A stretch of DNA of 64,000 bases from Sphingomonas sp. MMS24-J13 (GTDB taxonomy: Bacteria > Pseudomonadota > Alphaproteobacteria > Sphingomonadales > Sphingomonadaceae). The notes beneath the pieces were generated by a model that ran no database searches, was not told where the DNA came from, and worked only from the letters and a program-made list of their open reading frames with translations. Positions within the stretch are counted from its first letter, which is position 1, and every line of letters begins with the position of its first letter. This document shows, one piece after another, positions 1 to 64,000 of this stretch. The DNA lies in assembly GCF_044905095.1 (NCBI RefSeq), contig NZ_CP173258.1, forward strand, positions 2,931,277 to 2,995,276, written 5' to 3'. Both the position numbers and the translations under genes were made by a program.

Positions 1-5
1 CTGCG

Positions 6-1117
6 ATGAGCCGCCATTTCCTTCTGGCCGCGCCCCTGTTGCTGGGCCTCGCCGGTTGCGCGGCATTGCCGGGCACCGGTCCCTCGGCATCGAGCATGCG
101 CAAGGCGCCCGATGTTCAGGTGGTCGACATCACGCCCGACGTCGCCTCCGCGGCGCGCGAGGTGGCGCTGGCGCAAGGCAAGGCCTCGCTCGACCACGCG
201 CTGGCCGCGTTGCGGGCGGCGCCGGCCGAGCCGGGGTTCCAGATCGCGCCGGGCGACGTGCTGGATGTGGCGATCTGGAGCTTTTCCCCTGGCCGGGCAC
301 CGGAAGCCCCCTGTCGGTCGCCAATCCGGGTACGATCCCGCTCGGCACCTTCCAGATCGGCGCCGATGGTGCGGTGCAACTGCCGTACGCGGGCCGCATC
401 GATCTGGCGGGGCTGAGCCCCGATCAGGCGCAGGCCACCATCTCGCATCGCTATGCGGCGCTGCGCATCCTCCAGCGGCCGACCGCGACGGTGAAGGTCA
501 CCGCCTCGCCGCGCCATGACGTGCTCGTCACCGGTGCGATCGGCCAGCCGCGCACGATCCCCTGGACGCCCGCCGGGCTGACGCTCGCACAGGCGGTGAC
601 CCAGTCGCTCGGCGACGGCAATGCTTTGCTCGGGCAGGGCGAGCTTTCGAAGGATCGCTCGGCGGTGCGCGTCGCGGTACTGCGCGGAGAGCAGGCGCCG
701 ATCGAATTGCCGGTCGTTAACGCGCTGGAGGAGCAGATCCCGCTCCATGCCGCCGACCGCATCGTCGTCAGCAAGGCGCCGGCGGTGAAGATCACGATGA
801 TGGGTGGCGGCACGCGCCGCGACGGCGTGATCGGCTTCGCGCAGCAGCCGGTGCTGACCGAGGCTTTGGCCGAGGCATCGGGCCTCGACGGCAACAGCGC
901 CAACGATCATGCCGTGTTCGTCCTGCGCCGCCAGAGCGGCAAGCGTCCGGTACTGTTCAACTTCGCGTGGAACCGCCCTGCCGGCATGATTGCCGCGCAG
1001 CAATTCCCTCTCGAGAATGGCGATCTGGTCTATGTTGCCGATGCCGCGATGGTCTCGGTCCAGAAGGTGATCGGGCTGCTGTTCCAGGTCACCCTGCCGG
1101 CGCAGGTGCTCCGCTAG
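6..1117 (+). pseudogene. Polysaccharide export outer-membrane lipoprotein (Wza/GumB-like: Poly_export + SLBB), apparent 1-nt frameshift near 285-300
   Basis: ORF 6..416 encodes a lipoprotein signal peptide (LLLGLAGC lipobox) and the Poly_export motif GDVLDVAIW. The protein continues in ORF 56..1117 (frame +2) through the SLBB-type region (IPLGTFQIGADGAVQLPYAGRIDLAGLSPDQAQ...). The frame switch lies in the run ttttcccctggccggg. Confidence 0.6.
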
Positions 1118-1389
1118 ACCATGGAGTTCTTCAATGCGTATCTTCGCCATCTTGGCCGCGGCATGGCTGGGCCGCAGCGGATTGCGAATTGGGCGGATCT
1201 TCGCGCCCGGCTCGATCGCGATGACCGACCCGGGGTGCAGCCGGCCCCTCACCGTATTTCGATTGCACCGCCTGTGTTGCGCCTGTCCTGGAAGGACAAT
1301 CTGCGTGAGGCGGTGCAGGCCGGCGGCGGGAACGCCCCCCCTCCCCGCCGCCGGCCGGATGGCAGCGCGTCGTCGAATATCGCCAGCGC

Positions 1390-3393
1390 GTGACCCTGGT
1401 GCTGACCGTCGCGGCGACGGCCGGTATCCTCTACCTTTCGAACCTGCTGCTGGTGGCGCAGCAGATGCCCGATCTGACGCGCCATATCTATCTGGTCGTC
1501 TACGGCATCATGACCTTCTTCCTCGCCGGGAATTTCTTCAAGCTGGTGCTGGGCACGTGGCATATGCTGCGCGGGGCCGAGGGCAATCCGTGGCATCCCG
1601 CGCGCACCGCCTGCGATCCGCCGGCCGATACGAAGGTCGCGATCCTGTTTCCGGTCTATCATGAGGAGGTCGATCGCGTCGCCGCCGGCATTGCCGCGAC
1701 ATGGGAATCGATCGCGCAGAAGCACCCGCGTTTTGCGCAGCATTTCGACGTCTTCCTGCTCTCCGACAGCCGCCAGCCGGAATATCGGGTCGTCGAGGAG
1801 GCTGCGGTTCACGCCTTACGCGAACTCTTCCCCGACGCGCGCTTCTTCTATCGCTGGCGGCCGACCAACCAGAACGCCAAGATGGGCAATGTCGCCGATT
1901 TCTGCCGGCGCTGGGGCGGCGATTACGATTACATGCTGGTGATGGACGCCGACAGCGTGATGGACGGCGATGCCGTCGTTACGTTGCTGCGGATGATGGC
2001 GGGCAATGACCGCCTCGGCATCCTCCAGACCAATCCCAAGCCCGTACTGCGCACCAGCCTGTTCGGGCGGATGCAGCAATTCGGCGCGCGCCTCTATGGC
2101 TCGGTTTTCTCCTATGGCTTGCAGGCCATGTACATGGGGAATGCGAGCTATATCGGGCACAACGCCATCATCCGGATGGCGCCGTTCGTGCGCCATTGCA
2201 TGCTGCCCGAACTGACCGGCCCCAAGCCGTGGGGCGGAAAACCGCTGAGCCACGACATCGTCGAATCCGCGATGATGGCGCGCGCGGGCTACGAAGTGTG
2301 GTTCCTCGCCGACATGGAGGGCAGCTATGAGGAGATGCCCGCCAACCTGCTCGCCTTCCTGATCCGCGAGCGGCGCTGGATGCAGGGCAATCTCCAGCAT
2401 CTGCGCTTCGTCTTCCTGCGCGGGCTGAGATCGATCCACCGCGAGACCTTCATCAACGGATCGATGGGCTATTTCGCGGCGCCTCTATGGGCGGTGTTCC
2501 TGGTCGTATCGGCCTACGGGATGCTCCATTTCCTGCGCTACGGCGTGCTCGCGCTCGGCAGTTTGCGCACGATCGAGATGCCGATGCTGATGCTGCTCAT
2601 CTCGAGCCTCGTCTTCCTGTTCATGCCGCGCGTGCTGGCGATCCTGATCCATATCCGCAGCGACAAGGCGCGCCTGTTCGGCGGCAAGGACAAGCTGATC
2701 TGGTCGGTGCTGCTGGAAACGCTCTTCTCGTTCTTCTTCTCACCGCTGATGATGGTCTACATCAGCCGCTTCCTGTGGATGTGGCTGAAGCGCAAGGGCA
2801 TCAGCTGGGGCACGCAGCAGCGCGGCGACGAGCCTTTGCCGTGGGACCAGTGCGTGCGCCATTTCGGCTGGATCAGCGCGATCGGCGTGGCCTGCCTGCT
2901 GGGCATGATCTACCAGATCACGCAGGTGCCCTGGACGCAGCAGGTGTTACTCTCCGCCATGTCGGGCGGGATGGTGCGACCGACCGACCTGATCCTGTGG
3001 TTCGCGCCGATCATCGGCGGTTTCACCGCGAGCATCTGGATCGCGCGGGTGACGAGCCTGACCTTCCCGTCAGTGGCACGGCGCAACCTGTTCGCGATCC
3101 CGGAAGAGATCGAGACGCCCGACGTGGTGAAGGCGCTGACGATGTGGGATGAGCATTTCCGCGCGATGTTGCCCGATGTCACCGATCCAACGCGCGCGAT
3201 CGCAGAGGTGTTGCGCGATCCGGGCTTCTACGTGCGCCACCGCCGCGAAACACGGGTGCGGCCGCGTGTGTGGGAGACGTTGGGGCGCAAGATCCAGACG
3301 GGGGTGCGACTGAAAGCAGCCGAGCTGCAACTGGCGCTGAGCGAACGGCGCTGTTTCGACGCGCTGCATGTGGCGAGTTTGGGAAAGATCTAA
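1390..3393 (+). CDS. opgH: Glucans biosynthesis glucosyltransferase H (OpgH/MdoH, GT2)
   Basis: GTG start. Motifs LLSDS, FCRRWGGDYDYMLVMDADSVM, ILQTNPKP and LIRERRWMQGNLQHL match MdoH. Multiple TM segments flank the catalytic domain. Confidence 0.85.
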   Translation: MTLVLTVAATAGILYLSNLLLVAQQMPDLTRHIYLVVYGIMTFFLAGNFFKLVLGTWHMLRGAEGNPWHPARTACDPPADTKVAILFPVYHEEVDRVAAGIAATWESIAQKHPRFAQHFDVFLLSDSRQPEYRVVEEAAVHALRELFPDARFFYRWRPTNQNAKMGNVADFCRRWGGDYDYMLVMDADSVMDGDAVVTLLRMMAGNDRLGILQTNPKPVLRTSLFGRMQQFGARLYGSVFSYGLQAMYMGNASYIGHNAIIRMAPFVRHCMLPELTGPKPWGGKPLSHDIVESAMMARAGYEVWFLADMEGSYEEMPANLLAFLIRERRWMQGNLQHLRFVFLRGLRSIHRETFINGSMGYFAAPLWAVFLVVSAYGMLHFLRYGVLALGSLRTIEMPMLMLLISSLVFLFMPRVLAILIHIRSDKARLFGGKDKLIWSVLLETLFSFFFSPLMMVYISRFLWMWLKRKGISWGTQQRGDEPLPWDQCVRHFGWISAIGVACLLGMIYQITQVPWTQQVLLSAMSGGMVRPTDLILWFAPIIGGFTASIWIARVTSLTFPSVARRNLFAIPEEIETPDVVKALTMWDEHFRAMLPDVTDPTRAIAEVLRDPGFYVRHRRETRVRPRVWETLGRKIQTGVRLKAAELQLALSERRCFDALHVASLGKI

Positions 3394-3396
3394 AAC

Positions 3397-3496
3397 GACC
3401 CGTCATTCCCGCGAAGGCGGGAGACGCGGTCCAGCGAAGCTAATCCATATTCTCAAAGGTTCGGAGTTTATGGATCCCGCCTCCGCGGGGATGACG
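3397..3496. repeat. Palindromic MITE/REP-like element, family A (TIR cgtcattcccgcg-aggcggga ... tcccgcct-cgcggg-atgacg, nested tccatat/atatgga)
   Basis: Nearly identical architecture and termini recur at 60258..60356. A half-copy lies at 35263..35293. It sits in a convergent intergenic gap. Confidence 0.7.
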
Positions 3497-3504
3497 TAGG
3501 AAAA

Positions 3505-5328
3505 TCAACCCGCCAACGCCTCTGGCCCGGACCGCGCCTGCGCCACCACGACCCGATCGCGCCCGGCGCGCTTGGCCTGGAGCAGGCACGCGTCGGCCGT
3601 CTGCACCAGCCGGTCGGAAGGGCAATGGTCCGGCGCGGTCGCAACTCCCAACGACGCCGCGACCGGCCCGAGCTCGCGCCCCTCGTGCCAGACCCGCAGG
3701 GCCGCAACACGCCGGCGGATCTCCTCGGCGCGATCGGCCGCATGCGCGGAATCGACCCCCGGCAACAGCACGAGGAACTCCTCGCCGCCGTGGCGGAAGG
3801 CGAGATCGCGATCGCGCACCAGTTGCTTGAGCACGGTCGCGACCGCCTGGATCACCTCGTCGCCGGCATCATGGCCATATTCGTCGTTGAAATGCTTGAA
3901 ATGATCGATGTCGAGCATGATCGCGCTGATCGATGCACCATCGCGATCGGCTTCGGCCAGTTCGGCCTTGAGCACGCTCTCCAGCCGCCGGCGATTGGCG
4001 AGCGCGGTCAGTGGATCGGCCAATGCCTGCCCGCGCAACGCGTCGCGCAGTTGCAGATTGTCGAGCGCCAGCCCGACGTTCTCCGCCAGCGTGCGCAGAT
4101 AAACTTCGGGCACGGGATCGGCGAGGCGACCGGCGAGACGCTCGAAATAGAGCAGGCCCAGCGTGCCATGCTGCGCAGCAAGCGGCATGCATATGCTGTC
4201 GGGCAAATCCGCGCCCTCGTGCACAATATGATCGCATGGGACATCGAGCCGGCTGCCCGCCGGACGATGCGGAATGCCCCGCCGCAGCCCCCAGCAGGCC
4301 AGAGGTGGGAATTCCGGTTTGGATGCGACCGGATCCAGCCAAGACGAGGCCTCGACCATCGCATTGCGGCTGCGATCGAACAGATAGAGCCGGCCGGCCA
4401 GCTGCGGCGCGATCTCGGGCACGAAGCGTTCGACCACATGGCGCAGATCGTCGGTCGTATCGCAGCTCTGCATCCGCTGCGTCATGCGCGAGAGCAGATC
4501 GCGCACCAGGCGATCGGCATCGCGCTCCTGTTCGAGCCGCTGACGCGCGAGGCCATTTTCGCGGAAGATGCGCAGCGCCTGCGACATGTCGCCGATCTCG
4601 TCGACCTGCTGGAGCATCGGCGGCTCGGCGGCATAATCCTGCGCTGCCAGCCGTGTCACCACATCGCTGAGCTTGATCACCGGGTGCAGCACGCGCCGAC
4701 GGAACACGAAATAGAGCACGAACAGAAAGAGCAGCCCGGTCACGGCCAGCAACGTCTCCGAAGCCCCGCGCCACAGCCGCGACGTGCCGATCGCAGCGTT
4801 GAGCGCCGTATCGGTGCGCTGGTCGATCCGGTCCTGAAAGCGCTCGACGCTGCTCTGGATACGATCGAGTTCGCGTTCATATTCCGGTGAGAACAGGATC
4901 GCGAGCGCATCGCCACGTTTTCCCTGCTGGAGCGCCGCGAGTGCCGTCTGCTGCTCGTCGCGTAGCGCATCGGCCCAGCGCATCGTTTCGTGCAGCATGC
5001 GCAGCTCTTCGGGGCTGGCGCCGGCATCGCGGATACGCGCCGTGCGCGCCTCGATCGCGCCCAGCAGACGCGCTTCGCGCCGGTAGGCAGCTAGGTCGGC
5101 CGGATTGCCGCTGATCACATATTGCCGCGCCAGCCCGCTCAGCTGCGCGACATCCTCGTCGATGGTCGAGGTCGCATGATCCAGCGTCTGGCGCTCGACC
5201 GCTACAGCCCGCTCGCGCTCCTGCGCCGAAGAGGCGGCAAGCATGGTCGCACCCGACGCTAACGTAAGCGCGACAGTGATGCCATAAGCCCAGTTGGTGA
5301 TCGTCGCCAAGCGCATGGCGGGCAGCAT
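3505..5328 (-). CDS. Membrane sensor diguanylate cyclase (2 TM + HAMP + sensory region + GGDEF)
   Basis: C-terminal GGDEF domain with RHGGEEF active-site motif. N-terminal TM, periplasmic helical region, second TM. Confidence 0.8.
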   Translation of the reverse strand: MLPAMRLATITNWAYGITVALTLASGATMLAASSAQERERAVAVERQTLDHATSTIDEDVAQLSGLARQYVISGNPADLAAYRREARLLGAIEARTARIRDAGASPEELRMLHETMRWADALRDEQQTALAALQQGKRGDALAILFSPEYERELDRIQSSVERFQDRIDQRTDTALNAAIGTSRLWRGASETLLAVTGLLFLFVLYFVFRRRVLHPVIKLSDVVTRLAAQDYAAEPPMLQQVDEIGDMSQALRIFRENGLARQRLEQERDADRLVRDLLSRMTQRMQSCDTTDDLRHVVERFVPEIAPQLAGRLYLFDRSRNAMVEASSWLDPVASKPEFPPLACWGLRRGIPHRPAGSRLDVPCDHIVHEGADLPDSICMPLAAQHGTLGLLYFERLAGRLADPVPEVYLRTLAENVGLALDNLQLRDALRGQALADPLTALANRRRLESVLKAELAEADRDGASISAIMLDIDHFKHFNDEYGHDAGDEVIQAVATVLKQLVRDRDLAFRHGGEEFLVLLPGVDSAHAADRAEEIRRRVAALRVWHEGRELGPVAASLGVATAPDHCPSDRLVQTADACLLQAKRAGRDRVVVAQARSGPEALAG

Positions 5329-5419
5329 AGCGACCCAATCGATGCCTATTGGTTAAGACGCGCCGGAGACTTACGCGCCCAGCCGCGTTGATGCCCCTGA
5401 AATCATCAGGAGCAACACC

Positions 5420-5896
5420 ATGGCCGATCAGACCGAACTCAAGCGCGACCTCTGGAAGCGGATGGCGAAGAGCCCCTTCCTGATGATCGGCCTCACCGAG
5501 GGCGGGCATAGCGAACCGTTGACCGCACAGCTCGACGAGGATCAGGTCGATACGATCTGGTTCTTCATCGGCAAGGATAATCGCCTCGCCAAGGGCGGCG
5601 CCGCGACAGCCGAATTCGTGTCCAAGGGCCACGATTATTTCGCGAGCCTGTCGGGCCGCGTACAGGTGCAGAACGACCGCGCGATGATCGACAAACTCTG
5701 GTCGCGCCCCGTCGAGGCATGGTTCCCGGGCGGCAAGGAGGACCCCAACCTCGCTCTGCTGCGCTTCGATATCGACGATGCCGAATTGTGGGAGGCGGAC
5801 ATGTCGATCGCCGGCAAGCTGAAGATGCTGTTCGGCGGGAAGATCGAACCGAGCGAGGAAGGCAGTCACGCGAAGGTCGCGACGACGGCGGGATAA
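5420..5896 (+). CDS. Pyridoxamine 5'-phosphate oxidase-like / general stress protein 26 family
   Basis: Sequence pattern (WFFIGKDNRLAKG ... VQVQNDRAMIDKLWSRPVEAWFPGGKEDPNLALL) is typical of the GSP26/PNPOx-like split-barrel family. Confidence 0.6.
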   Translation: MADQTELKRDLWKRMAKSPFLMIGLTEGGHSEPLTAQLDEDQVDTIWFFIGKDNRLAKGGAATAEFVSKGHDYFASLSGRVQVQNDRAMIDKLWSRPVEAWFPGGKEDPNLALLRFDIDDAELWEADMSIAGKLKMLFGGKIEPSEEGSHAKVATTAG

Positions 5897-6015
5897 AAAC
5901 TCCCTCTCCCGCTTGCGGGAGAGGGTCGGGGAGAGGGGCCGAAGTAGCGGTAAAAACCGAACATTTCGTCGAGGCGCGCGGCCCCTCCCCCAACCCCTCC
6001 CTAAAGGGAGGGATT
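5897..6015. terminator. GC-rich nested hairpin block (gggagaggg-type) between convergent genes; likely bidirectional intrinsic terminator / REP
   Basis: Three nested inverted repeats: ctccctctcccgc-ttgc-gggagagggt, ggggagaggggccg...cggcccctcccc, and ccctccctaaagggaggg. Confidence 0.5.
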
Positions 6016-6019
6016 TAGA

Positions 6020-6904
6020 TCAGCGCAGCTTCAACGTCATGCTCTGCTGCCGCCCGATGCCGTGCAATTCCACCCGATCGGCAAAGAAATCGAGCACGGC
6101 ATAGGCCGTCTCTTCGGTATCCAGCATCGCCTTCAGATTTACATAGTGGATGCCGTCGCGCAGCCCGTAATTGCCCTCGTGATTATGCCCGTCGAGCCAC
6201 ACCTTCACCGACGGGTGCCGCTCGAGCAGCGCGATCACATCGGGCGCGTTCCACAGATTGTGCGGGTTTTCCGGCCAGAGCGGGAAGTGGCTGAACAGCA
6301 TCACCTTGAGCCCGCGCCGATCCGCCTCGCTAAGCCGCGCGTCGATCCAGTCCATCTGCGCCTCATCGATCGCACCGTCCCAGAGAGGTTTATCGGGATA
6401 GTGCACAGCGTGCACCGCCATCGAATGCGCCAGCTCGGCGCTGCCCTGCGGCCAGGCGTAGGCGCTGAGCCCGTTGCCATCGGTGACGATGAACATCCAG
6501 CCATGGTTGACGAAGCGGTGATAGCGCGCCGGCATGCCGAGCCGGGCGGGCACCCTTGCCTTGTCGGCATCGTCGACCCCGAAATCATGATTGCCGAGCA
6601 CGAACCGCCACGGGTGCCGCAGCTTGCCGGCGATCGGCAGCAGCGCATCATAGCTCTTCATATCCTTGTCGATGAAATCGCCGAGATGAACCGCGAAGGC
6701 GAGCTTGCGCCGGTTGAAATCCGCCACCGCTGCCGCGAGCTTGCCCGGCGCGGTATGGTAGAGCCGCGGCGGTGCGTCCGGCTCGTCAGCATATTGGCAA
6801 TCGGCGATGGCGCCGATGCTGAACAAGGGTTGCTCCGCTAACGCGGGCACGGCGGCGAGGCCGGCGAAGGCCAGCAGCAGCTTCAGGATCGGGCGCATGA
6901 GCAT
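6020..6904 (-). CDS. Secreted calcineurin-like metallophosphoesterase
   Basis: N-terminal signal peptide. Metallophosphatase motifs GDFIDKD, GNHDF and GHNHEG. Confidence 0.7.
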   Translation of the reverse strand: MLMRPILKLLLAFAGLAAVPALAEQPLFSIGAIADCQYADEPDAPPRLYHTAPGKLAAAVADFNRRKLAFAVHLGDFIDKDMKSYDALLPIAGKLRHPWRFVLGNHDFGVDDADKARVPARLGMPARYHRFVNHGWMFIVTDGNGLSAYAWPQGSAELAHSMAVHAVHYPDKPLWDGAIDEAQMDWIDARLSEADRRGLKVMLFSHFPLWPENPHNLWNAPDVIALLERHPSVKVWLDGHNHEGNYGLRDGIHYVNLKAMLDTEETAYAVLDFFADRVELHGIGRQQSMTLKLR

Positions 6905-7079
6905 CCTTCGGGTTCGAATCGCGCGCGCCTTCCCACCCGCCGCCCGGCTTGACCAGTGGCCGTGTCACAGCAGCTTCACATAGCGCCCCTACCCCGCAAA
7001 AAAATTTCCGAATCAGGGGACGAAGGGTGGCCGGCAACGGAACGCTGCGACAGGCGGCGGCCCTCGTGGTGCCGTCGCG

Positions 7080-7622
7080 ATGACCGAATTTGCGCCGATC
7101 GTCGAGCGCCGCCGCATCGCGGCCGAGGACGCCGATCTGCGGCGCGCCTTGCAGCGCTTCGTCGAGGCGCGGCTGCGCGATCGCACCGACAGCGAGGATC
7201 TGGTGCAGGAGACCTACCTGCGCCTCTACGATTATCGCCGTACGCGATCGGTGGCGGATGTCGGCTCCTTCTGTTTCGCGATCGCGCGCAACCTGGTCCG
7301 CGATCATGTTCGTCGGCTGCGCGGCACGCCGGCGGCCGCGGAGCTATCGGAGGAGATCGTCTGCCCCGCCCCGCGCGCCGACGAGATCCTTGCCTATCGC
7401 GAACGCGTCGATGTGCTGACCCGCGCTCTGAAGGCGATGCCGGCGCTCCGGCGCGAGGTGTTCACCCGCCGCCGGCTCGACGGCATGCCGGTCGCGACGA
7501 TCGCGGCGGATCTGGACCTGAGCGTCGCCGCGGTGGAAAAGCATGTGGTGCGCGCGCTCGCCGATCTGCGCGCCGCGCTCGATCGCCGCGGGCTCGCGCT
7601 GGGAGCATCGAATGACCGCTGA
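7080..7622 (+). CDS. ECF-type RNA polymerase sigma factor (FecI-like)
   Basis: Sigma-70 region 2 (DLVQETYLRLY) and region 4 HTH. Overlaps the downstream FecR gene. Confidence 0.85.
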   Translation: MTEFAPIVERRRIAAEDADLRRALQRFVEARLRDRTDSEDLVQETYLRLYDYRRTRSVADVGSFCFAIARNLVRDHVRRLRGTPAAAELSEEIVCPAPRADEILAYRERVDVLTRALKAMPALRREVFTRRRLDGMPVATIAADLDLSVAAVEKHVVRALADLRAALDRRGLALGASNDR

Positions 7623-8484
7623 GCGCCCGATCGCCGCCGACGATGGCAAGGACCGCGATCCGCTGTTCGACGATCCGGCGCTGGCCGAAGCGCTCGCCGG
7701 CTGCGCGGCGGGTGGGCGGCTCAGCAACGGCGATATCCGTGCGATGCGGACCGCGCGACGGCGCGCGGTGGCTACCGCTGGCGCGACGACTTTGGCTTTG
7801 CTCGTCGGTACCGGGGCGTGGCTGGGCAGGTCCGCATGGGTTCCGACACCGCAGCCGATCGAATATGCGACCCAGCGAGGCGAGCAGCGCATCGTCACCC
7901 TTGCCGACGGATCGACCGTGCGCCTCAACGGCGCGACGCGGGTGGCAGTCCTGCTCGCGGGCGATCGGCGCGAAGTGCACCTGTCGCGCGGCGAGGCCTA
8001 TTTCGATGTGACCCACGATGCCGCCCGGCCGTTCACGGTCCGCGCCGGCACATCGGACGCGCGCGTTCTCGGCACCGCCTTCGATCTCGAATTGCGGCGC
8101 GATCAGGTCGAACTCGCCGTCTATCGCGGCGCGGTCCGCTTCGGCCCGAGCATGGCGAAGGGGACGACGGTGGTGGTGAAGGCCGGCTGGCGTTCACGCT
8201 TCGCCGCCGGCTATGCAGCGGCCCCGCGCGCGTTCGACGTCGCGCAGCAGGATTGGCGCTCGGGCTGGCTCGATACCGACGACATGAAGCTCGGCGATCT
8301 GGTCGACGAGCTCAACCGGCAGGGCGGCCCGCTGGTGATCGCGCCTCCTGCGAAGCTGGCCGATATGCCGATCTCGGGCCGCTTCCGCCTCGACGATCCG
8401 GGGCAATTGCTCGACGCGATCGGCGCCGCTTATGGGTTCTCGGTCAAGCGCGAGGATGGGAAGCTGCGGCTGGTGCAGTCGTAA
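7612..8484 (+). CDS. FecR-family anti-sigma factor / transmembrane sensor
   Basis: ATG overlaps the sigma stop codon. FecR domain (VTLADGSTVRLNGATRV...SRGEAYFDV...VLGTAFDLE). Confidence 0.8.
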   Translation: MTAERPIAADDGKDRDPLFDDPALAEALAGCAAGGRLSNGDIRAMRTARRRAVATAGATTLALLVGTGAWLGRSAWVPTPQPIEYATQRGEQRIVTLADGSTVRLNGATRVAVLLAGDRREVHLSRGEAYFDVTHDAARPFTVRAGTSDARVLGTAFDLELRRDQVELAVYRGAVRFGPSMAKGTTVVVKAGWRSRFAAGYAAAPRAFDVAQQDWRSGWLDTDDMKLGDLVDELNRQGGPLVIAPPAKLADMPISGRFRLDDPGQLLDAIGAAYGFSVKREDGKLRLVQS

Positions 8485-8507
8485 TCGAGGCGCGAAGGCG
8501 CGTCGCT

Positions 8508-8605
8508 CCACCCGTCACCCTGAACTTGTTTCAGGGTCCACCGTACGTACCGCACTGTCTGTGTAAATTGCCTGGTGGATGCTGAAACAAGTTCAGCATG
8601 ACGAA
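8508..8605. repeat. Large palindromic element, family C (arms gtcaccctgaacttgtttcagggtccacc / ggtggatgctgaaacaagttcagcatgac)
   Basis: Each arm is itself a hairpin (ctgaac-ttg-tttcag). The two arms are inverted repeats of each other separated by ~30 nt. It lies in the promoter region of the STN-TonB receptor. Confidence 0.55.
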
Positions 8606-8729
8606 GAAGGCAGTCACCAAAATGACGCAAAAGTGTCTGTGAGATTTAACAAAATTCTTTTGTCCTGATCCCAGACGCGCCTCCGTCTTCCCCGGCATGG
8701 CTGCCTGTGCGGCCGAGCGGAGGGACATC

Positions 8730-11711
8730 ATGAAGCGCTTTTACGGACTATCGTCGTTCAGCCTGGGGATGGCGCTGGCGGCCAGTGTCATGGCGGCCCC
8801 GGCCGGGGCACAGGCGCTCGATGCGCAGGCGAATTTCGCGATCGCAGCGGGCGATCTGCGCAGCGGCCTGTCGGATTATTCGCGTGCCAGCGGGGTCCAG
8901 GTGGTGGTGCCGCCCGCAGCCGTCGAGGGCAAACAAACGCAGGGCGTCTCCGGCAAGCATAGCGCGCGTGAGGCGCTCGCGATCCTGCTGCGCGGTACGG
9001 GCCTCGCGCCGTCGGTCACCGGCGGGGTCGTGGTGTTGAAGCCGGGCCCTACGCCGCGCCGCGCGCCCGTCGTGGCCGTGGCGCAGACCGCCGTCACCCC
9101 GGTCAGCCTTGATCAGGCGAGCAGCGACGCCGGCAACGAGCCCGAGATCGTCGTCACCGGCTATCGGGCGAGCCTTAAGGCAGCCGAGGATTACAAGCGC
9201 CGCGCGGTCGGATCCGAGGACGATATCCTCGCGCAGGACATCGCCGCTTTCCCCGATCTCAACCTCGCGGAATCGCTCCAACGCGTACCGGGCGTGACGA
9301 TCACGCGCGATAGCGGCGAGGGCCGCCAGATCACGCTGCGCGGCCTCGGCCCCGATTTCACCCGTACCCAGCTCAACGGCATGGAGGTGCTGGGCAACAC
9401 CGCGTCGGGCATGGACAATCGCGGGGGCGTCAGCCGATCGCGCTCGTTCGATTTCAGCCTGTTCGCGTCCGAATTGTTCAACCGCGTGACGGTCCAGAAA
9501 TCCTATGCGGCCGATCAGGACGAAGGCGGCATCGCCGGCACCGTCCAGCTCCATACCGCGCGGCCGTTCGATTATAGCGGCTCGAAATTCGTGGTCTCCG
9601 CCAAGGGGCAGACCAACACCAATACCAGCGGCGTGACCCCACGCATGGTCGGCCTCGCATCGGGCCATTGGGGCGATTTCGGCGCGTTGGTCTCGGTCGC
9701 CTACAGCCAGATCCGGAGCAACGAATATGGCTATCGCAACTGGGGCTGGGGCCTCGTCAAATACAACCCCGGCAATATCGGCCCGAACATCAGCGCGGCC
9801 GACAGCGCCTTGCTCCAATCGGGCACGCTCTATGCCCCGCAGGCGGAATCGCCGTCGACCTGGTACACCGATCGCAAGCGGCTCGGCATCACATCCTCGT
9901 TGCAATATCACCCCGGCACGGCGTTCAAGCTCGACGTCGACATGCTGTATGGCCGGCTGTGGGATCATCGCGACGACTATGCGATCGCAAGCGCGGGCAG
10001 CAATGCGCTCACCGGCAGCCCGATCGGCGGCAAGCAGATCATCCAGTCGGCGGTCATCGACGGCAATACGCTCCGCGCGGCAAGCTACACGGGCATCGAC
10101 CAGCGCTCCGAACATCATATCGTCGAGAACCACACCGATTTCTATCAGGGCGTGGCGAATGCGAGTTGGCAGGCGAGCGATCGCCTCAAGTTCACGGCTC
10201 TGGGCGGTTACGAGGAATCCGATTTCCGCCAGCCGGTGTTCGACAAGGTTTTCATGGAGGCCAAGAACATGGCTTTCAGCTTCGACGACCGGCCGACCAT
10301 CCCGGTCAACACCTATGGCGTCGACCTGACCAACCCGAGCCTGTGGGCGCTCCAGCGGCTCGACACGCAGGAAAACGCGATCACCACCAAATATGCCAAC
10401 GGCAAGCTGGACGCGACCTACACGCTGAACGAGGCCTCGGCGTTCAAGGTCGGCGGCAGCTACAAGCATTTCATCAACAGCGGCTATCAGTACAACAACA
10501 AGGTGTTCCACAATGTCCCCGCGGACGTCGCCATTCCCGATAATCTCAAGATGGTGATCGGGCGGGATTCATTGATCCCGTACGTCGTCGGCAATGTCGA
10601 CGGGGTCTATTCCTACATCGGCGATCCGCGCAATCTGACGGTCGCCAATCTCCAGGCGGGCAGCGATTACAAGGTCGACGAGGCGACGTGGAGCGGCTTC
10701 GCGCAATATGATCTCGACACCTGGGTCGCGGGCATGCGGCTACGCGCCAATGCCGGCGTGCGTTATTATTCGACCGATCTGACCTCGTCGGGCCATCTCG
10801 CCACCGCCACGACCGGGCTGCAGCCGGTCGCGATCACCACCAACAGCCATGGCTGGCTGCCGACCTTCAACCTGGCACTCGATTTGACCAAGCAGATCGT
10901 CGCGCGGATCAGTGTCGATCGCAACGTCAACCGCCCGGCCTTGAGCGATCTGGCGGCGGCAGGATCGATCACGACGCGGCCGAACGGCGGCAGCGTCAGC
11001 TTCGGCAATCCTTTCCTGAAGCCGTACAAGGCGACGTCGGCCGAAGGGTCGATCGAATATTATATGGATCGCACCGGCTTCGCGTCGATCGGCCTGTTCT
11101 ACAAGCATATGGACAGCTTCATCACGTCGTCGACCAAGCAGATGCCCTACAGCCAGACCGGCCTGCCGCTTTCGTTGCTGATCCAGGGCGAGGACGGCAA
11201 CACCACCTTCGACGTGACCCAACCGATCAACGGTGCCGGCGCCGACATCAAGGGGGTCGAGGCCGCGTTCCAGCATGATTTCACCTTCCTGCCGGGGCCG
11301 CTCAAGCATCTCGGCATCGTCGCCAACGGCACGTGGTTCGACGGGCACCAGAAAGGCGTGATCAACGGCGTGACGGTGACCTTGCCTCTCTACAATCTCT
11401 CCAAATGGGCGGCCAACGCGACGCTTTATTATGAGAATCCGGTGTGGGGCGTGCGCGTCTCGACCGCCTATCGCAGCCAGTATCTCACCAGCCTGGGCAG
11501 CGGCGGCAATGTCGGTGACGGCATCCACGCGACCAACAACGTCGATTTCCAGGCGCACTGGAACGTGATCCCGCACGTCCGGCTGGTGGTGGAGGGGATC
11601 AACCTCACCAACCAGGCGATCCGCCAGTTTGCGGATCAGACCGCGGATCGGCCGGAAGTTTATACGACCAGCGGGCGGACGTTCACCTTCGGCGTGACCG
11701 CAGAATTTTGA
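8730..11711 (+). CDS. TonB-dependent receptor/transducer with N-terminal STN signalling domain (FecA-like)
   Basis: Signal peptide, then an STN domain (FAIAAGDLRSGLSDYSRASGVQVVVPP...ALAILLRGTGL), plug, 22-strand barrel, and a C-terminal aromatic residue (AEF). RBS ggaggga lies upstream of the ATG at 8730. Confidence 0.85.
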   Translation: MKRFYGLSSFSLGMALAASVMAAPAGAQALDAQANFAIAAGDLRSGLSDYSRASGVQVVVPPAAVEGKQTQGVSGKHSAREALAILLRGTGLAPSVTGGVVVLKPGPTPRRAPVVAVAQTAVTPVSLDQASSDAGNEPEIVVTGYRASLKAAEDYKRRAVGSEDDILAQDIAAFPDLNLAESLQRVPGVTITRDSGEGRQITLRGLGPDFTRTQLNGMEVLGNTASGMDNRGGVSRSRSFDFSLFASELFNRVTVQKSYAADQDEGGIAGTVQLHTARPFDYSGSKFVVSAKGQTNTNTSGVTPRMVGLASGHWGDFGALVSVAYSQIRSNEYGYRNWGWGLVKYNPGNIGPNISAADSALLQSGTLYAPQAESPSTWYTDRKRLGITSSLQYHPGTAFKLDVDMLYGRLWDHRDDYAIASAGSNALTGSPIGGKQIIQSAVIDGNTLRAASYTGIDQRSEHHIVENHTDFYQGVANASWQASDRLKFTALGGYEESDFRQPVFDKVFMEAKNMAFSFDDRPTIPVNTYGVDLTNPSLWALQRLDTQENAITTKYANGKLDATYTLNEASAFKVGGSYKHFINSGYQYNNKVFHNVPADVAIPDNLKMVIGRDSLIPYVVGNVDGVYSYIGDPRNLTVANLQAGSDYKVDEATWSGFAQYDLDTWVAGMRLRANAGVRYYSTDLTSSGHLATATTGLQPVAITTNSHGWLPTFNLALDLTKQIVARISVDRNVNRPALSDLAAAGSITTRPNGGSVSFGNPFLKPYKATSAEGSIEYYMDRTGFASIGLFYKHMDSFITSSTKQMPYSQTGLPLSLLIQGEDGNTTFDVTQPINGAGADIKGVEAAFQHDFTFLPGPLKHLGIVANGTWFDGHQKGVINGVTVTLPLYNLSKWAANATLYYENPVWGVRVSTAYRSQYLTSLGSGGNVGDGIHATNNVDFQAHWNVIPHVRLVVEGINLTNQAIRQFADQTADRPEVYTTSGRTFTFGVTAEF

Positions 11712-11717
11712 GTTATA

Positions 11718-11866
11718 AGCCCCCGCTTCTTCGGAGGCGGGGGCTTAACCCGGATACTCGTCACCCCGGCTTTGAGCCGGGGTCCCGCTGCCTTTCGACG
11801 GACCGGAAAGAGCGGGAGCCCGGGTCAAGCCCGGGGTGACGATTTAATTTGGGCGGGAATGACCTC
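11718..11866. terminator. Terminator hairpin (gcccccgcttcttcggaggcgggggc) plus composite array of palindromic repeats
   Basis: Perfect GC hairpin right after the receptor stop. It is followed by cgtcaccccggctttgagccggggtc ... gacccgggtcaagcccggggtgacg inverted repeats and a gcgggaatgacc half-site of family A. Confidence 0.6.
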
Positions 11867-13447
11867 TTACCGCCCCCCGCTCGTCCGCCGGATGAACGCC
11901 GCCACATTCTGATGCAGCGCCTTCAGCGCCGGCAGGTTGGCGTAAACCATGTGGCCGGACTCGTAGTATCGATATTCGATATTGCCGGTCAGGTTCGCCG
12001 GGATCGGCAGATGGTGCATCTCGTACCAGCCCTCGAAATAAGGGGTCGACACGTCGAAATAGCCGCCATTGACCATCACCTTGAGCTCGGGATTCTGCTT
12101 CATCGCCGCGGCGAGATCGGGCAGCACGTTGGGCAGGGCGATGAGCGGCTTGTCGGCGCCGGGCGGCTGATGCTTGTAATCCCAGTCGCTGTAGAGCGGG
12201 GCCCCCGACTTGAACGCGATCTCCGGACTGTAGCGCAGCGTATCGCGCACATAGGCATTGAACGTCGCAACGTAGGCAGCGCCCAAGGCCGCGCTCTGCG
12301 GATCGTAGCCAGCGACCTTGCTCAGCGGATCGAGCGTCGCGCCGGCAAAGCGGGTGTCGAGCGTGCCGGTGGTCAGTTCCCGATCGGCCAGCAACTCCTT
12401 CTGGAAGGCACCATATTCGATCCGCAAATTGGTCTTCAGCAGATAGGAGACCGATAGCCCGGTGAAGCCCGCCAGTTTCCCGGCGATCGCCTGACGCTCG
12501 GCGGCGGGCAGATCGTTGCCCTTCATCAGCGCCAGCGCATAGTCGCTGGTGGCGAACGCCTCGACCCGATCGAGGAAGCCGCGCAGATCGGCCGGGCGAT
12601 CGGCGATCCGGTTGTGGTACCAGGCGCTCGCGGCATAGGTGGGCAACGCGACGATATAGGGCAGGTCGACCGTCGGGTTCACCTGCGGATCGTCGGGCAT
12701 CAGATCCCAGTTGAGGATGTTCGAGAGCAGGATCACGCCGTTGAGATCGACATCCTTCTTCTGCAGCGCGAGCGACAACCCCGCCGCGCGCATCGTGCCA
12801 TAGCTTTCGCCGAACACATATTTGGGCGAGTTCCAGCGGCCGTATTTCGACAGGAACTGCGTCACGAACTGCGCGAAGGCGTCGATATCCTGATCGACGC
12901 CGTAAAAGGCCTTCTCCTTGTCCTTGCCGGCGACGCGGCTGAAGCCCGTGCCGGGCGCATCGATGAAGACGAGATCGCTCGCATCGAGCAGGCTCTCGTC
13001 ATTGTTGACGACGGGATAGGGCGCGGCCGGCGTATGGCTGTGATCGGCGGTCTGGACGCGGACCGGGCCGAACGCGCCCATATGCAACCACACGCTGGGC
13101 GAGCCGGGGCCGCCGTTGAAGACGAAGGTGATCGGACGATCGGCCGCGCGCACACCGTCCTTGAGATAGGCGACGTAGAACATCGAGGCTTCGGCCTTGG
13201 CCTTGTCGTCGGCCTTGGCGGCATCGGCCTGCACCTCGACCGCGTCGGTATCCTCCCAGCCTTTGGCATGGATGACGAGGGTGCCGGTAGTCGCCTGATA
13301 GCCGATCCGCTGCCCCGCGACCGTGACCGACCCGCTCGACTTGACCTCGCTCGGCGTGAAGAGCGGCTTGAGCGGAGCGGGGTCCGCGGCCTGAAGCGCG
13401 GTGGAGGCAAGCAAAGCCGTCAGCATCGTCGCGGTCGTGGTTTTCAT
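11867..13447 (-). CDS. Secreted serine carboxypeptidase, peptidase family S10
   Basis: Signal peptide starting MKTTTATMLTALL. GESYG (FGESYGTM) active-site motif and GGPGSPS motif of S10. The upstream in-frame extension to 13531 is low-GC3 and spurious. Confidence 0.75.
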   Translation of the reverse strand: MKTTTATMLTALLASTALQAADPAPLKPLFTPSEVKSSGSVTVAGQRIGYQATTGTLVIHAKGWEDTDAVEVQADAAKADDKAKAEASMFYVAYLKDGVRAADRPITFVFNGGPGSPSVWLHMGAFGPVRVQTADHSHTPAAPYPVVNNDESLLDASDLVFIDAPGTGFSRVAGKDKEKAFYGVDQDIDAFAQFVTQFLSKYGRWNSPKYVFGESYGTMRAAGLSLALQKKDVDLNGVILLSNILNWDLMPDDPQVNPTVDLPYIVALPTYAASAWYHNRIADRPADLRGFLDRVEAFATSDYALALMKGNDLPAAERQAIAGKLAGFTGLSVSYLLKTNLRIEYGAFQKELLADRELTTGTLDTRFAGATLDPLSKVAGYDPQSAALGAAYVATFNAYVRDTLRYSPEIAFKSGAPLYSDWDYKHQPPGADKPLIALPNVLPDLAAAMKQNPELKVMVNGGYFDVSTPYFEGWYEMHHLPIPANLTGNIEYRYYESGHMVYANLPALKALHQNVAAFIRRTSGGR

Positions 13448-13568
13448 GAGGCGGCTTCCCCCTTTCGGCATGATTGCCCGGGATTGCAGCCGCCTCTTGC
13501 ATGAGCAAGCGAAATGCTTGCCTCGCCGCACATGGGGGCTCAGGGGCAGGACGAGACTGGGGAGCGAT

Positions 13569-14996
13569 ATGGCGGGCGACGATCAGCGGGCATGGGCGGC
13601 AATGGCGCAGGCCGCGCGCCACGCGATCGACTATCGGCGCGGGATCGCCACCGCCGAAACGACGCCCGCTGCCAGCTATGCCGACATGCTCGCGGCCTTC
13701 GCCGGCCCTGTCCCTGAAAATCCCGGCGATCCCGAACGGATCATCGGCGAGCTGGTCGAGCGCGCCACGCCCGGCATCCGCGCCTCGACCGCTCCGCGCT
13801 TCTTCGGCTGGGTGATCGGAAGTTCGCATCCGACCGGCGTCGCGGCCGACTGGCTGGCATCGGCGTGGGGGCAGAATGCGGGCAATCTCGTCGCGGCGCC
13901 GGCCTCGTCGGCGATCGAGGCGGTCGCGGCCGGCTGGCTGCTCGATCTCCTCGGCCTGCCGGCCGAAGCTTCGGTCGGATATGTCACCGGCGCCACCGTC
14001 GCCAACTTCGTCTGTCTCGCCGCGGCCCGGAGCGAGATGCTGCGGCGGGTCGGCTGGGACGTCGAGGCGGATGGGATGTTCGGGGCGCCCCCGATCGAGA
14101 TCCTGATCGGCGCCGACGCGCACGCGACCGTCTTTTCCGGCCTCAAATATCTCGGCTTCGGCGCGAAGCGGGTCACCACGATCGAGACCGACGCCATGGG
14201 CCGCATCATCCCTGCCTCGTTCGAACAAGCGGTGCGTGCCAATGCCGGCCCGAAGATCGCGATCCTGCAGGCCGGGCAGATCAACACCGGCGCCAGCGAT
14301 CCGTTCGAGGAGATCGTACCCATCGCGCACGATGCAGGCGCGTGGTGCCATGTCGATGGCGCGTTCGGCCTGTGGGCGCAGGCGAGCACAGCTTATCGGG
14401 ATCAGACGCGTGGCGTCGCGCTCGCGGATTCGTGGGGCACCGACGGCCACAAATGGCTCCAGACGCCGTACGATTGCGGCTTCGCGATCGTGCGCGATGC
14501 CGAGGCGCATGCCCGCGCGATGGCGATCTCGGCCAGCTATTTGCCGGGCTCCCAAGGCGCCGAGCGCGATCCCTCCGCTTACGTGCCCGAGCTCTCGCGC
14601 CGCGCGCGCGGCTTCGGCACCTGGGCGATGATCCGGCAATACGGACGCAGCGGCATCGCCGAGCTGGTCGAGCGCAATTGCGGCGTCGCGCGCTTCATGG
14701 GCGAGACTTTGGCGCTGGAGCCCGGGATCGACCTGGTCTGCCCGGTGGTGCTCAACCAGTTCATGCTGCGCTTCCATGCCGAGGGCCGCGATGTCGATGC
14801 GCTGACCAAAAAGGTGGTCGAGCAGGTGCAGGCCGACGCGGTGGCGTTCATCGGATCGTCGTTGTGGCGCGGCCAGTGGGTGATGCGCGTATCGGTATCG
14901 TCCGCGGCGACGACGTTCTCGGATGCCGAGGTGACGGTGGCGGCGGTGATCAATGCTTGGCGGAAAGTATCAGCCAACCCAGTCGCCCCTGCGTAG
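13569..14996 (+). CDS. Pyridoxal-phosphate-dependent decarboxylase (group II, fold type I)
   Basis: DGHKWLQTPYDCGF lysine motif typical of DDC/GAD-like decarboxylases. The start at 13569 (MAGDDQ) was chosen because the 13401 start overlaps the peptidase gene. Confidence 0.7.
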   Translation: MAGDDQRAWAAMAQAARHAIDYRRGIATAETTPAASYADMLAAFAGPVPENPGDPERIIGELVERATPGIRASTAPRFFGWVIGSSHPTGVAADWLASAWGQNAGNLVAAPASSAIEAVAAGWLLDLLGLPAEASVGYVTGATVANFVCLAAARSEMLRRVGWDVEADGMFGAPPIEILIGADAHATVFSGLKYLGFGAKRVTTIETDAMGRIIPASFEQAVRANAGPKIAILQAGQINTGASDPFEEIVPIAHDAGAWCHVDGAFGLWAQASTAYRDQTRGVALADSWGTDGHKWLQTPYDCGFAIVRDAEAHARAMAISASYLPGSQGAERDPSAYVPELSRRARGFGTWAMIRQYGRSGIAELVERNCGVARFMGETLALEPGIDLVCPVVLNQFMLRFHAEGRDVDALTKKVVEQVQADAVAFIGSSLWRGQWVMRVSVSSAATTFSDAEVTVAAVINAWRKVSANPVAPA

Positions 14997-15073
14997 GCAG
15001 GGGCCCATCTCTCCAACCATTTAAGCCGCCTCTCGTGCCAAAAGACATGGGCCCCTGCCTGCGCAGGGGCGAC
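14982..15073. repeat. Palindromic MITE-like element, family B (TIR gtcgcccctgcg-aggcaggggccca ... tgggcccctgcc-gcgcaggggcgac)
   Basis: A second copy with near-identical 25-nt TIRs lies at 29107..29198. The left TIR contains the last 5 codons and the TAG stop of the decarboxylase. Confidence 0.7.
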
Positions 15074-15081
15074 GGGAGAGG

Positions 15082-16725
15082 TTAGCCGATCACCTTCGTA
15101 TCGCCCCGCCACGCTAGTCGCGCGCCCGCACGATCCGCCCGCGCCGCCTGTTTCCTGCCCAACGCATCCTCCGCCTTCGCCCGGATCGCAAGCGCGACCG
15201 CATCGCGCGGGCGACGCTTCAACGATGCATCGGCCGCCGTGACCGCATCGCCCGCCTTGCCGCTTGCGAGCAAGGCGGCGGCGACGTCGCGGCGGACCGG
15301 ATACCACCAGATCGGCGGATCGGTCGCATCGGCGAAGGTCTTTGATTCCTCGATCGACGCGGCCTTTGCGAAGAGCTTCGCGGCGTCGACCGGCTTGTTC
15401 TGCAGCATCGCCGCACGTCCCTCGAGCACCAGCTTGGCGAGCTTGAACAATTTGGGGGCGGCCCCGCCCGTCGGATCGGGGTCGAGCGTCTCCGGCATCG
15501 CCTTCGCCTCGGCCAGCACGCCAGCGACATTGCCGGCGCGCGCGAACATCTCGCCGCGCGCATAACGCCAGAAGGCCTGCGCCGGACCATTATCCTTGCC
15601 CGGATCGGGGATGGCGAGCATTTCTTCGGCCGGCGCGTAGCGCGCGATCGCGATATAGGCGTCGCCGACGGCATGCTGGCTGTAGCGGTCGATCCTGGGC
15701 GTGCGCTTCGCCATCGCCACCACCGGCCGCGCCAGCCCGAGCGCGGCATTGCCGTCATCGGCCATCAGCGCGCCGGCGATCCCGAATACGACGTTGTGCC
15801 CGTAATAAGAGAGCGTCCAGCGCCCGTCGGGCTCGGCCAGCTTGAGCCGCTTCGCATTGTCGTCGCCGATCGCGACCGCATGGATGTTGGCCGTCGCCGC
15901 ATCCTCATAGCGCCCGATCCAGTAATAGGTATGCGAAGGCATGTGGACGAGGTGGCTCGCCGCCGGTGCGAGCGCCGCGAGCTTGTCCGCATAAGGCGTC
16001 GCGCGATCGGGATAGCCGCCCGCCTCGGTTGCATGGATGTAGAAATGGATCGCCGGCGTATAATCCGGATGACGCTTGAGCACGCCTTCGAGCAAAGCGA
16101 CCGGGCGAAGCATGCTCGCCGGCTTGTAATCGCTGTCGATCATCAACGCGTCGGCGGCGACGACGGCGATCTCGTCATCACCGGGCGATGCCGTGGCCAT
16201 CGCGTCCATCGCCTGCGCGAAGGCGTGATTGCCCTTGTCGTTGGTGTAACGCAGCCTGAGCGCGGCGATCAGAGCGCGCTCGTTCGGGGGTCCATCCTGC
16301 GCCAGTTTCTCGGCGGTGAGCGTGATCAGCGCGAGCTTCTCGCGGGCCTTGGCATCGATGCCGTAGTTGATCGTCGGCCCCGACGACCACGCTTCGCCCC
16401 ACGCGCACATCGCGCAATCGGGATCGAGCCGGCGTGCCTGCTGGAACGCCTCGATCGCGGCCTTGTGCGCGAAGGCGTGGGCAAGCTGCATGCCGTTGTC
16501 GAAGAAGGCCTGCGCCGTCGGATTCTTTGTCCGGATCGCGAAGCCACCGCCGCCATAGCCGGCGAGGATGCGCGGACTGCTGCCGGTGTCGACCGGATCG
16601 CCGCACCAATGCGGTGTGGCCGGGACAGGCGCTGGCGGTGGGGGCGGGGGCGCGCTGCCGAACAGGATCAGCATGGCGGGAATCAACAGTTTGCGCACGG
16701 GCGCCGCTCCAGAATCCGGGACCAT
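15082..16725 (-). CDS. Hypothetical secreted protein with TPR-like helical repeats
   Basis: Start refined to MVPDSG...LLIPAMLILFGSA signal peptide, followed by a Pro-rich linker. The remainder is helical-repeat-like. No specific family recognised. Confidence 0.45.
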   Translation of the reverse strand: MVPDSGAAPVRKLLIPAMLILFGSAPPPPPPAPVPATPHWCGDPVDTGSSPRILAGYGGGGFAIRTKNPTAQAFFDNGMQLAHAFAHKAAIEAFQQARRLDPDCAMCAWGEAWSSGPTINYGIDAKAREKLALITLTAEKLAQDGPPNERALIAALRLRYTNDKGNHAFAQAMDAMATASPGDDEIAVVAADALMIDSDYKPASMLRPVALLEGVLKRHPDYTPAIHFYIHATEAGGYPDRATPYADKLAALAPAASHLVHMPSHTYYWIGRYEDAATANIHAVAIGDDNAKRLKLAEPDGRWTLSYYGHNVVFGIAGALMADDGNAALGLARPVVAMAKRTPRIDRYSQHAVGDAYIAIARYAPAEEMLAIPDPGKDNGPAQAFWRYARGEMFARAGNVAGVLAEAKAMPETLDPDPTGGAAPKLFKLAKLVLEGRAAMLQNKPVDAAKLFAKAASIEESKTFADATDPPIWWYPVRRDVAAALLASGKAGDAVTAADASLKRRPRDAVALAIRAKAEDALGRKQAARADRAGARLAWRGDTKVIG

Positions 16726-16839
16726 CCATCTGCTCGCACGATCGGACAGCGAATGCGACGGGAATGTGCTTCGGCTCGCTGGCGGAACGAGCAGGGCTGC
16801 TCTATGCCGGTCGTTTCCTGCCCGAACGAGACTAAATCC

Positions 16840-18756
16840 ATGGCTTTGGTGAAGAAAACCGCGTTGGGAACCCGCAAGCGGGCCGTCGTCCCGGCCGAAG
16901 CGCCGGCAGCGGCCAAGCCGGCCCCGCGGCGCCCCGCCGCGGCGCCTGCGCGCGCGGCAACGGTGGTGCAGCGGATCGATCAGGCGACGCAGGAACTGGC
17001 GAGCGGGCTGGCCGAGGCGTCGGCAGCATCGACCGAGCTTCAGCAATCGATGGATCAGATCTCCAGCGGCGCGGAAGAAGCGGCGGGCGCCGCACAGGAA
17101 TTGTTGGGCGCGATCGCGGCGCTCGGTGCCGCTTTCCAGAAAGCGCGCGAGCGCGCCGAGGAATCGCGCCGCCAGTCCGAAACCGTGCAGGTCGCCTTCC
17201 AGGAGGCAAGCGTCCAGATCGACACGTCGGTCGCGGCGATCGAGCTCAATGCGCGCCGGCAGCTCGCCACGGTCGAAACCATCGACGCGCTCGAGGCGGC
17301 GGCGTCCGATATCGGCGAGATCGGCCAGGCGGTGGCGGACCTGTCCGAGCAGACCAGCCTGCTCGCGCTCAACGCGGCGATCGAGGCGGCGCGCGCCGGC
17401 GACAGCGGCTCCGCCTTCGCGGTGGTCGCCGACGAGGTGCGGGCGCTGGCCGAGACTTCCGAGGGCAATGCCGGCGATATCCAGCGGCTGTCAGCCAGCA
17501 TCGCCACCGAGGTTCGCGCCGTCGCCGATCGGGTGCGCGCGGCGGCGGCCACCGCCACGGCGGAGGCCGATGCCGGGCGCGGCGTCATCGCCCAGCTCGA
17601 GACCGGCCGCAGCGAACTCGCCGCGCTGGCGAGCGGCTCGCAGGAGATCCTGCTGACCGCGGTCGAGGCCGACGGCGCGGCGCGCGAGGCCCAGCGCGGC
17701 GCCGAGCAGGTGGCGAGCGCGGCGGAGGAGCAATCCGCCGCCGCGGCCGAGGCACAGCAGGCGATCACGCAGCAGAGCCTGTCGCTCGAGCAGAGCCAGC
17801 AGACCGCCGAGGAACTCGGCCGGCTGACCGGCGCGCTGGAGGACGAAGCCGCACGCCAGATGACCGCGCAGGAAGTGGCCGCGGCGGCCGAGGAATTGTC
17901 GGCGACCGTGCAGGAATTGTCGGGCGCTTCCAGCCAGATCCAAGTCGCGATCGAGCAGATCGGGCGCGGCGCCGAGATCCAGGCGGCCGCGACGCTCGAG
18001 GCGAACAGCGCGATGGCGCAGATCGAGAGGTCGGCGGCACTGGCGGAGGAACGGTCGAGCGAGGCGGCCGCGCGCATCGGGGGCGTCGTCGCCGGCGTGG
18101 CCGTCAGCCGTGAAACCGTGGGCCGGCTCGCCGCGGGGGTCGATACGGCTTTGGTCGAAACACGCGCCGTGCTCGGCCTGCTCGCCGGCCTCAACGAGAC
18201 CGGACGGCGGATCGAGAAGATCACCGACGGCCTCGCCTCGATCGCGTTGCAGACCAACATGCTCGCAGTCAGCGGATCGGTCGAGGCGACACGCGCCGCC
18301 GAAGCCGGAGTCGGCTTCGCTACGGTGGCTGGCGATATCCGCAAGCTTTCGCGCGAAGCCGCGCTCAATGCCGAGCGCGCCAGGGATGTCATCCGCGCGA
18401 TCCAGGATCAGGTGACCGCCGTCCGCCGCGATCTCGACCAGATCGTCGGCGCGGCCGAAGACGAGACCGCGCGCAACCGCGCGATGGTCGAGCGCTTCCG
18501 CATGATTGCGGCCGATCTCGACGCGGCGCAGGCGGCAAGCCGCGGTATTTCCGGCGATGCCGAGGCAATTCTGCGATCGGTGCGCGAGGTCAAGAGCGGG
18601 ACCGAGCAGATCGCGACCGCCGCCGACATCGCCTCCAGCGCCGCGCGGGAGGCCGCCAGCGCCGCCCGCCAGCAGGCGCAGGGGACCGAATTGCTCGCCG
18701 CCGCGATCGAGGAGATCGCATCGCTCGCCGAAGCGCTGGCGACGCAGGCCGCCTGA
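16840..18756 (+). CDS. Soluble methyl-accepting chemotaxis protein with two tandem signalling (MA) domains
   Basis: No TM segments. Canonical tip motif TSLLALNAAIEAARAGDSGSAFAVVADEVRALAE, and a second degenerate copy QTNMLAVSGSVEATRAAEAGVGFATVAGDIRKLS about 300 aa downstream. The 1027-aa ORF's N-terminal portion is antisense to the neighbouring gene. Confidence 0.8.
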   Translation: MALVKKTALGTRKRAVVPAEAPAAAKPAPRRPAAAPARAATVVQRIDQATQELASGLAEASAASTELQQSMDQISSGAEEAAGAAQELLGAIAALGAAFQKARERAEESRRQSETVQVAFQEASVQIDTSVAAIELNARRQLATVETIDALEAAASDIGEIGQAVADLSEQTSLLALNAAIEAARAGDSGSAFAVVADEVRALAETSEGNAGDIQRLSASIATEVRAVADRVRAAAATATAEADAGRGVIAQLETGRSELAALASGSQEILLTAVEADGAAREAQRGAEQVASAAEEQSAAAAEAQQAITQQSLSLEQSQQTAEELGRLTGALEDEAARQMTAQEVAAAAEELSATVQELSGASSQIQVAIEQIGRGAEIQAAATLEANSAMAQIERSAALAEERSSEAAARIGGVVAGVAVSRETVGRLAAGVDTALVETRAVLGLLAGLNETGRRIEKITDGLASIALQTNMLAVSGSVEATRAAEAGVGFATVAGDIRKLSREAALNAERARDVIRAIQDQVTAVRRDLDQIVGAAEDETARNRAMVERFRMIAADLDAAQAASRGISGDAEAILRSVREVKSGTEQIATAADIASSAAREAASAARQQAQGTELLAAAIEEIASLAEALATQAA

Positions 18757-18758
18757 GC

Positions 18759-20141
18759 ATGGCACGCGCCGCCAAGCCCGATACGGAGCGCGTGCTCGCC
18801 TTCCGCGTGGGAGACGAGCGGTTCGGCTTGCCGGCCGCGATCGTGCGTGAAGTGGCGCGGATACCGCGCGTGACGCGGGTGCCGCATGCGCCCGCCAGCC
18901 TGATCGGGCTCGGCAATTTTCGCGGAGCGGTGCTGCCGATCGTGTCCTTCGCCAAGCTGGCCGATCGTACGGCGCACGACGAGCGGCGCGTGATCCTGCT
19001 CGACACGACCAGCCCGCTCGCGCTCGCCGTCGACGAGGTGACGGCACTTGGCGAGGACGAGCGGGTCCAGCGCATCGACATCGGCACGCTTACCGCGCGC
19101 GATTTCGCCGGCGGCAACCGCAAGGCGCGGGTCGCCGCCAAGAGCGTCGAGGCAGACGCGACGGAGGCCGAAGGCGTCGTCACGCTCGTCGCATTTGCCG
19201 TCGCCGGGCAAGATTATGCGCTACCGGTCACGGCGGTGCAGGAGGTGCTGCGGCTGCCCGCCGGTATCGCGTTGCTGCCACATGCCGATGCGGTCGTGGT
19301 GGGATCGGTCGCGGTGCGCGATGCACTGCTGCCGTTATTGTCGCTTCAGGCGCTGCTGGGGTTGCCGGGCGAGCACGATCACAGCCGCGCGCGGGTCGTG
19401 GTGGTGAAGATGGGCTCGCATCGTATCGGGCTGGTCGTCGATGCGATGCATGCGATCCTGCGTGTTTCCGAACACGATATCGATCCGGTGCCGGCGGTAC
19501 TGGCACGCGGCACGGCCGAAGCGCGCGTGCAGGCGATCTGTCGGCTGGACGAGGGCCGGCGGCTCGTCTCTGTGCTCGCGATCGAGCATCTCGTCCGCGA
19601 AGATCTCACCCAGCGCCTGCTGCAAGGAACCGAGGAAGCGATGGCCGGGCAAGACGCAAGCGAGCCAACCGAGCAGTTCTTGCTCTTCCGCGTCGGCGAG
19701 GAGGAGTTCGGTCTGCCGATCGGCGCGGTGGTCGAGGTGGCGCGCCCGCCGGCCAAATTGACCAAATTGCCCAAAGCGCCGGCCTTCGTGCAGGGGATCA
19801 TGAATTTGCGCGGTGCGGTGGTGCCGGTGATCGATCAGGCGCAACGCTTTGGCGCGGCGGCCGCAACCGGCGCGCGCCGACGAGTGATCGTCGTTCGCCT
19901 GGGTGCGTTACAGGCCGGGTTCGTGGTCGACTCGGTATCGGAGGTGATGCGGATTCCGGCGAGCGCACTCCGTCCGGCACCCGAGCTTGGCGGCGAGGAG
20001 ACGCGGGTCTTCGATCGCGTCGCCAATCTGGAAGAGGCCGGGCGGATGGTGCTGATCGTCAGCCCGCAGGAACTGCTCGATCGCGCCGAGCGTGCAATGC
20101 TGGCGAAGCTCAGCGGAAAGCTGCCGGCCACCGCACCGTGA
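18759..20141 (+). CDS. cheW: Triple-CheW-domain coupling protein
   Basis: Three consecutive CheW-like modules beginning at about residues 10, 150 and 305 (FRVGDERFGLP..., FAVAGQDYALP..., FRVGEEEFGLP...). Confidence 0.8.
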   Translation: MARAAKPDTERVLAFRVGDERFGLPAAIVREVARIPRVTRVPHAPASLIGLGNFRGAVLPIVSFAKLADRTAHDERRVILLDTTSPLALAVDEVTALGEDERVQRIDIGTLTARDFAGGNRKARVAAKSVEADATEAEGVVTLVAFAVAGQDYALPVTAVQEVLRLPAGIALLPHADAVVVGSVAVRDALLPLLSLQALLGLPGEHDHSRARVVVVKMGSHRIGLVVDAMHAILRVSEHDIDPVPAVLARGTAEARVQAICRLDEGRRLVSVLAIEHLVREDLTQRLLQGTEEAMAGQDASEPTEQFLLFRVGEEEFGLPIGAVVEVARPPAKLTKLPKAPAFVQGIMNLRGAVVPVIDQAQRFGAAAATGARRRVIVVRLGALQAGFVVDSVSEVMRIPASALRPAPELGGEETRVFDRVANLEEAGRMVLIVSPQELLDRAERAMLAKLSGKLPATAP

Positions 20142-21223
20142 TCCGCCTGCTTATCGTCGATGATTCGCCGCTGATGCGGAAGTTGCTGACCGATATCTTC
20201 GCCGCGGAAAGTGATTTCGAGGTGGGGGTGGCACGCAACGGGCCGGAGGCGCTTGCGGCTTTGCCGGTGTTCAAGCCCGATGTGATCACGCTCGATATCC
20301 ATATGCCCGAGATGGACGGCCTTGCCTGCCTCGATCGGATCATGGTCGAGCGGCCCTGCCCGGTGGTGATGATCTCCTCGCTCACTGCAGAAGGGGCCGA
20401 CGAGACGCTGGAGGCGATGGCGCTGGGCGCGGTCGATTTCGTCGCCAAGCCGCGCGGGCCGGTCTCGATCGAGATCGAGGCGATGACGTCCCTGCTGGTC
20501 GACAAGGTGCGTGCCGCCGCCCGCGCGCGGATATCGCGCGCGACGCGGCTGACCGAACGCGTCAGGTTGCGGACAACCAGGCCGCCCGCGCCGAAGCCGC
20601 GCCCGACCCGGCTTTCCCAGACGAACAAGCCCCGCGTTTCGGGCGGCGACGAGGGGCTGGTGCTGGTCGGCACCTCGACCGGCGGGCCGGCGGCACTGGA
20701 CGTGCTGCTCGGCCAGATCCCGGCCGATTTTCCGTGGCCGATCGTGATTGCGCAGCACATGCCGGCCAGCTTCACCGGGGCGCTCGCCCGCCGGCTCGAT
20801 CGCTTCTGCCCGCTCGTGATCGAGGAGGTGACCAGGCCCACACCCCTGATCGCCGGCCACGCCTATATCGGCCGCGGCGATGCCGACCTGCTGGTGACGC
20901 GGCGCAATGGCGCGCTTGCCGCTTTGCCGGCGCCGAGCGCACCCGAACTGCATTGGCATCCAAGCGTCGACCGGCTCGTGACCAGCGCGATGGATCATGT
21001 TGCACCCGAACGCCTGATCGGCGTGTTGATGACCGGCATGGGCGCGGACGGCGCCAAAGCGATGACGGCGCTGGCCGGTCGGGGAGGATTGACCATTGCG
21101 GAAGCTGAGGAAAGTGCGGTCGTGTGGGGCATGCCCGGATCGCTCGTCGCGATGGGCGGTGCCGATCATGTCGTGCCGCTCGACGCGATTGCGGGCCGTC
21201 TGATGAGCCTGATCCAACCGTGA
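20138..21223 (+). CDS. cheB: Chemotaxis response regulator protein-glutamate methylesterase CheB
   Basis: GTG start overlapping the cheW stop. REC domain (LIVDDSPLMRKLL...DIHMPEMDG) plus methylesterase domain (GTSTGGPAAL, IAQHMP). Confidence 0.9.
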   Translation: MIRLLIVDDSPLMRKLLTDIFAAESDFEVGVARNGPEALAALPVFKPDVITLDIHMPEMDGLACLDRIMVERPCPVVMISSLTAEGADETLEAMALGAVDFVAKPRGPVSIEIEAMTSLLVDKVRAAARARISRATRLTERVRLRTTRPPAPKPRPTRLSQTNKPRVSGGDEGLVLVGTSTGGPAALDVLLGQIPADFPWPIVIAQHMPASFTGALARRLDRFCPLVIEEVTRPTPLIAGHAYIGRGDADLLVTRRNGALAALPAPSAPELHWHPSVDRLVTSAMDHVAPERLIGVLMTGMGADGAKAMTALAGRGGLTIAEAEESAVVWGMPGSLVAMGGADHVVPLDAIAGRLMSLIQP

Positions 21224-22074
21224 GCGATGCGGGCGACGGCCCCAGAAGCGCGATACCCATATTGTCCGAAGACGAATTGGGCCGGGTTACCGAATTGATC
21301 TACCGCTGGACGGGGATGACCTTCGGCGAAACCAAGCGATATTATATCGAGCGGCGCGTTGCCGATCGCATCGCCGCCACGAAGACGGGCGATGCGCGCA
21401 CCTATCTCGCCTACCTCGCCAGCCACGCCGCCGAGCGCGAGACGTTGATCAACGCCTTCACCGTCAACGAAACCTATTTCTATCGCGAGGACCATCAGCT
21501 CGCCGCGCTTTCGAAGGAGATCCTGCCGCAGATCGTCGCGGACAAGCGCCCCGGCGATCTCGTCCGCATCTGGTCGATGCCATGCTCGACCGGGGACGAA
21601 GCCTATTCGATCGCGATCTGGCTGCTCGAACATTGGCCGCTGGTCGATGCCTACAATGTCGAAATCATGGGATCGGATATCGACACCACCGCGATCGAAC
21701 AGGCCAAGGCAGGGCGCTACGCCGCGCGCGCGCTGGCGCGGCTGCCGGCGGAGGTAGTCGAACGCTATTTCGAGGCGGAGCATCGTCATCGCCGCAAGAT
21801 CATCGACGATCTGCGCGAATCGGTGCATTTCACGCCCGCCAACCTGTTCGATCGATCGACGTTGGTGCCGCTCGGCAAGTTCGATGTCATCCTTTGCCGC
21901 AATATGCTGATCTATTTCGACGATGCATCGCGCCTGATCGCGGCGGAGCATCTGTTCGATTGCCTGCGCCCGCGCGGTTTCCTGCTGCTGGGGCATAGCG
22001 AATTGATGGCGCGGATCACCGATCGTTTCACGATGGTTCGCCTCGAGGATGCAATCGTCTATCGTCGCCCCTGA
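21220..22074 (+). CDS. cheR: Chemotaxis protein methyltransferase CheR
   Basis: GTG start overlapping the cheB stop. CheR N-terminal helical domain and SAM-dependent methyltransferase domain (IWSMPCSTGDEAYSIAI, VILCRNMLIYFD). Confidence 0.85.
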   Translation: MSDAGDGPRSAIPILSEDELGRVTELIYRWTGMTFGETKRYYIERRVADRIAATKTGDARTYLAYLASHAAERETLINAFTVNETYFYREDHQLAALSKEILPQIVADKRPGDLVRIWSMPCSTGDEAYSIAIWLLEHWPLVDAYNVEIMGSDIDTTAIEQAKAGRYAARALARLPAEVVERYFEAEHRHRRKIIDDLRESVHFTPANLFDRSTLVPLGKFDVILCRNMLIYFDDASRLIAAEHLFDCLRPRGFLLLGHSELMARITDRFTMVRLEDAIVYRRP

Positions 22075-23999
22075 TGGACGAACTGCTCGAGCAATTCCTG
22101 ATCGAAGGGCGCGACCTGGTGCTGCAAGGCCAGGCGGAGTTCGCCGTCCTGCTCGACGAACCGGCGAACGCACGCGCGATAGACGGTGCCTTCCGCGCAA
22201 TCCACACCCTCAAGGGATCGGTCGGCATCTTCGACATGCGCGCCGCCGAGCGCGTGCTTCACGCCGCCGAGACCCTGCTCGATCGCGCGCGTAAGGACCC
22301 GGCCGGATTGCCTGCAGATGCGGTACCGCGGCTCGTCGAGAGCCTCGACCAGATCGATCGCTGGATCGACGAACTCGAACGGGACGGCGCGATCGGCGCA
22401 GGCGCCGACGCGATCGCCGATCGACTGCTGGGCGACGTCGCGGTTCTCGCCGAAGCACCCGCAGGCGAAGCCACTGCGGCAGAAGCGGTTCCGCAATGGG
22501 CCGCCGATCTGGTCGCGCACGAGATCGACACGCTGGCGGGTGCCGACGCTCCGCTCGTCGCCTTCCGCTACACCCCCGATACCGACGCCTTTTTCCGCGG
22601 CGACGATCCGATCACCCTGATCTCGCAGGTCCCCGCGATCGCGGCGCTCGCCGTTTTGCCGTCCGGCGGCGCATGGCCTGACTCGGCGATGTTCGATCCC
22701 TTCGCCTGCACGATGGTGATCGAGGGCCTGTCCGGCGCGCCGATCGACGATTTGCGCGCGATATTCCGGCTCGTGCCCGATCAGGTCTCCTTGCATGCGA
22801 TCGAAGCAAGGAGCGTCGGCGTCGCGGACTCGGTGTCCACCAGCACGATCTTGCGGGTCGATGCCGCACGGGTGGACGCACTGGCGGATGAAGTGGGTGA
22901 ATTGTCGGTCGCGGCGAATGCCTTCTCGGCCATCGCGGAGCGTGCGGCGCGGATCGATCCTGCCCTCGCGCTGGCGATCCGCGCCGCGCAGGCCGATCTC
23001 GATCGGTCGATCGGTGCGGTCCATCGGTCGGTCACGGCGGTGCGGCTGGTGCCGCTCGGGCCCGCGCTGGCGCGCCTGCCGCGCCAGGTGCGGGAGATCG
23101 CGGCCGGGCTCGGCAAGCCGGTCGAATTCACCGTCAGCGGCGATCAGATCGAAGTCGACAAGCAGATCGCCGATGGCCTGTTCGAGCCGTTGCTCCATCT
23201 CGTCCGCAACGCGATCGACCATGGTATCGAGCCGGCGGAGGCTCGCGCCGCGGCGGGCAAGGCGGCGACCGGGCAGTTGTCGCTCCGGATCGCACGCGAC
23301 GGCGAGGACGTCGTCGTAACATTGGCCGACGACGGCGCCGGAATCGATCCGGCCCGCATCCGCGACGTCGCGATCCAACGGCGGCTGATCGATGCCGAGG
23401 CGGCGGCGCGACTGACCGACGCAGCGACGACCGCCCTGATCTTCGCGCCCGGTTTCTCGACCGCGGCGACGGTGAGCGGTGTATCCGGGCGCGGGGTCGG
23501 CATGGACGCGGTTCAGGCGGCGGTCGATCGCATGCGCGGCCGGATCGAAATCGATAGCCGGATCGGCGAGGGCACGCGGTTCGTGCTGCGGTTGCCCGCC
23601 AATGCGCTCACCACCCGGCTGCTGCTGGTCGAGATCGGGCAAGACCGCTACGCGGTGCCGTTCGATCAGATCGTCGAGACCGCCCGGGTGAGCCAGGACC
23701 GGCTGGTTCCGCTCGGCACCGGCACTGCCTGCGTGCTGCGCAATCGCACCGTGCCCGTGCTGAGCCTGGCCGAATTGCTCGGCGGGGCGGAGGCCCGATC
23801 CGATCCGGCACGGCTGCTCATCACCCACGCCAGCGGTGAGCCGGTAGCGCTGCGGGTCGACGGCTTCAGCGATCGGATCGATGCGATGGTGCGCCCGCCG
23901 ACCGGCCTGCTCGCGGGCGTACCGAGCGTGGCCGGCACGACGCTGACGGGCGATGGCGGCGTGCTGATCGTGCTCGACCTGCTGGAGCTGGTCGGATGA
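22074..23999 (+). CDS. cheA: Chemotaxis histidine kinase CheA
   Basis: Hpt domain with HTLKGS, dimerisation and HATPase_c (GRGVGMD) domains, C-terminal CheW-like P5 domain, and no receiver. Start overlaps the cheR stop. Confidence 0.9.
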   Translation: MDELLEQFLIEGRDLVLQGQAEFAVLLDEPANARAIDGAFRAIHTLKGSVGIFDMRAAERVLHAAETLLDRARKDPAGLPADAVPRLVESLDQIDRWIDELERDGAIGAGADAIADRLLGDVAVLAEAPAGEATAAEAVPQWAADLVAHEIDTLAGADAPLVAFRYTPDTDAFFRGDDPITLISQVPAIAALAVLPSGGAWPDSAMFDPFACTMVIEGLSGAPIDDLRAIFRLVPDQVSLHAIEARSVGVADSVSTSTILRVDAARVDALADEVGELSVAANAFSAIAERAARIDPALALAIRAAQADLDRSIGAVHRSVTAVRLVPLGPALARLPRQVREIAAGLGKPVEFTVSGDQIEVDKQIADGLFEPLLHLVRNAIDHGIEPAEARAAAGKAATGQLSLRIARDGEDVVVTLADDGAGIDPARIRDVAIQRRLIDAEAAARLTDAATTALIFAPGFSTAATVSGVSGRGVGMDAVQAAVDRMRGRIEIDSRIGEGTRFVLRLPANALTTRLLLVEIGQDRYAVPFDQIVETARVSQDRLVPLGTGTACVLRNRTVPVLSLAELLGGAEARSDPARLLITHASGEPVALRVDGFSDRIDAMVRPPTGLLAGVPSVAGTTLTGDGGVLIVLDLLELVG

Positions 24000-24259
24000 G
24001 CGTGGAAGTGGTTGGCGGCACGATCCGGATCATCGGCAATGCCACCGTTGCGGATGCAGAGCCGCTGCTGGTGGCATTGCAAGGCGATCCGGCCCGGCAT
24101 ATTGATCTTGGCCAGGCGGTACATCTTCACAGCGCCGTAATCCAGATCCTGCTCGCGCTGCGCCCGCGCATCATCGGCAACCCGGCCTATCCATTCTTCA
24201 ACGACTGTATTTTACCGCGCTTGATCGAAGCCAGTGTCCCGCATAGCCCGCCGGGCTAG
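23996..24259 (+). CDS. Small STAS-like protein (putative anti-sigma-antagonist fold), translationally coupled to cheA
   Basis: ATGA overlap with the cheA stop. 87 aa, beta-alpha pattern TIRIIGNATVADAEPLLVALQ reminiscent of STAS. Weak assignment. Confidence 0.4.
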   Translation: MSVEVVGGTIRIIGNATVADAEPLLVALQGDPARHIDLGQAVHLHSAVIQILLALRPRIIGNPAYPFFNDCILPRLIEASVPHSPPG

Positions 24260-24313
24260 ATATATTGTTCGAGCGGCGCGAAGGCGTCCTGAAAACTTGT
24301 TTGGAGTTGCCGG

Positions 24314-24697
24314 ATGGCGGTTACGGTTCTGATAGTCGACGATAGCAAGCTGGCACGCATCGTCGCCGGCAAGGCGCTGGCCGTCCTGCAACCCGAATGG
24401 CAGAAAGCCGAAGCCGGCAGCGCCGATCAGGCGATGGAGGTTCTTGCCGCGCAGGCGATCGATGTCGCCCTAATCGACTTCAACATGCCCGATCGCGACG
24501 GCCTCCAGCTTGCCGAGGAATTGCGCGCGCTTCGGCAGGATATGCCGATCGCGATCATCACCGCCAACATCCAGGACGAGGTTATCGCGCGCGCGCGCGC
24601 AGTCGGTGCCACCTTCGTCGCCAAACCGGTCACCGCGGATGGGCTGCATGGTTTTCTGTCGGGCGCAGCGCTGCGGCTGCGAGCCGTAAAGGGATGA
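24314..24697 (+). CDS. cheY: Single-domain CheY-like response regulator
   Basis: REC domain: LIVDDSKLAR, DFNMPDRDG, and a conserved Lys region. Confidence 0.8.
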   Translation: MAVTVLIVDDSKLARIVAGKALAVLQPEWQKAEAGSADQAMEVLAAQAIDVALIDFNMPDRDGLQLAEELRALRQDMPIAIITANIQDEVIARARAVGATFVAKPVTADGLHGFLSGAALRLRAVKG

Positions 24698-25332
24698 TTC
24701 CTGAGAGCATTGCGCTGGCCGAACTCGAGCGCGATGCGCTGACCGAGATCGTCAATATCGGCGTCAGCCGCGCCGCGTCCAACCTGCGCAAGATGATCGG
24801 CGGCGAGGTCTTGCTCTCGGTGCCGTCGATAGAGGTGGTGAGCCAGCGCCGCGCCGCGCGGCTGATCAGCGAACGAGAGGTGAGCGAGCTGATCGCCGTC
24901 CGTCAGAATTTCCAGGGCCCCTTCTCCGGCTGCGCGTTGCTGATCTTTCCCGAAACCAACAGCCTCGAACTGGTGCGCGCGGTGACGGGCGGCGAACTGA
25001 GCACGGCCGAACTGATCGAGATGGAGCATGAGGCGCTGGCGGAGACCGGGAATATCATCCTCAATTCGTGCCTCGCGACGATGGCGAACATGCTCAAGCG
25101 ATCGCTGACGATGACCTTGCCAGAAGTCATTCGCGGATCCGGCTCGACCCTGTTCGACGTCAACGAGAGCACGACGGCGGACGGGCTCGTGCTGTTCCTC
25201 TATATCGATTTCGCCGTCCGCAAGCATGACATTCGTGGGTATATAGCGATGATCATGGACCTGCCCTCGCTCACCACGCTCAAGGAATTGCTGGGCGAAT
25301 TCATCGAGCGCATCGTCGGCAGCGATGGCTGA
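24694..25332 (+). CDS. cheC: CheC-family CheY-P phosphatase
   Basis: Two CheC active-site-like segments (DALTEIVNIGVSRAASNL and EALAETGNIILNSCLATMANML). ATGA overlap with the cheY stop. Confidence 0.7.
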   Translation: MIPESIALAELERDALTEIVNIGVSRAASNLRKMIGGEVLLSVPSIEVVSQRRAARLISEREVSELIAVRQNFQGPFSGCALLIFPETNSLELVRAVTGGELSTAELIEMEHEALAETGNIILNSCLATMANMLKRSLTMTLPEVIRGSGSTLFDVNESTTADGLVLFLYIDFAVRKHDIRGYIAMIMDLPSLTTLKELLGEFIERIVGSDG

Positions 25333-27313
25333 TCTCAGTCCGGCAAGCAGCAACGACCAGATCCGCGCGATCCTCGCGGCGGCAGGGGCGAGCGGCACCT
25401 GGGACTGGGATATCAAAAGCGGCACCGTCTGCGTCGATGCGCGCTTCGCCGACCTTTATGGCCTGGCCGAGGATGAGGCCGGCATCCCATTGCCGACGCG
25501 GACCTTTTTCAAGGCGATCCACCCCGACGATCAGGCGCGGATCCGGATCGCCGTCGCAGGCATGACTGCGGGCGCAGAGCACTTTTCCAAGGAATTCCGT
25601 GTGGTTACGTCCGAAGGCGTAATCCTGTGGGTCCACGGGCGGGGCCAGACCCATTTCGACGAGGCCGACCAGCCCGATCATTTCACCGGGCTGCTGGTCG
25701 ACGTCACCGAACGTAAACGCACCGAGGAACGCCTGCGCATTGCGCAGAGCGCCGGCGGGGTCGGCACCTTCGAATATTCCGACGGCTTCGCCACGGCGAC
25801 CGTCTCGTCAGAGTTCTGCCGGTTGCTCGGCCTGCACCCCGCCCGGATCCTGCCGGTCCGCACGATCAATGCGGTGCTGAAATCGGGCGAACAGGGCCTG
25901 TTGATTCCCGACTCGCACCGCGGGGATCCGCCCGCTACGCTCGACGCGACCTTTTGCGTCATGCGGAACGACGATGGCGCGCAACGCTGGATCGCACGGC
26001 GCGGCGAGATCATGCGCGATGGCGACGGCGGCTACCGCCTGATCGGCGTGATCTACGACGTTACGGCCTCCAAGGCGCAGGAAGCCGCTCTGGTCGAGCT
26101 CAACGAGACGCTCGAGACACGGATCGAAACCGCGATCGCCGATCGCCAGCAGGCGGAGGATGCGCTGCGTCAGGCGCAGAAGATGGAGGCGGTCGGCAAC
26201 CTCACCGGCGGCATCGCACACGATTTCAACAATCTGCTGACGATCATCATCGGCAATATCGACACGGTCTCGCGCCGGCTGAGCGCCGATTCCGAAGCCG
26301 ATCCCCGCGCGCGGCGCGCACTGGAAAATGCGCTGAAGGGTGCCGAGCGCGCCGCTGCGCTGACGCAGCGCCTCCTCGCTTTCTCGCGCCGCCAGCCGCT
26401 GGCACCCAAGGCGATCGACGTCGCGCGTTTGCTGGCGGGCATGTCCGATCTGCTGACCCGATCGATCACCGAGACGATCGCGATCCAGATGCTGGCGCCT
26501 TCGGATCTGTGGACGGTCGAAGCCGATCCCAACCAGCTCGAAAATGTCATCCTCAACCTCGCGGTGAATGCGAGGGACGCGATGCCCGACGGTGGACAGC
26601 TAACGATCGAGGCCAGGAACGTCACGATCGGTGCCGGCCAGCTCCGCGACGTGCCCGCCGGCGCCTATGTCGTCGTTTCAGTCTGCGACAACGGCATGGG
26701 GATGGCGCCCGAAACCGTCGCGAAGGTGTTCGATCCCTTCTTCACCACCAAGGAGGTTGGCAAAGGTACCGGGCTCGGACTGTCGATGGTCTATGGCTTC
26801 GCCAAGCAATCGGGCGGGCATATCCACATCGAGTCCGCACTGGGCGCCGGTACGACGATGTCGCTTTATCTGCCGCGCCAGCACGGCACCGAAGATCCGA
26901 TCGAGCTGGAGACTGCTACGGCCGAGCCGGGGCATCATTCCGAAACGGTGCTGGTTGTCGAGGATGACGAGGACGTGCGCGCCTATACGGCCGGCATACT
27001 GCGCGAGCTCGGCTACCGCGTGATCGAGGCCTATGACGGCGCCTCGGCGCTTCGGACCCTGGAGCGTGCCGATCAGCCGATCCATCTGCTCCTGACCGAC
27101 GTGGTGATGCCCAACATGTCGGGCAGCGAACTCGCCGATGCTGCCCGGCGCCTCCGATCCGACCTGAGGGTGCTCTTCATCTCCGGCTACACCCGCGACG
27201 CGATCGTCCGGGACGGCCGGCTGGAGCCCGGCGTCGATCTGCTCTCCAAGCCCTTCACCTACACGACATTGTCGAAGAAGTTGCGCGACGTGTTGGATCG
27301 AGAGACCGACTGA
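25325..27313 (+). CDS. PAS-containing hybrid sensor histidine kinase / response regulator
   Basis: Two PAS-like regions, HisKA (IAHDFNNLLTII), HATPase_c (GTGLGLSMV), and a C-terminal REC (LLLTDVVMPNMSG). 8-nt overlap with cheC. Confidence 0.85.
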   Translation: MADLSPASSNDQIRAILAAAGASGTWDWDIKSGTVCVDARFADLYGLAEDEAGIPLPTRTFFKAIHPDDQARIRIAVAGMTAGAEHFSKEFRVVTSEGVILWVHGRGQTHFDEADQPDHFTGLLVDVTERKRTEERLRIAQSAGGVGTFEYSDGFATATVSSEFCRLLGLHPARILPVRTINAVLKSGEQGLLIPDSHRGDPPATLDATFCVMRNDDGAQRWIARRGEIMRDGDGGYRLIGVIYDVTASKAQEAALVELNETLETRIETAIADRQQAEDALRQAQKMEAVGNLTGGIAHDFNNLLTIIIGNIDTVSRRLSADSEADPRARRALENALKGAERAAALTQRLLAFSRRQPLAPKAIDVARLLAGMSDLLTRSITETIAIQMLAPSDLWTVEADPNQLENVILNLAVNARDAMPDGGQLTIEARNVTIGAGQLRDVPAGAYVVVSVCDNGMGMAPETVAKVFDPFFTTKEVGKGTGLGLSMVYGFAKQSGGHIHIESALGAGTTMSLYLPRQHGTEDPIELETATAEPGHHSETVLVVEDDEDVRAYTAGILRELGYRVIEAYDGASALRTLERADQPIHLLLTDVVMPNMSGSELADAARRLRSDLRVLFISGYTRDAIVRDGRLEPGVDLLSKPFTYTTLSKKLRDVLDRETD

Positions 27314-27361
27314 TCCCACCGCCGGCCGCGCCATCGCCGGCCGCATCGCCCCGCAACAATG

Positions 27362-27412
27362 CTGTCATGCGATTCGCTTAACCAAAAGCGAAAGCGACAT
27401 GACAGGGGCTGA
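27362..27412. promoter_or_regulatory. Imperfect ~50-bp palindrome (ctgtcatgcgattcgctt...aagcgaaagcgacatgacag) spanning the annotated pit start codon
   Basis: Inverted repeat visible directly. It contains a CTGTCAT Pho-box-like half-site and overlaps ATG 27399, so the true start may be ATG 27417 or later. Confidence 0.35.
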
Positions 27413-29021
27413 TTTAATGAACGCGACTATTGCCATGTCTCCGCGGGCGACCCGCCCGGAGATGGACAAGGGGTTGGGCAAGGCCGGAATGCTGGGCTTC
27501 GGCGCAGCGGTGATCGCGGCGATCCTGTACGTGGCGTACAGCGTCTATATCGATGCGAGCGCGGCCGGCGTGCATGCCTCGGCCTATCTGCCCTTCTTCC
27601 TGCTGTTCGTGGCGCTGCTGATCGCGCTCGGCTTCGAGTTCGTGAACGGCTTTCACGACACCGCCAATGCCGTCGCGACGGTGATCTACACCAACGCGCT
27701 GCCGGCCAATGTCGCGGTCGTGTGGTCGGGCTTCTTCAACTTCCTCGGCGTGCTGCTCTCCACTGGCGCGGTCGCGTTCGGCATCGTCTCGCTGCTGCCG
27801 GTCGAGCTGATCCTGCAGGTCGGCTCGCATGCCGGCTTCGCGATGGTGTTCGCCTTGCTGATCGCGGCGATCCTGTGGAACCTCGCCACCTGGTGGCTCG
27901 GTATCCCTTCCTCCAGCTCGCACACATTGATCGGGTCGATCATCGGTGTCGGCGTCGCCAACGCGCTGCTGCACGGCAAAAGCGGCACGGCGGGCGTCGA
28001 CTGGGGCAAGGCCACCGAAATCGGCCAGGCGCTTCTGCTTTCCCCGCTCGTCGGCTTCGGCCTCGCCGCGCTCTTGTTCATCGCGATGAAACTGCTCGTC
28101 AAACGGCAGGACCTTTACAGCGAGCCCAAGGACGGCCTGCCCCCGCCGCTGTGGATCCGCGCTTTGCTGATCTTCACCTGCACCGGCGTGAGCTTCGCGC
28201 ACGGATCGAACGACGGGCAGAAGGGCATGGGCCTGATCATGCTGATCCTGATCGGCACCGTGCCCACCGCTTATGCGCTCAACCGCGCCGTGCCCGAGAA
28301 ATATGCCGTCGAATTCCACATGAATTCGGCCGCCGCCGCCAGCGCGCTGGGCCAGACTCCGCCCGCCGGCGAAACCGCCGCCGAGGCGCGCAGGCAGGTG
28401 ACCACCTATATCGCCGACAAGCATTTCGCGCCGGCGACCCTCCCCGCATTGTCGGTGCTGATCGGCGACGTCGACAAGCAGGTGCGCGAATATGGCTCGC
28501 TCGCGAACGTTCCGCAGGCCGCGGTCAACAACATGCGCAACGACATGTATCTCGCCTCCGAGGCGATCAAGCGCCTGGGCAAGGACAAAGCCGCGAACCT
28601 GTCGGACGCGAGCATCAAGTCGCTCAATACCTACAAGAAGTCGCTCGATGCAGCGACGCGCTTCATCCCGACCTGGGTCAAGATCGCGGTCGCCTTCGCG
28701 CTCGGCCTCGGCACGATGGTCGGCTGGAAGCGGATCGTCGTCACCGTCGGCGAGAAGATCGGCAAGACCCACCTCACCTATGCGCAGGGCGTGTCGGCCG
28801 AGCTGGTGGCGATGGGCACGATCTTCGCTGCCGACAATCTCGGCCTGCCGGTCTCGACCACCCATGTGCTGTCGTCGGGTGTCGCGGGTACGATGGCCGC
28901 CAACGGTTCGGGGCTGCAGATGAGCACGTTGCGCAACATGCTGATGGCGTGGGTGCTGACCCTGCCCGTCTCGATCGTGCTGGCGGGCGTGCTTTACACG
29001 GTGTTCTCGCAAATCTTCTGA
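27399..29021 (+). CDS. pit: Inorganic phosphate transporter, PiT family (long form with large central loop)
   Basis: GFHDTANAVATVIYT and C-terminal repeat GSNDGQKGMGLI signatures. ~130-aa hydrophilic loop in the middle. Start uncertain (27399 / 27417 / 27489). Confidence 0.8.
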   Translation: MTGADLMNATIAMSPRATRPEMDKGLGKAGMLGFGAAVIAAILYVAYSVYIDASAAGVHASAYLPFFLLFVALLIALGFEFVNGFHDTANAVATVIYTNALPANVAVVWSGFFNFLGVLLSTGAVAFGIVSLLPVELILQVGSHAGFAMVFALLIAAILWNLATWWLGIPSSSSHTLIGSIIGVGVANALLHGKSGTAGVDWGKATEIGQALLLSPLVGFGLAALLFIAMKLLVKRQDLYSEPKDGLPPPLWIRALLIFTCTGVSFAHGSNDGQKGMGLIMLILIGTVPTAYALNRAVPEKYAVEFHMNSAAAASALGQTPPAGETAAEARRQVTTYIADKHFAPATLPALSVLIGDVDKQVREYGSLANVPQAAVNNMRNDMYLASEAIKRLGKDKAANLSDASIKSLNTYKKSLDAATRFIPTWVKIAVAFALGLGTMVGWKRIVVTVGEKIGKTHLTYAQGVSAELVAMGTIFAADNLGLPVSTTHVLSSGVAGTMAANGSGLQMSTLRNMLMAWVLTLPVSIVLAGVLYTVFSQIF

Positions 29022-29106
29022 GCGAAGCCGCAACGTTAAAGTTCGGCCCCGCGCCCGAACCGGGCGCGGGGCCGAATTCATTTTGGCGCCACCGTCCCAC
29101 CAAAGC

Positions 29107-29198
29107 GTCGCCCCTGCGAAGGCAGGGGCCCATGTCTCTCGTTACCAGCGGCATCGTCTGTGGATGGAGAGATCGGCCCCTGCCTTCGCAGGGGCGAC
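29107..29198. repeat. Palindromic MITE-like element, family B, second copy
   Basis: TIRs gtcgcccctgcgaaggcaggggccc / ggcccctgccttcgcaggggcgac match the copy at 14982..15073. Six-frame ORFs over both copies give the same MGPCLRRGD peptide. Confidence 0.7.
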
Positions 29199-29248
29199 GG
29201 ACGAGGACTGGGGAGGACCGGTTTAGCCGCCGACTCGGCAGGCCCGGA

Positions 29249-30175
29249 TCAATACCGATCGGGCACGTACATCTCGTCCGGCACCGGATGACGGATATAA
29301 TCGTCGCGCCGTTCGCGATCGGGCAGGATCACCGCCGGCTTCGGAACCTCCTCATACGGAATCTGATCGAGCAGGTGGGCGATGCAATTCAGCCGCGCGC
29401 GCTTCTTGTCGACCGCCTCGACCAGCCACCACGGCGCCTCGGGGATGTGCGTGCGTTCCAGCATCGCTTCCTTGGCGCGAGTATAATCTTCCCAGCGGCG
29501 GCGCGATTCCACGTCCATCGGCGAGAGTTTCCACTGCTTGAGCGGATCGTGGATGCGCATGTTGAAGCGGAACTGCTGTTCCTCGTCGGTGATCGAGAAC
29601 CAATATTTGATCAGGATGATGCCCGAGCGGACCAGCATCCGTTCGAACTCAGGCACCGAGCGGAAAAACTCCTCGACATCGTCGTCGTTGCAGAAGCCCA
29701 TGACCCGCTCGACCCCGGCACGATTGTACCAGCTGCGATCGAACAGCACGATCTCGCCCGCCGCGGGCAGATGCGTGGCGTAACGCTGGAAATACCACTG
29801 AGTGCGCTCGCGCTCGTTGGGCGCGGGCAACGCCGCGACCCGGCAGACACGCGGGTTGAGCCGCTGGGTGATCCGCTTGATCGCGCCGCCCTTGCCGGCG
29901 GAATCGCGGCCTTCGAAGATCACGACGACCTTGAGGCCCTTGTGCTGGACCCAGTCCTGCAGCCGGACGAGCTCGTGCTGGAGGCGGAACAGCTCGCGGA
30001 AGTAGGTGCGGCGGGGAAGCTGGTCATGCTCCGGCTGATCGGCGAGGTCGCCCGCCAGTTCGTCGAGGCGGGCCTCGTCGAGTTCCATCTCGAGTTCCTC
30101 GTCGAAGCTGTCGGTGATCTCCTGCTTGATCCGGTCCATGTCGAATGCGGGGTGCGGCTCTAACGACAGGGTCAT
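29249..30175 (-). CDS. ppk2: Polyphosphate kinase 2 (PPK2, polyphosphate:nucleotide phosphotransferase)
   Basis: Walker A FEGRDSAGKGG and PPK2 motif DRSWYNRAGVERVMGF. Start refined to MTLSLEP (30175). Confidence 0.85.
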   Translation of the reverse strand: MTLSLEPHPAFDMDRIKQEITDSFDEELEMELDEARLDELAGDLADQPEHDQLPRRTYFRELFRLQHELVRLQDWVQHKGLKVVVIFEGRDSAGKGGAIKRITQRLNPRVCRVAALPAPNERERTQWYFQRYATHLPAAGEIVLFDRSWYNRAGVERVMGFCNDDDVEEFFRSVPEFERMLVRSGIILIKYWFSITDEEQQFRFNMRIHDPLKQWKLSPMDVESRRRWEDYTRAKEAMLERTHIPEAPWWLVEAVDKKRARLNCIAHLLDQIPYEEVPKPAVILPDRERRDDYIRHPVPDEMYVPDRY

Positions 30176-30241
30176 GGGCAATGCTTTCGGCTGATGGATA
30201 GGGTCAAGGCATCGCACCGGGCTGTGACACTATTCTGACGC

Positions 30242-30934
30242 ATGGCCGCGGCGGCCGCGCTGTGGCAAAGGCGCGGCATGGAAGCGGTGCGGAAGCGGCA
30301 GCGTATGATCCCGGCGTGGAAACTGGCCGGAGGCATCTTCCTGCATTTGACCGTACCGGCCTATCTGCTGACGCTGGCGGTGGTGGGAACGTCGGCCGCA
30401 CTGCACGGCCGGTCGCTCGCCGCCATGCTCGGCCAGATCGTCCATCTCTCGGGCTGGTTCCTGTTCGGCTATACGTTACTGGGCGTGGCGAGCGTCGCCG
30501 GCCTCGCGCTCGCCGAGCATGGGATCGGACGCTGGCGCGGCCGGCGCGAAACGCCGCCGACACCGCAAGCCCGACAGTCTGCCGCGCGCCTCGATCATGC
30601 CGTGGCGACCGGCCACCGCGTGCTCGCCCACGCCTCCGCGCCGGCCCTGCATGCCCTTAGCGAAACCGCTTGGGACCATGCCGATCCGCGCATTCAGGCG
30701 CTCACCGCCGATCTGGCCGAACTGTTGGATCGGACGGCAGTGGCGCTCGCCAGCGCACCGCGCGATCGTCGCGACGCAATCGCAAAACTTGGCTTGGAGT
30801 CGCTCGACCATATCGCCGCATCGTTCGCGGCACTTGCGGCAGAACGCAGCCGGCTCGACGAAGGCGATGTCCGCGTCATCGCGCGCTATGTCGAAGCCCG
30901 TTATGGCACTTCCGATTTCTCTAGCGACGGCTGA
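30242..30934 (+). CDS. Hypothetical membrane protein (2-3 TM + helical C-terminal domain), upstream partner of flotillin gene
   Basis: Hydrophobic segments LAGGIFLHLTVPAYLLTLAVVGT and LSGWFLFGYTLLGVASVAGLAL. No recognisable family. Confidence 0.4.
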   Translation: MAAAAALWQRRGMEAVRKRQRMIPAWKLAGGIFLHLTVPAYLLTLAVVGTSAALHGRSLAAMLGQIVHLSGWFLFGYTLLGVASVAGLALAEHGIGRWRGRRETPPTPQARQSAARLDHAVATGHRVLAHASAPALHALSETAWDHADPRIQALTADLAELLDRTAVALASAPRDRRDAIAKLGLESLDHIAASFAALAAERSRLDEGDVRVIARYVEARYGTSDFSSDG

Positions 30935-30973
30935 TCGACAGGCGTAAATGGTGCGCGGGCACTCACGGGGTGC

Positions 30974-32995
30974 TTGTCTAAAGGTCCGAAGGACACCTTA
31001 CCGAAAATGGATAACATGCTCGTGCTCGGCGCATCGGTCGCCGTGGCGTTTGTTGTTGTTTTTCTTTTCATTGCATCGCGCTGCGTGCGCTACGTCGGCA
31101 ACAACCGCGTTGCCGTAGTTGAGAAGATGTGGAGTCGCGGCGGCTCCATTTCCGGCGGACTGATCGCGCTGAACCGCGAGGCCGGTTATCAGCCACAAGT
31201 CTTGCGCGGCGGCTACCATTTCTTCGTGCCGTTCCAGTATCGCGTGCATACCCAGCCGCTCGTCACGATCCGCCAGGGCCAGATCGGCTACATCTTCGCG
31301 CGTGACGGCGCGCCGCTCGGGCCGACCCAGACGCTGGCGAGCAATCTGCGCACCGCCGACTTCCTCGATGTCAGTGCCTTTCTGAACGCGGGCGGCCAGA
31401 AGGGCCCGCAGCGCACGATCCTGCGCGAGGGCACCTATGCCATCAACCTCGCCCAATTCGTGATCATCACGCGCGAGCATATCTATGGCCTGATGCTCGA
31501 TCGCAACGACGAGCAGCTTTTCGCCGAGATGCAGAGCCTGATCGAGCAACGCGACGGCTTCGGCGCGGTCGTGATCAAGGATGCGTCGGATCAGATCGGC
31601 ATCGTCACCGTCCATGATGGGCCGGCCTTGACCGCCGACCACATCATCGCGCCCGAAGTCGGTATAGACCAGGCGGATTCCGCGACCTTCCACAACAGTT
31701 TCCAAGATCCCGAGAAGTTCATCGCCGCTGGTGGCCGCCGCGGCCGCCAGCTCCAGGTGCTGGTCGAGGGCAGCTATTTCATCAACCGGCTGTTCGCGAC
31801 GATCGAGATGGTCGCCAAGACGGTGATCGAGGTCGGCCATGTCGGCGTCGTCATCAGCTATACCGGCGAGGATAGCGCCGACACGTCAGGCGAGGATTAT
31901 CGTCATGGCGAACTGGTGAAGCGCGGATCGCGCGGTGTGTGGAGCGAGCCGCTTTTGCCCGGCAAATATGCATTCAACACCTATGCCGGCAAGATCGTGA
32001 TCGTGCCGACCACCAACTTCATCCTGAAGTGGGATCAGGACACGACCGGCCAGCACAAGCTCGACGAAAACCTGTCTGAAGTCTCGCTGATCACGCGCGA
32101 CGCATTCGAGCCGACCCTGCCGCTCTCGGTGGTGGTGCATATCGACTATCGCAAGGCTCCTTTGGTGATCCAGCGTTTCGGCGACATCAAGAAACTGGTC
32201 GAACAGACGCTCGATCCGATGGTCTCGGCCTATTTCAAGAACGTCGCGCAGAAGAAGACCCTGATCGAGCTGCTGCAGGAGCGCTCCGACATCCAGGAGC
32301 AGGCCGGGCACGAGATGCGGAATAAGTTCAATCTCTACAATCTTGAGCTGCAGGAGGTGCTGATCGGCACGCCGCGCGCCGCCGTCGGCAACGACCAGAT
32401 CGAGAAAGTGCTCCAGCAGTTGCGCGAACGGCAGGTCGCCGAGGAACAGGTGACGACCTACCAGAAACAGAAGATTGCGGCGGAGGGCGAGAAGGAGTTG
32501 CGCGAGGCGCAGGCGCGCGCACTCCAGCAAACCCACATAACCGAATCCGAACTGTCGATCATCGTGCAGGAGAATCAGGGCAAAGCGGCACTCAAGCGCG
32601 CCACCCAAGAAGCAGAGCAGACCCGCACGATCGCACGCGCCGAATCCGATCGCGTCCGGATCGTCGGCGAGGGAGAGGCCGCCAAGACGATTGCGCTGGC
32701 GGGCGCCGAGGCCGAACGCATCACCCGCACCGGCCTCGCCACTGCCGAGACGATCGAAAAGCAGGCTGCGGCATCGGGCGGCGCGCAATATCAGCTAACC
32801 CGCCAAGTCATCGAACGGCTGGCCGATGCGCTCGAAAAATCGGGGGTCGATATCGTGCCACGGGTGCAGATCAATACCGGTGGCGCAGCCGGCGAAGGCG
32901 GCGGCTCGCTGCAGGCGCTGATCGGGATGCTCCTGTCGGAGAAGGGCATGGGCCTGCTCAATGCGCCCGCAGCGCAGGACGAAAAGGTTGAGTAA
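30974..32995 (+). CDS. Flotillin-like SPFH/band-7 protein (YqiK/FloT type)
   Basis: N-terminal TM (MLVLGASVAVAFVVVFLFIA), SPFH domain, and a long Ala/Glu-rich coiled coil with EA-repeat region (EAQARALQQ...EAEQTRTIARAE...). Confidence 0.75.
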   Translation: MSKGPKDTLPKMDNMLVLGASVAVAFVVVFLFIASRCVRYVGNNRVAVVEKMWSRGGSISGGLIALNREAGYQPQVLRGGYHFFVPFQYRVHTQPLVTIRQGQIGYIFARDGAPLGPTQTLASNLRTADFLDVSAFLNAGGQKGPQRTILREGTYAINLAQFVIITREHIYGLMLDRNDEQLFAEMQSLIEQRDGFGAVVIKDASDQIGIVTVHDGPALTADHIIAPEVGIDQADSATFHNSFQDPEKFIAAGGRRGRQLQVLVEGSYFINRLFATIEMVAKTVIEVGHVGVVISYTGEDSADTSGEDYRHGELVKRGSRGVWSEPLLPGKYAFNTYAGKIVIVPTTNFILKWDQDTTGQHKLDENLSEVSLITRDAFEPTLPLSVVVHIDYRKAPLVIQRFGDIKKLVEQTLDPMVSAYFKNVAQKKTLIELLQERSDIQEQAGHEMRNKFNLYNLELQEVLIGTPRAAVGNDQIEKVLQQLRERQVAEEQVTTYQKQKIAAEGEKELREAQARALQQTHITESELSIIVQENQGKAALKRATQEAEQTRTIARAESDRVRIVGEGEAAKTIALAGAEAERITRTGLATAETIEKQAAASGGAQYQLTRQVIERLADALEKSGVDIVPRVQINTGGAAGEGGGSLQALIGMLLSEKGMGLLNAPAAQDEKVE

Positions 32996-33002
32996 GATTG
33001 CC

Positions 33003-33030
33003 GCCTCCCCGAGCTTGTCTCGGGGAGGAG
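33003..33030. terminator. Bidirectional intrinsic terminator hairpin cctccccgag-cttgtc-tcggggagg
   Basis: Perfect GC stem between convergent stop codons (32995 and 33033). Confidence 0.6.
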
Positions 33031-33032
33031 AC

Positions 33033-33965
33033 TTACTTCATCTCGAGCATATCGCCTTTCGCAAGCATCGCCCTCAACCCATCGGGGGTTGCCAGCCACG
33101 CCGCCGCCTGGCCATCGCCTAGTAAATTCGCGCGCCAGAACGCCGTCGTGGCGGCGATCGTGACCGCGCGGACATGCGGATCTGGCTTCATCCCATTGCG
33201 CAACGTGTCCTGCCCGTTGAACTGCATATGGTTCGCGCCATCCAGCACGAGCAGATATTTTCCGCCCGGCGGCATTGCGCGGTAGGGGCGCTGGCGATCG
33301 CCGGCACTAACCCTGCGCTGCACGGGTACCACGTCGGCAGTGCCCGTGACCGACATGAAGGGGATGCGGATGCTCCCGAACGAATCCTTGTCGTCGTTCA
33401 TGGCCGCCGGCGAGGGGCTGAACGCGATCGACGCCCTGATCCGGGGATCGGCGAATTGGGGGAACAGACCGAACGGATAATGCTGGCCCGAAACCGCCTG
33501 CGTCGTCACCGCACCGAAGCTGTGACCCGACATGCCGATCCGGCCCCGATCGATCCGGCCGAGATCGCAGGCACCCTCGCGTGGCCGGCGGAAAACCTCG
33601 TCCAGCACGAACTTCACGTCACCGGCGCGGGCGGCGAGTTGCTCGGCATTCATCGCCCGCAGGAACTGCCCGTTGAAAACGACCCCGCGATCGCTCCCCG
33701 GATGATCGATATTGATGACCGCAAGGCCGGCATCGGCCCACGCCTCGGCCCAGTCGGTACCCGAATCCAGATTGCCGTCGAGCCCATGGCTGAACAGGAC
33801 GAGCGGCACCTTGCCGTTGCCCGCAGGCATACGGATACGCACCGGCACGGGCCGATCGCCGCGCGCGGGATCGCTCCAGGTCGCATTGCAGATCTGGACC
33901 GGGGCGGCGGCGTGGACGGCCGCCGGAAACGCTAACGCAACAGCAATGATGACCGCTTTGATCAT
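33033..33965 (-). CDS. Secreted alpha/beta hydrolase (dienelactone-hydrolase / PAF-acetylhydrolase-like esterase)
   Basis: Signal peptide MIKAVIIAVALAFPAAVHA. Nucleophile elbow GMSGHSFG. The 520-aa ORF's N-terminal extension is spurious. Confidence 0.65.
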   Translation of the reverse strand: MIKAVIIAVALAFPAAVHAAAPVQICNATWSDPARGDRPVPVRIRMPAGNGKVPLVLFSHGLDGNLDSGTDWAEAWADAGLAVINIDHPGSDRGVVFNGQFLRAMNAEQLAARAGDVKFVLDEVFRRPREGACDLGRIDRGRIGMSGHSFGAVTTQAVSGQHYPFGLFPQFADPRIRASIAFSPSPAAMNDDKDSFGSIRIPFMSVTGTADVVPVQRRVSAGDRQRPYRAMPPGGKYLLVLDGANHMQFNGQDTLRNGMKPDPHVRAVTIAATTAFWRANLLGDGQAAAWLATPDGLRAMLAKGDMLEMK

Positions 33966-33976
33966 GGCCCCTCTCC

Positions 33977-34789
33977 TCAGGCCGGTGGGCCGAACGCGGC
34001 CGCGAGCCGGGCGCGGGCGCTTCTCGCTTGTTTGATCCGGTTCAAGGTCTTCGCCCACTCGCCGAATACGAGGCGAAGCGGATTGTTGGATGGCGTGCGG
34101 TCGACCAGCCCGTACCGGATCGGCTCGCCCGTCTCGTGCGCGAGGGTGCCGAACAGGCGGTCGAAGACGATCACCACCCCGCCATAATTGCGATCGAGAT
34201 AGGCCGCATTGGAGGCATGGTGCAGCCGATGATGGTGCGGGGTGTTGAATATCCATTCGAGCGGACCTAGCTTTCCGATCGCTTCGGTGTGCAGGAAGAA
34301 CTGGTAACGCAGGTCGAACGCCAGCAGGGCGATCACAAGCCGCGGATCGAACCCTGCCAGAACCAGCGGCAGATAGCAGAGCCAGCCGCCCGACAGCGTG
34401 GTCGTCCAGCCCAGCCGCAAGGAACTGAGCAGCGTCAATTGCTCGGCCGAATGGTGCACGGCGTGGGTCGCCCACATCCAAGCGACGCGATGGCTCGCGC
34501 GGTGGAACCAGTAATAAGCGAATTCGACGCAGACGAATCCTGCCGCCCAGGTGCGCCAATCGTGGAGCGGCCAGCGAACGGGGGCAAAATGCCACGCCAG
34601 CGCCATCGCCGATCCCACCACCAGCGCATTGATCGCCGCGCTGATGATGTTGCCGGCGGCGAGGCCGAGGGTGGTGAGCGCGGTGCAGCCGTCATAGCCA
34701 CGCCCGCTCCGCAGCCGCCAGACGACCTCGATCAGCACCAGCGCCAGCACGATCGCGAGCCAGACCGGCGAATGAGGGATGCGTTCCAT
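33977..34789 (-). CDS. Sterol desaturase / fatty acid hydroxylase superfamily membrane protein
   Basis: Histidine boxes HRASHRV, HAVHHS and HHHRLHH. 4 TM segments. Confidence 0.75.
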   Translation of the reverse strand: MERIPHSPVWLAIVLALVLIEVVWRLRSGRGYDGCTALTTLGLAAGNIISAAINALVVGSAMALAWHFAPVRWPLHDWRTWAAGFVCVEFAYYWFHRASHRVAWMWATHAVHHSAEQLTLLSSLRLGWTTTLSGGWLCYLPLVLAGFDPRLVIALLAFDLRYQFFLHTEAIGKLGPLEWIFNTPHHHRLHHASNAAYLDRNYGGVVIVFDRLFGTLAHETGEPIRYGLVDRTPSNNPLRLVFGEWAKTLNRIKQARSARARLAAAFGPPA

Positions 34790-34792
34790 CGC

Positions 34793-35224
34793 TCAGCCCC
34801 CCGGCTTCATCTGCTGCATCATCGTGCGCAACTGGGCCAGTTCGGCCTTGTCGACGAAGTTGTCATGGTCGGCATCGGCGCGATCGAACAGCAACGGCGG
34901 CGCGGCGGCCAGCTCGGCCCTGGTGACCTTGCCGTCATGATCGCTGTCCATCGCCGCGATCATCGCGTCGATCCGGGCAGCGGCCTGCGGGCGGAACTTG
35001 AGGATCCGCGTGAAATCGAGGCGACTGATGACGCCATCGCCGTTGCGATCCAGGCGCGCAAAATCGGCGGCGCGGGCGGCGATGAACTCGGCGCGGCTGA
35101 TCCGGCCGTCATGATCGGTATCGGCCTTGTCGAGCATCGCGGCGGGATCGCGACCCGGCATCCGCGCCGAGGCGGGGATCGCGACGAGCGTTGCGGCAGC
35201 GGTGGCTAGGAGAAAGGTACGCAT
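34793..35224 (-). CDS. Secreted EF-hand calcium-binding protein (four EF-hand loops)
   Basis: Signal peptide, then DTDHDGRISRAEF, DRNGDGVISRLDF, DSDHDGKVTRAEL and DADHDNFVDKAEL loops. Confidence 0.7.
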   Translation of the reverse strand: MRTFLLATAAATLVAIPASARMPGRDPAAMLDKADTDHDGRISRAEFIAARAADFARLDRNGDGVISRLDFTRILKFRPQAAARIDAMIAAMDSDHDGKVTRAELAAAPPLLFDRADADHDNFVDKAELAQLRTMMQQMKPGG

Positions 35225-35262
35225 GGATTGTCCTTGATATCGGGACCGCACGTCTGACCTTA

Positions 35263-35293
35263 CCCGTCATCACCGCCTTCGCGGGAATGACGG
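35263..35293. repeat. Degenerate half-copy/hairpin of family A repeat (cccgtcatcaccgccttcgcgggaatgacgg)
   Basis: Shares the gtcat...gcgggaatgacg termini with elements at 3397 and 60258. Confidence 0.45.
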
Positions 35294-35319
35294 GGTCGTT
35301 CAAGCGCGGTCGAGGGGCT

Positions 35320-35727
35320 TCATTGCGGGGCGCGGGTCACCACACCGCTGACGGTCGCGCTGCTGCCGTCGATCCGGTTGCGCGTGGTGGAGAAACTGGC
35401 GGTGCCGTCGCCATTGGCAGTCGCCGTGGTGGATCGGCCGAAGCTTTCGCCGTTGTTGAGCGTGTGGGTGGCACCACCGGTGTAAGTGCCGTCGGCGACA
35501 CTGCCCGAACGGGTGCTGGTCACGCCGCGCCCCGAATTGGTCTGAAAGCTGCGATTGGCCGAAACGCTGCCGGGCTGGCGATCGACCGACCGCGCTGCGA
35601 CATAACCGCGCCCGCCCGAACCCTGCACGCTGACCGCACGGCCGTGGAAGCGCGCCTCGGCGGGCATTGCCGCCCAGGCGATCGTTGCGACGACGGCGGA
35701 CGCGGCAATGGTGGTGATGCGAAACAT
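35320..35727 (-). CDS. Small secreted Gly/Ser/Thr-rich hypothetical protein
   Basis: Signal peptide MFRITTIAASAVVATIAWAAMPAEA. Low-complexity mature part. High GC3. Confidence 0.4.
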   Translation of the reverse strand: MFRITTIAASAVVATIAWAAMPAEARFHGRAVSVQGSGGRGYVAARSVDRQPGSVSANRSFQTNSGRGVTSTRSGSVADGTYTGGATHTLNNGESFGRSTTATANGDGTASFSTTRNRIDGSSATVSGVVTRAPQ

Positions 35728-35875
35728 AAGCCAAACTCCTCTACGATTGCGGTGGAGGCTTTATGGCGGGGGCCGGTAAGCCGCTCTTCTCGGGGCGGTC
35801 ACGAAACGTAACGAAGTGTAACAGGCCTGACCCCGCCTCTTTTCGAGCTGGCTGGCGTGGCGCAATATTCCCGCC

Positions 35876-36592
35876 ATGAGCGCCAGCCTGATCGCCGTCG
35901 TCGAGGATGATAACGAGATAGGCTCACTCGTCACCGGACTGCTGACGCGCGAGGGGTTCGAAGCGGTCGGGTGCCGCACGGCCGAGGAATTCGATCGCGT
36001 CAACGAACGCCGCCGCGTCGATCTTGCCATCCTCGATGTGATGCTCCCGGGCGAGGACGGGCTCTCACTCTGCCGCCGGCTACGTGCGGTGGGTGACGTT
36101 CCGGTGCTGATGGTGACCGCCAAGGGCGAGGATGTCGATCGCATCGTCGGGCTCGAGATCGGCGCCGACGATTATCTGCCCAAGCCGTTCAACCCGCGCG
36201 AACTGATCGCGCGTATCCGTGCGATCCTGCGCCGCACGCGCGACCTGCATCGTGTCTCCGCCCCCCTGCCGAGCGAGCGCTATGCCTTCGCTGGCTGGAC
36301 GCTCGATGCCACCGCCCGCACTTTACTCGATCCGGACGACCATGAGGTCGAATTGACCGGCGGCGAATATGAATTGCTGCTGAGCTTCCTCACCCACCCC
36401 CGCCGCCTGCTCAACCGCGACCAGCTGCTCGACTGGACCCGCGGCCGCAACGCCGCCCCATTCGATCGCAGCATCGACGTCCAGCTCTCGCGATTGCGCC
36501 AGAAGCTCGCCGCCCATCCCAGCGGCGGCGCGCTGATCAAGACCGTGCGTGGTGGCGGCTATATCCTCGCCGCGGCAGTCGAGCGGACATGA
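35876..36592 (+). CDS. OmpR-family two-component response regulator
   Basis: REC (VEDDNEIG...DVMLPGEDG) plus winged-helix trans_reg_C (TGGEYELLLSFLTHPRRLL...LRQKL). Confidence 0.85.
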   Translation: MSASLIAVVEDDNEIGSLVTGLLTREGFEAVGCRTAEEFDRVNERRRVDLAILDVMLPGEDGLSLCRRLRAVGDVPVLMVTAKGEDVDRIVGLEIGADDYLPKPFNPRELIARIRAILRRTRDLHRVSAPLPSERYAFAGWTLDATARTLLDPDDHEVELTGGEYELLLSFLTHPRRLLNRDQLLDWTRGRNAAPFDRSIDVQLSRLRQKLAAHPSGGALIKTVRGGGYILAAAVERT

Positions 36593-37935
36593 TGGCGATC
36601 GGCGGCAATCTTGCGACGCGGATCACGGCTTTGCTGTTGATCGGCTTCGTACTCCTCCAGCTCGTCGTCTTCGCGCTGATGGCGCTGCCGAACCGAGGCA
36701 CGAGCCTCCGGCCCTATAATCTTCCATCGCCGTCCCAGCTCGGCGCGATGGCCGATGCGATCGAGCGTGCACCCGCAGCCGAGCGGCCACCGTTGCTCGC
36801 CCTGTTCAACGGATCGCTCTCCACCGTCCGCCTGCTGCCCGCCGCTCCGCCACGCGAAAGCGAGCCCGAGGCGGACGATCTGCGCGCGCTGGAGCGGGCC
36901 TATCGGGCGGCGCTGCCCGGCCGCGCGATCATCGTCGAAGGCGGTACCGGCCGGCTCAACCGCGCGCTGCGCCACCGGCCCGGACCGATACGCTTTCTAT
37001 CCCCGGTTCATCTGTTCGTCTCTTTGCAAGGCGGCGGTACGCTGGAGGTCGACAGCCGACCCTCGATGCTGGTGCGCAATTACCTGCGCCAGCGCGCCCT
37101 CCTCGGACTGATCGGCGGGCTGATGGTGCTCGCAGCACTCGCGTTCGGCATCCGCGCGACGACCCGCCCGCTCACGCGCATGAGCGCCGGTGTCCGTCGT
37201 TTCGCCACCGCGCTCGATGCGCCCGATCTGCCGGTCACGGGCGCGCGCGAGGTGCGCGAGCTTTCGAGCGCGTTCAACGAGATGAAGGCGCGGATCGGCG
37301 GATTGATCGGCGAGCGCACTCGCATGCTCGCGGCGATCGCGCACGACATGCGCACCTACCTCACCCGCCTGCGATTGCGCGCCGAATATATCGACGATGC
37401 CGAGCAGCGCACCAAGGCCGTGCAGGACCTGGACGAAATGGCGCTGCTGCTCGACGATACCTTGCTGTTCGCCAAAACCGACAATGGCGCCTCGTCCCAT
37501 CCCGAGCCGATCCACATCGCGACCGAACTGGCGCGGATCGTCGCGCAAAGGATCGAGATGGGATGCGCGGTGACGCTGGAGGGCGATGCCGCCGGCACGG
37601 TCATGGCCGATCGGATCGCGCTGCATCGCATGCTTGCCAACCTGATCGACAACGGCTTGCGCTACGGCACGAAGGTGAAGCTGACCGTGCACGAGACCGA
37701 CGAGATGACCCAGGTTGCCGTCGCCGATGATGGCCCGGGCGTCCCTGCCGACGCACTCACCCGGCTCGGCCAGCCCTATGCGCGGATCGATCCCTCGCGC
37801 GACCGCGCCAGCGGCGGCGCGGGGCTTGGCCTTGCGATCGTGCGCGCGCTGGCGGGCCAGATGGGGGCAAGGCTGACCCTGGCCAACCGGACGCCCCACG
37901 GCCTGCTGGCCACGCTGACATTCATGCGAGCGTGA
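36589..37935 (+). CDS. Sensor histidine kinase (EnvZ-like: 2 TM, HAMP, HisKA, HATPase_c)
   Basis: ATGA overlap with the regulator stop. H-box AAIAHDMRTYLTRL. G-boxes DDGPGVP and GGAGLGLAIV. Confidence 0.8.
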   Translation: MMAIGGNLATRITALLLIGFVLLQLVVFALMALPNRGTSLRPYNLPSPSQLGAMADAIERAPAAERPPLLALFNGSLSTVRLLPAAPPRESEPEADDLRALERAYRAALPGRAIIVEGGTGRLNRALRHRPGPIRFLSPVHLFVSLQGGGTLEVDSRPSMLVRNYLRQRALLGLIGGLMVLAALAFGIRATTRPLTRMSAGVRRFATALDAPDLPVTGAREVRELSSAFNEMKARIGGLIGERTRMLAAIAHDMRTYLTRLRLRAEYIDDAEQRTKAVQDLDEMALLLDDTLLFAKTDNGASSHPEPIHIATELARIVAQRIEMGCAVTLEGDAAGTVMADRIALHRMLANLIDNGLRYGTKVKLTVHETDEMTQVAVADDGPGVPADALTRLGQPYARIDPSRDRASGGAGLGLAIVRALAGQMGARLTLANRTPHGLLATLTFMRA

Positions 37936-38166
37936 CGTTTCGCTGCCAGGTGATTCTCTATTTTCCTGCCTTATGAGACGTTTCGCAGGATCTCGCGAGC
38001 GCTTCCCCTCCTATCGCGCAAAGAAATATAAACGATCGTTAACCAGCTAAGTCTGCCATTTCGCCATTGTATCCTGCGAGAGGCCAATGCCTTCGAAACG
38101 CATCCCTTTGACATCGGTAAACGTAGTTTTTAGGCTTTTGCGCTGAGTGGTTCGCAAACCGCGAAC

Positions 38167-39348
38167 ATGTTCCCGGCGAGTATGCCAGTGCTGATCATTG
38201 CTGGCGTTCCCTTGGCTGTGGGACTGCTATTCTCGACCGCGATCCATATCGTCTGGCGACGACGCCGCGAGGCCCGCCATGCCCGCACCTGGAGCCTGGC
38301 TTTCGCCGTGATCGCGGCGGGCTGGGGGCTGACGATCATGACCGGATGGATCGCCGGCTCATCGCCCGTGCCCGGGATTGCAGCAAGCCTATCCTGGCTC
38401 GCGGCCGCCTTGCTGTTCGTCCACGGGCTGCGTCAGCGCGAGCGGCGGGCCGATCGCGGCGCGGTGCTTGCCGCGATCTGGGCTGCCATCGCAGTCTGCG
38501 ACGGCCTGCTGATCGATATGAATCCGGGACGATTTCCGCTTCTGTCCGGCGGCGCACCCGTCCTCACGGCGATCGGGCTGCTGCTGGCGGCGATCGCGGT
38601 CGGCCCGCGCCTCCGCCGGAGCGGTTCGCTCGATTGGATCGCCGCCGCTTTGCTGCTGAGCTTCGCGACAGGCAATATCCTGCTCGACGCACTGATGATC
38701 GCGGATGGATCGGCCTTTCCGATGATCCTCATCGTGCCGCTGTTGAGTGTAATCATCTATGTCGGCCTCGGGCTGGCGGCGATGCTGCTGCTATCCGAAG
38801 ATCTCACGATCGCGCTCGAGCGGGTCGCCCGCATCGATCCGCTGACCGGGCTATGGAACCGGCGCGCATTCAACGAAGCGGCCCCCCATATGCTCGAGCA
38901 GTTGGCATCGTCGCAGATGCCGTTGCAGGCTTCGGTGGCTTTGTCGGACATCGATGCGTTCAAGAGCATCAACGATCGCTTCGGACATAATGTCGGCGAC
39001 GAGGTGCTGGCGGAATTTGCCCGGACGCTGAAAAACGAGATGGGCCACAACGACCTGCTCGCGAGGCTGGGAGGCGAGGAGTTCGTCTTGCTGGCGATCG
39101 GCCTCGACGGGCCGGCCCTGCTCGAGCGGGTCGAACTGCTGCGCAAGGCGATCGGCGTCCGGCATTATGCCGATGGCAGGCTGCCCCCGATCACGGCCAG
39201 CTTCGGCGTTGCGGAAATCTCGCCCTACACGCTCGGCCTGCGCGATGCGCTCGAGCGTGCCGACCGCGCACTCTACAGCGCCAAGGAGAATGGCCGCAAT
39301 TGCTCGGTGCTCGATCCGACCCCCGACGGCGACGAGCCGAACACGTAG
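38167..39348 (+). CDS. Membrane diguanylate cyclase (multi-TM N-terminal sensor + GGDEF)
   Basis: Six or more TM helices, then GGDEF with RLGGEEFVLL. Confidence 0.8.
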   Translation: MFPASMPVLIIAGVPLAVGLLFSTAIHIVWRRRREARHARTWSLAFAVIAAGWGLTIMTGWIAGSSPVPGIAASLSWLAAALLFVHGLRQRERRADRGAVLAAIWAAIAVCDGLLIDMNPGRFPLLSGGAPVLTAIGLLLAAIAVGPRLRRSGSLDWIAAALLLSFATGNILLDALMIADGSAFPMILIVPLLSVIIYVGLGLAAMLLLSEDLTIALERVARIDPLTGLWNRRAFNEAAPHMLEQLASSQMPLQASVALSDIDAFKSINDRFGHNVGDEVLAEFARTLKNEMGHNDLLARLGGEEFVLLAIGLDGPALLERVELLRKAIGVRHYADGRLPPITASFGVAEISPYTLGLRDALERADRALYSAKENGRNCSVLDPTPDGDEPNT

Positions 39349-39420
39349 AAAATCCGCCTCAGCACCGGCAGGCGCATACCACATTTAAACGCGGATGCGC
39401 GACGGCTCGTCATGACTGCG

Positions 39421-39624
39421 TCAGGCGTTGGACGGGGATCCGTTCGGCATCGACATGCCGGTACCGATACGCGCAGTGCGGTCGGCGTCATCGATCGCGG
39501 CGAGCAACGTATCGAAGCTGGTGATCCGCTCGATCGGATAGACGCGGCGCAGCCCCTCGCCGAGGCCGCGCAAGTCCGCCTCGGTCAAGAAAGCCACGGC
39601 TACGATGCGATCATCTTGCCCCAT
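39421..39624 (-). CDS. Hypothetical small protein (67 aa)
   Basis: High GC3 codon usage. No homology recognised. Confidence 0.25.
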   Translation of the reverse strand: MGQDDRIVAVAFLTEADLRGLGEGLRRVYPIERITSFDTLLAAIDDADRTARIGTGMSMPNGSPSNA

Positions 39625-39744
39625 ATCACCCCAACGCGTCAGTCGCCGATCGGACCCATGACAAAGTGTTTTGATTGACCCCGGTTAAAGACACCGGAAG
39701 TGGCGCGTGAGACATTCTCGTCCTGATGGAATGGGACGACGGAC

Positions 39745-39933
39745 ATGGGCATGCAAAGCTCGACGGATCGGGATTATCTGCGCAAGCGCGAAGTCGAGGA
39801 GCGTGAGGCTGCGGCGAAAGCGGCGGATGGTGCCAGGCTGATCCACCTGGAACTCGCCAAGCTCTATGCCATGCGGCTGGAGCGTGACGATGACGGGCCG
39901 TTGCTGCGCGCTGTCGGCGGATCGAACGCCTGA
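39745..39933 (+). CDS. Hypothetical small charged protein (62 aa)
   Basis: High GC3. Lys/Arg/Glu-rich helix. 81 nt upstream of the ClpP-like gene on the same strand. Confidence 0.3.
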   Translation: MGMQSSTDRDYLRKREVEEREAAAKAADGARLIHLELAKLYAMRLERDDDGPLLRAVGGSNA

Positions 39934-40014
39934 CATCGATAAATCGTTTTTTCCATGAACTCTGGCGCCCATAGCGGCGTTGTCGCGCCTCTATTCTCTC
40001 AACTCAGGTGATCG

Positions 40015-40587
40015 ATGGTGGCGCAAGAGCTTCAGCCCGGCGACTTTCTCGATCCGGCTATCATCCTATCGGGGCCGGTCGACTATGACATGTATGCCTC
40101 GTTCCGCGAGCAACTGCGCCGTGCGCCGGATACGGGCCTCGTGGTAACGACGCTCGCGACGCTCGGTGGCGACCCCGAGGTGGCACGGGTCATGGGCGAG
40201 GATATCCGCTTCCACAGCGATCATGAGGCCGAGAAGCGCCGCTTCGTCTTTCTCGGCAAGGCAGCGATCTATTCGGCCGGCACGACCTTCATGAGCTTCT
40301 TCGCGCCGGAAAATCGCTATCTCACCCGCGGCACCCGGCTGATGGTTCACGAGCGCAAATTATCGAAGCAGCTTTCTATCGATGGCCCGCTGACGACCTG
40401 CATCGCCACCGTCCAGGCGCAGCTGAACGAGATCGAAGCATCGATCGCGATCCAGAACGAGGGGTTCGAAAACCTTATCCGCGGATCGCGGGTAACGATC
40501 GACGAGGTTCTCGAGAAGGCGCCAAACAACTGGTATATCGAGGCCAATGAAGCCCTGTCGCTCGGGCTGATCCACGCAGTCCTGTAA
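40015..40587 (+). CDS. ClpP-fold serine peptidase-like protein (short S14/SDH-type)
   Basis: ClpP-like Ser (AAIYSAGTTF) and His (TRLMVHER) contexts, and the C-terminal ANEALSLGLIHAVL helix. Confidence 0.55.
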   Translation: MVAQELQPGDFLDPAIILSGPVDYDMYASFREQLRRAPDTGLVVTTLATLGGDPEVARVMGEDIRFHSDHEAEKRRFVFLGKAAIYSAGTTFMSFFAPENRYLTRGTRLMVHERKLSKQLSIDGPLTTCIATVQAQLNEIEASIAIQNEGFENLIRGSRVTIDEVLEKAPNNWYIEANEALSLGLIHAVL

Positions 40588-40590
40588 ACC

Positions 40591-40611
40591 CCCTCCCCGC
40601 CGGGGAGAGGG
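40591..40611. terminator. Bidirectional terminator hairpin ccctccccgccggggagaggg
   Basis: GC stem between convergent stops 40587 and 40618. Confidence 0.6.
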
Positions 40612-40617
40612 AATCTT

Positions 40618-41145
40618 CTAGCCCTTGACTTTCACCGCTGACATCTTCGCTTGGGGCAACTTGCCGGCATCCGCCAGAGCCTTCAATTCGGCCTTGCGCG
40701 TGGCAAGCTCAGCGCCCAGCTTGTCCATGTCGAGATCGGTGTGGCTAGCCTGCGAAAACATGCCGCGCAGCCACTTCTCTTCCTCCTGGACATGGTGCCT
40801 TATCTCTTCTGAGAGAACCTTCACCTTGGCATCGTAATAGGGATCGGTCGGCTTCGCGGCCACGAGATCGTTGATCAGCACCTTGGCGCCATCATGCTCG
40901 ACCACCCCTTCGTCGACGATATCGGCATCGATCTTCGGCCGTACGGCGGGATAGAAGATCTCTTCCTCGATGATCGTGTGGATCTTGAGTTCGTTGCAGA
41001 TCTGCTCGACCAGCCGGGCTTTGGTATCCGAACGCCGGGCCTTGTCGAATTCTTCGAACAGGCCGTCCACGGCACGATGGTCGGCCTTGAGCAGGCTGAT
41101 CGCGTCGATCGGCTTGGGCGGCGCCTTGGTCGATGCTTTAGCCAT
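40618..41145 (-). CDS. Hemerythrin HHE cation-binding domain protein
   Basis: H..D/HxxxE patterns (LKADHRAV, HTIIEEEIFYP, HHVQEEE). Start taken at MAKAST, giving an 8-nt overlap with the upstream gene. Confidence 0.7.
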   Translation of the reverse strand: MAKASTKAPPKPIDAISLLKADHRAVDGLFEEFDKARRSDTKARLVEQICNELKIHTIIEEEIFYPAVRPKIDADIVDEGVVEHDGAKVLINDLVAAKPTDPYYDAKVKVLSEEIRHHVQEEEKWLRGMFSQASHTDLDMDKLGAELATRKAELKALADAGKLPQAKMSAVKVKG

Positions 41146-42067
41146 GATAGGTGTCTCCATTCGAGGCGTCGAACCAGAGGATCGCCCGGTATCGATCGAA
41201 ACAGCGTGCGCCGCAGGTCAGGCGCATGAGCGCGCCTTCGGCGATCGCGGTCGCGCGGCGCGGATCCTCTCGCACCAGCGGTATCAGCGCCTCGCGGTTC
41301 CAGTCCTCGCTGTGCTTGACGTCGAGCACGGCATGGAGATCGAAATAGCGCCGTTCGCGATCGGACAGCCCGATGCGACGCAGCCCTGCCGCAACGCAGG
41401 CCGACCGTCCCGGTGCGGTCAATTCGATCACGCCGAGTGCGCCGACCGAATGCCAGGCATAACGCCGGCTCGTCGCCATGGCGGTCATCGCGTTTGCGAG
41501 CGCCAGGCTTTCCCACACGGTGTTCTCGATGACTGGCGTGACCGCGAGCGTTTCGACCAGCGTATCGAGCATCGGCCCGTGCATGCCCCTGGCATTGCCG
41601 CGGCCCATCTCATCCCAATAATTCCGCGCCAGTTCGAGCTTGGCCTGGACCGGTAATTTGACTTGCGTAAGCGCGACGAGATCGTCGAAGCCGGCTTCGC
41701 CGGCGGCCTCCTGTTCGAAGAACCAGCGCAGTTGATCACGATCGGCCTGCTCCGCGAGCCAGGGAAACAGAGCATCGCCTTGCCCCGGCCCAACTTGCTT
41801 TAAGTCCTCGAACCAGGAGACGAACGCCTCTGCCTCGGTCGGTGCCTCGGCCGCCTGATCGATCACGCTCACGCGCAATTCTTCGAGATAGGCACCTTCC
41901 AACCGTTGCATGCGCAGGTCGCGCTCCAGCGTCTTCTGCCAGCCGGTATCGGGGAAACCCGGTGCGAGCCGCTCGCGATTCCAATGTGCGAGCCCACGTT
42001 GGAAACTGTCGGTGAGAAATTGCGATCGGGCATGGCTTTGCCCGCGTGCATCGATGGAATGCAGCAT
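41138..42067 (-). CDS. Heme-oxygenase-like fold 'iron-containing redox enzyme family' protein
   Basis: Helical protein with conserved E/H ligand pattern (ELARNYWDEMGRGN...HGPM..., DLHAVLDVKHSEDW). Overlaps the hemerythrin gene. Confidence 0.55.
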   Translation of the reverse strand: MLHSIDARGQSHARSQFLTDSFQRGLAHWNRERLAPGFPDTGWQKTLERDLRMQRLEGAYLEELRVSVIDQAAEAPTEAEAFVSWFEDLKQVGPGQGDALFPWLAEQADRDQLRWFFEQEAAGEAGFDDLVALTQVKLPVQAKLELARNYWDEMGRGNARGMHGPMLDTLVETLAVTPVIENTVWESLALANAMTAMATSRRYAWHSVGALGVIELTAPGRSACVAAGLRRIGLSDRERRYFDLHAVLDVKHSEDWNREALIPLVREDPRRATAIAEGALMRLTCGARCFDRYRAILWFDASNGDTYHG

Positions 42068-42206
42068 CTTAGCTCCTGAACTGGTGAGGGGCCCGATTGC
42101 CGTTGACCCGGTCGAACATGAGGGAAGAACTGCCCACGGCGCCCGGAGTTGCCGAACATCTGCACAATTAACGAAGGTTAGGACGAATCATGCCTTGCCT
42201 TGGGCC

Positions 42207-42449
42207 CTAACGTCCGACGATTTTGACCGCCTCGGAAAAGGGAATGTTCGCGAGAATTGTCCCTTCGTCATCGACGATCTCGAGCCGGCCATCCAGGTTC
42301 AGTTCGCCCTCCAGCACCTCTGCGCTCAGAAAGGAGCGAATGCCTTCGAGGCCCGCTCGGCGCGCGGCTGCCAGATCGGCGAAATTCGCCCCTTCGGGGT
42401 CGAGCACAGCGCCTACGCTGTTATAAACGTTCAACCGCAGATGAGGCAT
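42207..42449 (-). CDS. DUF6894-like small protein
   Basis: Start MPHLRLNVYNSVGAVLDPEG...ADLAAARRAG matches the DUF6894 pattern (MPRYxFxxxDG...D.EG.E..D..AAR). Confidence 0.5.
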   Translation of the reverse strand: MPHLRLNVYNSVGAVLDPEGANFADLAAARRAGLEGIRSFLSAEVLEGELNLDGRLEIVDDEGTILANIPFSEAVKIVGR

Positions 42450-42508
42450 GCGCCCAAAAATGCTTCTAACCCCGCGGAGTTTCACAATTAACCCGTGTTT
42501 GGTCGATT

Positions 42509-43249
42509 CTAAGCATCGGCCTTGCGAAGTTGCAGGTAGGCGGCATCGAATTCGCCGATCGTCGCGAGCCGATCGAAATCGCAGATCCGGACGCTATCGG
42601 CTTCCTTGGTCACGATCCCGTCCTCGCGCAACCGCTTGAGCACGCGGTTGAGGTGGATAGGGGTGAGGCCGACCGCATCGGCCAGATTGATCTGGGTAAT
42701 CGCGAACGGGAAGCAGCCGTCCTCGCCAAGCCCGATCGCACGATAGCGCAGGCTCATTTCGCAAAGCAGATGTGCGACCCGCGCCGCCGCATCCTTGCGC
42801 GCGATATTGACGTTCCATTGCGCCATCACATTGCCGTCGACGACGCAATCGCGCCAGAAAGCGAGCGCGATCGCGGGGAAGCGAACGGTCAGATCGGTGA
42901 GCGCGGCGTGGGGCACGCGCAGGATCGTGGTCGGCACGACGGCATGCAACGCCCAGGTCACGTTGGGCATCACGACAGAATGGAGATCGGCCATATCGCC
43001 CGGGATGTGGAAGGCGACGAAACCACGGGTGCCGTTTCTGATCTGCGCGAAACGCGCAACCAAACCGTCGACGATCAGGCAGGCATGTTTGATCTTGTCG
43101 CCGATGCGGACGAAATCATGTTGCACGTCGACAATGCTGGCGGATGCCGGCAATCTGAGGATCGCCTGCTTCTCCTCATCGGACAGAACCGATCGCACGA
43201 GCAATCGATCGAGATACAGGGCCAGCGCCTGCTCAACAGTTCGTATCAT
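42509..43249 (-). CDS. Crp/Fnr-family transcriptional regulator
   Basis: cNMP-binding-like beta-roll plus C-terminal HTH (ITQINLADAVGLTPIHLNRVLKRLREDGIV). Confidence 0.8.
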   Translation of the reverse strand: MIRTVEQALALYLDRLLVRSVLSDEEKQAILRLPASASIVDVQHDFVRIGDKIKHACLIVDGLVARFAQIRNGTRGFVAFHIPGDMADLHSVVMPNVTWALHAVVPTTILRVPHAALTDLTVRFPAIALAFWRDCVVDGNVMAQWNVNIARKDAAARVAHLLCEMSLRYRAIGLGEDGCFPFAITQINLADAVGLTPIHLNRVLKRLREDGIVTKEADSVRICDFDRLATIGEFDAAYLQLRKADA

Positions 43250-43305
43250 TGATGCCTCCGCCGCGCATATCGAAACAGCGCGGCGAGAGTTCCGTCCAAT
43301 GAGTG

Positions 43306-43956
43306 TCAGGCCAGTTCGGCGATCATGCTTTTCGCGCGGGCGACGGCCGCATCGCGCTGCTCGTCACCAAGCTTCACGCCTTCGGCGACGACAACCTCCA
43401 GATCGGTGACGCCGAACGTGGCGAACACCGTGCGCAGCCAGGTTTCGGCATGCTCGGCATCGCGCCCGGGCGTGCCCGGCGCATAGATCCCACCGCGCGC
43501 AATCGCGAGGATCACCTTCTTGCTCCCGGCCAGGCCCTCCGGGCCCGCGGCGGTATAGCGAAAGGTCTTTCCCGGCACGAACAGCCGGTCGACCCACGCC
43601 TTGAGCTGGGTCGGTACGGTGAAATTATAGAGCGCGACGCCGATCACGACCGTGTCGGCGGCAAGGAATTCATCGAGCGCATCTGCATCCTGCGCATGCG
43701 CCTGCCCGGCCATCAACGCGGCGATCCCCTCGCCGCTCAGGTGCGCCAGCGGATCGGCAGCGAGATCGCGATAGGTGACCGTCGCATCGGGATGAACCGC
43801 GCTCAACCGCGCCACCGCTGCCGCGGACAGATCACGGCTGATCGAATGGGGCCCGAGGATACTCGAATTGATATGGAGGATCTGCATGGTCGTGCTCCGG
43901 TCTGGAATTGTGACCTGGACCACATATGTGACTCTGCGTGCCTGCCAAGGAGGCAT
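43306..43956 (-). CDS. azoR: FMN-dependent NADH-azoreductase / NAD(P)H quinone oxidoreductase
   Basis: MQILHINSSILGPHSISR N-terminus and flavodoxin-like fold pattern. Confidence 0.75.
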   Translation of the reverse strand: MPPWQARRVTYVVQVTIPDRSTTMQILHINSSILGPHSISRDLSAAAVARLSAVHPDATVTYRDLAADPLAHLSGEGIAALMAGQAHAQDADALDEFLAADTVVIGVALYNFTVPTQLKAWVDRLFVPGKTFRYTAAGPEGLAGSKKVILAIARGGIYAPGTPGRDAEHAETWLRTVFATFGVTDLEVVVAEGVKLGDEQRDAAVARAKSMIAELA

Positions 43957-43975
43957 ATTTCGAGGACCTGGTCAT

Positions 43976-64000: not shown

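Follow-up and report, generated by a model that had tools for sequence, protein, structure and literature searches.

Palindromic repeats of a Sphingomonas genome are head-to-head CGTC-1 REP dimers and probable recognition sites of an Ssn-type nuclease

Introduction

The CGTC-tagged REPs were defined by Di Nocera, De Gregorio and Rocco (2013, BMC Genomics 14:522; PMC3733652). A CGTC-1 REP has an unpaired terminal CGTC (or TGTC) tag and a hairpin whose 8-bp stem has A-T as its first two pairs and whose loop is 4 nt long; a tail of about 3 nt, CCA, follows. The units occur mainly as head-to-head (HH) dimers with the tags outside and with spacers of 20-100 bp that are often conserved. CGTC REPs reside mostly in Alphaproteobacteria, and several families exist side by side in S. 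wittichii, where most of the CGTC-1 copies analysed lie less than 20 bp from ORF 3' ends in convergent or unidirectional gaps; in Neisseria the CGTC-1 REP corresponds to dRS3 (PMC3733652). An association with transposase genes was not seen and no dedicated transposase is known, and many REPs have been argued to be transcribed and to act as RNA (PMC3733652).

The Neisseria repeat was redefined by Chenal et al. (2025, Nat Commun 16:2388; PMC11893778) as the 28-nt NTS CGTCATTCCCGCGMAVGCGGGAATCYRG and generalised to the Ssn-related motifs (SRM). The SRM-rich taxa named there include R. wittichii and Sphingomonas. The 94-aa GIY-YIG nuclease SsnA binds the hairpin in ssDNA only, with cleavage a few nucleotides upstream of it; dsDNA and RNA are not cut. 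Cleavage critically requires the GTC that precedes the palindrome, and binding the C that follows it. Binding and cleavage are documented for the Ssn enzymes of Neisseria and Wolbachia, and Ssn genes are typically flanked by their own motif; an analogy to insertion sequences was offered for the spread of the motif as a hypothesis only (PMC11893778). In later literature on Ssn we found nothing relevant beyond Chenal et al. 2025.

Here we analysed 64,000 nucleotides of Sphingomonas sp. MMS24-J13 (the window). A preliminary description had pointed to a family of palindromic repeats of about 100 bp, family A, as REP/MITE elements that double as terminators. We put the probability at roughly 85% that family A consists of dispersed head-to-head CGTC-1/NTS (SRM) dimers which are ssDNA-hairpin recognition sites of an Ssn-type nuclease.

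Results and discussion

Copies in the window

Two full copies, A1 and A2, and a solo palindrome are present in the window. The features are as follows.

3401 (CGTC) to 3496 (GACG): A1, full copy, by direct sequence reading
3401..3422, plus strand: A1 left unit, CGTC-ATTCCCGC-GAAG-GCGGGA, by direct reading, located allowing up to 3 substitutions
3423..3442, plus strand: A1-specific 20-nt insertion GACGCGGTCCAGCGAAGCTA, between the left hairpin and ATCCATATTC
3443..3469, plus strand: A1 spacer, ATCCATATTCTCAAAGG conserved family-wide, centre TTCGGAGTT shortened
3470..3496, minus strand: A1 right unit, CGTC-ATCCCCGC-GGAG-GCGGGAT-CCAT, an ATCCCC/GGGGAT variant with a 1-nt deletion
60262 (CGTC) to 60357 (GACG): A2, full copy, by direct sequence reading
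60262..60289, plus strand: A2 left unit, CGTC-ATTCCCGC-GCAG-GCGGGAAT-CCAT, intact, fits the published SRM pattern
60290..60329, plus strand: A2 spacer, complementary ends ATATTC..GATGATAT, GC-rich 27-nt centre
60330..60357, minus strand: A2 right unit, CGTC-ATTCCCGC-GTAG-GCGGGAAT-CCAT, intact, fits the published SRM pattern
35263..35294, no strand assigned: degenerate solo palindrome CCCGTCAT-CACCGC-CTTC-GCGGGA-ATGACGGG, tagged on both strands

Each full copy is composed of two inverted units of the form CGTC-ATTCCCGC-GNAG-GCGGGAAT-CCA(T) with the CGTC ends facing outward and a spacer of about 40-47 nt between them. The preliminary description had placed the copies correctly at 3397-3496 and 60258-60356, the limits from CGTC to GACG being 3401-3496 and 60262-60357, and the end sequences that it quoted agree with our direct reading. 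The inner inverted pair that it had noticed is present, yet the inner repeat of A1 reads TATGGA and not ATATGGA. Likewise the two centres differ as reported, that of A1 being shortened and that of A2 GC-rich, but the A2 centre measures 27 nt instead of 29 nt.

The arms of A2 are 97% complementary over 30 nt. As ssDNA the left unit of A2 is predicted to fold into an 8-bp stem with a 4-nt loop, and in the predicted fold of the right unit 7 of the 8 stem pairs are formed. The units of A1 are degenerate, the left one being devoid of the AT and the tail and the right one carrying a 1-nt bulge. The insertion displaced the 3' AT and the CCA tail of the left unit; because it sits between the left hairpin and ATCCATATTC, the unit is without its AAT-CCA end. 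These 20 nt are missing from A2, from eight aligned Sphingomonas copies and from the orthologous copy at locus L133. In the alignment, the intact form of the A1 right-unit variant, GCGGGGAT, is the usual right arm of other Sphingomonas copies.

The 12-mer GTCATTCCCGCG with no more than one mismatch occurred six times in the window, while 1.17 occurrences were expected and six were reached in 0 of 100 shuffles. Both copies were predicted to fold far better than shuffled sequences with z-scores of -4.7 to -9.7 as RNA and of -4.8 and -9.4 as DNA.

The site at 35263-35293, previously listed as a half-site, is real with a 14-bp stem containing 2 mismatches and 19 of 21 unit positions matched. It is, however, rather a degenerate solo unit which extends to 35294 and is tagged on both strands. 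It is without the post-palindrome C on which SsnA binding critically depends (PMC11893778). Like A1, it appears to be a decayed copy. A related half-site had also been proposed at 11851-11864. This is merely a 12-mer with one mismatch and, because chance alone would give the window about one such match, we consider it unsupported.

A1, A2 and the solo site have in common about nine extra nucleotides outside one CGTC end (3391-3401, 60252-60262 and 35294-35305). The shared extension reads TAMAA(C)GACC, or GGGTCGTT on the other strand, and is absent from the copies in other Sphingomonas genomes. It could be lineage-specific or it could reflect a target preference near the expected Ssn cut site.

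Comparison with CGTC-1 REPs and Ssn-related motifs

Each of the four units in A1 and A2 begins with CGTC, and stem, loop and tail of both A2 units are those of a CGTC-1 REP, i.e. ATTCCCGC / G(C/T)AG / GCGGGAAT / CCA. The tags of the dimers are on the outside and the spacers are within 20-100 bp. As to dispersal, there are three copies near ORF 3' ends in the window and seven loci elsewhere with unrelated flanks. Both ~100-bp palindromes are ordinary copies of a described repeat, namely head-to-head pairs of CGTC-1 REP hairpins (PMC3733652), and on this point the preliminary description, which had called them REPs, was right. With identical tag, stem, loop, tail, HH dimers and post-stop location there is no difference in kind from the published family; A1 is damaged by the 20-nt insertion and the 1-nt deletion, and in the window copies one end is extended by the ~9 common nucleotides. 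The family, the sphingomonads that harbour it and its partner enzyme have all been described before, and thus we claim no novelty at the level of kind. The window offers a textbook instance of a repeat family that was catalogued in 2013 and whose protein partner was identified in 2025.

The identity with the Neisseria NTS/dRS3 motif and with its known protein partner had been overlooked in the preliminary description. The A2 units match the NTS consensus CGTCATTCCCGCGMAVGCGGGAATCYRG at 27 of 28 positions, the sole mismatch being a T for G at the last base. They possess the GTC before the palindrome, i.e. the determinant of cleavage, and the C after it, the determinant of binding. Furthermore, both A2 units fit the SRM search pattern HGTCWYN(0-2)YYVSBRHN(0-5)WNVSBRGN(0-2)RNCYNB (PMC11893778), of which 0.52 matches were expected per shuffle. 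The A1 units and the solo site did not match this pattern, and the strict regular expression for the Neisseria NTS yielded 0 matches in the window. Since they do not fit the SRM pattern and are without key positions, A1 and the solo site are possibly inert relics.

The core palindrome ATTCCC-N8-GGGAAT is identical to that of Neisseria dRS3/NIME. On the other hand, the NIMEs of Neisseria are long mosaic arrays of RS units with dRS3 between them, the NTS copies form large clusters and dRS3 in addition serves as a target of prophage integration, whereas each element described here stands alone as one dimer in a short intergenic gap. No Rfam family matched the window, which was searched in full at gathering thresholds; thus family A is not a curated RNA family.

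Gene context

That the copies lie directly after stop codons in convergent or tandem gaps had been stated before and was borne out by our analysis, with distances of 3-8 nt for both full copies and of 3-25 nt for all three window copies. A1 fills a convergent gap of 111 nt between the stop codons of a GT2 glycosyltransferase (1390..3393, plus strand) and of a HAMP-GGDEF protein (3505..5328, minus strand). A2 begins 7 nt past the stop of a TonB-dependent receptor (60364..63039, minus strand), and 46 nt separate it from the ATG of a TPR-sulfotransferase gene downstream on the same strand. The solo site, between two minus-strand genes, is located 25 nt past the stop of the ORF 35320..35727 and upstream of the next gene, the ATG of which is at 35224. 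For annotation the elements are of value in that they account for spurious small ORFs encoding peptides of the VIPAKAGI or SFPRRRES type.

A position immediately behind stop codons and RNA hairpins as stable as -52 to -74 kcal/mol are what one would expect of terminators or of 3'-end stabilising hairpins that were selected in place and have no partner at the DNA level, and many REPs have indeed been argued to act as transcribed RNA (PMC3733652). As the sole explanation of family A this is nevertheless quite unlikely. The hairpins are not followed by a U-tract or T-run and neither copy was called terminator-like in a consensus scan, i.e. the canonical signature that the suggested double role as a terminator calls for is missing. 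In addition, a conserved spacer at unrelated loci together with empty orthologous sites (see below) bespeaks the spread of a DNA element and not local evolution, and SsnA does not act on RNA (PMC11893778). A role at the RNA level as a secondary effect is compatible with recognition of the hairpins by an Ssn nuclease.

Dispersal, occupied and empty sites

The 23-nt core GTCATTCCCGCGNAGGCGGGAAT was found in more than 120 IMG/VR contigs with a GC content of 41-72%, including arrays of the Neisseria type. A 24-mer spanning unit and spacer identified seven loci in the genome contigs searched, two of them in Sphingomonas sp. Root710, three in the Sphingomonas MAG G04_MAG_00018 and one each in another Sphingomonas MAG and in an assembly titled 'uncultured bacterium'. 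Only the ~95-bp element aligns to the window, with an identity of 77-85%, while the flanks are unrelated; the element breaks off sharply with CGTCAT at one end and ATGACG at the other, and its spacer is conserved. At least three other Sphingomonas genomes contain this ~95-bp dimer, conserved spacer included, at unrelated positions. Because the alignment is limited to the element with sharp ends and unrelated flanks, we conclude that it was dispersed as a whole dimer and was not duplicated locally. The preliminary description had likewise favoured dispersal, and the non-syntenic loci of other Sphingomonas genomes agree with this.

Among the relatives of the GGDEF protein next to A1, those with 90-92% identity came from metagenome or Logan contigs only and named species did not exceed 69%. 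The orthologous A1 site is empty at L134 (92% aa identity), where the convergent genes overlap at their stops, and is occupied by an 80-bp homodimer at L133 (90% identity). The spacer of A1 in the window is oriented opposite to that in L133 (window 3380-3510; L133 4813-4898; L134 2420-2430). The glycosyltransferase residues that follow VASL differ, being RN, SHN and GKI, each followed by the stop; it follows that insertion at the overlapping stops rewrote the end of the gene. The elements can thus alter both the final codons of an adjacent gene and its stop, as with the GT2 gene beside A1. At the A2 site, the syntenic but more distant L139 (74% and 69% aa identity) has a 72-nt gap without a unit. 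The proposed use as a marker for genome plasticity and strain typing fits this polymorphism with an A1 site that is empty in L134 and an A2 site that is empty in L139, and the elements mark sites which differ among close relatives.

Two phage-like IMG/VR contigs, L013 and L115 (46-53% GC), contain five exact 23-nt cores each at distances of about 1-5 kb. Several of these copies directly precede a ribosome-binding site and start codon. It follows that phages of quite different hosts also use the motif or have acquired it.

Linkage to a GIY-YIG nuclease gene

No GIY-YIG or Ssn gene was detected in the 64-kb window by regular expressions and tblastn, which returned only noise with E values of at least 0.2, e.g. 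at 39851-39997. Related genomes differ from the window in this respect. L122, one of the seven loci, contains a single-domain GIY-YIG ORF of 104 aa (gene 6801-7115; PF01541, E = 4e-15), which starts 18 nt after a family-A dimer and is followed by another unit. Its orthologs with 74-87% identity are found in R. wittichii RW1 and DC-6, in R. phycosphaerae and in a Root710-like contig. They occupy a conserved arrangement, rpmI-rplT-[gene]-pheS-pheT, with the gene at 3001-3315 in L128, L130, L131 and L132. In these four loci and in L122, exact ATTCCCGC..GCGGGAAT units, mostly dimers, stand on both sides of a gene for 102-104 aa with PF01541 as the only domain. The motif thus flanks a single-domain GIY-YIG gene in the relatives (L122, L128, L130, L131 and L132), not inside the window, and this arrangement in related genomes, a gene for about 100 aa with the motif on both sides, is the published NTS-ssnA-NTS architecture.

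The NCBIfam search with the Sphingomonas GIY-YIG protein gave no match, and the PDB search only a weak one to a UPF0213 protein (1zg2, E = 0.0099). Judged by the Pfam GIY-YIG domain, its size and its architecture, the gene is a candidate for the cognate nuclease. A second GIY-YIG paralog of Root710, P0087, lies between fliO and dxs and is bracketed by another CGTC unit, ATGCTGAAC..TTTCAGCAT. For 23 further homologs on viral contigs, CGTC units were present within 300 nt in 14 cases and on both sides in 11.

The conserved position between rplT and pheS across Rhizorhabdus and Sphingomonas looks like vertical inheritance of a domesticated gene and not like a hopping element.

The closest parallel among other repeats is the REPIN type, i.e. 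the GTAG-tagged REP doublets of Pseudomonas and E. coli, which are mobilised by RAYT, a Y1 transposase. Family A shares their gross architecture of two inverted REP hairpins with a spacer, able to fold as one long hairpin, and its copies are likewise dispersed, non-autonomous and polymorphic in presence and absence without a regular target-site duplication. In both systems the cognate enzyme is encoded by a single-copy gene whose position in the chromosome is conserved and which has its own repeats on either side. Yet the tag is CGTC instead of GTAG, CGTC REPs are not associated with transposase genes (PMC3733652), and in every context examined the bracketed gene encodes a GIY-YIG nuclease, which is unrelated to the HUH/Y1 transposases. 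We consider it very unlikely that family A is mobilised by a RAYT.

Target sites

The size of about 100 bp, terminal inverted repeats of 28-30 nt and several dispersed copies would also suit a classical MITE, that is, a deletion derivative of an IS whose terminal inverted repeats are recognised by a DDE transposase. At the A1 site alone, an imperfect direct repeat of 8-12 nt from the stop region flanks both occupied alleles (L133 and window). By eye this appeared to be a convincing target-site duplication. It was dropped after a permutation test of the flanks of 17 dimers, for which the preliminary description had left the matter to be checked, gave a mean score of 3.88 compared to 3.93 for the null and hence no general signal. 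Moreover, each supposed terminal repeat is a self-contained hairpin that also occurs singly, no parent IS or link to an IS-type transposase was seen at any of the loci examined, where the bracketed gene was the GIY-YIG nuclease, and the motif is common to genomes of 41-72% GC, unlike any one IS family. Thus we abandoned the MITE label, for which we see hardly any probability left. Without a general target-site duplication and without a U-tract, family A qualifies neither as a classical MITE nor as a canonical terminator.

That the similarity is due to chance or to a local duplication within the window alone, to which the mere three copies in the window and the chance-level fourth site at 11851-11864 might point, has a probability of practically nil and is refuted by the GTCATTCCCGCG count that no shuffle reached and by the same element, with a published motif, at unrelated loci in other genomes.

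Recognition and spread of the dimers

We favor the view that family A consists of recognition sites of an Ssn-type nuclease. Each unit would fold as ssDNA into an 8-bp stem with a 4-nt loop (ATTCCCGC-GNAG-GCGGGAAT), with unpaired CGTC before and C(CA) after it. This oriented hairpin would be recognised by a small single-domain GIY-YIG endonuclease of the Ssn family and, because the dimer is inverted, each strand would present one correctly oriented site. The candidate for the cognate nuclease would be the rplT-pheS gene of the Rhizorhabdus/Sphingomonas lineage, which is itself bracketed by units. The ~95-bp dimer including its spacer would have spread to many unrelated intergenic sites right after stop codons, so as to be present or absent among close relatives without a regular target-site duplication.

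For this view we draw on what was observed, namely how the copies are built and dispersed, which orthologous sites are occupied or empty and that relatives carry the nuclease gene next to the units, and for the nuclease activity on the analogy to the Neisseria and Wolbachia enzymes of the literature. Because the 64-kb window holds no GIY-YIG or Ssn gene, we only infer a partner nuclease in this organism, the genome of which presumably encodes it. The enzyme would be expected to cut A2 well and A1 and the solo site poorly, and either the nuclease or another ssDNA process presumably spreads the dimers. A secondary effect of the RNA hairpins on the 3' ends of flanking transcripts is possible. In Neisseria the system limits transformation; the Sphingomonas host is not known to be naturally competent and so this role may not carry over. 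The wider question is what Ssn nucleases and hundreds of hairpin sites do in non-competent bacteria and how the sites spread.

A more far-reaching proposal is speculative, and we would sooner doubt it than accept it. The ~95-bp dimers might be non-autonomous replicators that are spread by the rplT-pheS-linked GIY-YIG nuclease in a REPIN-RAYT-like manner with an unrelated enzyme. The four CGTC families of the window (see below) might each be served by an Ssn paralog of their own, as exemplified by the second Root710 paralog with its unit of the fourth family (family D). The insertions close to stop codons, the inversion of the spacer and the imperfect direct repeat at A1 might then be footprints of a new ssDNA-based insertion mechanism.

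Other CGTC dimer families in the window

A generic scan for a CGTC tag followed by a hairpin detected 12 units in the window compared to 3.25 in shuffles. In addition to family A there are three more dimer families which follow the same plan with different stems:

14979-15076 and 29106-29199: second family, two head-to-head dimers, cgtc GCCCCTGC gnag GCAGGGGC cca
11758-11842: third family, head-to-head dimer, cgtc ACCCCGGC tttga GCCGGGGT ccc, with an 8-bp stem and a 5-nt loop, CGTC-2-like
8512-8603: fourth family, dimer, cgtc ACCCTGAA cttgt TTCAGGGT cca / cgtc ATGCTGAA cttgt TTCAGCAT cca

The two dimers of the second family are 83% complementary to each other over 93 nt, and their first stem positions are GC and not AT. 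The third-family dimer ends 10 nt before the site at 11851-11864. A further match on the minus strand at 62056-62081, cgtc ATCCTATCC gacc GGATCGGAT, is located inside the coding region of the TonB receptor; since it has no partner unit and no family resemblance, it is probably due to chance.

The unit ATGCTGAA(C), which corresponds to the window dimer at 8512-8603, brackets the Root710 paralog P0087 (L129 2941-2965 and 3335-3359). This fourth-family unit around P0087 suggests that cognate pairs of nuclease and repeat coexist in one genome. With several families and paralogs side by side, sphingomonads would be a good system for their study.

Follow-up and report, generated by a model that had tools for sequence, protein, structure and literature searches.

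Two palindromic elements of Sphingomonas sp. MMS24-J13 are probably head-to-head dimers of a CGTC-tagged REP sequence

Two 92-bp elements, located at positions 14982-15073 (copy 1) and 29107-29198 (copy 2) of a 64-kb stretch of Sphingomonas sp. MMS24-J13 DNA (the window), are very probably head-to-head (HH) dimers of a CGTC-tagged REP sequence of class CGTC-1, in its stem variant GCCCCTGC/GCAGGGGC. We assign this identification a probability of roughly 80%. The repeat family has already been described, and the two elements are ordinary copies of it, including the provision of codons at the end of an ORF.

Results

Architecture of the two elements

Each element pairs two units of 27 nt in inverted orientation, with the sequence (C)GTC-GCCCCTGC-GNAG-GCAGGGGC-CCA. 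The unit GTCGCCCCTGCGWAGGCAGGGGCCCAT (written as a search pattern: CGTCGCCCCTGCGNAGGCAGGGGCC) has four matches with zero or one mismatch in the window, at 14982-15008 (+), 15047-15073 (-), 29107-29133 (+) and 29172-29198 (-), and none are expected by chance (100 shuffles). All four units have the perfect 8-bp stem with a GNAG loop. The CGTC tag is present in three of them (AGTC in the left unit of copy 1), as is the CCA tail (CGA in the right unit of copy 2). Both copies are HH, that is, with their tags pointing outward, and both have spacers of 38 nt. The elements and their neighbours are as follows.

13569-14996, plus strand: CDS of the PLP-dependent decarboxylase (PF00282; 475 aa, 100% identical to a protein of strain MMS24-J13), sharing its final 15 nt with the left REP unit of copy 1
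14982-15008, plus strand: copy 1, left REP unit; contains the V-A-P-A-stop codons of the decarboxylase
14982-14984, plus strand: tag GTC of this unit, preceded by A instead of the usual C
14985-14992, plus strand: 5' stem of this unit, GCCCCTGC
14993-14996, plus strand: loop of this unit, GTAG
14997-15004, plus strand: 3' stem of this unit, GCAGGGGC
15005-15007, plus strand: tail of this unit, CCA
15009-15046: copy 1, 38-nt spacer; its edges TCTCTCC... and ...AAAGACA lengthen the palindrome, its centre is variable
15047-15074, minus strand: copy 1, right REP unit, inverted; reads CGTC-GCCCCTGC-GCAG-GCAGGGGC-CCA on the minus strand
15082-17046, minus strand: convergent ORF with no Pfam match; stop at 15082-15084, 8 nt beyond the right REP unit
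27399-29021, plus strand: gene of a PHO4-family phosphate transporter, located upstream of copy 2
29042-29076: terminator-like hairpin of the transporter gene, separate from copy 2
29106-29133, plus strand: copy 2, left REP unit, CGTC-GCCCCTGC-GAAG-GCAGGGGC-CCA
29134-29171: copy 2, 38-nt spacer; aligns to the copy 1 spacer only after reverse-complementing copy 2
29172-29199, minus strand: copy 2, inverted REP unit on the right, with CGTC tag, GAAG loop and CGA tail
29249-30217, minus strand: polyphosphate kinase 2 gene; converges with the transporter gene, stop 50 nt from copy 2

The initial annotation had described two elements of about 90 bp with near-perfect 25-nt terminal inverted repeats and divergent cores. 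The repeats were confirmed, and the inverted arms even reach 33-34 nt with a complementarity of 91-94%. The divergence of the cores, however, did not hold up: copy 2 has the opposite orientation to copy 1 and, taken as its reverse complement, matches it at 83% over 93 nt. The spacer edges are common to both copies and variation is confined to about 24 central nucleotides. The long hairpins have fold z-scores of -7.9 to -10.9 and, if transcribed, predicted stabilities of -73 to -79 kcal/mol. Both copies are placed between convergent genes (the start of the convergent ORF next to copy 1 is uncertain, giving 538-654 aa), and all five CGTC-type dimers in the window are located just 3' of genes.

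Comparison with CGTC-1 REPs

CGTC-1 REPs and their HH dimers were reported by Di Nocera, De Gregorio & Rocco (2013, BMC Genomics 14:522; PMC3733652) from Sphingomonas wittichii, Sphingopyxis alaskensis, Erythrobacter litoralis and other species. Their anatomy, an 8-bp stem, a 4-nt loop, a CCA tail and an unpaired terminal CGTC tag for which TGTC and CCTC variants are permitted, is that of the window units. HH dimers predominate in the family, with spacers of 20-100 bp, a range that includes the 38 nt of our tags-outward dimers. In S. wittichii, REPs between convergent genes are less than 20 bp away from both ORF ends and some repeats overlap ORF ends (PMC3733652). The placement shared with our repeats is a distance of no more than tens of bp from gene 3' ends, whether the neighbouring genes converge or are co-directional, and now and then an ORF end is overlapped; in the window, the two dimers are both found between convergent genes. 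Apart from the AGTC in copy 1, our units differ in their first two stem pairs, which are G:C and C:G, whereas A/T pairs were termed "almost invariable" (PMC3733652). Nevertheless, Additional file 3 of that study lists peptides of exactly the GCCCCTGC-stem variant as CGTC-1, so the authors include the variant in the class. Its entries for intragenic CGTC-1 repeats comprise MGPCLRRGD (Swit_3114 of S. wittichii), VAPAQAGA (S. alaskensis) and RAPAKAGA at residues 294-301 of the 304-aa RarD of E. litoralis.

The peptide MGPCLRRGD is also encoded in two ORFs of the window, 13865-15085 (+) and 28774-29154 (-). It had been dismissed at the outset as a spurious shared peptide, rightly so, as it is a reading-frame artefact. 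The dimers account for such spurious ORFs and for the common peptides MGPCLRRGD and VAPA(K/Q)AGA, which is of value for annotation.

Distribution and consensus of the unit

We found the unit in more than 118 blocks of 8 kb (a lower bound), mostly from Sphingomonadales, Massilia/Burkholderiales and Dokdonella/Luteibacter. It is multicopy in related genomes, several of which have 7-9 unit-bearing blocks each among the matches listed, and an identical 23-27-nt sequence occurs at unrelated loci in alpha-, beta- and gammaproteobacteria. Megablast of the window against the repeat-bearing loci found no match. Across 164 units, C is found at position -1 in 150 and A in only one, and the GTAG loop occurs in six. 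The tail profile is C 160, C 99, A 117; the base right after the stem, C in 160 of the 164 units, corresponds to the position on which SsnA binding in Neisseria depends most (PMC11893778). Neighbouring units, including those in the window, form 30 HH, one TT and six tandem pairs; the HH dimers are 76-146 bp long. With the exact pattern, 105 of 161 matches are unpaired, and at one locus (L002) the unit forms a hybrid dimer with a different hairpin. In many Sphingomonas dimers, the spacer is pyrimidine/T-rich at its edges, beside the CCA tail. No target-site duplications (TSDs) were detected in the flanks of 30 dimers, and no Rfam family reached its gathering threshold anywhere in the window.

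The end of the decarboxylase gene

The claim of the initial annotation that copy 1 supplies the final codons of the decarboxylase, including its stop, proved correct: the final 15 nt of the ORF (3' end aac cca GTC GCC CCT GCG TAG) are inside the left unit, and the stop codon TAG (14994-14996) is part of its hairpin loop. Whether the native C-terminus was thereby replaced, as had also been proposed, was addressed by comparison with 119 orthologues. After a conserved ...AWRxV[RKS] these proteins carry tails of 1-11 residues. An ending in PVAPA, which had been named as the sign of a merely coincidental overlap, was found in none of the 119. Given such hypervariable C-termini without a single PVAPA ending, it is plausible, but unremarkable, that the tail derives from the REP. 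Overlap with gene ends is already known for the CGTC-1 family. An orthologue with 79% identity ends in ...VSAN*, exactly at the start of the REP-associated sequence. Another one with 72% identity, however, ends in ...VSTNPVTTD* and has N-P-V (aac ccg gtc) in common with our protein, so the GTC codon could be older than the repeat. The repeat is absent from the closest orthologue loci (L119/L120, L121 and L122), but these also have other genes downstream and are therefore not strict empty sites. A REP origin would account for the non-conserved four- to five-residue tail of the decarboxylase.

Association with Ssn-type GIY-YIG genes

SsnA is a GIY-YIG single-strand DNA nuclease, described together with the NTS/dRS3 repeats and the Ssn-related motifs (SRM) by Chenal et al. 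(2025, Nat Commun 16:2388; PMC11893778). The Neisseria and Wolbachia homologues bind their CGTC hairpins and cut a few nucleotides 5' of the tag, and the repeat-rich hosts named include Sphingomonas and Rhizorhabdus (PMC11893778). At seven of the seven independent loci examined, the unit directly flanks a small GIY-YIG gene of ~95 aa, putatively of the Ssn type. Three of them were encountered from the side of the repeat (94-97 aa; L102, L054, L077) and four independently from the side of the protein (L123, L124/125, L130, L132). The 94-97-aa proteins were assigned by Pfam and match PF01541 (E = 1.7e-12 and 2e-14; the CDD family for SsnA is cd10448), with no NCBIfam equivalog above cut-off and no relative among the solved structures of the PDB. 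L102 has a REP-gene-REP arrangement, and two of the three repeat-found ssn genes look damaged, with an in-frame TGA (L054) or without the first motif (L077). Gene calls ran into the repeat in 3 of 120 homologues, these being the best 120 of thousands.

All-against-all clustering of ORFs of at least 100 aa within 400 nt of the repeats at 118 loci had yielded no common neighbour gene. That threshold is too long for GIY-YIG genes of ~95 aa, which were thus missed; they were detected later by a motif scan at ≥60 aa. The 64-kb window has no Ssn homologue. Since Ssn-type genes are flanked by the unit at all seven loci, the likely partner of the repeat is an Ssn-like single-strand DNA nuclease, with CGTCGCCCCTGCGNAGGCAGGGGCCCA as the candidate single-stranded substrate, and we consider it somewhat more likely than not that this partnership also applies to the repeat in strain MMS24-J13.

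Like the NTS/dRS3 repeats of SsnA, the unit is an oriented CGTC-hairpin-C repeat with a conserved C right after the palindrome, and in other genomes it flanks a single-domain GIY-YIG gene of ~94-97 aa. Unlike the SRM, it falls outside the published search pattern, HGTCWYN(0-2)YYVSBRHN(0-5)WNVSBRGN(0-2)RNCYNB (Chenal et al. 2025): the units of 14982-15073 and 29107-29198 do not match it even with W relaxed to N, and its matches in the window are those at 60262-60289 and 60330-60357, which form a canonical dimer (60262-60357). For the Neisseria SsnA, binding and cleavage have been demonstrated, together with a transformation-modulating role that is not known to have a counterpart here; the sphingomonad proteins are putative nucleases.

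Discussion

Several other origins of the elements were considered. The initial annotation called them MITE-like. A classic MITE, i.e. an internally deleted insertion sequence with terminal inverted repeats (TIRs) of 25-34 nt that is moved by a DDE transposase in trans and creates a TSD on insertion, would agree with the short length (92 bp), the long and near-perfect inverted termini, the variable core and the multiple copies. But the 30 dimers lack direct duplications of flanking bases, each terminus is by itself a perfect hairpin and also occurs singly, hybrid dimers exist, and no transposase-like neighbour recurs across the 118 loci; we regard a classic MITE as highly unlikely, the least probable of the alternatives. 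The elements do belong to a short non-coding palindromic repeat family, but their arms are self-folding CGTC-tagged REP hairpins. Closer in design are REPINs, in which a single-copy HUH/Y1 RAYT mobilizes two inverted REPs together by way of single-stranded DNA. The doublet architecture, the missing target duplications and the logic of a hairpin with a tetranucleotide tag are all alike (PMC3116915, PMC3337134). The REPINs of Pseudomonas and Enterobacteria (Bertels & Rainey 2011; Nunvar et al. 2010) likewise consist of two inverted REP hairpins and a spacer that make up one long hairpin, and are non-autonomous, intergenic and without TSDs. However, REPINs have GTAG-type tags and an HUH/Y1 transposase as partner, whereas our units have the tag CGTC and the gene between or beside them encodes a GIY-YIG nuclease. 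Seven RAYT/TIRYT queries (E. coli b228 and six from Additional file 5 of PMC3733652) gave no tblastn match at E≤0.01 in the window or in the 118 repeat-bearing loci (~0.9 Mb). A weak match at L002 turned out, on reading, not to be a RAYT. Nor did Di Nocera et al. detect a tyrosine transposase with CGTC repeats on its flanks (PMC3733652), and we regard a RAYT-driven REPIN as very improbable.

Only slightly better placed, and still highly unlikely as the sole explanation, is a bidirectional terminator or mRNA-stabilizing hairpin that evolved locally between convergent genes and has nothing to do with mobility or a nuclease in its origin. The position of both copies and their very stable hairpins are as expected for such a structure. 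The T-rich CCATGTCTTTTGG comes after the right unit of copy 1 in minus-strand direction and gives the convergent gene a terminator-like match 12 nt beyond its stop; the pyrimidine/T-rich spacer edges of many Sphingomonas dimers also agree with this reading. A purely local origin is nevertheless refuted by the identical sequences at unrelated loci across three classes. Moreover, a terminator role would be superfluous at copy 2, because the separate hairpin at 29042-29076 already precedes it, and only one of the four transcription directions passed a simple terminator scan. Termination is compatible with CGTC-1 REP dimers as a secondary, exapted role.

For the CGTC-1 REP dimers we propose that in single-stranded DNA each unit would fold into its own hairpin, to be bound by a genome-encoded Ssn-family GIY-YIG nuclease that, by analogy with the homologues of Neisseria and Wolbachia, would cut a few nucleotides 5' of the tag. 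The short dimers may be non-autonomous relatives of REP-ssn-REP units. At the RNA level, a transcribed dimer would form a very stable 3' hairpin; between convergent genes this may act against read-through or against 3' exonucleases, a function that we put forward only tentatively. The overlap with the decarboxylase gene would be incidental: a dimer came to lie at the hypervariable 3' end of the gene or within it, where the rare T in the loop may have created the in-frame TAG and thereby a short, presumably harmless V-A-P-A tail. Since the hairpin contains the stop codon, it may also delay the termination of translation. In E. coli, ribosomes stall where a REP is no more than 15 nt away from a stop codon (Liang, Rudd & Deutscher 2015, as summarized in PMC12306157), and here, too, a REP hairpin is located within 15 nt of the stop of the upstream gene, in fact overlapping it. 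The stalling effect has been shown only in E. coli and for GTAG-type REPs, whereas our units are of the CGTC type.

A more far-reaching version is that units with the GCCCCTGC stem are the private site of a distinct sphingomonad/oxalobacterial Ssn clade, that the 76-146-bp HH dimers are internally deleted REP-ssn-REP units, and that the loop T at 14994 was selected to cap the decarboxylase ORF after insertion. We consider this unlikely. If true, a GIY-YIG single-strand nuclease would take the place of a transposase in driving a mobile element, and the dimers would be its "MITEs".

CGTC repeats were orphans in 2013, with no associated enzyme reported by Di Nocera et al. (PMC3733652), and Ssn, the GIY-YIG single-strand DNA nuclease, was identified as their partner only in 2025. 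Our findings are an incremental extension of this work and no discovery. As the stem variant is outside the published motif, yet beside Ssn-type genes at every locus examined, repeat counts for Sphingomonas may be underestimates, and Ssn clades with new single-strand DNA specificities probably are still to be characterized. For comparison with the GCCCCTGC-stem variant, the canonical unit reads CGTCATTCCCGC.

Identity of the repeats

The two 92-bp elements are most probably (about 0.8) head-to-head dimers, tags outside, of the CGTC-1 REP family. Within the 64-kb window the 27-nt unit GTCGCCCCTGCG-W-AGGCAGGGGCCCAT occurs four times with 0-1 mismatches, against 0 expected in shuffled sequence, and the core GCCCCTGC-NNNN-GCAGGGGC found the identical four sites (0.13 expected).

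Repeat units of the two elements, each with 0-1 mismatches to the 27-nt unit
14982-15008, + strand, copy 1, left unit
15047-15073, - strand, copy 1, right unit
29107-29133, + strand, copy 2, left unit
29172-29198, - strand, copy 2, right unit

The two palindromic elements of ~90 bp recorded by the initial annotation are therefore real. Each consists of two units, with arms 91-94% complementary across 33-34 nt, but the arms are not plain terminal inverted repeats, as had been proposed: each forms a hairpin of its own, in which a perfect 8-bp stem closes a 4-nt loop, with (C)GTC on its 5' side and CCA on its 3' side. Folded as single strands, the whole elements have predicted energies of -73 to -79 kcal/mol (z-scores -7.9 to -10.9). 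Copy 2 is oriented opposite to copy 1, and its reverse complement aligns with copy 1 at 83% across 93 nt. Both copies, like dimers of other Sphingomonas genomes, have the spacer edges CCATCTCTC... and ...GAGACATGG, and the description of the cores as divergent applies only to the ~24 central nt that vary freely.

CGTC-1 repeats, as described by Di Nocera et al. (2013), have an 8-bp stem, a 4-nt loop and a CCA tail, form mostly head-to-head dimers with spacers of 20-100 bp and are abundant in alphaproteobacteria including S. wittichii; between convergent genes they lie ≤20 bp from both ORF ends, and some overlap ORF termini (PMC3733652). The window dimers share this hairpin anatomy, layout and closeness to or overlap of ORF ends. 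The sole departure of their stem variant is in the first two stem pairs, G:C and C:G versus A/T. Additional file 3 of the same study gives as CGTC-1 peptides MGPCLRRGD (Swit_3114), VAPAQAGA (S. alaskensis pyruvate dehydrogenase E1 and E2) and RAPAKAGA (residues 294-301 of the 304-aa E. litoralis RarD) (PMC3733652), all of which are translations of the window stem variant. Both spurious ORFs said to share MGPCLRRGD were found in the window. Thus the family, its overlapping of ORF ends and this spurious peptide had already been described. The term MITE-like is loose rather than absurd for elements with hairpin arms and no target duplications.

Distribution and arrangement

Scanning 8-kb blocks from one genome per species, we found the unit in >118 blocks, with hosts including Sphingomonas, Sphingopyxis, Novosphingobium, Erythrobacteraceae, Massilia, Herbaspirillum, Dokdonella and Luteibacter. 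Several genomes contributed multiple blocks (among the matches listed, at least 7 in S. gilva and at least 10 in Massilia sp. TN1-12). Exact tags-outward pairs of 76-146 bp numbered 28 in 118 loci, or 30 with both window copies; in this set neighbouring units were head-to-head 30 times, in the opposite inverted orientation once and in tandem six times. None of the 30 dimers had a direct target duplication. Three same-orientation units, unlike the usual inverted pairs, occur in a Dehalococcoidia MAG (L034 5126-5339, ~95-bp spacing) and in Pacificimonas flava (L070 983-1487, ~240-bp spacing).

In Massilia sp. TN1-12 (L002 7001-7085) a left unit of the GCCCCTGC type is paired with another CGTC hairpin, GTCGTCCCGGCGAAGGCCGGGAC, and therefore many seeming singletons may be halves of heterodimers. 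In Sphingomonas endophytica (L022 ~4517) and Sphingomonas sp. 8AM (L041 ~7007) 4-7 nt separate the stop of orthologous genes from the start of the repeat, which suggests that some copies were inherited vertically across species.

Three more CGTC-type head-to-head dimers with other stems, all directly 3' of genes, were found in the window; with the present variant, their differing stems make four stem families of one repeat super-family within 64 kb.

Additional CGTC-tagged head-to-head dimers
8513-8603, between co-directional genes, stem CGTCACCCTGAAC...
11758-11842, between convergent genes, stem CGTCACCCCGGC...
60262-60357, canonical CGTC-1, CGTCATTCCCGCG[C/T]AGGCGGGAATCCAT, arms 97% complementary

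The last lies 7 nt beyond the stop of the minus-strand gene 60364-63165. An unrelated inverted repeat (5921-5999; GAGGGTCGGGGAGAGGGGCCG / CGGCCCCTCCCCCAACCCCTC, 81% complementary, 37-nt spacer) occupies the gap between convergent ORFs 5357-5896 (+) and 6020-6964 (-).

Gene context and the decarboxylase C-terminus

Copy 2 is flanked by the convergent genes of a PHO4 phosphate transporter (stop 29019-21) and PPK2 (stop 29249-51). Upstream of it is a separate terminator-like structure (29042-29076), a perfect 16-bp GC-rich hairpin, TTCGGCCCCGCGCCCG/CGGGCGCGGGGCCGAA, followed by TTCATTTTGG and beginning 21 nt past the transporter stop; it fell slightly below the T-run threshold of our terminator scan and looks like the real intrinsic terminator of the PHO4 gene.

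The ORF ending at 14996 encodes a 475-aa PLP-dependent decarboxylase (PF00282), 100% identical to a Sphingomonas sp. MMS24-J13 protein, which ends ...AWRKVSANPVAPA* (codons aac cca GTC GCC CCT GCG TAG). Its final 15 nt lie inside the left unit of copy 1 and TAG falls in the hairpin loop, so that the element does supply the last codons and the stop, as initially annotated. With the convergent ORF stopping at 15082-84, 8 nt past the right unit, the dimer fills the entire 85-nt intergenic gap.

Whether the insertion replaced a native C-terminus, as was also proposed, is answered in part by 119 orthologues. Their conserved domain ends ...AWRxV[RKS], followed by 1-11 unconserved residues (most commonly a single G), and none ends in PVAPA. 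Two lack a downstream repeat and end differently: P0004 (79% identical) in ...VSAN* and P0002 (85% identical) in ...VRETA*, with a 24-nt gap to a convergent gene. A metagenomic orthologue, P0085 (72% identical; L121 4400-4428), ends ...VSTNPVTTD*, also without a downstream repeat, and has the codons aac ccN gtc in common with the window gene, either by chance or because the GTC 'tag' codon is older than the repeat; P and V may be native or repeat-derived. Because the tails are unconserved, PVAPA is absent and P0085 agrees only up to the N-P-V codons, it is plausible from these comparisons that at least A-P-A-stop is repeat-derived.

The stop uses a rare loop variant: loops across 164 family units were GCAG (91), GAAG (55), GGAG (8) and GTAG (6), and with C or A in place of the loop T the reading frame would continue for another ~75 codons and enter the convergent gene. 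In this unit the tag is preceded by A, found in 1/164 units (C in 150/164); the change from CCC to CCA is synonymous (proline). Loop T and pre-tag A are no more than suggestive of adjustment after the overlap arose. The C-terminus is hypervariable, and the tail it carries here is a harmless by-product.

A candidate partner nuclease

CGTC repeats had no identifiable transposase in the survey of Di Nocera et al. (PMC3733652), and our own search for RAYT/TIRYT homologues, covering the window and ~0.9 Mb of loci with repeats, had no hits. According to Chenal et al. (2025), the Neisseria CGTC hairpin is the NTS, encompassing dRS3, and is bound as ssDNA by SsnA, a 94-aa single-domain GIY-YIG nuclease that cuts a few nucleotides upstream. 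Cleavage relies mainly on the three bases preceding the palindrome and binding chiefly on the C directly after it; dsDNA and RNA are not substrates, the ssnA gene is usually repeat-flanked, and Ssn homologues and repeats resembling the NTS are present in Rhizorhabdus wittichii, Wolbachia and Sphingomonas (PMC11893778).

A motif scan of short ORFs in the repeat loci revealed 94-97 aa GIY-YIG genes (PF01541, E = 1.7e-12 and 2e-14) adjoining the unit.

GIY-YIG genes in repeat loci
L102, Herbaspirillum: repeat 5944, gene 6069-6362, repeat 6376 (REP-gene-REP)
L054, Sphingomonas sp. NPDC079357: gene 403-660 (-), adjoining unit; in-frame TGA after ...QQHREG
L077, Novosphingobium MAG: gene 64-336 (+), adjoining unit; without the first GIY strand

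The genes of the two sphingomonads, L054 and L077, look decayed from their sequences. Conversely, when homologues were retrieved by protein alone and four were located in their contigs, all four loci (L123, L124/125, L130, L132) had a unit ≤70 nt from the gene, the furthest unit being 255 nt away; unit density in the window is ~1 per 16 kb. Among 120 homologue gene calls, three extend into the repeat (P0168, ...WAPACAGAT; P0218, SPCLRRGD...; P0220, ...GPLPTQGRR). C directly follows the stem in 160/164 units, matching the binding determinant of Neisseria SsnA. The published Ssn-related motif matches only dimer 60262-60357, which is nearly identical to the Neisseria NTS core, and none of the four units; the stem variant thus lies outside this motif, yet flanks Ssn-type genes at every locus examined, a modest addition together with the rare stop loop. 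No Ssn gene is present in the 64-kb window. Taken together, the partner enzyme of the unit is likely an Ssn-type GIY-YIG nuclease.

Possible mechanism

What we observed directly is the anatomy, position and distribution of the repeats, the lack of target duplications and of RAYTs, and an association with Ssn-type genes in genomes; that Ssn binds and cuts ssDNA in a strand-specific manner is established for related repeats (PMC11893778). By analogy, an Ssn-type nuclease would bind and cut the window units as ssDNA, and the short dimers would be non-autonomous relatives of REP-ssn-REP units. When transcribed, dimers would form 3' hairpins between convergent genes; for copy 1, one transcription direction scores terminator-like. 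E. coli REPs within 15 nt of stops have been reported, in the summary given in PMC12306157, to slow termination, and the decarboxylase stop within its hairpin may likewise be slow to terminate.

Follow-up and report, generated by a model that had tools for sequence, protein, structure and literature searches.

We identified nine genes that form one tightly coupled chemosensory operon on the forward strand of the window, i.e., the whole stretch of 64,000 nucleotides of Sphingomonas sp. MMS24-J13 DNA that was analyzed. The gene content was established by Pfam and NCBIfam searches, and the features are given below with coordinates, strand (+, or a dot for unstranded), and main evidence.

16726..16839,., intergenic region from the divergent gene (ATG 16725, minus strand) to the dosM start, presumed promoter region (start positions)
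16840..18756, +, DosM-type receptor, 638 aa (Pfam MCPsignal in 2-4 stretches)
16969..17826, +, DosM signaling domain 1, residues 44-329 (self-alignment to domain 2)
17380-17439, +, hairpin tip of domain 1, IEAARAGDSGSAFAVVADEV, about residues 181-200 (aligns to the tip of T. maritima TM1143)
17869..18726, +, DosM signaling domain 2, residues 344-629 (self-alignment to domain 1)
18280-18339, +, hairpin tip of domain 2, VEATRAAEAGVGFATVAGDI, about residues 481-500 (internal repeat)
18759..20141, +, CheW3 adaptor, three concatenated CheW domains, 460 aa (Pfam CheW, three stretches, E=2.3e-79)
20138..21223, +, CheB, an N-terminal receiver domain joined to a methylesterase (Pfam Response_reg and CheB_methylest)
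21220..22074, +, CheR methyltransferase, 284 aa (Pfam CheR_N and CheR)
22074..23999, +, CheA with P1 Hpt, P3 dimerization, P4 HATPase, and P5 CheW-like domains (Pfam)
23996..24259, +, small protein of predicted STAS fold, 87 aa (homologues and predicted fold; ATGA overlap with the cheA stop)
24260..24313,., sole real intergenic gap of the operon, 54 nt (sequence; N. resinovorum counterpart 48 nt)
24314..24697, +, single-domain, CheY-like response regulator, 127 aa (Pfam Response_reg)
24694..25332, +, predicted CheC/CheX-family CheY-P phosphatase, 212 aa (Pfam CheC and CheX)
25325..27313, +, soluble hybrid histidine kinase, PAS-HisKA-HATPase-REC (Pfam and NCBIfam)

Read from the sequence in gene order, the eight junctions measure +2, -4, -4, -1, -4, +54, -4, and -8 nt, and those of the orthologous operon in Novosphingobium resinovorum +2, -4, -4, -1, -4, +48, -4, and +2 nt. 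This nearly identical pattern, together with the overlap of 4 or 1 nt between the STAS-like ORF and the cheA stop codon in 68 of 80 related loci, places the tight junctions beyond chance. The single coupled nine-gene operon proposed in an earlier, sequence-only reading was thus borne out by both domain content and junctions. The 54-nt spacing given there was also correct, but not the count of eight tight junctions and a ninth; there are eight in all, seven of them tight. Position 16726, where that reading let the region begin, is not a start codon but the first base past the divergent gene. A consensus scan of 16726..16839 found no sigma-70-like site. A potential GC-rich hairpin of 6 bp (24244-24258) spans the stop codon of the STAS-like ORF, and all nine proteins lack transmembrane segments as judged by hydropathy. 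The upstream gene (15082-16725, minus strand), described earlier as a divergent gene for a secreted TPR-like protein, is indeed divergent and encodes a hydrophobic N-terminal segment, but its TPR-like NCBIfam matches are weak. As it is not kept beside the orthologous operon of N. resinovorum, we place it outside the system. Elsewhere in the window, GGDEF genes and a polysaccharide export/GT2 pair are located at 1-5352 and 38134-39348, and no flagellar genes or further che genes were found across the whole 64 kb.

The receptor consists of an N-terminal tail rich in Ala, Pro, and Arg, followed by two tandem MCP signaling domains. ATG 16840 is most likely its start, since the alignment with the N. 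resinovorum orthologue (WP_069710031.1, a published DosM; 64% identity over 594 aa) then runs from residue 1. The two domains align to each other ungapped over 286 residues (28% identity, E=1e-32). Each spans about 286-300 residues, and small gaps occur in the alignment to TM1143, a 44H receptor; 44H is the heptad class given for F9 receptors in the literature. No transmembrane segment or sensor domain was found in DosM (maximum KD19 hydropathy of 1.41). The receptor is therefore soluble, as first described, but not an ordinary MCP, being sensor-less and carrying two signaling domains; that it senses an intracellular cue is doubtful, as it has no sensory domain and DosM is regarded as a structural scaffold in published work (PMC9321776). 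The adjacent CheW3 shares 49% identity with the published CheW3 of N. resinovorum (WP_083274891.1).

CheB scores 355 bits against its NCBIfam subfamily model (cut-off 293 bits). Both cheB and cheR start with GTG and overlap the stop of the preceding gene by 4 nt, the cheR start being backed by a 283-aa N. resinovorum orthologue with the same overlap. CheA is 55% identical to the CheA of the N. resinovorum F9 cluster; Pfam detected no receiver domain in it, and residues 98-257 have no domain match. The CheY-like protein, 77% identical to its N. resinovorum orthologue, reaches only 43 bits with the NCBIfam CheY model, against a cut-off of 189 bits. The NCBIfam CheC model aligns to residues 8-199 of the CheC/X protein, which carries two active-site motifs (D14x3E18x2N21x22P44 and E113x3E117x2N120x22P143) and is 82% identical to an N. 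resinovorum protein annotated as "CheX".

The 87-aa ORF itself gave no Pfam, NCBIfam, or PDB sequence match even at E<=10. It is STAS-like by way of its homologues and its predicted fold, which is closest to RsbV and SpoIIAA; the earlier STAS assignment thus holds through these two lines and not through a direct domain match. A profile of the ORF found 80 genome loci, in all of which it lies directly after cheA. Instead of the SpoIIAA phosphoserine, whose position varies in the family (T29/A16/S12/M6), the invariant residues are H45 and Q50. Because that position is not conserved, classical partner-switching chemistry is unlikely.

The hybrid kinase, 54% identical to its N. resinovorum counterpart, comprises PAS (37-122), HisKA (291-357, with H-box AHDFNN and H299), HATPase (401-519), and REC (542-653) domains, with an 8-nt overlap between its start and the cheC/X stop. 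By eye, a second PAS-like region, not recovered by the domain searches, is probable. Downstream content was counted in the 75 related loci whose downstream flank reached 3.5 kb or more: CheX and the hybrid kinase follow in 51, and a Vibrio-type REC and MCP in 13. Six related loci have CheX without a kinase, so the kinase is not obligatory. The CheC phosphatase and PAS hybrid kinase noted from the sequence nevertheless proved to be conserved members of the module, found in those 51 loci and among the same nine genes in N. resinovorum.

In F9 identity and parts list, the region is very probably a complete F9-class operon of an alphaproteobacterial subtype, DosM-CheW3-CheB-CheR-CheA-STAS-CheY-CheC/X plus PAS hybrid kinase. 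The assignment rests on signature components, gene order, and orthology. Two tandem signaling domains (DosM) together with a triple CheW are described as unique to F9 and serve to define the class (PMC9321776), and VC1403 and VC1402 of V. cholerae are the same DosM/triple-CheW pair (PMC7534058). Two tips were found in 56 of the 63 upstream receptor ORFs of the related loci, and three CheW domains in 55 of the 58 CheW ORFs, with split or contig-truncated ORFs among the exceptions. The order [DosMW3BRA.YX] is tabulated as F9 for Sphingomonas panacis, N. resinovorum, Sphingobium barthaii, Methylobacterium terrae, and Nitrospirillum. The cluster is an ordinary further member of this known kind and not a Wsp/Che3-type pathway.

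On the model of V. cholerae cluster I, DosM dimers would form rods with a signaling tip at either end, and these tips would each dock in a CheA/CheW3 baseplate to give a flat, membrane-free, double-layered cytoplasmic array, in which the receptor helices would be methylated by CheR and demethylated by CheB. Since DosM has no sensor, the signal must enter by another route; an accessory protein and another soluble receptor, with its gene outside the operon, are candidates. CheA would pass phosphate to the single-domain CheY and to CheB, and CheY-P would be dephosphorylated by the two-site CheC/X protein. The STAS protein, presumably produced in step with CheA, could bind CheA and tune its choice of receiver, much as CheS binds CheA in S. 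meliloti or SpoIIAA/RsbV bind GHKL kinases; CheA as the binding partner is a guess. The hybrid kinase may swap phosphate with the circuit, giving it to CheY as a second donor or receiving it under the control of CheA, comparable to CheA3/CheS3 in the Che3 system of R. centenum (PMC3868531). The roles proposed for the STAS protein and the kinase are tentative and rather doubtful.

The cellular output is probably not moment-to-moment flagellar steering. A function other than ordinary chemotaxis, as surmised earlier, stays plausible, since a class name is no guide to function (PMC7184735) and the known F9 phenotypes are non-chemotactic. In R. centenum, an F9 system acts in flagellar biosynthesis (PMC2890560), and lateral flagella biosynthesis is the output of the sole F9 system with a phenotype (PMC2890560; PMC7184735). 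A corresponding flagellar biosynthesis or motility output here, as for R. centenum Che2, would agree with the presence of flagellar genes in 97% of F9-bearing species (PMC9321776). We consider it unlikely, however, as genomes scored flagella-free (Sphingomonas panacis, Stella humosa, and Kosmotoga pacifica) carry F9 clusters too, as R. centenum has another gene order (B.RYA) with CheX and the hybrid kinase unlisted, and as deletion of the V. cholerae F9 cheA gave no phenotype detected under standard conditions (PMC7534058).

A role of the STAS protein as a classical anti-sigma-factor antagonist, with partner switching as the link between array and sigma factor, appears distinctly improbable. 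This reading is modeled on the STAS genes found in ancestral F7 clusters, which apparently work in this way; stage-1 F7 clusters contain anti-sigma antagonists and a serine phosphatase (PMC7184735), the idea has likewise been floated for CheS (PMC12654446), and the predicted fold described above would fit. Against it stand the variable phosphoserine position, the apparent translational coupling to cheA in the 68 loci, and the gene content of the operon and its relatives, in which no gene for an anti-sigma kinase, a PP2C phosphatase, or a sigma factor was found. It is likewise improbable that the hybrid kinase is just a neighboring two-component gene outside the chemosensory pathway: it is absent as a component from published F9 gene orders, missing after CheX in six related loci, and replaced by an MCP in 13, but its start overlaps the cheC/X stop, it follows CheX in 51 of 75 loci from Acetobacteraceae, Microvirga, Xanthobacter, Steroidobacteraceae, and Burkholderiales, and it is retained in the plasmid-borne N. 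resinovorum copy. The ACF-class (Wsp/Che3-like) pathway controlling development, EPS, or c-di-GMP that the sequence-only reading favored is scarcely credible, for even though the PAS hybrid kinase-receiver recalls CstS3/CheS3 of R. centenum Che3, and the window holds GGDEF and polysaccharide genes and no flagellar genes that were found, those GGDEF/EPS genes lie >11 kb off and are missing from the N. resinovorum locus, the pairing of DosM with CheW3 is, according to published work, exclusive to F9, the orthologous clusters and their gene order are published as F9, CheA is without the receiver domain that WspE carries, and Pfam revealed no REC-GGDEF, GGDEF, or other enzymatic output gene in the operon. 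CheA3 of R. centenum also carries a receiver domain (PMC3868531). That reading had itself named an F-class CheA, together with motility loss upon its deletion, as evidence against it; by architecture the cluster is F-class.

Among known systems, the F9 operon described here is matched by plasmid pSA2 of N. resinovorum SA1, with the same nine colinear genes, nearly the same junctions, and protein identities of 44-82%. This locus encodes the DosM and CheW3 accessions of the published F9 table, where the order [DosMW3BRA.YX] leaves the small ORF unnamed and the hybrid kinase unlisted. The N. resinovorum copy is on a conjugative megaplasmid, whereas the contig that carries ours, 4.99 Mb long, is presumably the chromosome, and the flanking genes are unlike. 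V. cholerae cluster I (DosM VC1403, triple CheW VC1402, CheA VC1397) likewise has a sensor-less two-domain receptor, a triple CheW, CheB, CheR, CheA, and CheY. Its order [DosMW3B.RYA.YM] includes an unnamed small gene directly after cheA, and gammaproteobacterial Vibrio-type loci have the same STAS-like family at this position. In the Vibrio type, cheB and cheR are separated by an extra small gene and cheR and cheA by one for a CheY, and the cluster closes with CheY and an MCP, whereas in our operon cheB and cheR overlap, there is one CheY, and CheC/X and the PAS hybrid kinase form the end. In V. cholerae, DosM is present in just one of every two trimers of dimers, and a second receptor is required (PMC7534058); unlike the Vibrio type, our operon has no gene for one.

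R. centenum Che2 is also F9, with an output that is not chemotaxis (PMC2890560), but its order is DosMW3B.RYA with CheX and the hybrid kinase unlisted, and the genome paper (PMC2890560) describes its CheA as a fusion with a receiver domain, unlike ours. R. centenum Che3, an ACF system, shares a PAS hybrid kinase-receiver and a single-domain CheY with our operon, and phosphate there passes from CheA to the kinase receiver and from the kinase to CheY (PMC3868531). It differs in its CheA-REC hybrid, two single-domain CheWs, and ordinary MCP, and is without the DosM, CheW3, STAS ORF, and CheC/X present here. SpoIIAA and RsbV share the STAS fold at about 110-120 aa, compared with 87 aa in our ORF. 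CheS of S. meliloti and Agrobacterium is, like the 87-aa protein of predicted STAS fold, a small STAS-only product of a che operon; it is encoded in F5-type motility operons upstream of cheY1 and cheA, whereas our ORF directly follows cheA. CheS binds CheA and alters its handling of CheY partners (PMC12654446).

Assignment with Pfam and NCBIfam placed nine consecutive genes on the plus strand of the window, from 16840 to 27313.

Genes of the operon in order of transcription (Pfam and NCBIfam assignment)
Gene 1, plus strand, start at 16840: MCPsignal protein (dosM)
Gene 2, plus strand: protein with three CheW domains (cheW3)
Gene 3, plus strand: CheB
Gene 4, plus strand: CheR
Gene 5, plus strand: CheA with Hpt, dimerisation, HATPase and CheW-like domains
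Gene 6, plus strand: 87-aa ORF without a family match
Gene 7, plus strand: single-domain receiver (cheY)
Gene 8, plus strand: CheC/CheX-family protein (cheC/X)
Gene 9, plus strand, end at 27313: PAS-HisKA-HATPase-REC hybrid kinase

The junctions, measured on the sequence, are +2, -4, -4, -1, -4, +54, -4, and -8 nt in that order. The sequence-only reading had reported eight tight junctions and a ninth of 54 nt; the 54-nt gap is there, but nine genes leave room for only eight junctions, of which the other seven are tight. The same reading had the operon begin at 16726, which is the first base past the ATG (16725) of the divergent gene and not a start codon. The receptor most likely starts at the ATG at 16840, from which it aligns with its orthologue from residue 1. 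Hydropathy analysis showed no transmembrane-like segment in any of the nine operon proteins. Consensus scans gave neither a promoter ahead of dosM nor a terminator behind the hybrid kinase gene; terminator-like sites did not exceed the shuffled expectation. A 6-bp GC-rich hairpin at 24244-24258 (TAGCCCGCCGGGCTA), without a proper T-tract, lies across the stop codon of the 87-aa ORF, at the start of the 54-nt gap, the only real intergenic gap in the operon (48 nt in its Novosphingobium resinovorum counterpart). Because of this hairpin, the three distal genes (cheY, cheC/X, and that of the kinase) could be expressed less than cheA.

Domain searches detected no other che or flagellar genes elsewhere in the 64-kb window. 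The divergent gene (15082-16725, minus strand) encodes a protein of ~547 aa in which a hydrophobic segment near the N-terminus precedes a poly-proline run (LILFGSAPPPPPPAP). Pfam assigns it no family, and its NCBIfam matches are weak and TPR-like (MamA, SctY). On the other side, 27399-30229 holds two genes: one for a PiT/PHO4 phosphate transporter, which starts 85 nt past the kinase gene on the same strand, and then a convergent one for a PPK2 polyphosphate kinase. Both are probably unrelated neighbors, since neither is conserved beside the N. resinovorum operon; the transporter gene may nevertheless be co-transcribed with the operon. Genes for a Wza-like polysaccharide export protein, a GT2 glycosyltransferase, a HAMP-GAF-GGDEF protein, and a second GGDEF protein occur at 2-5352 and 38134-39348, over 10 kb away from the operon, and no link between them and the operon was found. 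The region 40000-46500 has a G+C content of 61-62%, compared with about 65-70% elsewhere in the window, and encodes a hemerythrin, an iron-containing redox enzyme (Haem_oxygenas_2), a Crp-like regulator, a SnoaL-like protein, and a Ros/MucR regulator; the region may represent an islet that was acquired or serves regulation. Of two further minus-strand genes, the one at 34793-35266, beside a fatty-acid hydroxylase gene, encodes a small protein of several EF-hand calcium-binding motifs, and the one at 47850-50021 encodes a protein of 723 aa in which SnoaL_4 occurs three times.

The receptor matches Pfam MCPsignal in two to four stretches and no other Pfam family, even at E<=10. Aligned with itself, it pairs residues 44-329 with 344-629 over 286 ungapped residues (28% identity, E=1e-32), and each half carries one hairpin-tip motif (EAARAGDSGSAFAVVADEVR and EATRAAEAGVGFATVAGDIR). 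The N-terminus is a 43-residue Ala/Pro/Arg-rich tail; the protein has no sensor domain, and its maximum KD19 hydropathy is 1.41, with no transmembrane segment. The receptor had been described from the sequence as a soluble MCP. Soluble it is predicted to be, but with two tandem signaling domains and no sensor it is not an ordinary MCP and has the DosM architecture; transmembrane and sensory domains are missing in 98% of DosM homologues (PMC9321776). Its EE/QE motifs, of a kind typical for methylation sites, include those at residues 292-301 and 347-356. Each receptor domain comprises ~286-300 residues; small gaps interrupt the alignment with the 44H receptor TM1143, and 44H is the heptad class listed for F9 receptors. 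The adaptor matches Pfam CheW in three stretches (264 bits).

A DosM receptor with tandem double signaling domains and a three-domain CheW are architectures unique to F9, the class that Mo et al. defined by this pair over 2,781 genomes (PMC9321776). The same pair, VC1403 and VC1402, is encoded by cluster I of Vibrio cholerae, which forms a double-layered, purely cytoplasmic array (Ortega et al., PMC7534058). In the window, dosM adjoins cheW3 and is clustered with cheB, cheR, cheA, and cheY, as in F9 loci. Mo et al. tabulate the F9 order [DosMW3BRA.YX] (S6 table, PMC9321776) for Sphingomonas panacis, N. resinovorum, Sphingobium barthaii, Methylobacterium terrae, and Nitrospirillum amazonense, and the gene order of the window operon matches it, down to the unnamed gene between A and Y. 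At the locus on N. resinovorum plasmid pSA2, the DosM and CheW3 accessions are those of that table; the same nine genes are present with junctions of +2, -4, -4, -1, -4, +48, -4, and +2, and the proteins of the two operons share 44-82% identity (55% for CheA). On the strength of the shared genes, tabulated accessions, junctions, and identities, the window operon is an orthologue of a published F9 cluster. We assign the F9 identity, read from the genes, and the parts list with high confidence, and the operon is a further example of a catalogued F9 system.

The alternative put forward by the sequence-only reading was an alternative-cellular-function (ACF) pathway of the Wsp or Che3 type. We read a soluble MCP beside a triple CheW as a sign of class F9, with a predicted DosM-scaffolded cytoplasmic array, and not of Wsp or Che3. 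WspE is a CheA-type kinase with a fused receiver domain, and Wsp clusters encode a dedicated non-motor output such as the REC-GGDEF protein WspR. Unlike WspE, and unlike CheA3 of the Rhodospirillum centenum Che3 system, the window CheA has no receiver domain in Pfam searches, which returned Hpt, H-kinase_dim, HATPase_c, and CheW only. Nor did Pfam or NCBIfam detect an effector domain, such as GGDEF or a DNA-binding domain, in any gene of the operon. The ACF kinase CheA3 carries a fused receiver domain (PMC3868531). The class named in that reading therefore gives way to F9; the accompanying suspicion of a non-chemotactic output was reasonable in view of F9 phenotypes and of F9 clusters in genomes scored flagella-less, S. 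panacis among them (PMC9321776). R. centenum Che2, an F9 system, controls flagellar biosynthesis and not taxis (PMC2890560, PMC7184735), and the name of a chemosensory class does not predict its role (PMC7184735). In V. cholerae, a mutant in the F9 cheA had no detectable phenotype under standard conditions (PMC7534058), and F9 arrays appear in starvation or low oxygen (PMC7534058, PMC9321776). F9 systems have a single known phenotype anywhere and no known function in V. cholerae.

The 87-aa ORF (23996..24259) had been called STAS-like. The ORF itself gave no direct match in Pfam (E<=10), NCBIfam, or PDB sequences, and a word-indexed protein search returned five close relatives only. A profile built from these five and searched exhaustively against 1.84 billion cluster representatives was needed to reveal the family, which comprises 545 representatives at E<=1e-3, nearly all of 75-120 aa and mostly labeled "hypothetical protein". 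One match in this search, P0007 (E=1e-32), is a 4165-aa, Thr/Ser-rich, repetitive adhesin-like protein whose score sums 24 weak repeat matches; it was therefore discarded as a false positive. When 73 family members were scanned, 35 matched PF13466 (STAS_2) at E<=0.1, with a lowest E-value of 1.9e-6, and an AlphaFold2 model of the ORF from the family alignment (pLDDT 90.4) has the predicted beta-alpha fold of STAS. The STAS-like call was thus right, on the PF13466 matches of the homologues and the confident model, even though the domain search with the ORF alone came back empty. His45 and Gln50 are invariant (73/73). Position 46, which we take by inspection to be the site of SpoIIAA phosphorylation (Ser58, start of helix 2), is Thr in 29, Ala in 16, Ser in 12, and Met in 6 of the 73 sequences, that is, a phosphorylatable Ser/Thr is not conserved.

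A genome scan with a family profile from a 17-sequence alignment yielded 80 loci, which were annotated against the nine window proteins. The ORF lies directly 3' of cheA in all 80 and overlaps the cheA stop codon by 4 or 1 nt in 68. Where the upstream flank was present, 56 of 63 receptor ORFs had two tips and 55 of 58 CheW ORFs had three domains, the exceptions including split or contig-truncated ORFs. By these receptors and adaptors, the STAS-ORF family is tied to F9 clusters within the 80-locus sample. Gammaproteobacterial Vibrio-type clusters are included, so the "." that follows A in published F9 orders very probably denotes this family. Each related locus holds one STAS-like gene; other F9 clusters have an unnamed gene separating cheB from cheR, which was considered as a relative and rejected, the profile giving a single match per locus. 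For 75 loci the downstream sequence was long enough to read: 51 go on to CheC/X and a hybrid kinase homologue, 13 with a receiver and an MCP, 6 with CheX only, and 5 with something else; in the two CheX-only loci inspected (L008 and L026) the operon stops there. The hybrid kinase is common in the subtype without being obligatory. A relationship between its PAS region and the MCPs at the same position in Vibrio-type clusters was also considered, and comparison showed no similarity.

Several of the related loci have features of their own. A second CheC/X-like gene directly follows the hybrid kinase gene in L030, L059, and L074 (plus strand) and in L071 (minus strand). Siccirubricoccus sp. G192 has two whole-cluster copies on one contig (L019 and L020, at 38-58 kb and 278-297 kb) with identical STAS-profile scores and cheA split into two ORFs in each, which points to a duplication of recent date that may be decaying or mis-assembled. 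The N. resinovorum locus (L081; NZ_CP017077.1, 700483-710936) lies on the 961-kb conjugative (MOBF/MPF_F) megaplasmid pSA2, and the STAS-ORF/cheA pair occurs on four further plasmids, from a second Novosphingobium record, Rhizobium, Azospirillum, and Sphaerotilus. The plasmid copies fit published accounts of horizontal spread of F9.

The CheY of the operon scores 43 bits against the NCBIfam CheY model, which has a cut-off of 189 bits, and by this measure is not close to models of motor-binding CheY. The CheC/X protein exceeds the Pfam cut-offs of both CheX (41 bits) and CheC (34 bits), and the NCBIfam CheC model spans its residues 8-199. CheC has two copies of the active-site motif [D/S]-x3-E-x2-N-x22-P and CheX has one; here, D14-E18-N21-P44 fits exactly, and E113-E117-N120-P143 has Glu at the first position.

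In published gene-order tables, the small cheA-coupled gene is a dot and the ending with CheC/X and kinase is partly omitted. The STAS fold of this gene's product is conserved, and the gene occurs throughout the sampled F9 loci. In the literature, as far as covered, we found no description of its STAS identity and universal cheA linkage, nor of the recurrent ending with CheC/X and hybrid kinase, and consider both modest but useful novelties. We tentatively suggest, while leaning against it, that the STAS protein is a universal, so far unnamed F9 core component and a CheS-like CheA partner, with the invariant His45/Gln50 site, and that in a large F9 subfamily covering many proteobacterial groups the real output or second input is a phosphorelay of CheY, CheC/X, and the PAS hybrid kinase and not the flagellar motor. 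If true, this would offer a tangible way into the old question of what F9 arrays are for. STAS-CheA binding and phosphotransfer between CheA, CheY, and the kinase offer testable entry points in culturable soil bacteria.

From the parts list and its conservation, both established here, we infer a mechanism whose further steps are conditional. CheA would phosphorylate CheY and CheB, the helices of DosM would be acted on by CheR and CheB, by analogy with V. cholerae (PMC7534058), and the CheC/X protein, with its two predicted active sites, would dephosphorylate CheY-P. Since the small STAS protein is translationally coupled to CheA whatever follows downstream, we propose that it would bind CheA; one precedent is the binding of GHKL kinases by SpoIIAA, RsbV, and similar STAS proteins. 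The hybrid kinase may give phosphate to CheY or take it from CheA on its receiver domain; phosphate flow between a CheA and a kinase has a precedent in CheA3/CheS3 of R. centenum (PMC3868531). Both proposed roles, for the STAS protein and for the kinase, are possible, if somewhat doubtful. As in V. cholerae (PMC7534058), DosM would form rods that have a tip at either end, and the tips would be docked in a pair of CheA/CheW3 baseplates. The V. cholerae array has a second receptor at alternate positions (PMC7534058), whereas no second receptor gene is among the nine genes of the window operon. The other precedent for binding of CheA by the STAS protein is Sinorhizobium meliloti CheS, by description also a small STAS-only protein encoded within a che operon, which binds CheA and biases it between CheYs (PMC12654446).

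Follow-up and report, generated by a model that had tools for sequence, protein, structure and literature searches.

The F9 class of chemosensory systems is said to go back to work by Wuichet and Zhulin in 2010, and DosM (VC1403), the receptor of the Vibrio cholerae chemotaxis cluster I / F9, was reportedly presented by Briegel and colleagues in PNAS in 2016 (113:10412). VC1403 is listed as a class 44H receptor. The F9 cytoplasmic arrays of V. cholerae require DosM, which spans two baseplates made of CheA and CheW3 (PMC7534058; PMC9321776), and cryo-ET shows it as an extended rod with its tips at opposite ends (PMC7534058). Among DosM homologues, 98% lack both a transmembrane region and a sensory input domain, and the F9 gene order in Novosphingobium, Sphingobium and Sphingomonas has been given as [DosMW3BRA.YX] (PMC9321776). 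Two proteins, WP_069204555.1 from Sphingomonas panacis and WP_069710031.1 from Novosphingobium resinovorum, are tabulated as DosM with the order [DosM W3 B R A. Y X] (S6 table, PMC9321776). The Che2 cluster of Rhodospirillum centenum contains MCP2 and a tripartite CheW (Berleman & Bauer 2005, per PMC2890560); Che2 controls flagellum synthesis and not taxis, with genetics tying the cluster to lateral-flagellum biosynthesis (PMC2890560), and an R. centenum protein is included in the published tree of DosM and CheW3 (PMC9321776).

Here we describe a locus in a 64-kb stretch of DNA from Sphingomonas sp. MMS24-J13, referred to below as the window. Its architecture, a DosM-type receptor next to a triple CheW, has already been described and is a signature of F9 chemosensory systems. 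We consider it very probable that the window gene is a DosM orthologue in an F9 operon, whose product would most likely serve as the homodimeric, two-tip staple of a two-layer cytoplasmic array.

The dosM-like gene and its operon

The dosM-like gene (16840..18756, on the + strand like all genes described here) runs from an ATG at 16840 to a stop codon at 18754-18756 and codes for a soluble MCP of 638 aa with two tandem signalling domains, as judged from its translation, from two matches to PF00015 and from its identity to catalogued DosM proteins. With WP_069204555.1 of S. panacis the protein shares 62% identity at 99% coverage, and with WP_069710031.1 64% over the full length; its link to V. 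cholerae VC1403 (WP_001185438.1) is transitive, through a tree that holds both Vibrio and sphingomonad proteins (PMC9321776). Full-length relatives are encoded in at least 574 species genomes and the same architecture of ~640 aa recurs in more than 2900 database proteins; the nearest genome in the species collection is that of Sphingomonas natans BIUV-7 (77% identity). An NCBIfam scan yielded no DosM-specific model and generic MCP matches far under their cut-offs, and the NCBIfam matches on the cluster were generic CheA and CheW ones, also under the curated cut-offs. A Kyte-Doolittle scan of the 638-aa protein found no transmembrane segment (best 19-residue mean 1.41), and a Pfam scan found no family besides PF00015 and no sensor domain, so that the label of cytoplasmic receptor given by an earlier, sequence-only reading of this DNA holds.

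Translational coupling links the dosM-like gene with a triple-CheW gene and with cheB, cheR, cheA, cheY and cheX. The start codon of cheW3 (18759..20141) lies 2 nt past the dosM stop codon, and its product is a 460-aa adaptor with three CheW domains (PF01584, E=2.3e-79, three stretches) that matches WP_404710237.1 of Sphingomonas sp. MMS24-J13 exactly. Eighty related loci extend for 479 bp or more past the dosM homologue, and in every one of them a CheW3 homologue comes directly next; the functional association between the two genes that the sequence-only reading had proposed is borne out. Next comes cheB (20138..21223), which overlaps cheW3 by 4 nt and combines a receiver domain with a methylesterase (PF00072, PF01339), followed by the methyltransferase gene cheR (22,074 being its last position, 21220..22074; PF03705, PF01739), whose GTG start, taken from the sequence, overlaps the cheB stop codon (GTGA). 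The cheA gene (22074..23999) codes for Hpt, dimerisation, ATPase and CheW-like domains (PF01627, PF02895, PF02518, PF01584) and is followed by a gene for an 87-aa protein (23996..24259), by cheY with a single receiver domain (24314..24697; PF00072, E=3.2e-21) and by a gene for a CheY-P phosphatase of the CheC/CheX type (24694..25332; PF13690, PF04509), for which NCBIfam returned CheC/FliY-like matches, every one under the curated cut-offs. A hybrid histidine kinase gene (25325..27313; PAS-HisKA-HATPase-REC by its Pfam domains), with an 8-nt overlap at the cheX stop, is the probable ninth member of the operon. A promoter and terminator scan of 16400-27600 gave nothing exceeding chance. The window thus holds cheA, cheB, cheR and cheY together with the MCPsignal:MCPsignal / CheW:CheW:CheW pair, in an order (DosM-CheW3-CheB-CheR-CheA-small ORF-CheY-CheX) that equals the published [DosMW3BRA.YX] and is also found in S. 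panacis.

The gene for the 87-aa protein corresponds to the unnamed '.' that the published F9 order shows after cheA and before cheY, and it is conserved after cheA in 61/82 loci. Its product is assigned a STAS fold because of Pfam scans of individual family members, 46/55 of which match PF13466 (STAS_2), and because of a fold search in which an AF2 model (pLDDT 85) had RsbV and SpoIIAA as its best Foldseek matches; a profile search of the family against PDB sequences gave chance-level matches only. The protein carries an invariant His. As for the PAS hybrid kinase gene, it is found directly 3' of cheX in S. panacis and in most sphingomonad loci.

Arrangement of the two signalling domains

The whole 638-aa protein matches PF00015 (MCPsignal) with E=1e-35 in two stretches. 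When each half was scanned separately, both exceeded the gathering score of 34.6 bits, aa 1-336 with 76.3 bits (aa 144-298 on profile positions 21-168) and aa 337-638 with 63.4 bits (aa 449-592 on positions 26-169). The sequence-only reading, which had named this search as its own test and a single match as the outcome that would speak against it, was therefore right in seeing two tandem signalling domains. BLASTP aligns the first half with the second at 29% identity (E=9e-9) in a register offset by 300 residues, and the tips lie at ~188 and ~488, unlike a canonical MCP with one tip per subunit. A complete MCP hairpin, of an estimated ~44 heptads, occurs in tandem duplicate along the chain, with arms of 145-153 residues or ~21-22 heptads as measured on AF2 helices.

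From its N-terminus, the protein consists of a disordered segment, a helix of 147 residues, tip 1, ~300 helical residues, tip 2 and a helix of 150 residues. The N-terminal region (aa 1-41, 16840..16962) comprises a MALVKK peptide, recognised as a family motif, and a variable segment rich in Pro, Ala, Lys and Arg, for which disorder is predicted (pLDDT <50 at aa 1-37). Signalling domain 1 (aa 42-332, 16963..17835; AF2 helix 42-332 and PF00015) has arms of ~147 and 145 residues, and signalling domain 2 (aa 336-637, 17845..18750; AF2 helices 336-485 and 487-637, PF00015 and matches to 3g67) has arms of ~153 and 150 residues. The midpoint of the long helical stretch is broken only by a short variable junction (aa 333-342, 17836..17865), which is hypervariable and Gly/Asp/Asn/Pro-rich, shows indels of 1-3 residues among homologues in the family alignment, and coincides with a DSSP break and a dip in pLDDT. 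An M-x-L-[VIA]-K-x motif is conserved at the N-terminus of full-length homologues from alpha-, beta- and gammaproteobacteria. The methylation consensus has 7 matches in the protein against 0.9 expected, and the conserved ones (E79/E80, E296-Q298, E351/E352, Q358/E359 and Q611/Q612) are found in both domains, which suggests that the protein is also a substrate of the CheR and CheB of its operon.

By analogy with DosM of V. cholerae, two chains would pair into a four-helix-bundle rod of ~44 nm that carries a kinase-control tip at either end. With one tip inserted in each of two separate CheA/CheW3 baseplates, the protein would staple together the two facing receptor layers of a membrane-free cytoplasmic array. 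We infer this two-baseplate geometry from cryo-ET of a distant homologue, and the rod may not be rigid, since the junction between the domains resembles a flexible loop. The idea of a pseudo-receptor scaffold for the triple-CheW protein, raised by the sequence-only reading, comes close to the spanning of CheA/CheW3 baseplates ascribed to DosM in the literature (PMC7534058; PMC9321776). Since the DosM-like protein has no ligand-binding domain, sensory input would be expected to reach the lattice through other soluble receptors equal to it in length; a tblastn search of the window with both signalling domains returned only the dosM-like gene itself and no partner receptor.

The AF2 model of the monomer (pLDDT 89.2, pTM 0.69) invites a different reading, in which the hairpins of one chain fold back on each other into a four-helix bundle of ~22 nm with two non-identical tips at one end. 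A single polypeptide would then stand in for a receptor dimer, in an array of one layer, and the tips may specialise for CheA or CheW3. The model is all-helical over aa 42-637 with breaks only at 333-335 and 486, and the sole break between the tips is thus a 3-residue turn at the exact midpoint. One of its hairpins, Foldseek leaving unstated which half was aligned, superposes on the cytoplasmic domain of TM1143 (2ch7_A) over 298 columns with an rmsd of 3.0 A and a TMt of 0.85. Against compact proteins of ~700 residues, Foldseek gave an rmsd of ~58 A over ~700 alignment columns, which by our estimate is too small for a 45-nm rod and fits an object of ~22 nm, and the pTM is above what would be expected for loosely hinged hairpins. 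Judged indirectly, from pLDDT, pTM, secondary structure and Foldseek statistics, the model appears to be folded back, with its hairpins side by side and not extended. An indel-tolerant, loop-like junction and tips that are separately conserved yet mutually different point the same way.

However, when only the monomer of an obligate coiled-coil dimer is predicted, burial of the dimer interface is to be expected, so the seemingly side-by-side hairpins, a packing that the sequence-only reading had wondered about, are no evidence for the state in vivo. The homologue in V. cholerae, in addition, is extended across both baseplates by cryo-ET (PMC7534058). Covariation has no power to tell the extended from the folded-back topology because phylogenetic signal dominates: in APC-corrected mutual information from 203 sequences (Neff ~125), even the intra-hairpin contacts that are beyond doubt were enriched just 1-3 fold. 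We regard the folded-back single chain as improbable. Marginally less probable still is a version restricted to the alphaproteobacterial clade, in which there would be no two-layer staple and an asymmetric folded-back chain would use its MALVKK tether as a docking site at the far end. In that version, with the hairpins folded back across the flexible midpoint loop, the side-by-side tips could bind different baseplate partners (CheA P5 versus particular CheW3 domains), and the MALVKK peptide on its disordered tether could dock CheR, CheB or the STAS-like protein. The intramolecular packing resembling a trimer of dimers that the sequence-only reading had entertained finds nothing in its favour and is rejected, since two hairpins are insufficient to form one and the tips of the V. 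cholerae homologue are at opposite ends.

Both tips are under strong purifying selection, as expressed by a majority-residue conservation in 203 homologues of 0.87 for tip 1 and 0.83 for tip 2 against 0.65 for the remaining helices. Tip 1 (aa 170-208, EQTSLLALNAAIEAARAGDSGSAFAVVADEVRALAETSE, 17347..17463) turns at ~D188 and tip 2 (aa 470-508, LQTNMLAVSGSVEATRAAEAGVGFATVAGDIRKLSREAA, 18247..18363) at ~E488, both being delimited by identity to TM1143 and family conservation. The second motif cited in the sequence-only reading, QTNMLAVSGSVEATRAAEAGVGFATVAGDIRKLS, is found at aa 471-504, and both copies of the hairpin-tip motif announced there are indeed present; its contrast between a canonical first copy and a degenerate second one does not stand, since tip 1 is itself imperfectly canonical, having GDSGSAF in place of GEAGRGF, and tip 2 is as conserved as the figures above indicate. 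That domain 2 is a decaying relic of duplication, an Ala-rich coiled coil forming the long tail of a one-tip MCP, could be argued from the greater distance of tip 2 from the canonical sequence (22/39 residues identical to the T. maritima TM1143 tip, against 30/39 for tip 1; 15/39 identical between the two) and from the loss of the Arg of G-R-G-F in the window protein, which reads AGVGF. Yet the family consensus of tip 2 keeps GEAGRGF, domain 2 by itself passes the PF00015 threshold and retains conserved methylation-consensus sites, and the distance between tips is exactly 300 residues in 76 of the 87 homologues with both tips locatable, a spacing kept across alpha-, beta- and gammaproteobacteria. 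The relic reading is very improbable, being effectively refuted by these conservation data, and was rejected; tip 2 is a variant that the family conserves, as constrained as tip 1 and with no sign of decay.

The window DNA has ~70% GC and its ORF list abounds in overlapping spurious frames, among them a mechanical frame of 1027 aa (15673-18756) that extends 5' of the ATG at 16840; the latter is supported as the true start because the N-terminus M-A-L-V-K-K is conserved family-wide. These frames could raise the suspicion that two adjacent MCP genes were joined in error, through misassembly, a frameshift or a miscalled ORF. We rejected this as hardly credible, the comparative data already refuting it: the architecture, N-terminus and tip spacing recur in the genomes and proteins counted above, and neither a stop codon nor a frame change lies between the domains.

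Comparison with described systems

The hairpins can be compared with TM1143 (PDB 2ch7), which we take to be a 44H receptor, and with Tm14 (3g67). Either half of the window protein forms a complete hairpin like theirs, and the PDB sequence matches of the protein cover aa 40-248 for 2ch7 and aa 434-589 for Tm14; however, the Thermotoga receptors have one tip per chain, whereas the window protein has two, joined head to tail.

DosM of V. cholerae is likewise a soluble MCP that lacks a sensor domain and has two signalling domains, and the window hairpins, from the arm lengths in the AF2 model, are estimated to be about 44H in length. In both species dosM adjoins a triple-CheW gene in a cluster with cheB, cheR, cheA and cheY, although the V. 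cholerae order is [DosM W3 B. R Y A. Y M] and that of the window [DosM W3 B R A. Y X] with the PAS hybrid kinase. Unlike the V. cholerae cluster, that of the window includes a gene for a CheC/CheX phosphatase but none for a second MCP. The Che2 cluster of R. centenum differs in having a CheA fused to a receiver domain.

The field is changed little by our results, as a double-domain receptor with a triple CheW is the published F9 signature and an identical sphingomonad operon has been tabulated. The duplicated domain, which the sequence-only reading treated as an unexplained oddity, is what defines a receptor type already described, with sphingomonad examples on record (PMC9321776), and the window protein is an unremarkable representative of a kind that is rare but known. 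The locus is nevertheless a clean example of the alphaproteobacterial F9 variant, with B-R-A-STAS-Y-X followed by a PAS hybrid kinase, and this variant could help work on the physiological output of F9 systems. The N-terminal peptide, the 300-residue spacing, the STAS-fold partner and the hybrid kinase are modest testable leads rather than discoveries.

The closest counterparts are the receptors of S. panacis (WP_069204555.1) and N. resinovorum (WP_069710031.1). They match the window protein in length (639-640 aa against 638), in the N-terminal motif and in the tip positions, and their operons have the same gene order too, with the small ORF, cheX and, after it, the PAS hybrid kinase, so that the only difference from them is divergence at the species level.

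Two signalling domains in one soluble receptor

Our results show that the 638-aa protein coded by dosM (16840-18756, + strand) is a complete long-class MCP hairpin duplicated head-to-tail. The frame is intact, with 638 codons and a stop, and its translation begins MALVKK. The mechanical ORF listing carries the frame back to 15673 because of the ~70% GC content; the M-A-L-V-K-K start is common to the full-length homologues, and therefore 16840 is the true dosM start. PF00015 (MCPsignal) is the sole Pfam family in the protein (E=1e-35), where it matches two stretches. When the halves were scanned separately, both matched independently and covered nearly the entire profile, aa 1-336 with 76.3 bits (profile positions 21-168) and aa 337-638 with 63.4 bits (positions 26-169), against a gathering score of 34.6. 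The two halves are 29% identical (E=9e-9), their registers being shifted by 300 residues, and a search of PDB sequences matched aa 40-248 to TM1143 and aa 434-589 to Tm14, both solved MCP chains. Hydrophobic segments are absent (the highest Kyte-Doolittle mean over 19 residues is 1.41), and the Pfam scan revealed no sensor domain. The cytoplasmic receptor with two tandem signalling domains proposed in the sequence-only reading is thus confirmed at these coordinates, far above chance.

That reading had also described the second hairpin tip as degenerate. The motif that it referred to was located at aa 471-504, and the comparison of 203 homologues does not bear out the description, since majority-residue conservation is 0.83 in tip 2 (aa 470-508) versus 0.87 in tip 1 (aa 170-208) and 0.65 in the other helices, and the family consensus of tip 2 retains GEAGRGF. 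The junction at aa 333-342 has the lowest conservation within the helical region, is rich in Gly, Asp, Asn and Pro, tolerates indels of 1-3 residues, and so appears to behave as a short flexible linker. Of the 87 homologues whose two tips were located by pattern, 76 nevertheless have a tip-to-tip distance of exactly 300 residues, and the retention of this spacing across a hypervariable midpoint points to a strong constraint on length. The methylation consensus [ASTG]2-x2-[EQ]2-x2-[ASTG]2 matches the protein 7 times, with 0.9 matches expected from shuffled sequences; conserved matches occur in both domains, at E79/E80, E296-Q298, E351/E352, Q358/E359 and Q611/Q612. Judging from these sites, the receptor would be methylated by the operon's own CheR and CheB.

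The N-terminus follows the general form M-x-L-[VIA]-K-x in all full-length homologues examined, from alpha-, beta- and gammaproteobacteria, and is followed by ~35 variable Pro/Ala/Lys/Arg-rich residues predicted to be disordered (within 16840-16962, aa 1-41). This arrangement resembles a short linear motif carried by a flexible tether. If the receptor is an extended rod, the peptide would sit at its midpoint, near the methylation-consensus sites; it could be a docking site for CheR, CheB or some other partner.

Predicted fold of the chain

An AlphaFold2 model built from a 45-sequence family alignment (mean pLDDT 89.2) places helices at 42-332, 336-485 and 487-637 and leaves aa 1-41 disordered (pLDDT <50). 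Turns near D188 and E488 are the counterpart of the hairpin turn in canonical receptors and delimit four arms of 147, 145, 153 and 150 residues, or ~21-22 heptads per arm. The whole cytoplasmic domain of Thermotoga maritima TM1143 (2ch7_A) is matched by one of the modelled hairpins over 298 columns with an rmsd of 3.0 A and a TM-score of 0.85, normalised to the target.

The sequence-only reading had raised the question of mutual packing between the two hairpins, and three indirect signs suggest that it occurs in the predicted monomer: an interruption of 3 residues exactly halfway along the model, a pTM of 0.69 versus only ~0.43 for one well-placed half, and Foldseek alignments of ~700 columns to compact proteins with an rmsd of ~58 A. 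By our estimate, such an rmsd is impossible for a 45-nm rod and expected for a 22-nm bundle, so the monomer model appears to be folded back. A single-chain pseudo-dimer with this packing is nonetheless improbable as the native form, because an obligate coiled-coil dimer predicted as a monomer would be expected to bury its dimer interface likewise, and the folded-back model was for this reason not taken against the extended dimer. A covariation test had no power to separate the two topologies.

The F9 operon and its surroundings

The F9 chemosensory class has as its hallmark a double-signalling-domain chemoreceptor with a concatenated triple CheW encoded beside it; in Vibrio cholerae these are the receptor DosM (VC1403) and the adaptor CheW3 (VC1402) (PMC7534058, PMC9321776). 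Here, dosM is the first gene of a tightly coupled operon in which gaps and overlaps are <=8 nt except for 54 nt ahead of cheY. As the sequence-only reading had stated, a triple-CheW gene lies directly after it (18759-20141, +; WP_404710237.1, exact match), with PF01584 three times. Pfam domains then identify, all on the + strand, cheB (20138-21223), cheR (21220-22074), whose GTG start overlaps the cheB stop, and cheA (22074-23999); after an 87-aa ORF (23996-24259, +) whose start overlaps the cheA stop, they identify cheY (24314-24697), a cheC/cheX phosphatase (24694-25332) and a PAS_3-HisKA-HATPase-REC hybrid histidine kinase (25325-27313), with an 8-nt overlap with the cheX stop codon. No second MCP was found anywhere in the 64-kb window, and no flagellar gene among ten further ORFs scanned out of ~36 candidates.

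The product of the 87-aa ORF is identical to WP_404710241.1, annotated "hypothetical protein"; this match and that of the CheW3 protein identify the DNA as coming from Sphingomonas sp. MMS24-J13. Of 82 related F9 loci, 61 keep the ORF behind cheA, and 46 of its 55 relatives give weak PF13466 (STAS_2) matches. A Foldseek search with its AlphaFold2 model (pLDDT 85) ranks RsbV and SpoIIAA, both anti-sigma-factor antagonists, highest (probability 1.0, TM-scores reaching 0.60), and the ORF is therefore predicted to code for a conserved STAS-fold protein. His45, invariant in the family, begins the second helix, presumably at about the position where SpoIIAA carries its phosphorylatable Ser. The PAS hybrid kinase directly follows cheX in S. 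panacis and most sphingomonad F9 loci, as a conserved ninth gene, and lies farther downstream in many other alphaproteobacteria. The published description, DosM W3 B R A. Y X (W3, CheW3; single letters, che genes; point, small ORF), is without this kinase, which could be an input, output or phosphate sink of the sphingomonad variant.

Upstream of dosM, a divergent gene (15082-16722, -) codes for a ~546-aa protein with only a sub-threshold TPR match. The listed ORF begins with a TTG codon at 17046 and would run across the beginning of dosM, so its true start is probably farther downstream; S. panacis has a trehalose-phosphatase gene there instead, and the neighbour is thus not conserved. The window also holds two GGDEF diguanylate-cyclase genes (3505-5328, -, and 38167-39348, +), one with a HAMP domain, a HAMP histidine kinase (36589-37935) and a 703-aa ORF of unusual architecture, with three tandem SnoaL_4 (SnoaL-like) stretches (47850-49961, -).

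Relation to described DosM systems

Full F9 clusters were reported by Mo et al. (2022) in 64 of 2781 genomes surveyed, and the sphingomonad gene order was exemplified by Sphingomonas panacis (WP_069204555.1) and Novosphingobium resinovorum (WP_069710031.1) (PMC9321776). Our homologue search recovered both of these catalogued DosM proteins, confirmed by accession, and the receptor is 62% and 64% identical to them, respectively, over essentially the full length. It is orthologous to the catalogued proteins, and the double-domain receptor is therefore already known, including sphingomonad orthologues in a published table. Full-length relatives occur in at least 574 genomes in a one-genome-per-species scan, the closest in Sphingomonas natans (77%). 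A CheW3 homologue directly follows in all 80 fetched loci with enough downstream DNA, and the complete order from CheW3 to the PAS kinase is present in 47 of the 82 loci compared.

In V. cholerae, DosM is built into the two CheA/CheW3 baseplates of a cytoplasmic array with two layers, for which it appears essential. It takes up every other trimer of dimers (PMC7534058), so the remaining lattice positions must be occupied by further soluble receptors. The suggestion that the receptor is a scaffold for the triple-CheW protein fits this published role; intramolecular trimer-of-dimers packing does not. The results obtained here show directly that the protein is a double hairpin without a sensor domain, that both tips are conserved at a fixed spacing, and that the gene is coupled to its operon and orthologous to those of the catalogued DosM proteins. 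By homology, two chains would pair as a homodimeric rod of ~44 nm (2 x ~150 residues x ~0.148 nm), each end placing one tip in a separate baseplate. DosM would then be a structural staple of a membrane-free two-layer array, with sensory input supplied by other receptors.

The V. cholerae F9 system has no known phenotype (PMC7534058), and in Rhodospirillum centenum the synthesis of lateral flagella is under the control of the Che2 cluster, whose CheW is tripartite (PMC2890560). VC1403 is listed as class 44H, with which the arm lengths predicted here appear compatible, and the nine genes of the S. panacis locus are identical in kind and order to those of the operon described here.

What the first reader, a model, noticed from the sequence alone, without database searches (positions are those of the whole stretch)
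40015..42485. Overlapping heme-oxygenase-like diiron enzyme and hemerythrin pair, flanked by a ClpP-like peptidase, a DUF6894 gene and a Crp/Fnr regulator
The HO-like 'iron-containing redox enzyme family' gene (41138-42067) overlaps the hemerythrin-domain gene (start 41145) by 8 nt, which suggests a functional pair. HO-like diiron oxidases/oxygenases (SznF, UndA, BesC class) catalyse unusual N- and C-oxygenations. A dedicated hemerythrin could deliver O2 or iron, or sense O2. Convergent downstream is a ClpP-fold peptidase preceded by two tiny ORFs. Upstream are a DUF6894 protein and a Crp/Fnr regulator (the Fnr subclass is often O2- or NO-responsive). The island has slightly lower GC in its intergenic regions.
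Basis: inference. Interest (0 to 1): 0.55.

Follow-up and report, generated by a model that had tools for sequence, protein, structure and literature searches.

The report
Stress-regulon diiron oxygenase plus inserted hemerythrin
The genes are real and the oxygenase has an intact two-iron site, but the hemerythrin is a recent local insertion, not a conserved partner; both genes belong to families switched on by the general stress response in related bacteria.

Summary
An HDO gene (41138-42067, -) overlaps a hemerythrin gene (40618-41145, -) by 8 nt (ATGGCTAA). A ClpP-fold gene, a DUF6894 gene and a Crp-family gene flank them. The HDO is closest to the L-lysine N-oxygenase HrmI (E 2.6e-30, TM 0.75-0.77). 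All six metal ligands (E153 H163 E215 H245 D249 H252) are invariant.

The "dedicated pair" reading is mostly not supported. None of 80 species loci with an orthologue (76-86% identity) has an adjacent hemerythrin. Three of the four closest relatives (91-92%) lack it. In the window, hemerythrin plus ClpP-like form a 1.24-kb low-GC insertion (39935-41173) at the HDO 3' end. The same adjacency recurs only in L084 and L085/L086. There is no Fnr box and no Fnr cysteine cluster.

Two things emerged instead. In 65 of 80 species the HDO has a sigma-EcfG promoter (GGAAC-N15-18-[CG]GTT) 17-48 nt upstream. Its probable S. melonis orthologue and HHE hemerythrins are EcfG-dependent in published RNA-seq. 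The HDO's recurrent partner is an NPPY N-methyltransferase (14/80 loci, one fusion), often with an SDF symporter.

Verdict: an orphan, stress-regulated HDO with a lineage-specific hemerythrin neighbour. Moderate interest.

The parts
41138..42067 (-). Heme-oxygenase-like diiron oxidase/oxygenase (HDO), 309 aa. Ligands E153, H163, E215, H245, D249, H252; second-sphere Y241.
   Evidence: PF14518 E 8.2e-43. HrmI 9n1a E 2.6e-30. Ligand columns invariant in 48 homologues. AF2 pLDDT 79, pTM 0.81. Foldseek top hits are HrmI at TM 0.75-0.77, then RohS, BesC, FlcD, CADD and SznF.
40618..41145 (-). Single-domain hemerythrin (HHE) protein, 175 aa. Its start overlaps the HDO stop by 8 nt (ATGGCTAA). SD GGAGA lies at 41158-41154, inside the HDO tail.
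   Evidence: PF01814 E 8.1e-13. H23, H56/E60, H84, H117-H118/E121-E122 invariant in 22 homologues. PDB 6q09 E 6.2e-8. The junction is conserved in L084.
40015..40587 (+). Divergent ClpP-fold (peptidase S14-like) protein, 190 aa. Ser87 and His112 are invariant; Asn172 sits at the position of the catalytic Asp.
   Evidence: AF2 pLDDT 92. Foldseek matches ClpP at TM about 0.72 and 17-20% identity. Invariant columns. Weak sequence hits only.
39935..41173 (.). 1.24-kb block (ClpP-like plus hemerythrin) absent from the closest syntenic relatives; read as an insertion at the 3' end of the HDO gene. It also supplies the last ~11 codons of the HDO.
   Evidence: blastn synteny with L081-L083 breaks at about 39934 and at 41173/41174. 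HDO C-terminal tails differ from that point on. GC is 0.592, in the lowest 0.3% of 1.24-kb windows.
42068..42193 (-). Conserved 5' leader/promoter region of the HDO in this clade (GATTCGYCCTAAC ... CGGCAAC ... TTCAGGAG-ATG). Nature unknown; it is not an EcfG consensus.
   Evidence: Conserved in window and L081-L084, even where the upstream gene differs. No Rfam match. Weak consensus fold, -10.5 kcal/mol.
42207..42485 (-). DUF6894 protein, 92 aa.
   Evidence: PF21834 E 7.7e-12. Adjacent to a Crp-family gene in L012, L040, L063, L075, L081-L083 and L087-L089.
42509..43249 (-). Crp/Fnr-superfamily regulator, 246 aa, not of the Fnr (Fe-S) subclass. First gene of the probable crp-DUF6894-HDO-hemerythrin transcription unit.
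   Evidence: HTH_Crp_2 E 6.6e-15. FixK 47.5 bits and Fnr 47.1 bits against cut-offs of 300 and 228. No N-terminal Cys cluster in the sequence.
43269..43293 (-). Near-consensus EcfG-type promoter GGAAC-N16-CGAT, ending 19 nt before the crp start codon.
   Evidence: Sequence read. The element is identical in L082 and L083 and has two changes in L081, while its flanks vary. Consensus taken from PMC7083833 and PMC6599016. Function is inferred, not shown.
39956..39981 (+). EcfG-like motif TGAAC-N17-CGTT, 33 nt upstream of the ClpP-like start (one mismatch in the -35 element).
   Evidence: Weak: only 7 of 74 ClpP-like loci carry the strict motif.
39745..39933 (+). Conserved small ORF (62 aa) of unknown function, bounding the insertion on the GGDEF side.
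   Evidence: 63-80% protein identity in L081-L083. Called as a gene.

Best explanation
The locus is a lineage-specific juxtaposition of general-stress-response genes. It is not a conserved two-protein enzyme system.

The HDO is an O2-activating diiron enzyme of the HrmI/BelK-like N-oxygenase branch. It belongs to a highly conserved family of stand-alone genes found across Sphingomonadales, and more distantly in Acetobacteraceae. In most species this gene is transcribed from a sigma-EcfG (general stress) promoter.

The hemerythrin belongs to a family that normally sits in EcfG-driven DUF5670-hemerythrin units. In this strain's lineage a 1.24-kb low-GC block carrying hemerythrin plus a ClpP-fold gene landed at the 3' end of the HDO gene. 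It replaced the last codons of the HDO and created the 8-nt overlap.

The hemerythrin is therefore now probably co-transcribed with crp-DUF6894-HDO and translationally coupled to the HDO. Transcription probably starts at a conserved GGAAC-N16-CGAT element upstream of crp and/or in the conserved HDO leader.

Inferred chemistry: the HDO N-oxygenates, or otherwise oxidises, an amine-bearing small molecule, most likely an amino acid or a derivative. In other species an adjacent NPPY N-methyltransferase and an SDF symporter act on the same substrate. The hemerythrin acts as a general stress-phase O2/iron/oxidant-handling protein. Any help it gives the labile HDO diiron site is opportunistic rather than obligatory.

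Shown: gene identities, the ligand set, the insertion, the lack of conservation of the pair, and the motif enrichment. Inferred: operon structure, EcfG dependence in this strain, substrate class, and the role of the hemerythrin.
For: Identity of the HDO:
- HrmI E 2.6e-30. Six ligands plus Y241 are invariant and match the BelK mutagenesis-validated set E205/H215/E269/H299/D303/H306/Y295 (PMC11611017). Fold match TM 0.75-0.77.

The pair is not conserved:
- None of 80 species loci has an adjacent hemerythrin or a ClpP-like gene, and no neighbour family is present in more than 14 of 80.
- L081-L083 keep Crp-DUF6894-HDO-small ORF-GGDEF without the hemerythrin.
- The synteny break is at 39935-41173, with GC 0.592.
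- The slot is variable: L081 carries an amino-acid permease there.
- Hemerythrin orthologues at 74-88% identity sit elsewhere.
- In the NJ tree the hemerythrin-linked HDOs do not form one clade.

Stress regulon:
- The strict motif GGAAC-N15-18-[CG]GTT lies in the 130-nt slot before the HDO start in 65 of 80 species, against 0.32 expected from the density elsewhere in the same loci (shuffle control).
- In S. melonis Fr1, gene 0787 ('hypothetical protein') has the motif GGAACGATAGCGGAAACAGGCGGTT 54 nt from its CDS and a log2 change of -3.2 in the ecfG mutant (PMC6599016). L044 has a 23/25-identical motif exactly 54 nt before its HDO start, and its 90% protein cluster contains S. melonis proteins.
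- HHE hemerythrins are EcfG-dependent in S. melonis (0733, log2 -2.5) and in S. granuli (SGRAN_2661, 67-fold).
- DUF5670-hemerythrin units carry the motif.
- A Crp-type gene (0072) is among the top EcfG targets in S. melonis.
- The GGAAC-N16-CGAT element upstream of crp is conserved in 4 of 4 clade members.
Against: - The window's own HDO lacks a canonical EcfG motif directly upstream. The element upstream of crp has a non-consensus -10 (CGAT) and is untested.
- The HDO-hemerythrin overlap recurs in two HDO clades: window/L084 and L085/L086, the latter also with the ClpP-like gene. ClpP-like-HDO (L095) and ClpP-like-hemerythrin (L141, L151) adjacencies also exist. This is somewhat more than chance and could reflect a real, facultative functional link.
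- The identification of S. melonis 0787 as the HDO orthologue is an inference from promoter identity and distance, not a sequence match.
- No substrate is known. The HrmI substrate-binding residues could not be compared because the paper is not held.
Confidence: 0.6

Rival explanations
1. Dedicated partnership. The hemerythrin is an accessory of the HDO that delivers iron or O2 to its labile diiron site, or senses O2 for it. The overlap exists to give stoichiometric co-expression.
For: - An 8-nt overlap with an SD inside the HDO tail is kept in L084, and a 20-nt overlap occurs in L085/L086, whose HDO is only 79% identical and sits in another clade.
- HDO diiron clusters are described as labile (PMC13108848).
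- Three of 80 species loci have a hemerythrin gene within 6 kb, against a rough expectation of about 1.
Against: - None of 80 species loci has it adjacent. Three of four nearest relatives lack it.
- A hemerythrin orthologue at 88% identity lies next to an ImmA-like gene.
- The usual partner of the hemerythrin is DUF5670.
- Characterised HDOs work without such a partner. The word 'hemerythrin' does not occur in the HDO review or in the eight best-ranked HDO papers of a literature search.
Confidence: 0.15
2. Neutral hitch-hiking. The site between the HDO and the small ORF/GGDEF gene is a recombination hot spot. The hemerythrin plus ClpP-like block landed there with no selected relation to the HDO, whether functional or regulatory.
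For: - Different cargo occupies the same slot in L081 (AA_permease plus a 76-aa ORF), and nothing in L082/L083.
- The block has outlier GC.
- All three gene families have highly variable neighbourhoods.
Against: - The junction is precise, in-frame and provides an SD and start overlap, and it is retained in L084 at 86% DNA identity.
- The same three families are found together again in L085/L086 in a different arrangement.
Confidence: 0.2
3. Secondary-metabolite enzyme. The HDO is an HrmI/BelK-type L-lysine N6-oxygenase that makes 6-nitronorleucine for a natural product.
For: The best PDB and fold match is HrmI. The ligand set and Y241 are identical to BelK/HrmI.
Against: - Only about 29% identity.
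- No biosynthetic cluster around it in the window or in 80 loci.
- 76-92% conservation across many genera as a single gene with a stress promoter, which is not how natural-product genes are usually distributed.
Confidence: 0.04

Closest known systems
HrmI / BelK (HDO L-lysine N6-oxygenases of hormaomycin and belactosin biosynthesis; PDB 9n1a, 9n1x, 9nh9)
   Same: Same fold, including the N-terminal extension (aligned over residues 55-300; TM 0.75-0.77). Same 3His/3carboxylate ligands with identical spacing (E-x9-H ... E ... H-x3-D-x2-H). The conserved Tyr four residues before the first His of helix alpha-3 is also present.
   Different: About 29% identity. Not in a biosynthetic gene cluster. 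A stand-alone gene conserved at 76-92% across Sphingomonadales and preceded by a general-stress promoter in most species. Substrate unknown.
SznE/SznF (streptozotocin: N-methyltransferase plus HDO N-oxygenase)
   Same: In 14 of 80 orthologous loci, on two plasmids and in one fusion protein, the HDO is paired with an N-methyltransferase. That is the same two-step logic of methylating an amine or guanidine and then N-oxygenating it. SznF is a fold match.
   Different: SznF has a 3His/4carboxylate site and a C-terminal cupin domain, and neither is present here. The methyltransferase is an NPPY/HemK-GenN-like enzyme; its relation to SznE was not tested. The window itself has no such methyltransferase within 64 kb.
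PA2171 (P. aeruginosa hemerythrin-like ribosome- and FtsZ-binding persister protein) and the M. kansasii hemerythrin-like protein (PDB 6q09)
   Same: Single-domain HHE proteins of about 160-180 aa. Best NCBIfam hit is NF053874 (E 1.5e-22) and best PDB hit is 6q09 (E 6.2e-8). Stress or persistence association.
   Different: 80 bits against a family cut-off of 190, so not an equivalog of PA2171. Ribosome binding was not tested. Different gene context: PA2171-PA2173 in Pseudomonas, DUF5670-hemerythrin in sphingomonads.
Alphaproteobacterial general stress response regulon (PhyR-NepR-sigma EcfG)
   Same: The canonical GGAAC-N16/17-CGTT promoter precedes HDO orthologues in 81% of species. HHE hemerythrin, Crp-type regulator and Mn-catalase genes in related loci carry it too. 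There is published RNA-seq support in S. melonis and S. granuli.
   Different: In this window the HDO itself has no canonical motif. Only a near-consensus element upstream of crp (43269-43293) and one upstream of the ClpP-like gene (39956-39981) are present. Neither has been tested.
ClpP (peptidase S14)
   Same: Same fold (TM about 0.72). Ser and His of the triad are conserved and invariant.
   Different: 17-20% identity, no Pfam PF00574 hit, and Asn at the catalytic Asp position. No adjacent Clp ATPase. Oligomeric state and activity unknown.

Membership tests
[quoted passage not shown] | Sequence match to the family profile above the curated threshold | tested here: met
   PF14518, 146.7 bits against a cut-off of 28.9
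[quoted passage not shown] | Seven-helix heme-oxygenase-like fold | tested here: met
   All-helical AF2 model, pLDDT 79, pTM 0.81. The first 22 PDB matches are all HDOs: HrmI, RohS, BesC, FlcD, CADD and a CADD-like protein, SznF, PolF.
[quoted passage not shown] | 3 His + 3 carboxylate primary ligands on core helices 1-3 | tested here: met
   E153, H163, E215, H245, D249 and H252 align with the HrmI/BelK ligands and are invariant in 48 homologues. The geometry in the model could not be inspected because no coordinates were available.
[quoted passage not shown] | Binds two iron ions (or Fe/Mn) and activates O2 | not testable with these tools
   Needs metal analysis, Moessbauer spectroscopy and stopped-flow kinetics
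HrmI/BelK L-lysine N6-oxygenases | Close sequence relationship to HrmI/BelK | tested here: inconclusive
   E 2.6e-30 but only about 29% identity. Same branch, not demonstrably the same function.
HrmI/BelK L-lysine N6-oxygenases | Located in a nitro/aminocyclopropylalanine biosynthetic cluster | tested here: not met
   No biosynthetic genes in the window. No conserved neighbours apart from a methyltransferase and a symporter in 80 loci.
HrmI/BelK L-lysine N6-oxygenases | Lysine-binding residues of HrmI conserved | not tested
   The structure paper (JACS 2025, 147:30210) is not held, so the residue list was unavailable.
Hemerythrin/HHE cation-binding domain | Profile match and the H, HxxxE, H, HxxxE ligand motif | tested here: met
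   PF01814, 49.4 bits against 25.3. H23, H56/E60, H84 and H117-118/E121-122 are invariant.
PA2171 ribosome-binding persister family (NF053874) | Score above the NCBIfam equivalog cut-off | tested here: not met
   80.1 bits against a cut-off of 190
Fnr subclass of Crp/Fnr regulators | N-terminal Cys cluster for a [4Fe-4S] centre, an Fnr-type profile match, and TTGAT-N4-ATCAA target boxes | tested here: not met
   No Cys before about residue 57 (sequence). Fnr 47 bits against 228 and FixK 47.5 against 300. No box upstream of the HDO, DUF6894 or crp genes, and the window count is at chance level.
ClpP / peptidase S14 | ClpP fold with a Ser-His-Asp triad and a family profile match | tested here: inconclusive
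   The fold is met (TM 0.72). Ser87 and His112 are invariant, but Asn172 replaces Asp. No PF00574 hit. NF009205 scores 20 bits against 228.
sigma-EcfG general stress regulon | GGAAC-N16/17-CGTT promoter within about 100 nt of the start codon | tested here: inconclusive
   Met in 65 of 80 orthologous loci and absent directly upstream of the window's HDO. The conserved GGAAC-N16-CGAT upstream of crp is a candidate operon promoter.
sigma-EcfG general stress regulon | Expression depends on EcfG | not testable with these tools
   Published RNA-seq supports it for the probable S. melonis orthologue 0787 and for HHE hemerythrins. There are no data for this strain.

The most novel reading that the evidence does not exclude
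The sphingomonad/acetobacter HDO family is a general-stress-induced N-oxygenase. It works with an NPPY N-methyltransferase and an SDF-family transporter on an amino acid, possibly arginine or aspartate released from cyanophycin, as the Sphingobium clusters hint. The product would be an as yet unknown N-oxygenated stress metabolite. That would be SznE/SznF-like chemistry recruited into core stress physiology rather than antibiotic biosynthesis. In a few lineages, including this one, a hemerythrin and a ClpP-fold protein have been added as facultative helpers for metallation or turnover.
Probability: 0.15. Interest if true: 0.75.

Novelty: new member of a known kind. Interest (0 to 1): 0.38.

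Why it matters
Only about a dozen HDOs have a known reaction, and nearly all of those serve natural-product or cofactor biosynthesis (PMC13108848). This clade is different. It is a single gene kept at 76-92% identity across Sphingomonadales, and it is usually preceded by the general-stress sigma-factor promoter.

That gives HDO enzymologists a well-defined orphan with a physiological handle: stress induction, and a methyltransferase and symporter as partners. It also gives general-stress-response researchers an enzymatic effector that has so far been listed only as 'hypothetical protein'.

For this window specifically, the practical message is a caution. A tight gene overlap is not evidence of a conserved functional pair.

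Tried and rejected
- Fnr-box search (TTGAT-N4-ATCAA, up to 2 mismatches): 17 hits against 11.9 expected, none in the relevant intergenic regions.
- Strict EcfG motif in the window: one hit, at 51271-51296, unrelated to this locus.
- Riboswitch or known RNA in the conserved HDO leader: no Rfam hit at E <= 1 across 39300-43400. The consensus fold is weak with little covariation.
- Terminator and promoter scans gave nothing above shuffle expectation that changes the operon picture.
- Conserved-neighbour analysis of the ClpP-like family: no partner in more than 5 of 80 loci. The EcfG motif is present in only 7 of 74, so this gene is not claimed as a regular member of the general stress regulon.
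- Plasmid search for the HDO-hemerythrin-ClpP-like block: no record covers more than the HDO alone or the ClpP-like gene alone.
- The HrmI structure paper could not be retrieved, so substrate-pocket residues were not compared.
- The S. melonis strain in L181 does not carry the exact Fr1 promoter spacer. The link to gene 0787 rests on L044.
- A secondary-metabolite reading and a CADD-like self-sacrificing reading were considered. CADD is only a distant fold match (TM 0.53-0.54) with no sequence hit.


Full report
SOURCE AND OBSERVATION. The HDO protein is 100% identical to an 'iron-containing redox enzyme family protein' of Sphingomonas sp. MMS24-J13.
- ClpP-like, 40015-40587 (+).
- Hemerythrin, 40618-41145 (-). 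The mechanical ORF extends to 41160.
- HDO, 41138-42067 (-).
- DUF6894, 42207-42485 (-).
- Crp-family regulator, 42509-43249 (-).

The hemerythrin start used by relatives is the ATG at 41145. GGAGA lies 8 nt upstream of it, inside the HDO tail. The HDO stop TAA lies within ATGGCTAA, so the overlap is 8 nt. The 62-aa ORF at 39745-39933 is a real conserved gene.

GC is lower across the whole 39.35-43.25 kb stretch, coding DNA included. Values are 0.587-0.634 for its genes (0.58-0.61 for the intergenic stretches), against a window mean of 0.654.

WHAT THE HDO IS. It scores 146.7 bits on PF14518. Against solved structures the only strong hit is HrmI, the L-lysine N6-oxygenase of hormaomycin biosynthesis (E 2.6e-30, residues 55-300). 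Weak hits follow to FlcD and its relative 3bjd.

The alignment places query E153, H163, E215, H245, D249 and H252 on the HrmI ligand positions. These have the same spacing as BelK E205, H215, E269, H299, D303 and H306, each of which is essential by mutagenesis. Y241 falls on BelK Y295 (PMC11611017). All seven residues are invariant in 48 homologues.

An AF2 model (pLDDT 79, pTM 0.81) finds HrmI first (TM 0.75-0.77, 29% identity). RohS, BesC, FlcD, CADD and SznF follow. I could not inspect the ligand geometry, and I could not compare substrate-pocket residues because the HrmI structure paper is not held.

THE HEMERYTHRIN, THE ClpP-LIKE PROTEIN AND THE REGULATOR.
- The hemerythrin has the full H/HxxxE/H/HxxxE set, invariant in 22 homologues. 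Its best curated family is the PA2171 persister family, but at 80 bits against a cut-off of 190. Its best structure match is the M. kansasii hemerythrin-like protein 6q09. PA2171 binds ribosomes and FtsZ (PMC13041383). That is a lead for function, not a finding about this protein.
- The ClpP-like protein gives a confident model (pLDDT 92) that superposes on ClpP (TM about 0.72). Ser87 and His112 are invariant, and Asn172 sits at the Asp position.
- The regulator is a Crp-superfamily protein but not an Fnr. It has no N-terminal cysteine cluster, it scores far below the Fnr and FixK cut-offs, and there is no Fnr box upstream of any of the three genes.

IS THE PAIR CONSERVED? A scan of one genome per species found 473 loci encoding a relative. 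The best 80 (76-86% identity, nearly all Sphingomonadales) were fetched with 6-kb flanks. In these:
- None has a hemerythrin adjacent to the HDO.
- Three have one within 6 kb (L025, L039, L040).
- None has the ClpP-like gene.
- De novo clustering of all neighbouring ORFs shows that no family accompanies the HDO in more than 14 of 80 loci.

The four closest relatives (91-92% identity) are the most informative. L081, L082 and L083 keep the window's synteny on both sides: RR-HK-GGDEF on one side and Crp-DUF6894 on the other. Between the HDO and the small ORF they have either nothing or an amino-acid permease. DNA alignment puts the synteny break at 39935-41173, which is exactly ClpP-like plus hemerythrin.

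From residue ~298 onward the HDO tails differ. The inserted block therefore supplies the last codons of the HDO and the overlap. Its GC (0.592) is in the lowest 0.3% of equally sized windows.

The fourth close relative, L084, does carry the same junction. One more lineage, L085/L086, has HDO-hemerythrin-ClpP-like all on one strand. There the HDO and hemerythrin are both 79% identical to the window's and the ClpP-like protein is 72% identical.

Seen from the hemerythrin side, orthologues at 74-88% identity lie next to an ImmA-like gene, an imuA-imuB-dnaE2 cassette, or most often a tiny DUF5670 gene.

Seen from the ClpP-like side, among 80 metagenomic loci one has the HDO adjacent (L095) and two have a hemerythrin adjacent (L141, L151). 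No partner is conserved.

In an NJ tree the hemerythrin-linked HDOs fall in two separate places and are interleaved with unlinked ones.

My reading is that the three families co-localise slightly more often than chance. This is a rough estimate, not a formal test. The association is rare, patchy and structurally variable. It is not what a dedicated two-component enzyme looks like.

REGULATION, THE UNEXPECTED RESULT. While reading the regions upstream of the HDO orthologues I noticed CGTT/GGTT about 30 nt before the start codons. A strict search for the alphaproteobacterial general-stress promoter GGAAC-N15-18-[CG]GTT finds it in the 130-nt slot before the HDO start in 65 of 80 species. The expectation from the motif's density elsewhere in the same 927 kb is 0.32. 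Shuffles give about 1 of 84 sequences (run on 84 upstream regions with a slightly relaxed -35 element). The consensus is taken from S. granuli TFA (GGAAC-N16-CGTT) and S. melonis Fr1 (GGAAC-N17-20-GTT) (PMC7083833, PMC6599016).

In the S. melonis Fr1 RNA-seq, gene 0787 ('hypothetical protein') is among the top EcfG-dependent genes. Its log2 change is -3.2, or -4.5 under stress, and its motif GGAACGATAGCGGAAACAGGCGGTT lies 54 nt from the CDS. Locus L044 has a 23/25-identical motif exactly 54 nt before its HDO start codon. Its 90%-identity protein cluster contains S. melonis proteins that IMG calls 'hypothetical protein'. I therefore infer that 0787 is the HDO orthologue. This is not proven, because I have no Fr1 sequence.

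Other evidence points the same way:
- HHE hemerythrins are EcfG-dependent in both organisms (0733, log2 -2.5; SGRAN_2661, 67-fold).
- The DUF5670-hemerythrin units fetched here carry the motif about 30 nt before DUF5670.
- A Crp-type regulator (0072) is also a top EcfG target in S. melonis.
- In L087 a Mn-catalase-orf-DUF6894-Crp operon starts with the motif.

The window's own clade is the exception. The HDO has no EcfG motif. Instead it has a 125-nt leader (42068-42193) that is conserved even in L084, where the upstream gene is different. That leader has no Rfam match and only a weak fold. Upstream of crp there is a GGAAC-N16-CGAT element (43293-43269). It is identical in L082 and L083 and has two changes in L081, while the surrounding sequence varies. 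It is a candidate EcfG promoter for a crp-DUF6894-HDO-hemerythrin unit, and it is untested. No terminator-like site separates these genes.

THE HDO'S REAL RECURRENT PARTNER. Findings:
- An NPPY class-I methyltransferase of about 330 aa lies near the HDO in 14 of 80 loci, in 13 of them within about 1.2 kb. It occurs upstream on the same strand, divergent, or downstream overlapping, and it is spread across several clades.
- It is fused to the HDO in representative P0126.
- It precedes the HDO on a Komagataeibacter plasmid, where the HDO is 58% identical and an EcfG motif lies upstream of the methyltransferase. It also precedes the HDO on a Sphingobium yanoikuyae plasmid.
- Its best structural relatives are the small-molecule amine N-methyltransferase GenN and HemK-type enzymes.
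- An SDF-family symporter follows the HDO in 14 of 80 loci, and 10 of those also have the methyltransferase.
- Cyanophycinase and isoaspartyl peptidase genes lie just upstream in three Sphingobium-type loci and on the plasmid.

This is the strongest guilt-by-association signal for the family. It suggests an amino-acid-derived amine that is N-methylated and then oxidised, which resembles SznE/SznF logic. The window has no such methyltransferase within 64 kb.

MECHANISM I COMMIT TO (confidence about 0.6).
- Shown: an intact HDO of the N-oxygenase branch; an intact HHE hemerythrin; a 1.24-kb insertion that created their overlap; lack of conservation of the pair; strong EcfG-motif enrichment for the HDO family.
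- Inferred: under stress the crp-DUF6894-HDO-hemerythrin unit is transcribed, with the hemerythrin translationally coupled to the HDO. The HDO oxidises an amine-bearing small molecule using a peroxo-diiron(III) intermediate, as other HDO N-oxygenases do (PMC13108848). The hemerythrin acts as a general stress-phase O2, iron or oxidant-handling protein, and its co-expression with another diiron protein is convenient rather than obligatory.
- Rivals: a dedicated partnership (0.15), neutral hitch-hiking in a variable slot (0.2), and an HrmI-type natural-product role (0.04).

COMPARISON AND NOVELTY. The HDO is a member of the HDO superfamily, with all testable defining features met. It cannot be filed as an HrmI/BelK lysine oxygenase: the context test fails and pocket residues were not tested. 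The hemerythrin is not a PA2171 equivalog. The regulator is not an Fnr. The ClpP-like protein has the fold but not the canonical triad or profile.

None of the HDO papers I examined mentions a hemerythrin, and DUF6894 has no literature in the library.

The locus is a new member of a known kind: an orphan HDO clade. The by-products are the stress-regulon membership and the methyltransferase-HDO-symporter module. They are modestly novel and testable, but they rest on other genomes, not on this window.

Noticed in passing
L012, L016, L023, L033, L039, L041, L043, L045, L050, L054, L056, L057, L061, L063; L185 6015-7016; L186 5894-6802; protein P0126: An NPPY class-I (GenN/HemK-like) N-methyltransferase lies near the HDO in 14 of 80 species loci (13 within about 1.2 kb, L041's about 4.5 kb away), in several orientations. 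It is also adjacent on Sphingobium and Komagataeibacter plasmids and is fused to the HDO in P0126. An SDF symporter follows the HDO in 14 of 80 loci. This is a much stronger association than with the hemerythrin.
   Followed up: partly
L185 7013-10843; L012 3219-4858; L057 and L061 3217-4859: Cyanophycin genes (cphA, cyanophycinase, isoaspartyl peptidase) lie directly upstream of methyltransferase-HDO-symporter on the same strand in Sphingobium-type loci. This hints at an Arg/Asp-derived substrate.
   Followed up: partly
80 genome loci, 17-48 nt upstream of the HDO start; L186 upstream of the methyltransferase: A canonical sigma-EcfG promoter (GGAAC-N15-18-[CG]GTT) precedes the HDO in 65 of 80 species, against about 0.3 expected. 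S. melonis Fr1 gene 0787, listed as 'hypothetical protein' among the top EcfG targets, is probably this HDO.
   Followed up: yes
window 42068-42193 (-); repeats at 42163-42172 and 42483-42492: A 125-nt leader is conserved upstream of the HDO in the window clade, including L084, where the upstream gene differs. The 10-mer GTTAATTGTG occurs once in this leader and once at the DUF6894 start (2 hits against 0.47 expected). It could be a regulator site or an alternative sigma promoter; there is no Rfam match.
   Followed up: partly
window 42207-43249; L012, L040, L063, L075, L081-L083, L087-L089: DUF6894 and a Crp-family regulator recur as a neighbouring pair in both gene orders. They are often near the HDO or in an EcfG-driven Mn-catalase operon (L087). 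DUF6894 has no literature in the library.
   Followed up: partly
L087-L090, L175-L178, L180: The usual context of this hemerythrin family is a two-gene unit with a 49-50-aa DUF5670 gene immediately upstream, preceded by an EcfG motif. In L087 it sits in a stress island with Mn catalase, an SDR and HSP20.
   Followed up: partly
window 39935-41173 versus L081 6934-9005: The slot between the HDO and the small ORF/GGDEF gene is variable. It holds ClpP-like plus hemerythrin here, a 76-aa ORF plus an amino-acid permease in L081, and nothing in L082 or L083.
   Followed up: yes
window 40015-40587: The ClpP-fold family ('peptidase S14' in NCBI names) is conserved at about 70-86% identity across sphingomonads as a stand-alone gene. 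Ser and His are invariant, but Asn replaces the catalytic Asp, and no Clp ATPase lies nearby.
   Followed up: partly
L085 1-3785: The only locus with HDO-hemerythrin-ClpP-like on one strand also carries a second hemerythrin, a pyridine-nucleotide disulfide oxidoreductase and two PAS-HWE histidine kinases. HWE kinases are the kinase type that feeds the general stress response.
   Followed up: no
L017/L019 (Sphingomonas sp. DBB INV C78); L020/L043 (one MAG): Some genomes carry two HDO paralogues of this family at about 80% identity to the window protein.
   Followed up: no
L044 (NZ_QDFQ01000001.1): The record is titled Arthrobacter sp. TPD3018, but its HDO is in a 90% cluster with Sphingomonas melonis and S. 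aquatilis proteins and it has a sphingomonad EcfG promoter. The assembly is probably mislabelled or contaminated.
   Followed up: no
window 51271-51296 (-): This is the only strict EcfG consensus in the 64-kb window (GGAACGGCTTCGTATCTCAATACGTT). The downstream gene was not examined.
   Followed up: no
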